From Antedon mediterranea (lineage: Eukaryota; Animalia; Echinodermata), in assembly GCF_964355755.1 (NCBI RefSeq), contig NC_092677.1, positions 518,101-582,100 of the forward strand: a DNA stretch of 64,000 bases. The letters run 5' to 3'. The translations under genes were made by a program, and so were the position numbers. Shown here one piece after another: positions 1-64,000 of the stretch. The stretch's first letter is position 1; the number at the start of each line of letters is the position of its first letter. The notes under the pieces were generated by a model. That model ran no database searches. It was not told the DNA's origin and saw nothing but the letters and a program-made list of their open reading frames with translations.

Positions 1-670
1 ATTGTTCAATTTGGCACAATAATTGTGAATTTTTATTTTTTAAATAAAACATGATTGATGAATAATAAATAATAATAACTTTATTGAACATACGCCTTTA
101 AATCGGCGGCACACGTTCTTCTGGACGGTGCGTTCTTACATACATTACATACATTAAGTTAGCCAGAAGGCTAAATAAAGTATAAAGAGAAAAAAAAGAA
201 AAAACATTTAAATGAAAGGAAACGAATTGTATAAAAAGAAACTAAAGAGCAAAAAGTACAATACTTAACTTTGATGGAGTGTTATTATTTATTATTAGTA
301 TTATTATCAATGTTATTAATATGTTAATTTTAAAGAAAATATTATTAGACTTATATTAAAAATGTCATTTAATTTAAATATTATATTGTTTATTATTATT
401 TAATTATTTATGTTCTTGTTAATACTGTATATAATTTAATTATGTTATGAGTTATGATCTTTATTATAATAAACATGAACATAGTTTATATACTATTTTT
501 TTTTTACCATACTCAGTGTTTGTGAGCCGGCCCTTCATGTGCTTGATGTATTGTGGGCTACTTACTGTGCATCTCCAATGAGTTCTGATAGAAGTTTAGA
601 CTCAGTCTCTTTACCTATCCAATAACATTAATTTTTTTCATAAACAAATATTAATGTTTTATTCACAGAT

Positions 671-3600
671 ATGAAATTAAAAATCTTCCTATGCATGTTA
701 ATAGTAGAAGGTAAGTTCAGTTCATCAATGGCGTATTCCTGTCTAGACTAAAATAGTTTATTTACAGAATGTAACATGTCTAAGAGCCATTATACAGTTT
801 ATGCCTGTTATGACGTCATATCAAATTTTGATGAACCTAATCATGTTATCAGATTAATGTCAAACGATAAAGCAAAGAAAGAGATGATGAAAACATGCAT
901 TATGTTTACTTAGTGATTCATTACAAAACATAGCTTAGACAATGTTTGAAGATTGGTTTTCAGTTGGTTTATTTTTAAGATTTTCGCGCCACATAATCAT
1001 TTTAAAACATGAATGATAACAACACAAGTATTAACTTAGCATAGGGTTAAATTGAAAGTTAGACATAGTGAACAAAATGAAAACATTGCACATAAAATAG
1101 AAAAGCCATTAAACTCTATCAGTAATTATAGTATATATAGGCCCAACGTATTATTATTATGTTTATAATATGGGCAAATAATGCATGCAAATGATATATC
1201 TTTGAGAGACACGCCCTTTGGCGATAGTTGTCTTTTGTCTCTCCTCCGTGATCCCTTTTTATGTATCACTAAAAGAAAAGGAATAAATAAATAAACTATA
1301 TAGACTAACTTGCGGAACGAAATTGTGCATTATCAAACTAATTCATAAAATACTTTTGTTGTAAGCTATTATATTTAGCGTGCGATGTCAGACAACACAA
1401 ATATCTGAAGAAGTAATGGTGGAAGTAACAACAAAAGAAGATGTACCAATGGTAGCAAATGTAACACCAAGTCAGTCACCAGCAAACAACACAACTACAG
1501 CAGCACCACCACAAGGTAAAACAGTAACCGTTATCTGCAGGTTATCCTCTTAGTTTCCTTCTTGCTTCCTAAACTTCTCTCTTGATTTCAACCATTACAT
1601 CGAATATTCCTTATTATATATCCCCCTTTTCTTCTCTTCTCTATTTTACTCATTCCTAATTAATTCTTTTTCTTCTCTTTCTTACTCTCCTTTTATCTCA
1701 ACTATTGGGTCTACACAAGTAAATTATTTTCTTTTTTTCTTCTCATTTCCTTGCGTTTTCTTCTCCAACTGCTTTCATTTGTCTTCTTCTGTTTCTTAAT
1801 CACTTTTTTTTCTTTCAACCATTAAACCTTCATCGGCTTTGGGCCTACAGCAGCAACATAAACTATTCCCTTCCTTTCTTTTCTTCTCCTTTCTTCCTTC
1901 TTTAACTCTAAAATTTCATTTGTCTTCGTCTGTTTCTTAATCACTTTCTTTCTCTCAACCATTAAACCTTCATCGACATGGGCCTACAGGAGCAACGTAA
2001 ATACTTAATTTCTTTCTCTTCTTCTCCTTTTTCCTTCTTCTACTCAAACTAATTTCATTTTTCTTCTTCTGTTTCTTAATCACTTTCTTTATCTCAACCA
2101 TTAAACCTTCACCGTCAAATGTATCTCCTCTGTGTTCAAATATCAAATTTTTACAAATTCAATCAATCAAAATTTTGTTTTACTTTTTTCACAGTCAATA
2201 TGACGACTAAAGATTCTGGTGAAAGCAGCGACAGTAAGTTTTATTGTAGCAAAATGGAAATTTTACACTATTCATCTTGAGTGTGTGAATGTACATGTTT
2301 ATAACAACAGTGATATAGCAATGGATCCATTTAACAATAGTTAGCAGGTTTAAGAAAACACTAAACGTGCAGTGTAAAGCTTGGTTCCTACTAGGACGTA
2401 ACGCAATGACGTAAACGCAACGTAAGCAACTTGACCAATGACAACCGACAGTTTGAATAATCCATCGCTTGTGATTGTTCAAATCACTTATGTTGCGTCA
2501 CGTCCTTGCGTTACGTCTCTAGTGGGAACCAAGCTAAAGGAGGCACACGTATATCAACCAACAATAAGAGTAATAAGTGTTATTTATTTATTTATTTTAA
2601 GGTGGTGAGTCAAAGGAGGAGGAAGATGAAGATTCAGGTAATTTCTAAAAAGAGGTATTTGAGGAGATATTAACTTTAAATTATTGGATAAAAGCGATAT
2701 ATTAAACCTGACGAAATTTACCGATATGGGTGTTCTTTGAGGGTGGGTGGGTGGGTGTTAGGCAGATCGCACGAAAGGTACCGATGTGGGTCTTCCTTGA
2801 GGGTGGGCGGGTGGTAGGCAGATCGCAAATCATAATTGGGCGTACAAAACATCTACCGATTGTTTTCCAATTTTTGACGATCAGATTCTAAAGACCTGTA
2901 GGAACCAATTACATCACGTTAATTAATTTTGTGCACTAATTGAGGGGGACATGGGGACGTGTGATTGCGGGGAAATTGGGACGTGTTGCCTCACACTCAC
3001 AGTCGATTCCTTGACACAGAGTTTTGGTGTGTCTGGTCCACCAGGCGCGACGACCTACCGACACAACATGCGTAGTCGTCCAGGTCGTCGCAAAGCTCAT
3101 AAGTCTGTGGTTCTAATTTTAAGACTTAATGTTCTTACAGGTGACTTAAGTGGAGGTGCTATTGCTGGTATCATTATTGGTGTCATTCTAGGCCTTGTTT
3201 TAATTGTCATCATTGTATACGTTATTGTGTCAAAGGTTTGCACTAAAGGTAAGTCATTTACAACAAATAAATGTAATATAATATTCGTTATAGAAGTCTA
3301 ATTAAACCTGAATTATACGCATGGCTGATTTTATATGGAAGAAACATGACTCAACATGAATATGACACGACTATACGAAGCGTTATAAAGTCTATATTAA
3401 TTCGATTCATGCCCATCGATTTATTGATTAAAAACATTGTCATTTTTATGTTTTCAGGTGATGCTCAACCCGCCCCAGCAAAGAAAAGGTAAGTACGCAA
3501 GTCAGATAACTGGTATAATATATCGTAACCTTTGACCGGGGCGTATGTTTCTATTCTATGTAGGCCTATTTCATGGAGAAATAACTTATTTTTCCATGGT

Positions 3601-3918
3601 TGTATAAAAAAGCCTTCCGATGATTACATAGTACTTTCTCGGTAAAATCCTCGTCACATTTTTGCTAGAAACAAAATTGATTGATATAATTCAAATATTA
3701 ACATTAGATAAACACTGCCGGCATAGTTTGAACTTGTAGCTAATACTAGATTGTAACAAAAAAAACAACAATAATATGGACAATAACGTCAAATATAAAC
3801 TATGTATTGTTTATTTTACAGTGAAGTACGATACACTGAAGTCGAAAAGGGGGAACCCGCAGCCGATAAAATCGCAGAAGAAGACAAACCGGCGGCAGAC
3901 GCAGAAGTAAAGGCTTAA
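671..3918 (+). CDS. Gene A: small type I transmembrane mucin/proteoglycan-like protein (166 aa, 7 coding exons) with ITIM-like motif
   Basis: Exons 671-710, 1366-1515, 2195-2233, 2602-2637, 3141-3248, 3458-3488, 3822-3918; all GT-AG and phase-compatible, 501 nt. Product: signal peptide MKLKIFLCMLIVEAIIFSVRC, Thr/Pro-rich stalk, acidic Ser-Gly stretch (DSGESSDSGESKEEEDEDSGD), TM LSGGAIAGIIIGVILGLVLIVIIVYVIV, tail with VRYTEV ending EVKA*. Confidence 0.85.
1560..2112. repeat. Pyrimidine-rich ~140-bp tandem repeat (3-4 degenerate copies) in gene A intron 2
   Basis: Motif ttcattt..tcttc.tctgtttcttaatcacttt...caaccattaaaccttca recurs at ~1774, ~1915, ~2054. Confidence 0.75.
2378..2535. mobile_element. 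MITE family A copy (~160 bp, palindromic, PIF/Harbinger-like)
   Basis: Ends agcttggttcctactag ... ctagtgggaaccaagct; related copies at ~4144-4316, ~5700-5790, 27529/29339 (split), ~31366-31650, 32026-32158, 32241-32395. Confidence 0.75.
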
Positions 3919-4143
3919 TAAATTTGACATAAGATAGTTTAAGCTGTAGATATTAAGTGTATAAACATAGGCACAACCTTCTTTAGTTATCTCTACTTAA
4001 TCTATCAATCTTTTAGTACGCCATTGTAATTCTATTTTGTAGCAAACACTTACTTTAGTATTAATATATAATGTATGAATATAATGAACTGGATGGCTGA
4101 ATACCAAAATTTGCCGACTTCAACGCCTTTATCGTGCCTTTAA

Positions 4144-4316
4144 AGCTGGTTTCTAATTGGACGCAACGCACATGGTGAGTTGACCAATCACATGCGACAG
4201 TTCGGGTGACCTATACCGTCGTGATTGGTCAAATTTCTTGCGGTACACTTTGCGTTGTTGCGTTGCGTCCAAGCATAGTCAATAGACTACAACTATTGCT
4301 CCATGGAAACCAAGCT
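4144..4316. mobile_element. Degenerate MITE family A copy just downstream of gene A
   Basis: agctggtttcta...gacgcaacgc...ttgaccaatca...tgattggtcaa...ttgcgttgcgtcc...ggaaaccaagct. Confidence 0.65.
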
Positions 4317-7300
4317 TAAACCAAAGTTCGACAGTGTAGTAACTAATGTTTTTAGAGGACAATTCACACCAAATTAACTTCTATCTTTGCAACAGGCCAT
4401 AGTGCATTAACTTGATTCTTTAATTTTAGTGGTGTCGAATAACTCTAAATATCGAATTAAATACGAATCCATGTGCATTAAATATTTTCTATGTAAATTA
4501 GTTAAGGAGGATCAGTTTCACTATGTAATTTGCTTATTAGATCATGTACATATTAATAATGCTTGCCAGTATTGTACTCTTAGCTTTATATAGTTTACAT
4601 TTTTTTAATACAGGTGGACGAAAGGGCGTCATAGTTGTCGCGCATATACCCGTTTTCTACGCGCAAGCGCGTTAAGTGCTAGTGTTAGTAATTTGTGTAG
4701 AAATAGTACGGTATAAGCCCAGTAGTAATAGTACGGTATAAGCCCAGTAGTAATAGTAGACCATGAAGTTATAAACTCTATGAGTAGACATTTGCTAATT
4801 TTGTATCTTTGATTTTTGATGAAAACAATTAAAATACAACTTACAATAATATTTAGAGTACGAAATACAACTTATTTTTAAATAACCCGGATGGGATGAT
4901 TGATAAATGATATAAAAGCAAAACAGTTTAGGTTGATTTGTGATTTACCGAAACCATCTTCTATCAAGATTGCCAATACACAACATTTCATCAACTACTT
5001 TGCCTTTCGGTAGAAAGGCATATCGGCGAAATTCACTGAAAGCCCAAGTCGTTAGACTATGTTCAAAGTTCAACATGTTTTTAGTGTACACTTACTACAT
5101 TATTCAAACATTACGCAGACAAATCACAGACTCAATAATTGTGATAGCAAAAAGGCAGATTTATTTCTACAATTTATTTACATCATGATGTGCCAACGTA
5201 CGTGATGATCAACTTAAAATTCGCAACAACCAACATTATCATCTAAATAACGTTTTTTAAAGTTTATAAACCGGTAAAATACAATTTAACTAACATTTTT
5301 TCGCTGTAAAATATGAAAACTGTTACACAGCCTAGCACTGTCGAAAAGTCTACATTTTAACAGGACAGTTTAAATTATTTAAAAAACACCACAATCTAAC
5401 GAATTGTGATACGTCAAAATGTTCGATTTTACCATTTATTTACAAAAGTATTTACAGTTAATATATAAACCAAAAACTGTATTAGTTACAGTACGTCTAT
5501 ATTCAATCATATTTTCAATTTCCAATTGCGCGTAATTCAAGATCGCAATTAACCAGATTTCAAAACCAAAGTTCATTGAAAAAAATACACATAATAAAAA
5601 ATTTGGTATTATACTTAAAATTTTGAGACACATCTTCGACTTGAAAGTAAAATGAAACACGTTTTGAGATCCAACAATCAAAATAAAACTTGGGTTTTTT
5701 TTCCAAGCAACGCAACGCTGGCGGGCCGACCAATCACAAGCGACAGTTTGGCATCGTCGTGATTGGTCTAAATACTTGCGTTACGCGCGCGATTAATTCG
5801 ACATACAGCACCAACATTCAACCAACGAGAAACTGGAATGTTTACTTCACAATAATTTAAATTTCCATTCCGCTTCTTTTATAAATCATAATTACTGCAT
5901 TGCGACAATAAAACTATTCACATTTTGTTACAAAAGATATTAAAAATATAAAATTAGAATACAATAAATATAATAATACATTATATATGCATAATAAAAT
6001 ATGATTATTCATTAAAAAAATAACATTTATTAATATTCATTAAAAAGATCATGGATATTCATTAAAAGTGATTAGACATTCAATAAAAAAAAAAGAAGAT
6101 AAATATTCATTAAAAATTATAAATTATGCTAATGAATATCAAATAAAAAATGCTTAGTGACATTCATTAAAAATATTGATTGAATATTCATTAACAATTA
6201 ATGTTTATAATATTCATAATACAATACCGATAACTATTCATTAAAAAACATGAATATTCATTAGCTACGAATAGTTATAGCAGATACGGTATAATATTAT
6301 CAATTAAACACACCAATGTAACAAGAAAACATCGAAAAATCAAATAAAACAATAATTTATGAACATTTGAAATAATTCATAATTACACATTGAATTTGTG
6401 TGGAGGAACAAACTCCTTTCTTCTGTGTCATATAAATAGTCCAGTGAAATATAGAAATTCCCGCTCCGATCCATGTTATATAAGTCAGTCTGTACAAACT
6501 GACTTAAAGATGCCCTAGAGCACAGATACCCTAGAGTAGAGATACCGCACAGAAGAGCAGCATATTGCAAACAGAGTCAATAAACTTCTACTCCTCCTCT
6601 GTGGTTCAACTTTACCACCAGACTAAGACAAGCAGCATATCAAGTAACCAAGAAATATTTTCCCCAAACAAGTTTAATTACTGTGGTTTTGCTTTTGCTT
6701 AATTTCAGCTCAATTCATTTAAACCTATATTGCAAATTATTAAAAACCTGCTATTACTACTAAGGCCTACAATTTACACATTATATTTGATTAATTCTAC
6801 AAAAATACAGTTATACATTATTAAGAAAAACTCTCTGACTACAAAACTTAAGGTGTGCAATGTGTATTTTGGCTTGAGTAAAAGGCACATAAAGTGATAT
6901 CATTCACGAGTGTTGTACATTAATGTTAATTACATTCATAAATAAGATTAGTTATAATACATATAATCAATAATGACATAATTTAAAATGCGCTAAGAAT
7001 ATGCTTACAGTGTATATATACATGTACATTGCTAAAAGATAGTGGAACATAATATAGTGGGAATTGGATATCTAAAAACTCAGTGAAAGAAAAGGCTTCA
7101 CACAACTATAATAAAGAAACTGAATCGCCAATGAGAATGAAGTGACTATGCACCCACTAGAGCAATATAAGGGAAGAAACTCACCAGTGAAATGAACAAA
7201 TGTGAAGTACAGTAAGGAGTACATGTCTTCACCAAACTAAACTAGGAATATGTTACAAAACAAAACTAGCATGATTAATGCTACCAATAAGATATACATT

Positions 7301-8224
7301 AGCCAATACCACATTAAGTGCCATGGTTAGTATTCATTATATATGAACATTCATCAATTGATTAAATATTGCATCGTGATCAATAAGAATCAATAATAAT
7401 CAATAGGAATCAATAATGATCAATAGTAGAAAACTGAAATCACTACAAGATGAGCCACTGTTGAAATAATACAGGTGAAAAGAAAGAAAAATGCTAAAAT
7501 GAGTGTAAATAGCAAAAATGAGTGTAAATAGCTGATTTTGAAAGTGTAAATAGCATCAGCAACCTTACACGTTAATTTAACAGCTACAGCTTAGTAACAT
7601 ACTGAATAATAATAAGCATATGAGGAATGAACTAGTAAAGTTAGGTTTGTGGTACACCATGGGTTTCCAAAAGGTGTACCAATTATTCACACTCACTAGT
7701 AATGTAACATGTGTGAATTAGGAATGTATTATTCATTTGGATTTTGTTCAATTTTACATGGTAACAACATTAAGGTTGCGGATGCATGTGAGTAATGTTA
7801 GTACAAAGCACCTGAAAATAAAAATTAAATAAATAGGGATGAACAAATAAGAATTTGTAATAGCAACAATATATATAAAAGATAATTAATTAAACAACAA
7901 ATAAAATATAAGGATAAATATAATGAATTAGGCAGTGCTACAGAAGCTAAAATGTTTTGACTAGAAAAAACCTATATTAGATATCTTTTCAACTTGGTAG
8001 CAATTGTTTGATACATTTTAATACCTAGGGTATTTTTTTTATTTATGTGAACAATAAAACACACTATCCAATTAAAATAACTAATTTATCTATAAAATTA
8101 AGGCATTGATATAAACTTATTAAATTTCAAATTTTTATATTTTTCTAAAATGTTTTTTTCAAATTCTAATATTTCTACTTTATTTAGGAATTTTAAAATG
8201 GTTAAAATGTTTAAAATGATAGTG

Positions 8225-11200
8225 TTAGACGGTTACAGGCATAGAATTAGCATAGTCATCGTCGTCCGGCCTATCATTATAGTCCTCGCTGCCGTAAGAT
8301 GGTCTGCTATAAGCCCGATCATCAGAGGCATCATAAGGATGATATGCATCCTGCTGTAAAGAACAATTTGTCATGCATGAGTGGCTACATTATGATGAAT
8401 ATTAATGTTATATAATGAATATTCATGAGGTCTATTATATATGTAATCATTGATGTAAATTTTTATAGGTTCATTACCATGCATATTTCAATCAGACAAC
8501 ATTTTAATTCATTATATATTTATGAGTTTCATTAAAATGAACATTCATTCAACATGCTTTATTATTAGATGAACTTGCTCTAACCTGAAAAAGATTTTTT
8601 TGCAAATAAAAATATTATTTGCAGTAATTTTAAACAACTTAATTAATTTTCAAGTAAATTGCAAAACTTGGCTATACAAATGAAAATTTCATTTATTATA
8701 CAAAGCAAAAACAAAACAATTATTTTACAAAAAGAGATGTTAAGAAATATGAAAGCTTTTTGTTATTGTAATAAAAAACCAAAACCATGAAAAAAATAAA
8801 ATCATCAATATACCATAAATTGATCCCACAATGCACCAGTCATTGTCATAGCAACACTACATATTGCAGTTCATGTGCCGTTTTGTTTTAAAATGTGTTA
8901 CATAACTCAGAACAAATTCAAAACAATACTTTTATATGCTGGCAGTCTCTAATATCTATCAGTCTAACCTATAGTAATACACAGGACGGATATCAAGAGA
9001 TTGGTTGGAATGCATAAGTGCCATCCCAAAAAATATCACCATGGAAACAATAGCCAAGCTCAAGATCATTACTTTTCTATCTACCTTTTTTGAAAAAATA
9101 TTAGTAGATTCTTGAAAAAAACTTGAAAATAATAAAAGAACGAAAAGTTACTCTAGTGCAACATTATTGCCGATTATTAAAAGAGAAGACTTCCAAAAAC
9201 CTAAAAATGTGATTATTTAAATACCTAAATTTTCCCAAACTTAGAAGTGGATTCAAACATAACTTAAGAGCAGTGGAAACAAATTAAAAAAACAAAAAGT
9301 ATGTAATATTATTACAAATTACATGTTTACGAATGTACGATGGACGTCCACTGTTGTGTGTTTTATCTGCAGGTCTACGGTAATTCATTCCATAAGGTTT
9401 AACATTAATATAATTTACCTGGTTGCTCTACAAAAATAAACAGTTTTAAACAATATATCAAGACAAAACAGAATTTTATTAGGTTGATTTGGTTCAAAAC
9501 ATGAATAAAATGACACACAAAAATGGAACAATAAGAACAAGACTGAACCAGAATAACCAAAGAAAGTTTTAAAAAATAAAAATGTATTTCCATTTGGGTT
9601 CTTAGAAATGGGATCTAAAGTTCAACTCGACACTAAAACATATTCAATAAGACATCTTAAAATAACATAGCGACAGTATTGCCTGAATCAATAGTAGAAA
9701 GGCTTTTGAAAATCAACCTCTGCATAGTAATCACTGTATTATGGGCATATATAGTTTAAGCATAATGTTGCTTCCAGGCTATAATGTGGATATTTCCTAA
9801 CCATAGACTTGATCCTGCTACCCAATGACTACCTTTATTATTTTTAGAAAGCAAATGAAATAGGTGAACATAAAGCTGCTAGGCCATAGAATGAAACCGC
9901 CACAACATATGTTGGATGTTGACATTAGGTAGGTGAACACAAAGCTGCTAGGACGACGTAACAGAAGAGTACATGATTCAGAAATCAAAGCAAGAATATT
10001 CACTCAAACAATACAAAGGAAATTGAAAGGTAAGTTTGCATAGAATTTTTCTCAAAATCTGAGAGAAAGATTGAATGGAATCATGGAATGGAATCCTAAA
10101 ATGCGATATAATCATGGAATGACCTACCTCAGCATCAGCTGTGGTGGACGGCTTGTCGGAATCAAGAAGCTGAAATGCCATAAAAACAAGTGAAAACACC
10201 ATGACAACACACTATGCTAGTAAAGACAATGAATACTGTCCTCAACATTATGGAGTAACAGATTTGTAGAAACAACACCGCTACCAACGAGGAAAACAAA
10301 GTGTACACTTAATGAAAATAACCAGACACCAACACAGTTGTACACAAGTAGTGTGGGTGAATATTGAATTATTAAGGATAATATTGTAGATTATCTATTC
10401 CAACCATTAACTAGATAGCAAATAACATAGGCCAACATAATGCGGTTAGGTATAACATGAAAAACAAAGCTTTTTCTTTTGGGTGTTGATACAATATAGG
10501 CTAAGCTGGACGGTAGGAAAACTAAGCTATTCCTTATTGGGTGTTGAGATAGGGTAGGTCAAGCTGAGGTCAAGCTGTTAGGTGTAACAGGAAAAACTAA
10601 GCTTGTCCTTATTAAATGGGTGTACTGTTGACAAGGGACAGGCCAACATAACCCTGTATAAAAAACTAAGCTATTTCTTACACCATGTGGTTTAAAATGT
10701 CCTGTACATGAACATCTATTGAGATATACACAGTATACAAAGGGCCTGTACATAAAACAAGACTGATAATTATGAATAAAAATAGTTTGTACGCAGCATG
10801 TAATGATACAATTACAATTAATGGGCGTAGCAACAATGTCAGCTTCAAATTGACGGGCTATAATGCTCTGTCATCACTGCTGGTGAAAATGTGGCATGAT
10901 GACATCACAAAATGATCAATGTTATTACAACTATAAGGAAATAACAATGATGTCACTATGGCACACAAGACAAACAACTCAATGTCATTGTTGTTCTTTT
11001 GTATATGATTAGGCGTTACACATTACTAAATGACATGAGACTTGAATGTGAGCTTAATGTTACACAGCACATCAAAATATATATCAGACATAAACAGCTA
11101 CCTTCGCTGCCTCCTTTGTGCCGTTACTTGGTGGCGCTGTCTTCTTCCCTTGGTTTACACGATTTGGATCTTTTGTGTCCCACGTAACGTCCATATAAGC

Positions 11201-14200
11201 TGAATCAGCAGATCTGAAAGAGTCAAGGATATTCATTGTTGAATTTTTTAATTGTTATTTTTTAATACAAAAACTTTCAGTTTCTCTGTAATTTGGTATT
11301 TAAAAAAATATTTCTCGAAAAGACTACTCATTTTATTTATTTTAGTTTTACTTTCATTAATTCATTTTAATATGAAACAGTCCCAAGTATAAAATCATTA
11401 TAAAAGAAAAACAAAATTTAAATTTGCATATTTCAGGCAATGAATATATTGTGTAAGAACATACTCATCTACTATATAAAATTGATTTTTAATTTAAAAT
11501 GTTATATTTTCTTATTGTAATGTCAGCAGTAGCAACGTTTATATATTAATTTTAACATTCAATAAAGAATATATTAGGACAAATGCAATCAGAATACAAG
11601 GCCCATAATTATGTGGTATTAGACTTACTTTGAAGGTCCATCATCCCCTGAAAAGTAAAAAAAAAACACATTAAAATAAAATTTTATAAATGTTAGCTAT
11701 ACATCCACATGCGATTCACAGTACTGTATCTACAAATACAATAGTACTTCCAATTAGGCAAATTCTATGATACAGCATCACATGAAATGTTATGCAAGAA
11801 GAGCCCATGATACAGGAGTCACATGTGATAAATATGTGATGCTAATTTCAATGTGATGCTGGACAACAATCTATAGAAACATGGCTCATATGTTTCTATA
11901 CAATTTTCACCATATTTATTATTAAGTCATTCTCTATTTAGACGAAACCAAAAACAAGACTTACTGGATTTTAAAACAATTATGATTACGACTGCTAAAA
12001 TAATAAGCATGACAAGTATCCCAACAACAATACCAGCAATGGCTCCAGTTCCTATACCACCTTCACCAGTACTAGGCTCTGTATATAATATCAATCATTT
12101 TAACAGTTAATAGTGCAGTACATTTAGAGCAGTATAGTAATACAACTCTAAAACAAATTTACATTTAATAGTAAAAATTTAATAATTACCTTTATCAGTA
12201 ACTAAAACATTTATACTGACACTAGATGGTTCTGGTGCTCCTGCCGTACCAATGCAAACAACCTCATGTCCATTTTTTTCAGCTGTAAATATCAGAGTAC
12301 TTTCTGACATTTTATCTCCATCCAACGTCCATTCATACTCAAATCCCTCGTCTGAGTCCCCACACTGACAACGTAAAGATACCTCATCACCAACCTCAAC
12401 ATTCATGTTACCATCCACTTTTTTACCGTCATTCACAATAGATAAAGAACCACATGAATCTGTTGAGATAAAACAGATGTATTACTATTACTATTTGTAC
12501 AACTTCATAAATCATTTATGAATCCATAATAATATTAATGATATTATTGTAAAGACCAGGTAATAAACTATTTATTATTTTCAGATATTTACTATAATTT
12601 GCCAAAATGATAAAATATGTAAAATGTTATATAATGCTCTGTAAGAATGTTATTAAGTCCATCATGTGACCATCGTAGCAGATATTGACTGGAAACTTGT
12701 AATTGTCAGTATCAATAAATACAATTTCTAATTTGTGTGTATCTAGCCTAATTCTTGAATGGGGAAAGTTGAGTAAGTATTTTTCATAATAATAATTTTA
12801 ACCAATCCCATAGTCAAGCTTTACCGTAATTATTTCAAGTTCTAAAAAAATTACTTTCAAATACAGTATAATTTTTCCCAGGAATTCCCATTGCTGTTTG
12901 GTTAAACAAACCACCATTGATTGTTGTTTACCAGATGAATCAAACCTTTAATCACGACATGCAGTCGTCATCCAATTCTTAGTTTGAACTAAAGTCTACA
13001 AACAATAACTCATACAAAACCTAATGCAAACCAAACAATTCTGAACATCTTTCAGCAGAATTTCAATTTATAAACTTATTTCCTTATTAATAATTATTTG
13101 AATATAATAAACAACTCTAGTACATAAAGTTTAAAGCAACAGGATATCTTATAAATAACATTGAGTAAGTGCATTGAGGCGTACATTTAGTGGTGGTGCA
13201 TTCTCTGTTTTGGTTATTGTACTGTATAAGGTATAAATACTAGATATATATGGTTCACTTGGCATGTTAAAGAGTATACACACACACACAAGAGTACTAC
13301 AAGTATACGTATCATTACAAGCTATAATAAAATGGCTCAAATTGCAAACAAAAATCACAGACTTTAGGTTGAAAGTTGAGTACACTGACTTCACATTATA
13401 ATAGGTTTTCATTGTAAGGTACACTAGTGGTGGTAATGTGCTATAGTGATAAGAGTGCATACAGTGAAAGAAAACCCCTTTATACACTAGTACAGGCTAT
13501 AAACAAAATGTGAGGAGCTCTGTCTACACTATCAAACTTAATGTGACAACAAAATGTGATGTGCCCATATATGGACATAATGATCTCATATCACTACCAT
13601 ATTTGGGCATATTATCACTACCATATTTGGGCACATCACACTTTTTTTTGTCAAACTAGTTTCATAGTGTAGACAGAGCTTTACACACACTCAACATCAA
13701 AACAAAGGTAAACATCCAAGTTTAACACAATGTGCAGCACACATCAAACACTGATTGAATGAATATTATAATAGTAGTAAACATCTGTACTCTCTACTGT
13801 AAATAACATAATTATGTGGCAGACTCATGATCATTATACAGGTGGTGTACTGTAAATAACATAATTATGTGGCAGCCTCATGATCATTATACAGGTGTAC
13901 TACTGTAAATATTATGATTGTAAATTAATGGTAAAAACAGAAGGTTTTGCTCAATAAACAGGTGGATTACCATGCACATTAGTTTAAAGTTATATATTTC
14001 TTTTTTATATTTTATAACATAAGACAGGCAAAGGTATGTAGTATGGATATTAAAATAGTTCACAGCAAACACATCAATTAATTCATGTTACTAGCTAATT
14101 GCATGTAAAATACATTCAGCCAACATGAATGCACATTACATTGTAAACATGCATCATGTTATGAAGATTATAGCAAACATGCATGTCAAAGGGCATTTTA

Positions 14201-17200
14201 AAACAAACATGCTTACTGTACATACTAGGCATGCATGCAATTTATGAATATTTTGAAGCATTATTTTAAAGAACACCATAAAAGTATACGGTATATTATA
14301 TTAAGCATGTAAAGTTAGGCAAGCATAGGCTAGGACTTATTTTACAGTATTATATTGCAGATTAGATAAGCATACATAGGCTAGGACTTATGTTATGTGT
14401 CATAGCATATGTACTGTAAGTAAAAGGTACTGTAGGACTTATTTTACAGTATTATATTGCAGATTAGATAAGCATATATAGGCTACAGTAGGACTTAGGT
14501 ACTGTAAGTAAAAGGTAGGACTTATTTTACTGTAGGTTAGACAACAAGAAGCATAATGGTAACATTTTAAAATTTATTTTATGTATATTTCGTCTTTTTT
14601 TATTAAAAAGTAGTAAACATCTATGGCAGTATATAAGGTTTAATAATTTAAATTAAAATAATTACTGTATTATTAAAAAAATAATTTTACACATCACAAT
14701 GTTCAACAAATAGGTGAGCAAAGTTAATATATTGTCATTTATAAATAAAAACATTTAAGACACAGGCAAACAAACATCATGCAGTATTTCTTACATTTTC
14801 TTGCAAAAACAAGAAAATCTAAGAACAAATAAATGAAAAGAAAAAAGCTGTTCAATGCAAAAAGTACCGTACACGACAAATTTGAGGTAGCAACATTTTG
14901 AGCTACTCCAACAAGCTAGAAATTTAAAATAAATGTTGTGTGCCAAATAATAAAAGTATCGCAAAATTATTAATGTAAATGAATACTTTGAGGACATTTG
15001 CTGAATAATTACCAATTTAGTTGGATTTGAAAATTTAGGTAAATTAATTGGTTTACCTGGTTGTGTTGTGAACGCATTTGTAGTGATCAGGGTTGTGGTC
15101 CGGGCTGCAAAAACAAATTGAACAGCTCTTGGCTATGGTTCTAGTTCAAAGGGCAAGGTTTAAGGGTCAATTGTCCATGGTCATTTAATGTTAATACATT
15201 TTTAAATTTTAACCAAATTAAAAAAAATTCTTGAAAATCTGGGATAACAAACTAAAAAAAAAACAAAACTAGGGATATAGACAAAAAATATCCTTAAAAA
15301 AGAAACCAGGGAAAGATTAATCCTAACTAAAAACAAATAAAATAGTTATGAAATGTACAACCAAAGTTATAAGAGTTAAATCAGTACATCTCACCAACAA
15401 ACAGTCATGCAACAAACTAATAGTCTAAATTAGATGAATGCAAAATGTTGTAGCCTGTGAAAACAACGTCTAAAAAAGTTACAATCTAATGACACAATGT
15501 TATAGCCTGTGAATACAATGTCTAAAAAAGTTACAATGACAACAGGTATAATTTTAGGCAATTGGGTCAACATGTTATAATATATTTAGCTGATTCAAAG
15601 CCTCATTGATCTAATCAATATAGTACAGTAGTTAACTATTAAAGTAAATAACTTAATCTAGACTATAAAATTCATTCAAAATCAACGAATAACCTAGTAC
15701 AGTGTGTAAACTTTCAAAATGTCCTGGACTTGAAATAATCTGAAGTCTTTTGGTCAGACATGAATTGTCTTAATGGATTTTTCCAGAGTAATGATTCTCG
15801 GTGCAGTTCAATGAAATACTTTATTATTGAAATTGTATGTAAATCTATACTTTAAAAAAAATAGTTCAGTGCGTTCATTCTATTTAATATTGCATTCCCT
15901 ACCTAAATTGATACTAATTCTAAATATTGTTCAGGTTACTACAGGTGATATTTATGTCATTGTTTCAATTTATAATCTTTTAGTTGGATTGACAAGTGAA
16001 ACAAGATGCTGATAAATATTATAGTTCAATTGAACTGTATCTCTAGGACTGTAGTCTGAGGGAATAGTTGAATTGAACTGTAGCTCTAGGACTGAAGTCC
16101 GAGAGAATAGTTGAATTGTGTTTGTTAAAGTGCGAATTTAAATGACACCACTTGCTGCATAGCCCCCATCTTTAAGTTGCAAAGTAGCAAGCTAATTTCC
16201 CTGTTAAGCCAATTCTGACCAATCATTGTCTTATGTAGGACAACCTGAGCATTCAACTTACCTACAACAGTGACTTGTACTGAACTCTGTCTTGCTCCCA
16301 CCTCATTACTTGCATTCAACGTCACAGTATACACATCACCAATGGTGTTTGAAGCAACAAATGTGAATGTTTCTGGGTCGCTATCAATGTCAGTTGCTCC
16401 TTGTGATGACCAATCATAGTTAGCAGCAGGTCTGGCCTCTACATCAAAGCTTATCACAACATTTTCTCCTCGGGAAACTTCAATGTCTTCTAGTGCTGTA
16501 ATTTCAGGAGCGACTAAAAAATCATAAAGAGTTGTATTTAATTTAATATTTATTTATAGAAGAGTTGCTTTTCCCTTTGAAATATCTAGGCTTTTAAGAT
16601 AGATGGTTTATGTAGTTTTAAAAATCGATCTGTGAAAGTAAACTATTCCAATTCAAGTATAAGGTAATAATGTCATAATACATAACTTGGCTAGCATTAC
16701 CCATCTCAGTAATAATAGTATTGCATGCAAGCAAATATAATAATAGTTAAAAGGGGACGTACTGTACTTAAGATTTCTCATATTTGGTTAAGATTTATTT
16801 TATTGATTAAACATGCTCTAATACTTACAATACACATCTAGAACCTGACCAGCAGTGGCTTTTGTTCCAGCATCGTTTTCTACCTCACACATATAACTTC
16901 CCTGATCGTTCCGATCCGTGGTGAACGTGTAAGTAGACGATCCTCCTTGCTCTAACACTGATCCATCCTTCTTAAATGTGAACATGCCGTCCGGTTTGGC
17001 AACGACATCACATGACAATGTTACTGGATCACCCTCCTTCACAGGTGTAGTAAAACTTAATACAGGCTCCTCTAAATCTAAGTCAAGAAAAAATGTTTGT
17101 AATATATTGAGCAAAAAAAACTCCCCAAGACAGCAATATTTATAGACAATGTTTCTAAAAATATAAACATTTATAGTTTTTTGGAATTAGTGTACAGTAT

Positions 17201-20200
17201 GCTAAGAAAGAGACATATAATTATATATATATTATTATATTAAGATGCAATAATAAGATATCCATTATTATTTTAATATTCTGAATTCCATAATTGGTAA
17301 TACAATCTACGCTCGCGCTAACCGCTCGCCAATTCGCCAATGGCGACTGGAGTCTCCATTTGGCGAAAATAATTATTGCTTTGTTCGCCAAATTGCCAAG
17401 CCTAGGCCTAGCCTGGTCGGCGTGACTTCTTATGGGAGCGAGAATTCGCCACACTTCGGTACTTTCTGACTCGGGTACACTTTTTACCACCACAGCATTT
17501 TATGTGACGACGACGTCACGATCGCTGTGTTCATTTTTTAAGTTCTGTTTAAACATGCGCAGAGCGTGCCTCGATGACGTTTTAATGACACACAGTTGTT
17601 AATGTGATTGGTTCGTGGCCGGCCGTCGTCGACGTGATGATGAGCGAATAAAAGGGGAAGTCCCTATTCTTCGACGTAGAAAATGAACTTCGAGAAGAAA
17701 ATGTAAACAGAAACATGTGGACGAATACTTCCGTAAACGAGGCTGTTCTGTTATTTAAAAAGGGGAATTTTAAATTTAACAAAGTAATTACCTCAATAGT
17801 ATAACGTTAACATGTTTAATTTTATTTCCCTTTCGATTATTCTAACCGAAAGTTGCGCTTTAAATTGAATAGTTAAGAAACAGCGTATACTGCAACGGCA
17901 ACCCTGGCCAAAGCGCGTTTTGGCCGCCTACATAGAATGGGTTACGGCCGCTGCATAGCAATTTCAAAGCTTCTTAAATTTCTGCGGTACATTTCTTGTT
18001 TTATATATAAATAGATTGATAAGTATTCCACTTATTAAATAATTTAATAAATCGGTAAAATTGACGTTTCGAAGCAAATATTCCATGATGAGAGGCGACC
18101 TTTTTCGACATGCCTCGTGTGCGACGAAGACTAGTTCAGAAAATGGAACAGTCCACTGCGGGGGTTATCCAATCATTAATTAACGCGCTAAATACATGCA
18201 TACCATGCACATTTCCTGGGCGACGGTAATTTAGTAATAAGCGGAGAACTGAATCCCCCCTAAGGAAAATGGTAAACACTGATATTTATGGTAGGGATTA
18301 TTTTTTTTAGGGGTTGGTCTTGTTGGCCTCTTCGCACGAGGTCCACGCAAAGTCAAATAAAACGATGTGTTTTATCAAACAGAAATATAAATTAGCTTCA
18401 ATTCAATACTAAATTAGCCAGATTTTGATAATGAGAAAGACTCAAAAATTGACTTTTGAGGCGGATGTACATAATAATAATAACCGATTTACATATCAAA
18501 ATAAAGAGTATTTAAAGCCTGATAACATGCAACAAAAATTACTCCATCACCTATTATGGACCTCGTGCGATCGGGTGAATATATAAAAATAATCCCTTAA
18601 ACAAGTTCTTTCCAGGCATATAATTTTTATTCTCATGGGTACATAAGAAATAGTATATTTTTAACTTCAAAGACACGTCACTTTTTGAAATTTCACGAAC
18701 GTGTTAAAATCGCGGTAACGAAAATCAGGTTCATTGGGATACCTAATAATAATATAAATGTAAAAGAAATAAAATTAAGATGAACTTACATATAACATTC
18801 AGAGTAACTACAGCAGTGTCAATTGGAGGATTATCCGAATTATCAACCTCACATTCATAATCACCACTGTAACTACGTAAAGTGTTAGCAATCACAAGAA
18901 GTCTGTCATCATTTGGATCAAGAGTAAAGATAGTACTGTAGGCAGGCTGCACTGTTTTAGATAAACCCACAATAGTTGTTGCTATAGGTTCAGATGCCCC
19001 ATTAGTGACATTACTCCATCTTATAATAATAGCGCTACCACTCATAGGATCGTATTTACATATCATTCTCGTTTCAGAGCCTTCAACCACATCCCCCAAG
19101 CTGTCAATAGTTACAGTCACACCAGTACATGTACTGAATAAAACTAGGAGAAAATTATTAATTATTTAATTTATTAAATTTATATTAAAATGGTGAGCAT
19201 ACAGTAATGTATCATTACATAAAGATCAAACGTGTCACCATCTAAATCAATCAAAGATTCTGGTATTAAAGTGGGCAGTTCTTCTCTTGTCATTTTTTTT
19301 ATGGAAACTGGCGCAACAAAAGATTTCCTTAATATTATTAAATACTGTAAATATTCTGACAAAAGTTGTTGATATTGTCATCAACACTTCCAAATTGGAC
19401 ATGAATTGGGATAGACTAAAACAATTAAGATTTTTAGAATACACAGTAGGGTTGGTAAGCAATTTCAAATTATCTAACTAAAAAATTAATTAAAAACTAG
19501 ATTTGAACTCGTCACTACGGACGAGTTAGGTTATCCGCAGCCCAAAAGCCACGTGCACGTCACACGTTAGAATATTACGCACAGAAAAACGATTATGCTA
19601 TTGAAGAAAATGTTAGTGCGCTCTCTATTTTGCGTCACGTCAAAGTATATACAGTATACACTATATACTGTATAAGTACTACATACAGTTCAGAATAGGT
19701 GAAAATAAGTGACCAAAGTTAATGACACTTTTGACCATGATGACGTCATCACAATTTTAAAAATGGTAAATCATGTGAAAGATAATTGATTGACCTAGAC
19801 AATATAAAGAAATGGTGGAAAATGGAATACGGATAAGTACTGTAGATGCGCTCTATTAAATGTGATGCGCTATGACGAAAGAGACAAAAATCCTATATTT
19901 TATATTTGAGTGGCCATACGATGACGTCACAATGTCCGGTTAGCCATATTGATTCATGATTCGATATCTACAACTTATCACCTTCCAGAATCTGTAATTT
20001 CAAAAAAGTTCACCACGTAGTTTAGAATCTCTGACAGTTTAAAAAAAGGCATACTTTTCACGAAATTTTGAACTTTTTCATCAAAAACGCTCGCAAATTT
20101 TTTAATTCTATGTGCTCGTATGACGTGATTTTAAGTCGAAATTGTTTGAAAGTTGGTAAATTTACTAAAAAAGACAGGAAAAACAAAAATCAAGCAAAAA

Positions 20201-23200
20201 AATGATGTTTTTGCGCTACGTGCGCGTATAAAAAATGCGCACGCCTGGGAATTTTTTAAATGCTCAAAATGATAGGAAACGCGTAGAAAGTTGATTAGAA
20301 ATTGATTTTTCGCATTTTGAAATTTTAAACGCGCGTGCGCGAGTAACTTTCTGTGAAAGATGCCATTTATAATCCATAGAAAGTTTGCCCTTGATATAAC
20401 TTAAATTTTCACCAAGTGTCAATACTACAAAATGACTTTTAGTTTTTAATCTACAGTATGATCAATCATTGAAATTCATAAAATCGCGCGTAACTTATGC
20501 TGCGCAACTCGGACGTGACCGAAAACCTTATTACGACATCTTCAGATAGAGGTCAATCTTCTGTTAAAGTTATACAATGTTATGTTGAGAAGATTTAGAG
20601 ATACAGTACCAGCGAGAATTACTGCCCCTTTTTGGACGCGACGGACGCGTCGAGTGTCCGTCCAATTTGCGTCCACGACGCGTCCATTCATAAACTAAAC
20701 CAATGATTTGGACGCACTTTCGTCGGGCGGGCCGTGACCTCGCTACCTGAGTCTGTTTTTGTTATTGTTCGCGACCGTATTCATATTCAAATGACATCGG
20801 AAAACTAAGCCTGACTGTTGAGCAGGGTCGGCTGTATTGGTGTTTGTTTATAAAATACTTTCACATTCACAAACAATATGATTAAAAAATAAATAAAGTT
20901 AGCCTACGACTTGTGTGTGTTGTGTTTATTTTTATCTGCCGAATAATTCGTCCAAAAAGCCAGTTTCGTGCGAAACTGTGTCTATATCCATCGCTAGCTC
21001 GCCGTGGGATCTAGCCGGCCGGTTCACTGTCTAGCACGTACACCACCGCCTGAGATCGGCCTAGCGTACTCAATCAATAATCATCGTCATGATACAGTAT
21101 ATTTTGTTCATATGAATCATTTTATGGAAGAATATTTTTTTAATAACGTGGCCTCTATTTCATGTTGAATTATTGATATGATCATAGAGAAATAAGTTAT
21201 ATTTAAATGTCATATGATGAGTTAAAACTGTGGAAGAAGGCTCAACAAAATCATGTAGCCTACAGTATGTACTGTACACTGTCAATTTATATCTCCATGG
21301 TCGTCATAGCGCGCAACAAAGAGCACGTGATATTTTTCTACTCCATTGGATCCCAGCAATATTGCAACCATGTTCTACCGCTGCTGAAAAGCGGGTTGAT
21401 TTTTTTTACGCTATAATGATGTTCCTCTCTGATCATGTTAAGATTACAGTGTTTGTATAATTGTAATAATGACTGTAATAATATTTTTTTAGTTAATGTT
21501 ATTTTGTACCAATTTTGGGGTCTAAGCATAGAGATATTATAGTGAAGTTCACTATAATATCTCTATGCTTAGACCCCAAAATTGTCACTATAATATCTCT
21601 ATGCTTAGACCCCAAAATTGGTACAAAAAAACAAGGGCGGGTGTTAGAATTTGATACACTGAATAGAAAAAGACAATAGGACACGGAACAACACAAAGGC
21701 ATTAAGGCTTGGTACAAAAGCGATTTAAAACAAAAAAGCCAAGGGCGGGTGCTAGAATTTAATATAATGAATAAAAATAGGTTGAGGATATTTATAGTGT
21801 TACAAAACTACATGTACTGCACCATTTTTGTCCATTACAATGTGTCGATTTTTTAATTAGTATATAAAATTCATTGCTTCGCTCGGACAGCGAAAGCAAA
21901 CTATTTTTCACACACTCGGGTCGCCGAACGGTCGAGTTAGGTAAATATGCTATCACGTGGTTTTACTGCATGCATGGCAGGCACACGTGGTTTCAGCACT
22001 ACATTTCCCGCAAGTCCCGTTCGGCGGTTTCTTTTTAGGCGGCGTGCCAAAGAAGTTTTTTGACATTCGATACTCACAATTCATTGCTTCGCTCGGACAG
22101 CGAAAGCAACATATTTTCACACACTCGGGTCTAGTCGCCGAACGTTCGAGTTTGGTAAATATGCTATCACGTGGTTTTACTGCATGGCAGGCACACGTGG
22201 TTTCAGCACTGCATTTCCCGCAAGTCTCGTTCAGCGGTTTCTTTTTAGGCGGCGTGCCAAAGAAGTTTTTTGACATCTGATAATAATTTTACTCACAAAA
22301 AATCAGTCTTTCTTGCCCATATAGTAAGCTGTAGTACTAATGAACTGGTATCTATACGCACTTATTCATTAATTCGTTTTTTAGAGGTTTTTTTTGCATG
22401 TTATTAACTACTGTAGTATAAAATACATTTCGTTTAATACAGGTTTTCACGGGTTTAGAAAACATCGTACAGAATATAACTGTAGTACAGTAACAATGCG
22501 GAGCTTTTGTTTACGTTAACACCGGCGTGGTTAGCTCCCGGTTAGCTCAAACACAAAGGACGTTGGTCAAGGTCAAATCACGTCAGACGCATCGATATAA
22601 TGGACGCGAAGTGGACGCGTCATGGACGTATTCATGCCGCGTCTGCCGCGTCCGAATTGGGCAGTAATTCTCGCTGGTACTGTACACGCGCAACAAAATT
22701 CTGGGAAAGAAAGAAGAACATAGAAAAAAAAAAAGATCCTGACAATAACAAGGGGTTATCCGCCAAGTGCGGATAACCAATAATTAAGTGTATCTTACCA
22801 TGGATTAAAGAATAGAAGGATATGCATCGACGGTGACATCAAACGATTTTACAACGCGCTTGCCTATACTAAAGCACTGCTGCCAATCAAACAAACACGC
22901 TCATTGAACTCCGTGTCTCTAACCGCGGCCCTCTGTAAAACGCTTCGAATCAACTGTTACATTTTTTGAGACCAAAACGTAAGCATGTAGAAATCGTATG
23001 CGCAGTCTGAATGTTCTATTGACATGTCTGCGTCGATGATTAATTGACAACAAAAATATATTGCTGAATAATTCTGTTTTAGTTTCATCACAATCGGACT
23101 ACGAAAAGTTCACTTTCTTACGACTGGTAATTTTAAGTAGTTGGTAATATTAATAAAATATGCAATTTTTATATTTGAATTATCATTATTTGCCTGCCAT

Positions 23201-24348
23201 CTTCTGTCATTAAAAATTGCGTTAATCTATAGAATATTAAATTATGCATTTGACCATGTATGTTGTTAGCGTGGCCGGTGTTCACCCATACAACAATCGT
23301 GTTTTTAATATATGGCTAAGCAGTGGTTTCTTCATAAATCTCCTTAATTATCGATGTGATTATATTTAAATTGTAGTGCCTGGTGATTGGCTAGTGGTTA
23401 TGTCATCCACATCACATCCAATCACCGGGTCTAATTGAATGAAAACAGCGATCCCTGATCCGGGATTGGCTGGCTATGTATAGTTGCGATTCGTGTTCCC
23501 ACTAGCGACGCAGATTAGCCTAGGCCTACCTAGGCAGTATCAATGTCGGCAAATCATATGGTTTACTAGTAAGCCTAGGCCTAGTATTGCTGATTTTGTA
23601 ATTTTACATGTAGGCTGAGACAACAAATAAATAGTTATTGTCTCAGATGTAGGGCTACTACAGGTCATAAAATGCTACTTTAATGTCATAGGCCTAAAAA
23701 CATTAGCGTAGATCAATCGCGGCAGAAACCTATACTAATTACAATTATAGCATCTAATATTCTAAGCCAATAACAATATAGTATTGTTTTTATCTGGTAT
23801 ATTGATGAAGTAGGCCTACACTAAGGTCTTCACAATAACATAAAATGTAATTTAATAACTGTTTTCAATGGCGTGAGGCAGAGGCCTGAAGCCACTTGTT
23901 TAGGAAACCTAAGTGGCCCTCCAAAATTTTCAAAGATCGAGGCCTCGGACGTTTTTAGCATTTTCGACAAATTTTATTCCTGTTCCTCTGGGCACTGCTC
24001 ATGGGCCCCAAGCTTCGGTTTAGCCAGTGAGCGCACATATCCGTTACGCCACTGATTATACTGTTCAAATATGTATGAATACATACAGTGCAACAAAGAA
24101 CGCGCGAAAGAAGCGTAGTCAACACGGTTAAATGTCGTTGCACATGTGCAGTAAACAATATATTAGGCACGCGACCGTTTCGTTGTTACCATGCGGTTAA
24201 TTAAACTGTAACATTGTGGGCGGTCCGCGGTCTGTCGGCGAGAGTCAAGGAACCCTTGATCTCACGTCGATGCATATCCTTCTATTCTTTAATCCATGAT
24301 CTTACCTGCCATGTAAATGACAACAGCGAAGTTTGCCTTTAAAGCCAT
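8225..24348 (-). CDS. Gene B: IgSF type I receptor (SP-IgV-Ig-Cys-less Ig/PKD-like-Thr stalk-Ig-TM-Tyr-rich tail), ~578 aa, 12 coding exons
   Basis: Exons on minus strand: 24348-24306 (MALKANFAVVIYMA), 19143-18790 (IgV), 17077-16829 (Ig), 16513-16262, 15104-15057 (ARTTTLITTNAFTTQP), 12459-12190 (Ig), 12078-11965 (TM GAIAGIVVGILVMLIILAVVIIIVL), 11647-11629, 11213-11102 (SAYMDV), 10169-10128, 9427-9323 (VNYINV), 8353-8225 (DYNDRPDDDDYANSMPVTV*). All GT-AG; phases sum to 1737 nt. Small tail exons are less certain. Confidence 0.85.
11965..12078 (-). CDS. Gene B transmembrane exon
   Basis: EPSTGEGGIGTGAIAGIVVGILVMLIILAVVIIIVLKS, phase 1-1, acag|...|gtaagt. Confidence 0.88.
12190..12459 (-). CDS. 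Gene B membrane-proximal Ig-like exon
   Basis: VEVGDEVSLRCQC...YEWTLDG...STLIF...VVCIG; 270 nt, phase 1-1. Confidence 0.88.
13516..13680. mobile_element. MITE family B copy (~150-165 bp)
   Basis: TIR agctctgtctacacta... / ...tagtgtagacagagct; second copy at 31382-31523. Confidence 0.8.
16262..16513 (-). CDS. Gene B domain-3 exon (cysteine-free Ig/PKD-like beta sandwich)
   Basis: FAPEITALEDIEVSRGENVVISFDVEARPAANYDW...YTVTLNASNEVGARQSSVQVTV; 252 nt, phase 1-1. Confidence 0.85.
16829..17077 (-). CDS. Gene B Ig domain-2 exon (C2/I-set)
   Basis: VKEGDPVTLSC...DQGSYMCEVEN; 249 nt, phase 1-1. Confidence 0.92.
18790..19143 (-). CDS. Gene B IgV exon
   Basis: VVEGSETRMIC...IRWSNVTNG...LVIANTLRSYSGDYEC; 354 nt, phase 1-1. 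Confidence 0.92.
21502..21628. repeat. Perfect 37-bp-arm palindrome with duplicated right arm
   Basis: 21510-21546 is the reverse complement of 21548-21584; 21549-21584 is repeated at 21585-21620. Confidence 0.9.
21868..22277. repeat. ~210-bp tandem duplication inside the Tc1/mariner-type element
   Basis: aattcattgcttcgctcggacagcgaaagcaa...agaagttttttgacat twice (starts 21868 and 22078); explains the repetitive ORFs at 21953-22280. Confidence 0.9.
22799..24298. mobile_element. Non-autonomous P-element-like DNA transposon (1500 bp)
   Basis: 34-bp perfect TIR catggattaaagaatagaaggatatgcatcgacg; 7-bp TSD atcttac at 22792-22798 and 24299-24305. CAT(G) termini with 7-8 bp TSD are typical of the P superfamily. 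Confidence 0.85.
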
Positions 24349-25789
24349 GTTGAGTTACTGAATTTTATTATCTGAAGGAATAATAAATAACTGTATGTAA
24401 TATAACTTAATGCCAATTTGAGTACATTCAAAACAATAGTATAAAATAAGAATATAGTTAATAAGTATCTCTCATATTTAAACTGTACTGTATTCTTTGA
24501 AATGTACTTTCCTGCTGTGAGACAGAAAATACAATCACTTGCTAATTTTTCTTGTGAGAATATAATAGTCATTATTAATTTAATTCTTTTATTATGATAT
24601 GAATGAATAATCATGTATTAATAAGACTTTAAGAATGTGAATTCAGTAGTTGAGAAACAACTACCAGTTTGTTTTTAAATCAACATTTTGTATCCCTTGC
24701 CTAGAGTATTTATACTTAACAATCATCACAACAATTACTTAATTATTTAATAAAAAGATTTAAACTGCTCACAGTACTAGACTATATTATGTAATTGTAT
24801 ATTATTTGAAACTGTATGTTCATGTTATTCTATTATGATATGAATAAATAATAACTTAAGGCAATTATTTATTAATAAGACTTTTAAAATATGTCAAATT
24901 TGAGAAACAACTGACCATAATGTTTTTTTAAAATCAACATTTTGTATGATTGGCCTGTGTAAACCATCGGAATTACTGTATAATTTAATAAAGAGATTTG
25001 TTATGATACTTAGTATTCAATTCACTAAATCCATGGACGGCAATCCATGCTATTCATTCAAAATAACGGAAGTCATTAATATGGTTTTTGTAATAACCAC
25101 TTCCCCTCATGGGAGTAATTATTAAGAATCTTGATACAGTACAGTAGCTGAGTGTTATTTTATTCAATGTCCTTTCCAACAACTCAGCATCAAACAGGAT
25201 ATTATAACCATTGTCAGAATGGTAACTAAAAAGATTACATTTTTTATATTAAATTATCTGTCGCTCATCTGTATGAGATTTTTTAATACAGCAAAAATGA
25301 ATTATGAAATAGTACTTATGTTGATAATTAATTGAGTAATTACCTAAAAATTCCATTTATAAACATCACATTTCATAGAACCAAATTAACAATAATGACA
25401 TACTGGTAGGGTAGGCTTTATGAATCACCCTTTATATATGCCTCATATCATAGAATAGGCTAGCTAGCTTGGTAATTAATAAATATATGGATAGGTAGGC
25501 CTATTTACTGGAGATCCCTACTACTACTACTACTAGGCCTACTATGCTATGGTAGGCCTATTGATTGGTTGGTAAGCCATACACAATTACAAATAATGCT
25601 GTGTGTGTGTGGTGTGTGAATTGAAAATTAGTCCATTAAATTAATACAGTACTATTACATTATAAATTTGTACAATTGATTGACAACAATAGATTCGTCT
25701 GTGTCTAAGAGGATACACAATTAATACAATTAAAATGACAACATATAAAAATAGTAGGCTAGGCCTAGCTAGCTAGGATACACTTTCCA

Positions 25790-26230
25790 CACCTTTCAGT
25801 TCCGGCATTCAGAGTGTGTAACCCCACCTTCAACCCCAACGGTGGTGGTTTCCACCAATCGCGACACACCCGTATATTTACGTCGTCGTAGGCCTGTTGC
25901 ACTTTTTTGAATCGCGAAAATAAGACATTTCAAATAAATATAAAATACAGAATGTAATACCTACGTTTTACTTGATTATTATAGGCCTATATACTTTGAT
26001 TCGTTGTTTGTGTACTGCCCTTCAATGAAAAATACTCGTACACAACTTTTACCTTCGAACAGAAATGGTCACTTCCGGTGTAGTCAAGCCTCCTGCATTT
26101 TAAATACGACTGTTACTTTTTGTAAATCGTAACCACAAGGCAATGCGCGTCGTGCATACCAATTTGATGACGTAGAACACATGAACAGTAAAATTAATAC
26201 ACCCTATTGCATATGAGTCATTGGATATGC
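25790..26230 (-). promoter_or_regulatory. Candidate promoter / non-coding first exon of gene B
   Basis: Gene B's ATG exon is preceded by candidate splice acceptors. This CpG-richer patch has a candidate donor (AAG|GTGTG ~25793), an ETS consensus ACCGGAAGTG (26070-26079, minus) and an AP-1 site TGAGTCA (26214-26220). Confidence 0.35.
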
Positions 26231-27110
26231 ACACGGAATCTCGTTAACTTCCGACCTACCTTATTTAAATAACACTGTTGCATTGTTCTTTTCATAATTT
26301 GAATATCTATGGCTCATATAAAAGCTCCATGGAATATTAAGGAATATCGTGTGGAGTCATTATTGTTAATATGGAATGATATTATTGGTTGTGATGGTTT
26401 TTATTATGCAACAAGTGCGACCTTAATAATTAAAGGTCCATTAATATTTATATATATTACTTATTAGATTTTTTTTTTCCTGTTTGGTGGATACGATCAA
26501 TTTTTTAAAACCGAAAATCTTTAAAATTCAATTTTACGGAAAACAATAACAATAAAGTATAACAAAACATGTAAAAATAGTGTATTTAGTGTATTATTAT
26601 TATTTATTCCTTACATACCATATACAGCTATTTTGTTGTGAATTGCGGCTATTAATGTTTATGTCTCGAATCTAGTTTGACGTTCGTACTCTTGTTTATC
26701 GGATAAAAAAAAATTTAAACAGCGGATAAATATAATATATTTTTATACCCTTGTGGTCACTACCAAAATAGACGAGATAAGTGACATCGGGAGAGAGGGC
26801 GCTGTAATTATTTTTGTGAACCAGCTCAATTGCCGATAAATTAATTTATACTTAATGAAAACAATAAGTCAAATAATTTTTTTATTGTATTATTTTTTTT
26901 TTTTTGCGCTTAAGTTCATCTCTCATTGACCCGCTCCAACCGTCATAGGCGTCTCAGGTCACAGGTGATGAAATAAAATAAAACAACAACAAAACTCATC
27001 ATTATAACTTCATTCTTGTAATTTACATTTGTACACATGTCAATACATTATATACAGTAAGCCTATAAAACGTTTCATTATAAAATAATTTTTTTTCCAC
27101 AAAAATGACG

Positions 27111-30100
27111 TCATATAATATTTGGAATTGGTTTTTGGTCTTCGGCAGTAATCAAAGCTATTGATGTTGTCTCTTGTGGCAGCCGTGTGAACGCACGTTT
27201 CCTACCCTTATTCGACGCGACGCAGCATACGCAACAGCAGCAACACGTACATGTGAACAGGGCGAATAAAAGTATGACGCAACCAATCACGATACTTATA
27301 ACTTCCCAGATACTGAAATGAAATAATACATGTGACGTCATCATATTAGAAATACTATAAACAATGAAATCATATATTACGCAATAACAATAATTTTACA
27401 TCAGTTGAATCATGCCTATAACAGTTGAGTCGGGAAAGACTACTCTTCCCTGGTTGAATGTACTGGTTATATGACGTAAACGCGACGCAAGTATTTTTGT
27501 CCAATCACGATGTGATAGATCTCACTAAAGCGTGGTTCTCACCAGAGACGCAACACAAGGACGTAACACAACGTAAGCGAGTTGACCAATGACAAGCGAA
27601 AGTACAGTGTGAATATTTCATTTCATTTTTTATTTTCATTTCTTTATTCTGATATAAAATCAATAGAGATAAAAACACAAAAAAGTACCGAGACGGCAAA
27701 CTTATTTCCATTGTGGTCCTAAACAAATATAACAGAATAAACAAGGAAAACCACAATTACTTAAACATAATACACAAACATATTGCAAATTAAATTTCAC
27801 AAAAATAACCTTTTGATCTCTGTTTAAATAATTGTAATGAAGAGGAGCTTTGAACAAAATAGGGGAGTGAATTCCATAACCGAATGCTTATTAAGAAAGT
27901 TGACCTGTTGTGAGTTCCTATGACTGGAATTTGGATCGAAATGCTGTCTCTAGCAAATCTTGTATTGTGATTGTGACGTTGTCTCGTCAGGGTAATTGTA
28001 TCCAGGTAAGTTGGAGAACTTTTATTAATTATTTTATACATAATACAGTTTCCTCTCTTGTACGCTTAGGTCAACTGGCAACCAATTTAAGTTTACAAAC
28101 TCATGTATACCTATATGAGATCGTGGTCCTAGCTTCGAAATGCACCTAATAATTTTGTTTTGAGACGTCTGTAGCCTATTTTTAATATATTTATTTGTAC
28201 ACGAGTACCATACACAGCACCCATAGTCATAATGACATTGTGTCAGAGAAGATGCAATTAATTTAAGAGCATATTTAGTAATATATTTTTTATTTCTATT
28301 AAGAAATTTAAGTATACAATGAATTTTATTATTTTATTTTATTTTTTGTTTCTATGGAGCGCCAAAAGAGCAACAATAATAGTACAAGTATAAAAACAGA
28401 AAGAAAACGAAACAAAAAAACTTATCAAGATTTTTAATTAAAATTTATTTGCCAGTATTTATTTCCTCGTACTTGCATGATTATACTATTATCATTACAA
28501 TTTTAATTTTACATTGTTCCATCCACACTGTAGATGGACTCCACAGAGTTTTCAGCCCTCTATATAATTTTTGCTTTTTTGACATTCCATAGAAACAAAA
28601 ACATTGAACATGGGGTAGGCCTACTGTACTGTAGGCTAGTAATTTTGTGTGCGAGAGAAAAACGTCTGTAAAATCATCAATTTAAAAATTTATTTGTTAC
28701 TTAGGTCTTGGGTCTTAGCTTTCGTGATCTTAGGTCTTAGGGGGTCTTAGCTTTCGTGGTCTTAGGTTTCGTGACACCCGTCATTTTCCCTTTATCCCAT
28801 CCATTTCTAACAGAATCCGATAGATGTATTAGACATGTTTCTGTAGAAAATGAAGGTCTAAAACCTGATTGATGATAGGTATAAAGAAGTGATTGGTCAT
28901 TTAAGTAACTCATTAAGTGATTATACATAATACGTTCTACAATTTTAGACACTGCAGATAGAATAGAAACGGGTCTATAGTTTCCAGCATATAATCGATC
29001 TTTCTTTTTGTAAATAGGCACTACCTTAGCAGATTTCCAATCAGAAGGGATATAACCGGTTGAAATGGATATATTTATAATATGGCTCAGTGGATGTAAG
29101 ATAGCCAGAGCCCCATCTTTAAAAAATCTGGCAGGTAAGGAATCTAAACCCGCACCTTTCTTACTATTTAAGTTGTTTATTATCGTTAGTACGGTTTGTT
29201 TATTTACTTTTTTAAAAGCAAATACACCTTTTTTTTATTTGCATAGTACTGTTTAACGTGCTTTTCATTGCCTTGTGATTGGTTAAATCACTTACGTTGC
29301 GTTACGTCCTTATGTTGTGTCTCTAGTGGGAACCAAGCTTTACGAGTCTCACGTCTTTGCGTTGCGTCCTTGGAAAACAATCATGAGTATATCTTAATGG
29401 TACTTAGTACACTAATAAACATTAATGACGAAACCCCTTAATAAAACTGTCAATATATTAAGGTTGGTTTATAACAATTAAATATTTTTATTTCAATATA
29501 ACACATTATGTAACGAATTGATCTTACGATAATTGAGTAGCAAACTTGTCTGTGTGCGTACAGCAATATCCGCCATTGCTATCTTCAGTCCTTTCACAGC
29601 AATATTCCAATGCGTGACTACTGTTACCATGGCAATCAGTGTTTTTAGTACAAAATCCATAAACTTGAACTATATTAATAATATGAAACAAATTATTCAT
29701 TACTGTTTGGAATATATTATTAGACTACCTGAGCTTAATACCGTAAGTGTACTAATGTGTACACTAATTCTCATTTTCAAAATTGGTATTCACCCCCAAC
29801 TACTGTAGACTCACGCTGTGGACTTAATATAACCATATATTAAATAGTGAACATTTAATCCATGGTATAATATAATATTTTCAATAGGAAACTTTATATT
29901 TATAGTCTTTATTTCGCCTCACAAACACTACTAGACCAATCAGTTATGTCACAGCTTAATTTTTAGATGTTCTACACCAGGAATTGTGAATCAGCTCTAT
30001 CCGCCGATGTTACACTCGTGTAAACTGTGTGTAATATTTCATGTTGTGTTTCCCTATAGCCTATTTGATTATTAAAATAATGGCCAGCCACTGGGGACCA

Positions 30101-30304
30101 TGTATAAATTGAAATCAATGGAAACTAGGCCTAATCTATAAAATAAAAGGAAATGTTTATAGTATCGCCAGTGGTGAAATGCAGATAGACTACTTTACAA
30201 TAGATCAGTGCTTAAGAATATAACGGTGACTTAAGTCATTACCTACCAAACAACGTTGAGATTATAAAGCACACAATCGCTTTAACGGTTTTCATCATTG
30301 TCAT
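27111..30304 (-). CDS. Gene C: small Shisa-like / STMC6-type single-pass protein (133 aa, 3 exons)
   Basis: Exons 30304-30247 (signal MTMMKTVKAIVCFIISTLF), 29669-29528 (FCTKNTDC...YCCE...YCCTH; C*C*CC*CC pattern), 27312-27111 (TM followed by CTCCCCCVCC); GT-AG, phases 1 and 2, 402 nt. Confidence 0.82.
27615..29250 (-). mobile_element. Decayed CR1/L2-like LINE fragment (RT pseudogene) in gene C intron 2
   Basis: 28737-29021 encodes PIYKKKD...NYRPVSILSAVSKIVER...QSGFR...STETCL (non-LTR RT N-part); 27790-28041 encodes the C-terminal ...IRLWNSLP...FK segment; (ATGAA)-like tail near 27615-27645. Middle deleted/interrupted by an insertion with ggtcttag repeats ending ~28779. Confidence 0.85.
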
Positions 30305-31381
30305 TATAACGGTTTATTGTCCTTTATACATAGCTAACTGGTAATGAGTTTTAAAATAAAGCAATCCTTTTGTTGATGGCTGCTGGCTGCTGGCTGCAAC
30401 TGGTAAACGATCGATATCAATCAATATATCGATTAGTTTATACACTTTCTCAAAACAAGACAAATGTGTCTTTTTCCAATAATTCCCTTAATAAAACGGT
30501 TTAATAAAATAATCGAAAAGCGCCGCACATTCGTTGATTTGTTTTAAAAATTATAATAAGATATTACCGCACACCGGTTCATATTATTATTATTATTATT
30601 AATCAGATAAGCTGATAAATACGCGCCGCCGCCGCGATTGTAAACGCGTCGTGTCACATGGACATCGCGCGGCGGTAATATTGAAATGACAGCGGTTGAT
30701 ATATATCCAACGGTTCTATTCTTTTGTACCAAAATATCCTTTTTTCAATTTTTTGTCTTGTACAACAAACAAAATCACAAAAAAACAAGATTGCCCTAAG
30801 CGATTTTATTCAGTAAAACTACGTAACTAACACCAATAGGACAATTACAAACAATCACCATATTGAAATTCGACAAACTAAAAATATCTTAGAGAAGTAA
30901 TAGAATTATTTTTTCATCCTCCAGTATAACGCATGCACCTCGCCCCTACTCACACATAACATACTTCCATTAAAACAAAACTCGTTCCCTTTGCTGCGAT
31001 CCATAATTATTATATTCCAAATAGGCCTACACATACAAAAATCTTCCATTGAGAGGGTAAGACCTGACGAATGTGCATAATATTTTTTTTCATGGAATTC
31101 TTACTTTATTATCATTATCGATCCTACAACATTATACGGAATCACATAAATTAATTATTTACATAATTATAAATATCAACGAATATTAATATAAAGCTAC
31201 ATATGATTAATAAAGTAATTAAATACAGTAAAACGATATAGTGAAAGAAAGAACATAGTTTTCTTTCTCCGAACTTTCTTTCTTGAACTTTTCATAATAC
31301 TGCAATAAAAAATAATTTACATCTCAAAATCATTTTATTATAGGCATACACGTTTTGCTTCCAAAAGCTTGTTCTCGCTTA

Positions 31382-31523
31382 AGCTCTGTCTACACTATCA
31401 AACTAACTTGACAACAAAGTGTGTGATATGCCCAAATATGGTAGTGATATGACATCATCATGTCTGTATTATGAGCACATCGCATTTTGTCGTCACATAA
31501 AGTTTGATAGTGTAGACAGAGCT
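31382..31523. mobile_element. MITE family B copy inserted in a family A copy
   Basis: agctctgtctacactatcaaact ... agtttgatagtgtagacagagct with TTAA overlapping both ends; flanked by family A sequence (aagcttgttctcgc / ggatgcaacgcaagaacgtaag). Confidence 0.8.
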
Positions 31524-32025
31524 TAAAAGGATGCAACGCAAGAACGTAAGCCCACAGCAAGTGAGATGACCAATCACAAGCGTCAGTTTGGATGACGATG
31601 ATCCGTCGCGTCGTGATTGGTCAAATTCCGTTTGTGCGCTAGTGTGCCCAGTAAATTAAAGCTATTACAATTGTAAATTTCATTAACGTGATCTTAAATA
31701 CAAAATAATCTAATATAACAAATAGAATAAGTTTGGCATCCTACAACTAATAAAGCCAATATAATATGATGTGGTAGTATTAATTATATAAGATGAAAAT
31801 GGTTTTGTAAAAAGCTATAAACGGAAGCTATATACTTTGAAATATAATTATGTATCCAGTCCTATTGGTAATTTAACTGTTGTACTGAAAATAGGAATTA
31901 TAAAAAATAGATTTCATAAAAAAAAATTGGCAAAAGAGTATAATTTGACCGTCTTTGACGGAAAGTACATTTAACAGTTTACAACATTTATGTACAGACA
32001 ATTAAAAACAGTGGCGGAACTTTAA

Positions 32026-32395
32026 AGGTGGGTTCCCACTTATTTGGGTGCAACGCTATGGTGTACGCAAGTTGGTTGACCAATCACGAGCGACAGTTAC
32101 GATGACTCATCGCGTCACATTAGTTGTGTTTGCTTTTCGTCCTAGTGGGAACCAAGATTTAGGTGAGTTGTTTGTAACGATGTCAAAAATCTAAAGGACT
32201 TCAATACGATTCACATACATAGGTGCGTTAGACAATATTAAGCTTGGTTCCCATTAGGATCCAATGCAAGGACGTAAGCGCAACACAAGCGAGTTTACCA
32301 ATGACATGTTATAGTCCGAATAATCCATCGGTTGTGATTGGTCAATTTACAGTACGTACGTTGCGCTTAAGCTGCATCCTAGTGGGGACCAAGCT
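32026..32395. mobile_element. Two adjacent MITE family A copies (32026-32158, 32241-32395)
   Basis: ggttccca / tgggaaccaag (tggggaccaag) termini and ttgaccaatcac-like core. Confidence 0.7.
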
Positions 32396-33419
32396 CAATA
32401 ACGTGTAAAATGCATCTGCACCAATATAATTTTTACAATAATTCACTGTAATCTTATACATTTATAAACATTTGATGAAAGGAAATAAGACAAAAAATTA
32501 TAAAAATCACGTATATTGAACTGTCCATTGCTAGTTTCCACAAAATACTTTTGTTTCATTAACTAATGCAATGTTCTATTTCAATAATAGTTTTAAAAAA
32601 ACCAGAGAGTTTATCTTAAGGAACATGTTAAAAACTATGCTACTGCATTTACTGCAGTAACTGCTTTTTTAAACCTGCAATAACATATGATTTAAATAAC
32701 TTTATTATCATTATTATTTCTTTACCGGATTAGTCTAAAAAACGAAAAGAAAACAAAGATCTTAAGGATCATGTTAAAAGTATGCTACTGTAGTTACTGC
32801 AGTAAAAGCATTTTTTACTGCAATTACTTATTATTTTAGTAACTTTATTATGTTAATTTCACACTACTTTGTACACACAAGGCACAACAATTCATGATAA
32901 TGTGATAAAAACATGACGTGATAAAACATGATGATGGAACCAATGAAAACAACATCATTTTATGATGTACAAACATTCTGCGTATTTAGAAATATTCACA
33001 ATTTAATTACACAATTATAAAGCATTATACAATTGTACAAGAATGAAAGAAAATAAAGATCTTAAAGATTTGTGATACCATATATGGTTTAACGTTACAT
33101 CGATGATTACATCAAAAGTGATATATAGACAGAGCAACATGAAGTATCATATGCTGTATTTAGTATAATTCAATAAAGACACATCATCAAAACTTATTTT
33201 TAAGTGTGAACATCAATTATTGGAATACTTAAGCATCATGAAATGAAAATGAAAAAAAAAACAAAAAAAAACTTGTGGTTTTTTAATACAGTATCAATGA
33301 ACTTTTGATTGATGTTGCCGAGTAAACTTTTCCGAAACTGAACAATATTAAGGCAGAAAACTGTTATTCTGAAATTCTTCTTCCTATCTGAGACAGTAAG
33401 TCATGTCTCAGTTTCCATA

Positions 33420-33589
33420 CAAAATGTATCTTAACACCAGACAGTTTATGCAAGTCCAAGTGTGTCCAAAATGTATCTTGACACCAGACCGTTTGGACAA
33501 GTCCAAGTGTGTTCAAAATGTATCTTAACACCAGACAGTTTGGGCAAGTCCGAGTGTGTCCAAAATGTATCTTAACACCAGACAGTTTG
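33420..33589. repeat. 47-bp minisatellite, ~3.6 copies
   Basis: caaaatgtatcttaacaccagacagtt...caagtccaagtgtgtc at 33420, 33467, 33514, 33561. Confidence 0.9.
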
Positions 33590-34886
33590 AACAGTTGAAA
33601 ATTAGTTGTTTGAGTCAACGGATTGTGAATAAATTGTAAAGCTCACAGCATTCTGAACGATTCCAAAGATATTACATCTTAGACTATTCTAAAGCAGTTA
33701 TGTACATTGTTTGGTGTGTTAAATATCTAAACACTGTTTGTATGCCATCCACTGCACATTCCATCCAATATTAAGTGATGTATCTAAAATTGTCCCAATA
33801 ATGATATTCTAAATGATTATTCAAATTGACATGCATTAATTATATTATTATCTTAATTTTGTATAATTGTAATAAAACTGAAAATATATTATTGAAAAAA
33901 CAAAACAAAATTGTTGTACATTATGTAATAAGCCTTTTACATCTACAGCTCAAACTTGTTGCAGAAATACTCTTGTCTTATTGAACTATTGTAGCCTACA
34001 CCTACACATCTTGTGATTGCCTCTTCAATTACAAACACTACATATACAGTGAAATATTGCTGAAATGTTAGTCACTACTAATCAGGTAGGTAAGCCACCA
34101 TGCTACCAATTATATTATTCACAAATACAGGTCCTACTGGGATGCTGGAAACATACCAATAAATATATTCTTATATGTAAATAAATTATATTTATTCACA
34201 ATGGCCTAACTGTGTTCACATGTTTCCTCAGTAAAAACTATTTTGAGAATGAATTATACTTTCATAATTCCAAACTGAAGAAGTAGATGTATAGTAACAT
34301 CAATAAGAACTGTTATTATGGTACATCCAAATTCATATGGCTAATAATCCATACCAGAATTAGTACTACAAGATTTTAATGTCCAATATGTGGCTAGATT
34401 CCTCTCTATTTACAAGTTAAGTTGTGTTCATTGTTTGTTCTTTCAACCTAACATGGTCTCAGCTTGCATAAAGCAGGATAAATGCTTCAAACTAAAAAGG
34501 CTTATTGAGCTAGAAAAGCAAGGTGTAATATATATAAGACTATTTGTATAGGATAAGGATTTACTAATATATGTTTTTACATTATTTAGTAGTAAAGTAT
34601 TATAAAAGTTAACAAGTAATCAAAGATGAAATAATTATTTAAAAAGTTGGATTGCAGCAATAGTCATGTACTCTAATATTTGTTTTGTTTTTAATTTATC
34701 ATTTTTCTTAATGCTTTTAATATATTTTTCTCCAGAATTTGTATAATTTTGTTTTTAGACATCAGTAGGGTATAACTCAACCGCACTATCTTTTCTCTTT
34801 TTCTTCTTTCTTTTCTTTTTTGGTTGATCATCATCATTAATTGGGTGAATTTTATTAGTTGGATGTGTAATAGATGGCGCTGGTTG

Positions 34887-35027
34887 TCAGATTTTAGTGG
34901 GTTGGATGCTAGCATATGTCGTATCTGGATCAGGGTGGTTGATCTTGTTGCTTGCACCACCTTTTGGCAAACCAGAAATCAGATCCAAATCGGCATATTG
35001 TAGTTCTTCGACATTTCTTAACTGCTT
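34887..35027 (-). CDS. Gene D terminal exon with ITIM and ITSM
   Basis: KQLRNVEELQYADLDL...PDPDTTYASIQPTKI*; polypyrimidine tract plus tag acceptor. Confidence 0.85.
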   Translation of the reverse strand, partial: KQLRNVEELQYADLDLISGLPKGGASNKINHPDPDTTYASIQPTKI

Positions 35028-38000
35028 CTATAAAAAAAGGTGTTTACAATTAATAAGAATGAAATCGTTAATCAAAAAACAAAACAAAATTAACACATAA
35101 AAAAACATAATTTGGAGATTTTACAATAACAGAAAAAAGACAAAAAAATGGTTTTTTGTTTGTTTAGTCACCTTACCTTTTATGTTAAAATTTAAATAAA
35201 ATTCAAATTTAAACAAATTTGAAATAATTTTTGCAGTAAACAGGTTAATTTGTTCATTGCACTTTTTGAATTTTCATTTAAAAATTCTTGCACATTATTA
35301 TAAAATAGGGCTCTAAAATCTATTGAACTAAGCTTAAAAGATAAGCCAATTTAAAGTATTAAATAGAAAAGCTTTAGAAGACATACAAAGAATCCCATAT
35401 CGTGAACTATAAGCATATATTTTTTTCTGTATATCCCATCCAATAAACATTTTGTTTGTGCCAGTCAATAATAACACCATGTATAGGAAATAACCACAAT
35501 GAAGAGTATGATGGGATACTAAATTTACCATTATTTTAGATATATTCAAATTACTTCACAGTGTATATAAGCAGCATGTTTATTTGTTAAATGTGTATAC
35601 AGTATTATACACCAAATGAAACCATTATTTTTGGTAAGCCATATCACAACAATGTATAGTTAATATTATCGCAAGGAGAAAAAAATCATTAAAATTGCTA
35701 ATCGACATCATTCCTTCAATAACAAGGAAGTATTTTTAAATGAGCTCATATGGGCCACCGTAACTGACAGACATTTGTTTTCTGTATTTAAAAAAAAGTA
35801 TGTTTTTTTTTTTACATTTATTCATTTTCAACATTTTTTGTCGAGTGGAGACCCACTTGATAGTTTGATTTAGTTCACTTTTGGGAATCCTGTCTCTCTC
35901 TATTGTTTGTTTATTTTTGTTATAATTATGTGAGACGAAATAAATGAAATGAAATAAGTACTTTATGATGTTTCGATCTTTGACTTGAATGTTTTCATCG
36001 ATAGAGAAAAAATTAGATTGGTTTGTAGTATTCCACTTTTTTCCCAATTATGACACTATTTCATAATTTTGTCAATAAAAAAACTTAGGGAAAGTGTAAT
36101 AAAAAAAAAAAATACACAATGGCTACCAACAAAGCAAAGGTTACTTCAGCGGAGGACAAACAACAGCTAATGAGAAATTACGGCAAAAAATTGGGAAAGA
36201 AAAATGTATTGCAATGCCATCCAGCAAGAGTAGTTGTTTGTGTAGACAAGAAGTTATCTTAGAAGTTACTTTGTAAAACCCAATTATTCAATTAGTTTAC
36301 TAAAGTTTAATTACTTTAATTCTTTGGACTCAGAGTGTGCATATTTGGTTTTCTTCTTTAACTTTTATTTATTTTTTCATTTTACTTAATATTTAAGTAC
36401 AGCTTAAACAGTCTTTGTGTTTCGTAAATCAAATGCTATTAATAATGACTGGGGTGTATGGGTTGGGTTACTTAAATAAAATAACAAAATGTATCTTAAA
36501 TTCTAATCTATACATGACTGCTTGCTGCAATCTTATAAACGTTTTACTTTACGTTACTTCTACTCAAAATAAACCAATCTAAAAACAAAAATAATTTTTG
36601 CTATTTTTTTTTTGTAAATCATTTTTTTTAATTTCTGGGCTGCAATTGCATAAACAAATTTTTATTTTAAAACTGCTTTTTTATACCAATACCAATGCTA
36701 TTTAAGATGGGTTTTTTATTGCAGTAATTATAAAATCATAAAATAAGATATTTTTCAATTTTAAGTAAACAAAAAATTGCTGTAAAGAAAAGAAAAAGTA
36801 CAAATTAAACAAAATTTAACTAAAATGTGCTTGGGTTAGGTATATTACTGTATTCAACAATCTTATTGTTGATCATGTTGAAATCTCAAGAACCAATCAC
36901 ATGCATCAAAAACAATCTCAGGAAAATCATTGGCTGTAAGTATAAATTTAAATTGGAATCAACAAATTAGAGAAGAGAATTGTTATGACATCACTGTGCA
37001 ACATGCATCAAATGTGGCATCATCATTTAAAGTCATCATATCATGCTTTAACCAACATACTATGTTAGTTAGGTTGCATTTTACTTTATTTTATTGTACA
37101 CTATTTCAAATCATTTCTCTAGTGGATGTCTTCTTGAGGAATACTTTAATTTCTTCTTTATAAAACCTATCTTTGAATTTGAATAAACAAAAATGGAAAA
37201 ACATATTAAATCAACAGATTAGCATAATATGGCATTGGAGGGGGATTCTTAATTAATTAGTTCCAGAGAATGGAGCAACAGTAATTAATACCACTATCAT
37301 ACACTACAGATTATCTGGGGAAGAAAGGTAATGATACAATTGTATAAAAATGTACCACTTTTCTCATCTAACATCCCTCATATCTTTAATATCCTAACAG
37401 GATAGTGAATTGTTAATGTGTAATGTGATGGACTTAAGTCTACTCTTAACTCTCTTGCTGAATAACAACATGGTAGACATGCTTAAACTAAATTAAAGTT
37501 AATATAGATTACCAATATCATCACAATTTGTTATACCTGTTCAAAATAAAAAACATTTAATAAGTCAAGTATCAAAATAGTCTACCTATGTGGAATGATA
37601 CATAAAACAATAACAAAAGAGTGGCTCTGTAGAGCCATTACATAATCTATATTGTTAGATAGATATGGAACTATATTGAACCACAAATGTTTCTAGTAGA
37701 TATTTCTTTTTTCATATTTATTTACTTATTATCAATATACAGTACCAGATTTAACCATCATCATTAAAAGTTCCAGTTTATATTTATGACGAATTCTATA
37801 AATTTCTCTTCCAAGTATACTTAGTACTAGTAGTCGAGTCGCCGTAAACCATAGCTATACAATCTGCACAGGACATTCCTCGACCAATGTTCTGGTGGTA
37901 TAACACGTCTTCTCGGATAAGGACTTAAAGCTGGAGGTTCAGTGTACACATCTGGCTCATGTGCGCTTTAAAGAACGTAGTAGAACTTTCAGAAAGTAGG

Positions 38001-41000
38001 GGGTCACCCTGGAATACTGGTCCATTGAGTTCCTGTCGTTGTGGACATACAAATGGGCGCAGCACCCGACACAAAGGGACCCTTTTAGGGGAGAAGAAAG
38101 TTGTGGTATGTGCAATTCAACCCAGTAGGCTGCAATTCACAGACTATTTTCATTTACATCCTTACAAGGTCTGCAAGGAAGATAAACAACAGTCTGTATA
38201 CTGTACTTACATCAACTTGGGCTGGTCGCTCAGGTTTCTTCGTTTTCTTGTCCATTTCAACTTTAGCATACAGATCACCAGGTGCTTCAGATTCAACTGG
38301 TTTCTTTTTCTTTAAGTTGACCTCTGTGTATAGGTCACCACCTTTTGCTTCATATCTAACTAACGGTGTCTTTCCTTCTTCCATTTCAATGGCAGGTTCA
38401 CCATCTGATTTGTTCTTTTTTCTGGAGAGAATAATAATAATAATTATTATCGGACTGATATCATTAGAATTGTTTGTCCCACAGTTTATTTTTAAATGCT
38501 AATTGCAAATGATTTTTAAATATACCGCAATTCATTTTTAGGTGCAGCATTCGTTTTTATTTGTATTTTCCCTATAGTAAAAAGAGCCAAAACATCTGTG
38601 CTCTGTGGACGCAATCCTATTATTAAACAAAAGTGGCCTTTCTTGATGAAATTGTAGAAAACTAAATGTATCAAACTAAGATAAGTGTGTAAACTCACAA
38701 ACTTTTTTCATTCTTGTTGCCTGTAAAAAATAAACAGTTTTTGATAATAAATGTGATCAAATAAGAAAATTATAATAACTAGAGGGTATAAAATATTCAA
38801 AAATGAATGAAGTTGAAACTGGTAACAATGATGATAATGACTATAATATAGAATAATATTCTATATTAATAATACAACATATTATGTTGTATTATTGATA
38901 ATTACAAAAAAAAGATGTAAATTTGAAAGGTTTGAAATTAAATAATTTAGATGATTTATTATATAATTTAAGATCATTAGCAGAAAACAAAACGAATTGG
39001 ATTTAGTTTGATTGATAAATGTTTTGTTGTAGAATGATATTTACCATTAGTTACTGTGAACGTGGCATGGTGTTTAAAAACTTGTTCACTGGTTGTCATT
39101 TCACAGAGATAGTACCCATCATCATCCTCTTTCACATTAGGTATCTTGAGAGAACCATCATCAGCAACTGACCATCTAGAATTAACATCTCCCGAACGAA
39201 CTAGGAAATTCCCTCTCACACCATTTTTATCAGATTTATACCAATCAAAGTGTTGCACTTTCTCTCCATTTGGAGGGGTGAATTCAACTTGCAAACAACC
39301 GTTAGTAGAAACATCTGCCATACTTGGCAAAACTTTCATTCTTATTAGCCAAATGAAAGATAACATGACATTTTTAATGTATGGGTTAAAAAAAATTCTT
39401 TTAACGATAGAAATTAAACCACATTTATTGTGCTTTTCTATTTGTAATAACTTTTTTATAGTTTATGGCAAAACTATAGAGCTTCCTAAACACACATAAA
39501 AATATTTGAAATAAAATGCATTGAAGAAAGATTATAGATGTTCAAACAGTATTACAGGTAGTAGTAAAATAGAAAGGATAAATTAGAATTAAAAATATTA
39601 ATTTCATAGACTTTTAGGTTATGCAACCCTTCACCTAACATATGAATACAAGAGGCAATATTTTTAAAAAATGCATGCAAATAGCTAAAAAATGCAAAAA
39701 TGAGAAACTATGCCAAAATGCATAAATATTTTTTATATCCATCTTAATATTATGCGTATGTGATTGATTTATGTCAATTACAGTATTTTTTAAAACAAAG
39801 GAAAATATTTGAACACTCACCTACAAGGCTTTTCAGGTTTGTTATTTTTCAAATCTGATGAAAAAAAATTGTTAGTGCTCTGTAAAACTTGGAAAATTTA
39901 CATTTTAGTCATATATACAGACTATGGCTTCAGCTTTTTCTATAACATTGTTGGGCAGGAAAATTTGTAGATTAATTTTATCCTTAGTTACTAGAGGTTC
40001 AAGGTCTTGAATGAACCATGTGAGGGCAGCAGGCCATTTGACAATAAGTGGCCTACATTTTGGTTTTGCTTTAACTTGTGCCTTAAAAATGAAATCCATA
40101 AAATAAAGACAAACTGATGAGAAGTGGTCTTTATACTGTTGCTGTTAATAATTTACAGTATTGACATAATATCTACTTATGTATGCTAATTGCTTAATTA
40201 TTAATTAGCAATTGTTTTGACATTTTATTTACAGCATACTGCATGCATATGTTATTTTATACAGTATTTTCATTTCAACTAGTTTTGTAATCTTATTTAC
40301 AAAATGTTTATCATTCACTTACATATTACAATTCCCACTATAATGAACAAGGCAGCAGCACCAGCAACTCCTCCTGCAATGGCTGCAGTGTTAACTGTAT
40401 CTTCATCTGTAACTACTGAGAAGGATGAAAATAACAAAACTGTGTAAAGCTATAAAAAGTCTACTGGGATGAATCACTGTATTATTCTTGGTTGAAAATC
40501 ATGATCAAATTTTCAAATATAAATAATACTTGTCTATACTTTTTTATTATTAGGTATTACGTATTTGCTGAAGTAGCATTATGGATTCAACTTTTTATTT
40601 CTATGGCTGCTATAGGCACAGAATACATTTGTTTCTGTAACATCAGTGGCTTAACATTTATCAGTGGGATAGCTTATGGTCTGATTACTATTCAAACGCA
40701 CCAATTACGAAAGTAATTTCCAGTGATCTGAGATCCATATTCCCACCATTTTAGGCCGTGAAAAAAACACTTTTGGAACGCTGTTTAAACAGAGCTACTG
40801 TTGAAATGGGAAACTGTTATATATTACATCACTTCCATCCACTTAGAATCAAATCTCCAAGTCTAAGACATTCAAAGGGGTGGTGCTCAGATTTTTCTGG
40901 AGTAGAACAGTTAAGACAATGCACAGGCTACTACTGTTTTTTGTTTTTACTACAGTATTGATCAGTGTCGCAAAAATTCTCAAAATCTTACAAAAAGGTG

Positions 41001-44000
41001 GCTGTGTAAAACGATTGGATAGAACTTTAAAATGGGGTAATGCACAAAATTCAAAAACTTTTTAAGTATTAGGTGTTAATGGAATAACTTATTATTAGTA
41101 ACTCAAATTAAGTCTGAACCATTGGATGAATATTTATTGGATTAAAATATAACAGTAATATGCTGTTTCATTATAAATATATTAATTTGTAATATTAACA
41201 CTATTATACTTTATTAGAAGAAATTGGTAAACGTTAGACAGTTATGAAGATACTTAAAAAAAAAATCAGTGATATGACAGTGAAAGCAAGTTTTCAGAAA
41301 AAAAACTACATTAGTGATTAAACCAGGTAATTATCCTTGTCTTGTGTCACCTGTAATATAAACATTATAATCAATCTAATTCAATGAACCTATACCTAAA
41401 TTCTCCCAACTCTTAATTATTAATTTAATTAATTAATAATATAAGTATGGAAATTAATTTGTAAACTGTATACTAACAAAGATGGTTGCCATATGAACAA
41501 GTTGGCAACAAAACCACTAATTACAGTAAACATTTCATTTTGCTATGGTAAAGATAAGAAAATTTGCAAGAATGATAGGTCTGACTGAGATGCAAACTGA
41601 TATTCTACATCATAGTAAAGCAATTCATATCATCAACATGGTACTGCACAACATAAAATGTATGTCTCTATCATACTACTGTAGCTATAAACTATTTTTT
41701 TTATATAATTACCAAATACCTCTTTCATATTACCTACTGTATAAAACCTTTTTAACATACCGGGGTGTCAACACCTATTTATTTGCCTGTGTGCTAGGAG
41801 ATGTGAACAGGCAAATTTCAAACCTACTAAAAGAAATAGTAGAAGCAGATCTGCCTAGTAATTTTTGGGAAGTATAATTTTAGACTTTGGCACAAAGTAA
41901 ACAATTTTGTTGTATGTCGTAGAATCTTGTATTGTCTTACCTTTTTCAGTTTCGTTTTTAGTAGTAGTAGTTGTTTTAGTCGTAAGTTCATATGTAGTTC
42001 CTGAATGTAAACAAGGTCTAGTTCAGACTGATGGTATTATATTATAAGGCAAAAATTAGCCCATTGACAAGGAGCACCAAGTTTAAATGTCTGACAATTT
42101 AAACATAGCTAAATATTCAAACTTAGAGTTTCTGAATTTTTTAAATTTTGTTTTGTTTTGTTTGTACGTTTTTTAATATGGATGAAATTCCAAAATAAAT
42201 ATAAATTGAATTAAAAGCATGGAGGTATGGCTAAGGCAATCATAGCCATTGACAATAGGATGTTTTGGTGTCACTTGCTAAAATCAGGCCCCTGGTTTTT
42301 TTCAGATAAAAACAAGTAGAGTAGTTTCATTACCAATACTCCCCACTTGCAGAACAATTTGGTTACAAAACATGTTTCACAAGCAATATAGAAAGGCAAG
42401 TCATATGCAATTAGGAACATATTCCCTGAAGTTTTAAAATTGTTTATATAGTATAATGGTTATTGTTAATCAAATACAAAAACATTTTGCATGTGTATAG
42501 TATCATACCACAGCACTAGTTCTTAAACAAGACAACAACTCATACAATTGTATAGCTTTTTGAATTTGTTACAATTAGCAATATTATGGTTGAAATTGTT
42601 TACCTATTATCATAGTAATGAAATGTACAATTATCTTTAAGGTAGAAGAAGCAACAACTTGGTTTTTGCATGGTAAATAATACACAAGCATTACAGAGAA
42701 AATGAAATTCCAAACAAATTACTTGACACGTATCCTCTTTTACAAGTTTATATACACTAGTATGGAAAAATGAAAACTTGGGATGAGAGATAAATTTATG
42801 ATGTGAATATATGGCATGATTAGTGGAAAATGAAGAAAAAAGAAGTAAATTTAATATTATATGGTATTGTGAATTCAGATCGATTAGCGATTGTGAGACC
42901 CAATCACAAGTCATTTGCGATAAGAGATCCCGGTAACCCACAATTCCAATATTGACCAATTGCTACTGGTTGTAAAGTATGTTTTCCACTAGGCAAATTT
43001 AAGTAAATCGAAAGCGTCAGCTTATACGAATGCATATTCATGTTTCCTTCTTCAAAATCTCTAGTTCCTTGAGTTTTTGCATTAGCAACATTGGTAGTTC
43101 AAATAGTTTCTACTTTTTGTGAATCAAACAATTTTGCAACCAACCAGAAGTCAGGAAATAAGCGTTATAAGAGTACTTGTTAATAACGTTATAATATTTA
43201 AAGTTGTTTAAGCTGAAGCTATAGCCAACATAAGCATGGAAGGTGGGCTAGTTGATGGTTGGCTGACAACTTGTGATTACATGATTTATTTTTGTAAATT
43301 CTGATATATTAAATAATATTAATAATTATAATCATGGCACTAAATGCATGCAGTAATTAGTGCAATAAATATAGTGTAATTTTATAACATTAGTGAAATA
43401 TTCCTTGGATCCAAGATGTCTCTAAAGCACTAAATACTACATGAATACAACTTAGATAATTGATAATATAATATGGAAGCCAAGCAAAACTAGCTGTACT
43501 GTTTATTAGTAATTTAATAGTATCATACAACAGACAATTTTTTTGACCCAAATATTGTTAAAAAGTATTTAATAAGATTGTAAAAAATGGGGTTTGAAAA
43601 TATAGGCAAGCAAACTGATTGGCTGGAAATTATCACCAATGATGACCTATACAATAAATGTAGACCTAAGGGGAATCCCCACAAAATGTCTACCAACAAT
43701 GGCAATACCATTTTGGTAAGATAACAAGTTTTCCTGATGATCCCTTACAAACATGAATATGGATTTTATATTTCATTTTGGAATCTGCACCTTTGTCAAG
43801 AAGAAACCAAATATACAGTATTTTAAAGCTATTTAAATAAATATTGACTTTGGCTATAGAAATTTGTATACTGTATTCAATGAAATTATAGAACACATCG
43901 ATTTCTAATGATTTGAATAGGAAAATTCTTAAATTCATTAATTTTATTGATTATAAAATAAGATAGGAGAAGGGACAAGCTCGGCCTAACATCAAGCGAC

Positions 44001-47000
44001 TGGTGAATGCAAAAGCATTGATGTGCTCATTATTGTGATATTTGCCTATTGTAAATGTAATGTTAGCTGCAATTTAGATGACATCTTACCTGGGTCTTGT
44101 GTAGTAGGTGGTGTTTCTAAAAAAAAATCAATGTAAAACACAAAAATAACATTCAATGAATAGTGATTTAGCCCTGTGTGTAATGTAATATTACATTAGT
44201 ATAGTATGTTTCTTTGCAGTATTAATGATGTGCTCCTCTCAATGACTGCCATGTAATCACAAGTAAATGGGCTTTAACAAATGAATACCTTTGTCATGGC
44301 ACACCATTAAAACCATCACAAATTACAGTAATTTTTTTTTAAATTTTAGATCTGCTCTGAGTGATGTTATAATGATTGAACTGCAACAATGTTGATGACG
44401 AAATTCAAATGACAAACAATTACTAAAGCAATGTTCATCAAATAATAATATGCATGATTGTTGATCATGACAAACGAAACATGTGCACATTTGCCTATAA
44501 TCTACCAAAAAGCCTGAAATGCATGTACATTTTAATATGAAACAATTCCTGAAGCCTACTATAAAACCACACCAGTCAACCCTAAACCAACATAGTGGGA
44601 ACACTTTTTATCTTGTAGCTCATATCGGTTTTTTAAAAATTAAGAAAAGGTAATTTATCTTTTAAAAAATGTGTATGCAACTCTTTTGATTTGTTCAAAG
44701 TTCAATGATACACTCTCCCAAATTGCTTGTCTAGAGTTTGGCAGGTGTAATTTTAAAAGCACATTGTGGACTATTTAAATTTAAATGCAATGTTAATGTT
44801 ATGCATGCTGATCTACACTGCTTTATATTAAGCTATATGTTTTTTTTACTCATTTTATTGATGGTAAAAAGGAACTAAATTCTATTATGTTGAACTTACT
44901 GTATTAAGACAAGTGTTTAATATTAAATTTCATATTCAATAGTTCTCCAATTAGACAATTTTGTAATTTTAACATACATTAAAAAAAACCAAATAAATCT
45001 CATAATAGTGTAGTATAAATTTACTGTAATTTATCCAACAAATATTAAATCATTTTTTATAACCTATAGTTAGTATAAAATATATCATACACTATATGTA
45101 TCACTGTAACAGTCAAGTATTTATTAAAAGGCATTTAATGTATGGTTTACATATTTTTTTCCCAAAACTCACTGTTATTGTTAAATGAACTTTTGGTTAT
45201 TACTTTATTGGTCAACAAATTGATACCAAACAATATAGATGACTCATTTCTGTAAGATCATCATATCCTTTTTTGACAGAGGATTATTATACAAATGAGT
45301 TGTGGTGATATAACCACTGTGGGAAATACCATGGATAAACAAGTTAAATTTTCTACACACAAAAAATAATTAAGATTAAATGAGATCAGTTGTCTAGTCA
45401 AAAGTTTACCTGGTTGAAAGTTGAACATGGAATATGTCCACTGACATTTAGGGTTGAATCACACAGTAAACCTAAAGGCCTATACAATGTGACTACAACA
45501 TAGTTTCAAGATCAAATTCATTCAACTCCCTTGAAGTTTACACATGATATATATCCTTTATGAATAGTATTAATAATAGTGGCATGATTCTATAGTTAGA
45601 AATTGTTAAAAAAGGAAAAGCTGAGTTGGATGGCATGTTTAACTGTAGTATAGTACACTCAATCTTTCTGGAAAAAAAATCCTATAGTACATCTAACATA
45701 CAATGTTCATAACTTGAATAAAGATTAAATTTACAAGCCTTTATTCATTGACCATTCACCTTTGAATCAGTGACACTAAAACTAATAATATTATGCAGCA
45801 GTGTTCAAACAATAACAAACATACAGGTATTAACCATGGATAATTACAACACTAACAATATTGCCTACCGTACGCATTTTTACTACACCATTTTGGTTTT
45901 TATTGAGTTTATTAAATTTGAGCAATCATATTAATGTTCTGGCAACAGATAACTCTGGCAAAGTGCCAAAGTCCAGGGCGTGTCTCTAATGAATAAATGT
46001 TTAATGATCAACTGTTATTTTGCAATAGATTTTAAAGTTCAATACGGAAATAAAACAGTAAATTTATTTAGTGCCACAACTAACGATAAAAGCAATCATT
46101 TTCATCCATAATGCAAACAAGAGTAAACAAGCATTGAATAATGGGGAATTCCCCTAAAGAATCCAATGAGGTAGAAATCAATAACATAATTACAATATGT
46201 CTTTTCACACAAAAAACAGGTTTGTTAAGATGATCCCTTGTCTCGCCCAATCATAGTACCAGTATATGAGCTCATCTCCTATATTATTTAATAATGGTTG
46301 CTGAACCTCCAATTAATCTGATTGGAAGAGGAAAATGGCATGATTCATGATTTATTCATGTTACTTTTTCCAAATATGAACAGAAACTAGACACTCCCAT
46401 GCATAACATTTTATAGTCTTGTTTATTACTTTTTTTCATTTTCTATTTTTGTCAATACAAAATTTCCATTGCCAAAAGCATAGAAGGAAGTAAACAAATA
46501 AGTACCGCTTGTCTCCAAGTAAACTAATGTACAAAACTGTGTAACAAAAGAACGCACTTTTTAATTCAATATCTAACAATGATCGATCGCAACGCTATTA
46601 TTAATGTTTCACAAAACATACTGACGTTGCTATGTTATTGTTGTTATAGCAATGCTACGCAAACAGCATTTGTTTATTAATACAGACGGATATAGATTTC
46701 TTCTTCTAAACAGCGACTAAAAAAATTATAGAACATTACCTTTTATCTTTTTTAACATAATACTTAATAGATTATAATTTGTGGGGTGTAACACTGCAAA
46801 AGAGAGTATGTGGGCCTGTAAGAATTAAATAGACCTATGTCCTGTCAGTAGTCTAGTACACTCTGAATGACTTTTATTCTATTTTGGCTCATTTTTCATT
46901 AAATTGTGTTTTGGATTGTCCTATCCAGTACTTTTGACAGCAATCACACACCGGTGATATGTGTTAAAAAGAATGATGTACACAAAACCAAAAGGGTACT

Positions 47001-50000
47001 ACAGAAAGTTAACTATTACACTGTTTGAAGGTCTTTAGGTTGAAGCAATATTTAGTATGACTTTATATAGCATATAACATTTTATCAAACCAATATTTTT
47101 ACAAAATTCTGAGTAACTTCCAAGATAGTCCCTACATTGTATTTACCTACACAAAACAGGGTTTATTGTAAAGTCAAAGGTCAACCTAACAGTTATTCAG
47201 AACAAACACATAATACAAGAAAAGTATTAGTGTAGTAGTATATATACAGTACATCTACAGTCCCTACAGTGAATGTCAACAACAAGGCTATCTATTGCTT
47301 TGCAAGAACTATTCAATTGGTTTTATGAAGTTCAAAGTCTAGTAGTGACGATTGTTAACAAAATCCTATTGCTATCAAACCATTGCCTTAAAAATACTCA
47401 AATACCATTCTAATAATTTAACCTTATTAGGAAACATATTTTATTTATGATTTATTTCAATCATGATAACAGATATAATTGATATTGATTGTACCTTGAC
47501 AGTAAGCTTCATTAGGTTCTAGGGTTAGGGTTATATGTTTTTATTATTCAAATCTATACATTCTAACATGAGGAAGAATATTATACTAGTGTAATTGATG
47601 ATAAATAAGTTAAACTTATTTCTCCATGGTGTAATAAAAAAAACTACAGAAATTTGGCCAAATTCGGAAATATTATGGAATACTATGGAAATACATGTAC
47701 AAACTAAAAGCAATAATTAATGATTATTGATCCACATGACGAAAATACTGCCTTTATCGTACAAGCATTAAAATATTCTGCGGACGTGGCCCTTACTTTC
47801 GGAAAAAGTCGGAAAATCATTCTGTGCATGCTCAGAAACATGAGCGTATACGTAGAATGACTGACGTAATGCGTAAAAACGACTAACATTTTCGATTTAC
47901 AACAGAAATGTTTTTTATCAAGAAGCTAATTTTAGCAAGTTGAGAACTCTGTAATAGGTTAGAGGTTAAAGGAAGTAATTACACGAGGAAATGAAAATTG
48001 GTGTTTATGATACTCAAAGTGAAGTACTAGACAATGAACAATCAAACAAAATTTCCAAGTTAAAAATTGGCTCATTAACAATGTAAATGTAGTCATAGCG
48101 TGAGAAAAGTTTTAGAATTTTGGGTATTATATATATGCTGTAACTTTTTTAATGTTTTCTAACAAAATTACAGTGCAAGAACTAATTATTAACAATCCAT
48201 AGTTTAATATAATATGGTTTCAAAGACAAGTCCTACAAGACCGACAAGAAAAACAAAATCATAAAAACATTACATAATGCTGTGTCCACACTGCAAAGCA
48301 AACAAGCAAAAAATAAATTCAGTGAATACATAAAACAATGATAATTAATTCACAATCAAAGCAGGTTCTCAGTGGATGCAGTAGCTTTTCACAATTTGTG
48401 CTTTTTATTTTTATATTATATGGGATTTTAGTATGATTTATTTATATTTAAAACATTGTGGAACAGGAACTACTACAGACACTTAGCACAAAATAAACAA
48501 AGATGTATGAAACAAACACTTCGCTATAAGCAAATACAATTTAAAACTAAATGTTTCTTCATAATTTAATGTAATAAATTCAATTCTGTTTCTACCTTAC
48601 AAACTAAATAAAAAGACTGCTGTATCACATTTTTTTTGATAAATTTGTTTTTTTTATGAAAAAAAAATGGAAAGTACTAAATAAATACCTACAGTATTAT
48701 AGGTTTTGTGTTTGATGTCAGAGTTCAGGATGGCAAGCACACTAGTGGCCACATATCCTGGTACTAGATTTGGGAGTTGACAATGTATACAAAGTATATG
48801 ATGTACTAATACATTACACATACCAGTGTGCTCCTAGCCATGAGTACCAAAATGCTGCTTAACACACACAATAAGCTTTGCAAGCACATGATAATCTGTC
48901 TATTCAGATTGGGTTTTCAGATTTTGACAACATGCAGAAGCACAATGTTTCAGGGTGCAACATCAATCAACTTACGATTTTCTTCTGTTATATTTCGTTC
49001 ACAATTTATCCCTTCATACCCATTTAGACAAATACACTCTTCTGTATTATTAAATTGACAAATACCACCATTTAGGCAGAGTAAGGAACATGCTGAACCT
49101 ATGAAACAATGTTAACTGTTATGATAAAACTGGTGTGATTACCAAATTTAATTTGATATTCTATTATGTGAAGAAGAAAAAGCAAAATACACCTACAGTA
49201 TGTAACCTAAAATGTACCTATGGAAAACGCTTTCTTAAGAGGATTGCCTACAATACAAGTATGAGACACATGTTCAAATCTCATGTGAAGTCGTTTGATG
49301 CACAATACAGTACATTAATGGGTTGTGAGCTGGTATATTTAATATGAGTAGCCTGAACTAATTGCTCTATGCCAATTGTCAATCAAGGTACCCATCAAAA
49401 AAATAGTCTTGGCTATTATAGGCCTACCATTTATATAACCCCCTGCACAAGGAGTCTAAAAAACAAGTTAAGAACCTAAACATGTATTTGTGTCAACCCA
49501 ATATGCATTATACTTGATGAATGAATTGTCTAAAACAACGTTCAGGGATTTAACATCCAGAATGTACAGCAACTTACGATTTCCTTCGGTTACATTAAGT
49601 TCACAAAGATCTCCTTCAAAGTCAATGGGACAGATACATACATCTAGTGTATCATTAACAATTTGACAAATACCTTCATTTTGGCAAAGTAAGGAACATG
49701 CTGAACCTATGAGACAACATTAAGCATCAAAATGTATTTAAAAACATAGTGGAAAAGACCCTAATAATAAAATTCTAATTATAACACCTGAGCAGAAGCA
49801 AAGCACATTCAGTGACTTATTACAGTATATTTTATGAGTGGTTACTTTAAAGTGTATAGGGGTTCTATACTTTCCTAATTTATTTCCAGTTTATTTATTT
49901 ATTTTTTTATTATTATTATTTATTTAATTTCAATACATAGTACCAGTATTTGCATTACATTATTGGATGTTGCAATAGCATGCACAATGCATTAGCACTA

Positions 50001-53000
50001 GAACTAATGAATAGAATAGCGCAACACACACACATTCATAGAACTCACTGTTATCATATGTTGTATTATATTCACAATACATCCCTGTAAACCAATACTG
50101 ACATTCACACCTCTGTGTATCATTAACAACTTCACATATACCTCCGTTACTACATTGTAGGTTACATGTAATTTCTGAGAAACAACAATTTCAATCTTAA
50201 TTGATTTACTGGTTAGAGATTATGGAATTTCAATTAGTTACATTTTATGCTTTTATATTTAGAGTTAAAATGAATTTTTTACTTTTATTCAATATTTAAA
50301 TCTATCTACACATTTCATTGAATATTAAGTGTATTAGGTTTTTATTATGATTTAAAAATGCATTTCTTTTTTTTTAAATTAATTAAATTAAAGTTGGTTG
50401 GAGGCCTCTTTATGTATTATAGATTACAATAACCTCACAGATTACTAACCACACTTATGTTTGTTAATTATTCAAGTGGCTATTGGCTTAAAATATGAAT
50501 CAAGCAGAACATAAGGGCCGCAGAATTCCCAAAAGCAAAGATACTGATGATGGGGTGTTAATAACATGTTAGAAGCTAGCAACATTTTCAAATATTAATT
50601 GTATTGGATGGCATGACATAAATGCTTGATGGTACATAAAATATCTGTTACAAACCACATTCATAGCCTGATCCATCTGCCGATTCCTGGACTACAGGTT
50701 TACAGATTTTCTCCCCTGGACATGGGTTGGGGTCACATGGATTTACTGTATGAAAATATTACCCACAAAATAATTAGAAAAAAATAAATAAAACTCTATA
50801 TATACTCATAATAATTGATTAAGTATTGCTATCATTACTAATTAATGCCTGGGAGAAGTGCTTTTAAGATCATACAACTATTATTATATACTGTACTAAC
50901 TTGTTTGTGTTTCATATTTTCACTATAAGTGTTTTAACACTTGCTGTGAGACAAACAGAGGTTACTAAGGTCTGTGTAGGCAATGAATTACAAAAGCATA
51001 GAACTAATGGAACGCTACAATACAGCCATACAGATAAATAGTGTGAACAATTTTACGTGTGTGCTTTTAGATAATAAATACAAATTTAAAACAAATTGTA
51101 TAGGTGAATGTTGTATTTATATATTTTTTAAAATCCTTAAAATAATTGTTTGTAAAGGGTAGTTGAGTTATTAGAAAATATTAGTAAAACAATTGGTAAA
51201 ATATACGGTTTGGTAAAATTGGATAAAATTTAAAGTTAAAGTCAATTTAAATAAAAATGCGAAATAAGCAACACAACAACAACATAAAACAATAAAACTA
51301 AAATAATAAACCTTGTGTGAAATTAATTTACTAAACTCACTATCATATTCATCCTGACAGAAAGTGCCATTGAAACCTTGTGGACATTGACAAGTAAAGT
51401 TAGCAGAAGAGTTATAAACTGGACTACATGTCCCGCCATTTTGACATTGATTATCACCTAAATAAATGAAGGGCAATGTATTTCAATTACTTTCTGAATA
51501 ATGTTAGCTGTTTTTTTAAAAACTAGAGTATCCTAGAGTTTAGAAAAATGGACACTTAAATCACAAGAATAATAAAGATTTTCTGATTGTACGAATTCAA
51601 AGATGAATTGATTAGACTAATAATTAAATTATTTAGATTTCTTAATCATTATGTAGACGTCAGTCAAGTATTAAATAATAAATTAGCAATTACAGTATCA
51701 TTAAACAAGTTTAAAAACAATAAAATAAATAAAAACTATTTATTTCGTAAGAAAATATAATTAAAAATTACATGTTACTAATTTTATTTCTGTACTCACT
51801 TTCACATTGATGTGTGCTTGTATTAAACTCTTGACATATGTCACAAATACAATAACAAGTTCCATCCTCAACAATATCTATGTACCCACCAGTTGAATTA
51901 CAACCATTTGCATAAATACAGACTATTCAACAAAATTTGTGTTAAAATGTAGGAAGGAACAAATTACACAGTAATCCAACATACCGTAATCATTTTTACA
52001 CAATTTTTTGGAAATATATTATATTATTTCTCAATAATGGCAGACAATTTACTAGGGATAATTAATCTACGTATTGAGTTAACACTAATCCATGTTTGTT
52101 TAAAATGTAATACCAAAATTAATCAACAGTAAGTCTATTGGGTAATGAAATAATTACTACAGTATTTGGAATTATTGTAAATAGTAGTGCTTTTTATACT
52201 GAATGTCACAAAATGATCTTTACTGTTACCAGGGAAGAGTTAAATTACATTAATTAATAACATTAATTTAACTCTTCCCTGCTGTTACTATAGTTTCCAT
52301 TCATATTTTAACACTAAGAAAAACTCACTTTCACAATTTGGTCCACTAAAATAACTAGTACAAGTACAAGTGTAGTTTTCTGCATTAATTATTGTACAAG
52401 TTCCAGCATTGTCACAGGGATTACTGGAACAAGGATCTATGAAAATGCAATGTAAACTAGATGGATTCAGAACTTACAAAAAAAATATTAATTAGTAATT
52501 AGAAATGACAACAAATACATATCAATGTTGAGTTGATACTGTACTGAGAGAGACTAAAAACACTTTTACAATTTCAATATGTTATTTTAATCGAGAGATC
52601 TTCTTTTGTTTGCATTTATAATTTCATGAAAATATTGTTATTAAAACTAAATACTGAACTTAGCCAACACAATAATAATCATTCAAATTCCCACTAAGAA
52701 TAACTATATTGTGTTATGCTTTTGTCACAATGTCACAATTTAATATACAAACAATTAATACACATTGGAATGTGAGAATATTTCATGAGTTGAAAGTTGA
52801 TTGGTCTACTGTATTTAACAAGGTGGAACAGAACTGAGCAGACACCTATCAATGAATGAAATATTCTCACTCATTTGACGAATACAGAACAGGGCTGCAA
52901 ATTAAGGGGTATTTGGTCGCATTTGCGACCTAATTTTTCGGTTTGCGACTAAAGAAACAGAATAGGTCGCGCATAGCGCGACAAGATCGTCTGCTTGTGC

Positions 53001-56000
53001 GAGTTGTTTCAAATTGAAGTCAGGTGTGTTTTCCCTATTTCAAACACTGTGTTGTAATTTAATCTCTCTACTACGGATCGAAGGCTCAGGAGTTTCCACT
53101 AGTCACCGCCGCCGCAAAGGAGTCAGGTTCATTCAAGCGTACAAAGCCTCTAAACATTTTACACTCGTTGTGATTGGAAGTTCGTCCATTTATTGCATGC
53201 TGTCTTACCCAATCACACAAAAGGACACCAAACACACAGCACAGTGTGACGCGCGGACGACACAAACCTCGTGGAAAATCACCTCCGTTTTAAGGAAGGA
53301 ATATAAAAAAACAATTGTACCGCCGTACACAGAAGTTAGCCAAGGCGGGCGCGGCAGATACAAAGGATTGACGTCGCGCAGTCATCAGCATTTTTTAGGC
53401 AGTATAATGGTTATATCATGATTACTAAATAATGTAATTAATGATATATATAATAATATCTATTCATTATATAGATTAAACAGCAGTATCAGTATTGTTG
53501 ATCAGTAGATTTAATACTTTATTCCAGATTCTGATTATCGAAAATTATATCAGAGAAAATACCGCAACTTTTCCTACGAAGTAGCTTCGTAGATAAAACA
53601 GGCTTTGTTGTTGGCTTTGTAGCTTACATTTTGGCTTCGTTAGTAACCTCACACAACCTCACAATGTTCTTAGTAAGTAACAAGGTGTGAAAATTATTAT
53701 TTAATGTGTTAATTTTGACTGGCGGAGGAGGACCAATTTGTACATTACTAAGAAATATATAATATAATATTTTTTATTCGTAAATGTTTCATTCGTGTGT
53801 GTTTTTTTACTCTCAACGGCGAATATAAATTTCCCACAATGTAAACTTAGAGACACGATCCAACACAATGAACTATGCCAACTAATAAAAATAATATAGC
53901 GAACGTCCAGTCATCCAAAAACATGCAAACAAAAAGATCGTAAACAATTCATTCTAAATATAGTATCAGAACGTTCAATCGGTCGCTCAAAAAGACTGCC
54001 GACAGAAGACCTCATGGAACGCGATACTCTGTTTTACCACCGCAAACCTCTCGCGTGGCTACAAAACAGAGTACTTGTACCTGAATTTTGCGTCACATGA
54101 AACGTAATACAGCTCTAAACTGTTCCCATGATTCGCACGTTTTTCCCCTCCAAATTCTGGTCGGGCCTTTTATCGTAATAATAATTTACAAAGGCCTATG
54201 TTAAATCTTAACATGGAATATATATTTATTTTGCATATTTGTTGGTGTCCTAGCCAAGGTGGTGTTGTTTTCATAATTCGCTAAACCAAGGTAGGATTGA
54301 ATGGCCGGATTGAATCATGTAGGCCGCCGAAACTCTCTCTGCGTGAGTTGAGGGCCTCGGGTCCGGTGTCGTCTCGTCGGCGGATGTCCTGCCAAATTAG
54401 GACAACCGATGTGTAGGGCGGCTACAAAAATTAACGTCTTCTAGGATTTTAATTAGCCAACAATACATGTTTGTTGCCATTGTTCATGCTCCTAAACTTA
54501 AAGGCGATGACATTGGTGTATCGACGCGTAGATATTATCATAAACAATACATCGTAGGCAACGAACAATACTTTGTAAATAAGTTGCAGGATACGTTTAG
54601 AGAACAATCACCTACAATCTATTTACGCGTAGGCTACGAAAGGTTTACGCGTATACAAAGCAGTAATTTCTTTCTGTACCATGAATATAAGTGGCGCATC
54701 AGGACCAGTGCCTAAAATGTGCATAACCCAATTTATGTGCTCAGAAATCGATTGAAACAACCTATATTTACTTAAAAAGCCCCCCCCCCCCCCGAATCGG
54801 GGGGTTGGCTTTCGTTTTTATACACCCCCCACCCCCCCATTCGAGGGAAGGGGGTTAGTTGTCGATGAAAAGGTGCTACTAAAAAAATTGGTGGTACTAT
54901 CCAAAATTATTATGAGCCATCATACAAATTTGATAGTGCTACCAAGTAAAAAAGTTAATTTGCAGCCCTGCAGAACATTCATTATTTGAACACCTACTAT
55001 TTTACTAAATTTTATTTAATTATTCCATCCTGAATCATCGTCCAAGGCTAGGCTGGGTGGGAAGCTAGGCCATTAAAAAAGGCAGCACTCCAATACTGTT
55101 ATTGACCGCGTGCACTACATGTGCATGGCAAAAAGTATCACCATTTTTACAAAAAAGCTCATTCGTTCATTGTTTTGTTCAATGCAATTGGCACACGATG
55201 AGTAATCAACTATTCACGAATATAAGAAGTGTTTTATAAAATAAGGTAGCCTAATTATTGTAATACCAAACTGACAAAAAGTAATCAATGAATAGAATAT
55301 AAAAATTAGAGCACACATACCATTGTACAAAATAAATTTCCCAGTTCCGGTATAAAGTTTTACATTTATAAATGAAATATAAAAATTTAACAAAAATCTT
55401 ACCAGATATTGTGATTTTGGCTGAATAAGTTGTTGATCCAATGCTGTTTGTAACTGTCAAATTAACAAAATAAAAAGCACCATCAACTTCTGATTCCGAC
55501 ACTTTTACTGTAAATGTTGATCCATTGTTGACAGCATCTTCGTTTCCAGGAAGATCAGTAGTCCAAAGATAAGTGAGGTCTGAAGGATTAGCTGTTCCAC
55601 TGAATGTCTTTGTAACAGTTTCACCAGGGGAAACAATCTGATCATTTATATCATTATCATCATTAGCAACAGGTTTAACTGAAAAACAGTGAAATACAAT
55701 TTATTATTTATAAAAAATTTACCACAAATATCAAACAACAATGATGTAGCTTACTATACCACATTAACTAGCTTAATGGGGTGGTCGGTATGTAAATATG
55801 GATTTCAACCAATGAAACGAACATCATTGTTTTCAGAAATATTACAAGACGTCAGTTGATTCTTCATGAGATTATCTTATCTTGTAAATATGTTTTTTTC
55901 AGTACAGCTCAAATACCTACAATATTCTAATGGGCATTTCCATGAGAAATGGACATGACCTGAAAATATCATTCTCAGTAATTATAAATTCTATACCTTT

Positions 56001-58053
56001 CCTGCATTAAAGTTATACTTCTATGAACAAAAATAATTATTGTAATTTCTTTAATATTTCTCAAAATATGAAGAAAATAGCAACACGATTTCAACAAAAG
56101 CACTAATTTACGTAACACAAGTTACAAAAACATAAAGTTTTTCTCTCAGATATGAATTTTTTTTTTTGGATAAAAGGAAAAGACTTAGCCGCACTTGCAT
56201 ATCTATCAATTATTGTTGATCGAAATGGGCCTTAAAGACTGTCCACGAGAGGACATTCACATTCAACTACTTTAGGTAGTGCATTGTATCTCTCTTTTTG
56301 TCATAACTTTCCATAAAAACGTACATTTAAGACAAGCAATGACCGGGTATAATGTTTTTAAAGTAATATAATATTTTTACAAAACGACAAAAATTGTAGG
56401 GAATGGGTCTTTGTTAGTTTATATTTAATTTGTACGTGCACAACCCAGGAAAGGAAAACTATGTTGATCTGTATAAATAAAGTTGAACTTGAAAACTTTT
56501 TCAAATGTCTCGGGGTTAAAAAAACAACTAACAAACTACAAAAGAAAATAAAAATCAATAAACAAATATAGAAAACAACAAATTGGCAAATCAAAGGACG
56601 TTCGGCAAAAAAATTATTTTTACAGGCTTTGGACACACTTGGTACATACAAACTAGGAGGCAGGGTTTAGACAAATAATATCAAATATGTATTTTCGGTA
56701 TTGATTGATATTGATTTGTTTAGCACAAAATTACTCTAGAAACATTCAATCTGTGATCTACTTGAAATAAACCAAAAGTTTACTTACATTGTACTTCTAG
56801 GTTTCTATTGTCACTTTTCTGTTTGTTACCAACACCATTATCCGCCTCGCACTTATAACTGCCTCCATCAGTACGACTCACTGATGGAATTGTAAACGTA
56901 CATGAACCATCATGTGGTAGTACGTCACCATCTTTTATAAAGTTGCACATAGCTTCTGGACTCGAATCCACAACACAGGTCATGACAACTTCATCTCCTT
57001 CAGTTACAAGTGTCAAAAAGTTAATTTCGGGTTTATCTAAATCTATAAAATTTAAGGATAATTTATATTATTAGGCAATATTTGGTAAAATTTAAAGAAT
57101 ACAGTAAGTTAATGAGTAAAAACAATATTGTTTAATCTTCTATCAACATATTCTTTTTTGTCTTCACTTAATAAACTGTTAAGGAGTGGAACGATAAGAG
57201 ACATTTTAAACTAGGATTCCTCTTTAAACCTTTGACCGTCCTATCCTATTGACAAACAGCATTTCAATTTGTGAGAATTATGAGACTCAAGTTATGTACC
57301 ACACCTAATTAAGGAGTTACTGTACTCACAATTTACAGTCAGGGTGCATATATCATCATCAATTGATGGACTATCTCCAACTAAATTTGCACTACATTGA
57401 TATGTTCCACTGTCACTTCTGTGAGTGTTGGTAATTACAAGAGTAGTGTCATTTTCAACACTAAATCTGTCAGTGTAACCTGGTTCTACTGTTCCAAATC
57501 CACCCTGATAATTGGCTATTAAATCATTTGCCCCATTGGTAACATTATACCATGCTACAACAGGAACGGCTCCACTGCTAGCTGGTACAATGTTACATGT
57601 TATTCTTGCTTCAGATCCTTCAGCTACATCTACGTCATCAACAGACACCGTTACAGCAGAACATTTGTCTAACCAAACTATAATATAATGGAAAAACATG
57701 AATAATGTTTACTGCAGTCGAGTTTTAAGGAATTTTTCATACATAAAGTAAAAAAGGAGAATAGGATAACCATTTATGATGTCTTTTATGATAAATGATA
57801 TTTTGACACAAATAATCAATTAACGTCATGATTATATTACAATAATATCGTGATGATACAACAATTCTATTGTTATTGTTCTAGCCTTTAAAGCTACAAC
57901 AATTTTTTGTTAGAAAACCAGATAATTGTTTGTGTGTGTACATAAATGATAATTGATCGCCAATTTTGAGGTCTGTCAATCAATGACTATACGTACAGTA
58001 AACCTACCTGTGATACCAATGATGAAAACATAGAGAATATCTTTTAATGTCAT
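34887..58053 (-). CDS. Gene D: IgV-Ig-(Cys-less Ig/PKD-like)-7xEGF-like-Thr stalk-TM-cytoplasmic Ig-ITIM/ITSM receptor, ~874 aa, 19 coding exons
   Basis: Exons: 58053-58008 (MTLKDILYVFIIGIT), 57677-57330, 57042-56788, 55678-55403, 52436-52329, 51922-51800, 51457-51341, 50745-50656, 50174-50049, 49706-49578, 49098-48976, 44116-44090, 42000-41941, 40415-40323 (TM), 39854-39821, 39340-39045 (Ig), 38720-38699, 38421-38211, 35027-34887. All GT-AG, 2625 nt in frame. Extra micro-exons in the long introns cannot be excluded. Confidence 0.82.
38211..38421 (-). CDS. Gene D cytoplasmic exon with two Tyr motifs
   Basis: GGDLYTEVNL and PGDLYAKVEM; phase 2-0. Confidence 0.85.
39045..39340 (-). CDS. Gene D post-TM Ig-domain exon
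   Basis: GCLQVEF...FDWYK...RWSVADDGSLKIPNVKEDDDGYYLCEM; phase 2-1 fits the flanking micro-exons. Confidence 0.8.
40323..40415 (-). CDS. Gene D transmembrane exon
   Basis: VVTDEDTVNTAAIAGGVAGAAALFIIVGIVI; ctcag|...|gtaagt. Confidence 0.85.
48976..52436 (-). CDS. Gene D EGF-like exon array (7 phase 1-1 exons)
   Basis: e.g. DPCSSNPCDNAGTC...CTCTSYFSGPNCE; QCQNGGTC...CQCPQGFNGTFC; CSLLCQNEGIC...CICPIDFEGDLCE; CSLLCLNGGIC...CICLNGYEGINCE. Confidence 0.88.
52890..54970. mobile_element. Non-autonomous hAT-like DNA transposon (2081 bp) with apparent 5-bp TSD
   Basis: 16-bp perfect TIR cagggctgcaaattaa; cagaa on both flanks (52885-52889, 54971-54975); GC-richer interior with no transposase ORF. Confidence 0.75.
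55403..55678 (-). CDS. Gene D domain-3 exon (cysteine-free Ig/PKD-like)
   Basis: VSPGETVTKTFSGTANPSDLTYLW...YFVNLTVTNSIGSTTYSAKITIS; 276 nt, phase 1-1. Confidence 0.85.
56788..57042 (-). CDS. Gene D Ig domain-2 exon
   Basis: VTEGDEVVMTC...DGGSYKCEADNGVG; 255 nt. Confidence 0.92.
57330..57677 (-). CDS. Gene D IgV exon
   Basis: VAEGSEARITC...AWYNVTNG...DRFSV...LVITNTHRSDSGTYQC; 348 nt. Confidence 0.92.
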
Positions 58054-59590
58054 ATTTGAAATTAGTGCCTGTGAAAAGATAAACACTTTTTGCCATTACA
58101 ATTTTATTTTGTTTTATTTTTTCTATGCATGTCTTATTTATAAGAAACGTAAGTGAACTATGTTTATACGTACAGTATTTCACATTTTTATATAAAGTTT
58201 GCGGTACACCATGATATTTAGTTCTAAGGATGATCAAAGTGTATTGATAAAAATGTTGAGAAACTCAACAGTTCTTAAGAAATTAAATATACTTGGTGTA
58301 CTGCACACTTTATATCAAATATTGATTTAGCCATAAACCTTCAAACAATAGTATTTCATATCTGTTTCTGGTTGAAGCTAATTGCAGCCTACAAACACAT
58401 TTCTTTATTATTCAACATCATTATTAAATGAGTACTGAATCTATCTTTTCATTACTGCATTTTCCTGGTAAGACAGGTGATGAACTTGATTATTTGACAT
58501 TCTTTGTAATTTTAAATTTTATTGATAATGATCTTAACAGTGGCGTGTCTAGAGTGTGAATAGGGTGGCTAGCCACCCACCTTAATTCTCAAAAAAAAAG
58601 ATGCAACCGTTGCTAGACATGGATTCGACGCACCTGACTTTTTTTAATTAAGAAGAGTAGGCTAGAGCTAGCATTATAGTTATAGTGTAAATAGGCCTAC
58701 TGTACATAGTGAAAGAGCTAAGAGTTTAATTACTACTATTTATGAATTCAAGAGGGGCGTATGAAGGTTTTTTATATACTGTAATAATGGTATGCAGTAT
58801 AAACCATAAAAATAAACGAGAAACATGGTGTTCTTTTATTATTTCACAATCACAGGCATAAAATAAACATGAAATGTCTTGTATGTACACGGCCGAAAAA
58901 AAACTATGTGGTGTATTTGGCGTTTTATTGATTTGTGTTATAGACACGGCGATTACTGCAATCACTGTATACTAAATTATATCAGTTATTCACCCGGCTG
59001 TAGGGTATATATCTGAGGCCACCTAAGCACAGTACACAAGAAATGCACTATATCGAGGCATTTTCGGAGTACCGAATTACCAAATGTTCATTTCGTTTGA
59101 AAGTGTTTTTTGATCGTAGGCTACGTACGTATGTGTCTTTTATTTTATATGCAACAAATTACGTAAAACAATTGATTAATTAACATTCAGTTTTACTATT
59201 AGTATTACAATGAACATTTGATTACAAGCCCGGAAAGGCAACCCCATTATTATCTATTATAAAATTGCATCATTTAAAAATTAGAACATATGTATTCGAT
59301 CAATTAATTTTTATTGGTTCCATTTAAAAAATAGGTACATAATTGTAATAATGATGACATGCGTGTGTCGTACAACTGTGTACGTATTTCGTGCCTCTTC
59401 ACTATTTAATTTAAAATTCAATAAACACCTGATTATGAGGATATTTATTAGTGTAAAGGCAGTATGCGTAAACTAGCAAACAGTTACGTAATAGAGAGAA
59501 ATGGCGAACCGACGTCTAAAATCCGAGTGGGTATAAAATCATAACAAACCGTTGAGGGCGGCACATTTCTTATGTTTATACACGTGAATC

Positions 59591-61154
59591 ATGGCGTCGT
59601 CTAACCAATGTTGTTGCTGTAACGCTCATAATTCTTGTTGTATTTGTGTATTTACACGTGAGTTAAATTTTAAAAAATCATTGATAAATGTTCCCAAATT
59701 CACTCCGCTTACTATGGCGGGTTGGATTTCAAAAGGGGTAAAGGAGACCGACGGTAAATCGTGGACTTTTTTTAAGGAAAAATACGTACACGGTGGGGTT
59801 ATTGCCCATGTGCCTAGGACGGATGGCCAAGGCACAGATTATGTTATACAGGCATATTGCTATCGCAGCCAAAGAAAACGACAAAGCCCATATTGTAGCT
59901 CTTGTGTTGCAGGGTCAGGAGGGCTGTGTAATCACGTACTGGCCATAATTTATCAGTTTTTGGACTAAAGTTCAGATGGCTTGAGTGAAATTCCGTCGGA
60001 TATTTCGTGCACAAGTAAACCACAAGAGTGGAATATACCTAGGCAGGACCCAATCATTCCTTTGCCTGTAATGGGTACACATTATGCAAATGCAGAAACT
60101 GACAGGCATGGTAGAAAAAGGCTACCTGTTTTTTGTAAACTTTATGATCCACGACGAAAATATTTAAAGGAAACCTTTGATGAAATAGGAGTTATTCCTG
60201 CGATTACGAGAATGAGAGAAAATTGCGATGAAATTTCTCCGCCACCATTTTCCTATTTACTAACTGATCAGGAACCATCAGTATCTTACGAAACACCACT
60301 AGGAAGTGTGCCGCTAGGCTCTTGTCTTTCCTATCAACTGGCAACAGATGCGGGAAAACAAAGAGTGACAATGTTTTTCTCTAAGGATACTGGGCCTCTC
60401 ATACTCATAACAGAATGTAAAGGTTTTCCAGATTTAGCAATGGGTTGTGGACGTTATAATTTTCAGGATATGGATAAGGAGTGGTTAGGTCAGATAGCCG
60501 TTGATCTCGAAAATGCGAGAGTAATGAATGGAGAGAACAGAGAAAATTGCGATTGACATCGTCAAAATTTGGTAAAATCAACAGTCGTGTGAAAGGTGCT
60601 AATGTATCGTTTTATAAGGCTATATTTAATAGCAAAAATATTGGACATATCCGGTCTGTTATAGCCATGGAAGTGCAAATGAAAAACCAGCATTAAAAAT
60701 ATATGCAACAGAGTCTGCAAAACGGGTTAATAACTTCATGGTTTACGATAGTGGACTGGTGATTAATCCAGATTTACCACACCTTGGTGCTACACCAGAT
60801 GGAAAAGTATATGACCCTTCTTCTAATCCCTGCTATGGACTTGTGGAAATTAAATGCCCACTTACTAAAAAAAGCCAAACATTAGAAGATGCTATAAGCG
60901 ATGGTGACTTTTATATCCATCGGGTTGATGGCAAGCTGGAGTTGAAAAAAAAACATAAAATGGGTTATTATGAACAAATACAAGGGCAAATGGCGATCAC
61001 AGGTTTGACCTGGTGTGATTTTGTTGTGTATTTGTCAGATTCTAGACAAATGGCAGTTTTGAGAGTTAAGTCCAATGAACAATATTGGAACAGTCTCCTT
61101 CTTAAATTAAACAAATTTTACAAGCATTCTATTCCTTATCTAAAACGAATGTAA
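59591..61154 (+). pseudogene. ISL2EU SWIM zinc finger + YqaJ/lambda-exonuclease ORF, disrupted
   Basis: SWIM-like CVAGSGGLCNHV; in-frame TAA at 59966-59968; frameshifts near 60520 and 60660 join WREQRKLRLTSSKFG, HGSANE and LGATPDG...VEIKCP...YYEQIQGQMAITGLTWCDFVV. Confidence 0.85.
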
Positions 61155-61603
61155 GATGTTTGTTGAAGTAAACTATGTAAATAAAAAGTTTATATAAAAT
61201 TAAAGTGTATAAAAAACATTTATTAAACCAAGTTTGTAATCAGTATTATACAGTTCGAAAGCACTATTTTTTCTTATGTATTGCATATTATATGTTATTT
61301 ACAGTGTTGCATTTAAAAAAACAAGGTGAAAATTAAATATAAAGTTTTGTAATCAATATTACACAGAAAGCACCATTTTTTCTTATGTATTATAATGTAT
61401 AAAAATGAATACTGATAAGTTTCAAGCTGAATGATACACAATGTTATTTACAGTGTTAAATATAAAAGAACTGTCCTGTTTAAAATAAAAAAAACAAGGT
61501 GAAAACTAAATATAAAGTTTTGTAATCTCTCTGTATCATTATTTCTTTTGTATTGCAATACTGTATATTAATACTTAAGGGCAGTAATGTACTTGCCACA
61601 TTG

Positions 61604-63189
61604 CTAATTTGTCCTACTACTTGTCGCTGCTTCAAAATCTACGTTTTCATTATCTTCATTTGTCAGGATAGGGTTCTGAAAGTTTGACAACAGACAAACA
61701 ACAGTCCAAACTTGGTTTAATGTGCCAAACATTGCTACTGGAAGTGTTGATTTGAAAATCATGAACGTTTTTATTTTTCCAATAGCCCTTTCAATGTGAA
61801 TGCGATGTTTTGCTACAGTCTGGATTTTAATTACGTCATGTACGTTGAAGTTACCCTTCTCCCTCAGGAAAGGTGGTGAATTTAACTTTAAACCCATAGC
61901 CCTTAGTTCATCCTCAATAAGAAAACCACGATCAGCCATAACAATGTCACCTTTATGAATTTCACCGCAATTAATTTTTGCCTTTAAAACATTTAGGAAC
62001 CCACTTCTATTGACGAGTTCTTTGTCACTGATTGACCCCTCAAATAATTGTGAAACAAAGATAACCCCTCCCTTAGGATCAACACCAAGAAGCCCTTTCA
62101 TGGTAGTGTGGTGCTTATATTGTGAGTAGCTTTCACTTTGTTTTTGTAGAGAACTTGGGATTTGAATGAAAAGCTCTGTAGCATCTATTATAATAACTGT
62201 ATTTGGATACTTCTTAAAAAATTTTGTTGGCGCATGCTTCAGTATGATATCACGATGTGGCCATATTTTAAGGGACCCAAGAGTTGTATAAAGTAGATTT
62301 ACATGTGTGATTACTTTATTTGACACTGTTCCTTCGGCAATGTTGAACCGGACTGCTAGGTCGATATTTGAACACCCTGTTCGTAGTTTCATCAATGTCA
62401 GTAGTAACTCATTCCAAACAGTCATCTTGCGACTTTTCTGGCGGGTATCGTCTAGACTATCGGTCTCGTCTTCAGTGTTCTCTAAACCAACCTCAAGCAA
62501 TTGCTTCATGTTAACCCGCCTTCTTTTACAAGCTTTGGTGTTCCAATAAACAATATCATCATTGCCAAATGTTGGTATAACAAATTGAGCAAAATCAATG
62601 AAACGCTGTTTTGACGGGAACCCAGTAAAATGCATGAAAATGTTGTACTCCATTTTTTCTGTATGACACTTATAGTAGAGTTGGTTTACTGAGAATGAGT
62701 GATGGCATTCTTCTTCTACTTCATCTTCTTCATCTTCAGTATAATCCACTTTTCTGTATTGAGTTGACTTTGAAATAATTTCTGGATTTTCAGAGAAAAT
62801 GTCGCATTCTCCCTCAGAAGCGGTATCTGTTTCATCCTCTTGCTCGGCCCTGAAATCTTCACGCTTTTTAAAGGCAGACCGTACTTCATCATCCTCTGAA
62901 GATGACTCGCCAGCTGCAGGTATGGTCCAAGCAAATTTTGAAGGTGCACTATCTGGTTTTAGTCGACGCCGTCTGTTTTTTGATGTTGGGTTACAGAAAT
63001 CTTGTTGATGAAAATGACTTGAGCACACCTTTGCAGATGATGTTAACGACAAATGCCGTTTGTCTCTTTTTATGCGGTTGAACCATTTATTTCTTAGGAG
63101 ATGGTTGTGTGACGTACACTGTGATATGACAGTTCGGGATGTTCGGATGACACATTGTTGCAACCAAATGCAATACAGTAGTGTGGCAT
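61604..63189 (-). pseudogene. ISL2EU THAP-domain DDE (DDE_Tnp_4/HARBI1-like) transposase with a 1-bp frameshift in THAP
   Basis: Catalytic motifs IIDATE, MADRGF, RIHIERAIG; THAP C-part KW...VCSSHF...LKPDSAPS. The THAP N-terminus MPHYCIAFGCNN...LSYH starts at ATG 63189 in another frame and joins at ~63113. Confidence 0.85.
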
Positions 63190-64000
63190 TATATAACTGA
63201 AAATAAACCAATAAAACAATGAAATATGTATAAAAGTCATCCATCATTCACAATCATATTCCTAAAAATATCTCATATCTGTAGGTCTACATTAGACTAG
63301 GCCTATAATATTATAGTAGAATGGTGTTATCAAGTATTCAGTACTGGCGGTAGCCCCCCCCCCCCCCCCCCTACAGGAAGCATCACTAGCCACATAACAA
63401 AATGGCAGTTGTTGTCAAGCTGAAACTAATGCTAGGTCTACATCTACTAGAGATGCTCTATTTAGTCTTACTACCTAGCTAGGAGAGGCTTAGCAGCACC
63501 CTAGCTAAAGTAGTAGTACAGTATGCAATAACGAATTTCCAATATTATTATTGTATTATAATAACCGATAATCCGTGCAAGGCTCGAGTACTCAAGGTAC
63601 TACAGCATACAGGCCAACTACAGTATTTATTACTATTTTAGGGCCTAGCCTAGAGCTGGGTACAGTATATAACAAAAACGCGTCTTAATTCAACCCAAAT
63701 TAAAATAAAATATGTTAAGATTTGCCCATATAACATTAAAATTGTTAAGGGTGTTGCAAAAAAAAAAGATACTGCTATTATGTGTGTTTTAAACGTTCTT
63801 TTCTACCTACCTTTTTAACTCAACCCATCGGAATTTCCCATACAAAAACATGTGGCGAAATGGTTTGTTTACAATCTATACCCACTCGGTGAAATTTGAG
63901 TGACGTCATCGCGGTTCGCCATTTCTCTCTATTGTTGTATCTGGGTTGATTTGCATAAATGCCAGGCAACGTCGACGTATAATAGAATCTCACTGGCTAG

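Follow-up and report, generated by a model that had tools for sequence, protein, structure and literature searches.

A receptor gene on the minus strand (58053 to 34887) of the window, a 64,000-nucleotide stretch of AT-rich animal DNA from Antedon mediterranea, probably encodes a single-pass receptor with a cytosolic V-set immunoglobulin (Ig) domain, likely serving as a folded spacer or dock ahead of an ITIM/ITSM tail. An earlier, sequence-only reading had placed Ig domains on either side of one transmembrane (TM) segment, ahead of an ITIM (LQYADL) and an ITSM (TTYASI), and this arrangement was supported. On the best reading of the sequence comparisons, the gene would encode an inhibitory receptor of the ITIM/ITSM type that took over an outer V domain from a different receptor family.

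The Ig exon, used as a query, matched RefSeq XP_071959156 (Antedon mediterranea) at 100%; this protein is an isoform in a set of three (XP_071959155-157). When the exons of the window were spliced and translated, the products were identical to all three isoforms, and the exons followed each other in the same order in 3/3, i.e. TM exon, 34-nt exon, Ig exon, 22-nt exon, and tyrosine tail exon. Isoform X1 comprises 602 aa, isoform X2 omits the 60-nt stalk exon (42000-41941), and isoform X3 terminates with Val-stop at 37536, without the last exon carrying the ITIM and ITSM. That the isoforms differ, both in the use of one stalk exon and in how they end, suggests that the models have transcript support; this gene's own TM-to-Ig junction rests on automated RefSeq models. 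All exon borders from TM to tail are of the AG/GT type, the Ig exon acceptor being a modest AAG site. Borders and phases of the TM, 34-nt, Ig, 22-nt, and tail exons were all as the sequence-only reading had described them, and the Ig and 22-nt exons indeed form a phase 2-2 cassette that can be skipped in frame. A stop-free frame of 98 codons was obtained in 49 of 20000 random draws from the introns of the window. Coordinates of all features are given in Table 1.

Table 1. Coding features of the receptor gene and its paralogue gene B in the window
Feature	Position	Strand	Remark
Coding exon 1 (phase 0-1), in which the predicted signal peptide begins (MTLKDILYVFIIGIT)	58008..58053	-	Agrees with RefSeq N-terminus
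Signal peptide end and extracellular V-set Ig, both canonical Cys, phase 1-1	57330..57677	-	Pfam V-set, 51 bits
Second extracellular Ig domain, phase 1-1	56788..57042	-	Pfam Ig_2, 48.8 bits
Third extracellular Ig-like domain (weak PKD-like, Cys-free), phase 1-1	55403..55678	-	Pfam PKD-type, E 0.0035, below cut-off
Seven EGF or EGF-like exons, phase 1-1, in frame	48976..52436	-	In 0/3 RefSeq isoforms
27-nt stalk exon (TPPTTQDP), phase 1-1	44090..44116	-	
60-nt Thr-rich stalk exon, phase 1-1	41941..42000	-	Omitted in RefSeq isoform X2
Transmembrane exon, 93 nt, phase 1-1	40323..40415	-	Hydropathy peak 2.58
Basic juxtamembrane exon, 34 nt (YLKNNKPEKPCR), phase 1-2	39821..39854	-	
Post-TM V-set Ig exon, 296 nt, 98 residues, phase 2-1	39045..39340	-	
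22-nt exon (GNKNEKSL), phase 1-2, closing the 2-2 cassette	38699..38720	-	
Tail exon, 211 nt, two DLYxxV motifs (Y517 and Y537 in X1), phase 2-0	38211..38421	-	
Alternative terminal coding piece (Val-stop)	37531..37536	-	RefSeq isoform X3
Last coding exon, ITIM (LQYADL, Y567) and ITSM (TTYASI, Y594)	34887..35027	-	
Gene B, paralogous V-Ig receptor	about 8225-19165	-	

A Pfam scan of the 602-aa isoform returned Ig families only, and the third outer domain shares 35% with the paralogue P0004. The sequence-only reading had proposed an Ig-EGF-TM-Ig protein of 874 aa. This architecture did not hold, since the EGF block is skipped in every RefSeq isoform; the 874 aa correspond to RefSeq X1 (602 aa) plus the seven EGF exons. 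EGF families were matched by five of the six exons scanned in this block; 51922-51800 matched none, and 50745-50656 lay outside the scan. One exon of the block encodes four Cys and ends at a weak donor (GTTTGT), and two exons are recent duplicates with 78% DNA identity. The block may be an ectodomain cassette that is seldom used or in decay.

The domain behind the TM segment was recognized as V-set by Pfam (PF07686; 33.6 bits at a cut-off of 26, residues 16-97 of the Ig exon domain). It retains Trp33 and the DDGYYLC segment (D73-G75-Y77-C79), as does its closest paralogue, XP_071959158, and it has no N-glycan sequon. Phe had been assigned to the B-strand Cys position; by alignment, this column is occupied by Val18 (15 residues before Trp33), with Phe20 two residues further on. 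The paralogue has Ile in this column and two of four outer crinoid relatives have Tyr. The canonical B-F disulfide is absent from the post-TM domain. This disulfide is also missing in some accepted V domains, e.g. CEACAM N. A titin-like interpretation of the loss was unsupported: two of the four outer crinoid V relatives lack that Cys as well, so that its loss need not reflect cytosolic life.

AlphaFold2 with a 7-row alignment gave an all-beta model with a pLDDT of 95.2 (33 for a single-sequence AlphaFold run of the domain). In a structural match search, the best hits were the V domains of Vsig4 and CEACAM7 N (Z 12.8, rmsd 1.9-2.3 over 91-96 residues). Z values were 12.0-12.8 for Vsig4, CEACAM7, CEACAM1, nectins, and CD155, with Sidekick and titin rows tied, and TM-scores to nectin and CEACAM1 V domains were 0.73-0.77. 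As to a titin-type I-set origin, the sequence favours V-set and the outer V domains of crinoids, the fold gives titin a Z of 12.3, and the tree described below places the domain with values of 80/68. The domain is thus predicted, from these models, to fold as a V-set Ig. Prediction of a homodimer gave a score of 0.02, the mark being 0.32.

HMMER against 1.84 billion representatives returned 270 matches to E 0.001; among the best 150 of these, XP_071959158 stood far above the rest and was the sole one below 1e-30. When Ig and tail were searched together, this receptor and XP_071959158 were the only two members found among 506 candidates (a family in one species only). A word-based search with the Ig alone found none of similar length; it also missed the 61% paralogue among longer proteins, so its blanks are weak. 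The model of XP_071959158 lacks the N-terminus, its TM segment is unrelated, and its linker is longer (24%). Conservation between the two proteins rises from the Ig domain (59/98 identical, 60%, no gaps) through the tail exon (46/66, 70%) to the motif exon (39/45, 87%), and LQYADL and TTYASI are present in both. At 40% amino-acid divergence over 98 codons, the Ig exon has acquired neither stop nor gap; its frame and length are unchanged, as are Trp33 and the Tyr corner. In this paralogue pair, 35 of 41 core columns are similar vs. 38 of the 57 others, a marginal difference (p 0.06; p 0.09 for identity).

As far as such comparisons go, the lower conservation of the Ig leans towards a folded spacer or a drifting surface rather than a fixed docking face. 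We therefore favour a structural role, in which fold and frame would be kept while the surface drifts, over a single conserved partner; about half of our confidence in the overall reading goes to this narrower claim. A tentative alternative is that the inner Ig is a specific dock for a conserved cytosolic partner, most plausibly a cytoskeletal one, which would couple inhibition to the control of actin or microtubules. The domain has stayed gap-free in two paralogues with unrelated TM regions, and in an echinoderm, according to the accessible text of PMC13133943, fidgetin and actin were obtained in pull-downs with an intracellular Ig. Yet the non-core columns, 30 of 57 of which are identical between the paralogues, fall below the motif exon, and no link to the sea-cucumber protein in question, AjNLR-new, was seen among the best 150 of 270 matches (most of them unnamed). 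The evidence for topology in the accessible text of PMC13133943 is indirect and stems from prediction and from the binding of injected fragments.

Sequencing reads were compared with the window over 38150-40500. DNA runs X1-X3 matched it without differences; they may derive from the window's source sample and are hence not independent. Among 32 of 106 pieces listed, DNA contigs included additional, divergent versions of the Ig and tail exons. At least four of them, two perhaps being alleles, cover the Ig exon. For three of the four listed Ig copies, the indels listed add up to 0 or 12 nt (records matched by depth); one DNA copy matches just the first 120 nt of the Ig exon. Of the listed single-base differences in the Ig exon, a selected subset with one site taken each time, 19/24 were non-synonymous, which would be about what relaxed selection gives.

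Run X5 belongs to a second study, and its RNA status is a guess. The match of its contigs ends exactly at the exon borders 38211 and 38421, and the sequence beyond shows neither GT nor AG. One loose end, at 39319 and translated by hand, comprises 21 nt of the start of a paralogue's Ig exon (FKVKPAK). This exon start sits behind three serine codons, as in XP_071959158, joined without AG at the position of 39340, which indicates that a paralogue's Ig exon is spliced at the identical phase-2 acceptor. The X5 contigs, which show presence and not absence, neither cover nor join this gene's own TM and 34-nt exons. Two contigs stop at 38421; among the loose ends listed, the long one that belongs to one of these contigs could not be connected to the Ig exon, which hints at either a skip form or an Ig-less paralogue.

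These data bear on the view that the Ig exon is simply carried along, being left out of most transcripts or free of selection for a particular function, so that the working tail would be plain and disordered. The frame survives skipping of the 2-2 cassette, and the X5 contig without an Ig joint, the mostly non-synonymous base differences, and the copy matching just 120 nt of the exon are all in its favour. We nevertheless regard it as unlikely: the Ig exon is present in all three RefSeq isoforms, their accessions (155-157) run directly up to that of the paralogue (158), with no number between them for a skip form, and the 98 codons show no stop or gap, with Trp, Tyr corner, and hydrophobic core kept. 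It is likewise improbable that an outer recognition V domain, moved to the cytosolic face, diversifying across copies and spliced in and out, would provide two-face sensing in a small crinoid receptor family, with the inner domain as a bait or sensor that gates ITIM/ITSM signalling.

The Ig exon opens with an in-frame ATG (39339), and upstream of the Ig the paralogues differ completely. Both points would suit two genes fused in the model, a short-tailed receptor and a cytosolic Ig-plus-ITIM adaptor starting at this ATG. Such a fusion is very unlikely, however, as the paralogue has Phe at the ATG position and an X5 contig joins this same Phe to an upstream exon. Furthermore, a strong donor and the lack of a stop in the 34-nt exon mean that the sequence upstream requires a phase-2 acceptor.

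Regarding topology, the TM exon is the sole segment after the signal peptide in which 19-residue hydropathy exceeds 1.3. The signal peptide itself, an N-terminal hydrophobic stretch, was called from hydropathy alone. Lysines follow directly after the TM segment. A second TM exon, named beforehand as an observation that would overturn the arrangement, was looked for: none of the seven open in-phase AG..GT/GC pairs in the three introns from the 34-nt exon to the tail exon was hydrophobic. Three weaker phase-1 acceptors within the start of the Ig exon also leave the Ig behind the TM. In the last intron, three hydrophobic candidates of 40 share one common AAG acceptor and have weak donors; all lie behind the Ig. 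An Ile-rich frame at 38865 was considered as a decayed or hidden TM exon and discarded, with no open phase 1-1 pair in its intron; 12 hydrophobic windows of this kind occur in the introns scanned. With one TM segment and nothing hydrophobic later, the Ig and the tyrosine motifs share one membrane side. This side is predicted to be the cytosol, i.e. a type I topology. N-glycan sequons numbered 0 and 0 in the two inner domains vs. 2, 3, 3, and 1 in the outer relatives, a weak argument given that the paralogue's tail has four sequons and the gene's second outer Ig none. Altogether, it is very probable that the layout arises by genuine splicing and that the Ig lies in the cytosol. The reverse, an Ig made extracellular or luminal by a second membrane segment or an internal signal, would fit its descent from an outer V domain, the Ile-rich intron frame at 38865, and the IGSF1 domains behind a TM segment that become luminal after internal-signal cleavage (accessible text of PMC9162367), but is hardly credible for a protein without a second hydrophobic segment, in which the 38865 intron yields no in-phase exon and the tyrosine motifs lie on the Ig's membrane side in every model.

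Outside the family, the inner domain is matched best by outer V domains from receptors of Anneissia (41%, 72.8 bits), ahead of the V domain of its own gene (26%, 25.4 bits). Four crinoid outer V relatives, XP_033100834, XP_033100822, and XP_033097905 (Anneissia japonica) and XP_071958664 (Antedon), have 41%, 40%, 33%, and 30% identity to the inner domain and share the WxKS..G, RYSLSDNGSL-type, and GYYLC segments with it. Unlike the inner Ig, their domain lies before the TM and carries 1-3 sequons; in two of the four models it is found behind a signal peptide (judged by eye). In a tree of 31 domains, the post-TM pair was recovered at 100/100 and joined the four outer V domains weakly (80/68), with an unrelated long branch inside. 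Gene B has its outer V domain in common with this gene (tree 100/99) and an organization of TM exon, 19-nt phase 1-2 exon, and phase-2 tail without Ig. Its tail is a plain tyrosine tail (AYMDV, YANSM) with C-terminal VTV, which we take to be a possible PDZ-binding end.

An outer V domain from another crinoid receptor family would thus have been copied into a phase-2 intron. The ancestral layout of TM, small exon, and tail, for which gene B could serve as the Ig-less template, would have gained the 2-2 cassette before the paralogues split. Alternatively, the domain may stem from the joining of this gene to what was left of another receptor gene. The two small exons, of 34 and 22 nt, were also compared as possible duplicates of each other, an idea that found no support (13 matches, shuffle p 0.15).

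For the receptor with a cytosolic V-set spacer, binding of an outside ligand would lead to tyrosine phosphorylation and to the recruitment of an SHP-type SH2 phosphatase, a sequence of events established for PECAM-1, CEACAM1, and PD-1. The inner Ig would keep the motifs off the membrane or present a docking surface. Isoform X3 would lose the inhibitory motifs, and skipping of the cassette would lose the Ig. The alternative last exon (37531-37536) is a possible long/short switch.

Surface receptors are generally assumed to carry their Ig domains outside the cell, and inhibitory tails to lack a fold. With a V domain predicted on each side of one TM segment, this natural receptor offers a direct test of whether a V-set without disulfide folds and works in the cytosol. 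The effect of a folded block on ITIM/ITSM signalling could be tested by including or skipping the cassette, with or without the last exon. The gene would also record exon shuffling across the membrane, for which the window holds a template in its Ig-less paralogue. Should the domain be merely a tolerated spacer, its interest would be chiefly evolutionary.

Other features were noted in the window. These include (i) at 670-3920 (+), the gene of a small single-pass membrane protein with a Ser/Thr/Glu-rich outer part, a TM exon near 3141-3248, and a short tail; (ii) at 21868-22282, a pair of direct repeats of 210 nt each (91% identity), where the minus strand holds a Cys-rich open frame; (iii) at 27110-27311 (-), a hydrophobic exon followed by a Cys run (CTCCCCCVCC), likely a small palmitoylated membrane protein; (iv) at 27793-29234 (-), broken reverse-transcriptase fragments of a LINE-type element; and (v) at 61607-63247 (-), an intact THAP and DDE_Tnp_4 transposase, faced by a YqaJ-type nuclease frame at 60633-61151 (+). 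The transposase lies within an element at 59588-63247, which we take to be a likely Harbinger-type element.

Features of the ITIM/ITSM class, i.e. signal peptide, outer Ig domains, and single TM, are all present here. As in CEACAM1, G6b-B, BTLA, PD-1, and PECAM-1, a signal peptide, outer Ig, and one TM are followed by an ITIM and, 27 residues on, an ITSM. ESM Atlas look-alikes of residues 320-582 fell into CEACAM1, G6b-B, and BTLA clusters at 0.91-0.92, a score that is not calibrated for protein parts. CEACAM1 has long and short splice forms, which the motif-dropping form X3 resembles. Members of the CEACAM family have an N-terminal V domain without the disulfide. This trait is not shared, as this receptor's own N-terminal V keeps both Cys and the Cys-less domain is the post-TM one. 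We know of no folded Ig domain in the tails of CEACAM1, G6b-B, BTLA, and PECAM-1. LQYADL fits the ITIM consensus; TTYASI fits the ITSM consensus TxYxxV/I given in the accessible text of PMC11599192. The PD-1 tail, as presented there (PMC11599192), is without a folded Ig, unlike this receptor, and the likeness is one of features and motifs.

In the literature searched, to which subscription papers mostly do not belong, there was no description of this gene and no V-set Ig between a TM segment and an ITIM/ITSM tail. Among 155 proteins compared, an Ig match lay behind a hydrophobic stretch in 13. Four of these belong to this receptor family; the other nine comprise six with a weak early stretch, two with multi-TM repeats (likely fused models), and one mussel model. 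The mussel protein (P0130, Mytilus coruscus CAC5389203) has a signal peptide, Ig domains, one TM, two more Ig, and a Death domain; its later Ig are near copies of the outer ones, and it may be a fused model or another case of post-TM Ig.

IGSF1 resembles this receptor in having Ig domains after a transmembrane segment in the primary sequence; there, an internal signal sequence returns the Ig to the ER lumen (both according to the accessible text of PMC9162367), whereas this receptor has no such segment. The sea-cucumber protein AjNLR-new (PIK48001.1) is likewise an echinoderm membrane protein, whose intracellular Ig is reported in the accessible text of PMC13133943 to bind fidgetin and actin and is used there for docking. 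In contrast to this receptor, which has one TM, outer Ig, tyrosine motifs, and no NACHT, AjNLR-new is described in that text with two TM segments and an outer NACHT. On that account, AjNLR-new offers a published precedent for a cytosolic Ig on an echinoderm membrane protein (PMC13133943). What is new in the receptor described here is a variant layout of the ITIM/ITSM Ig receptor, a kind that is itself known.
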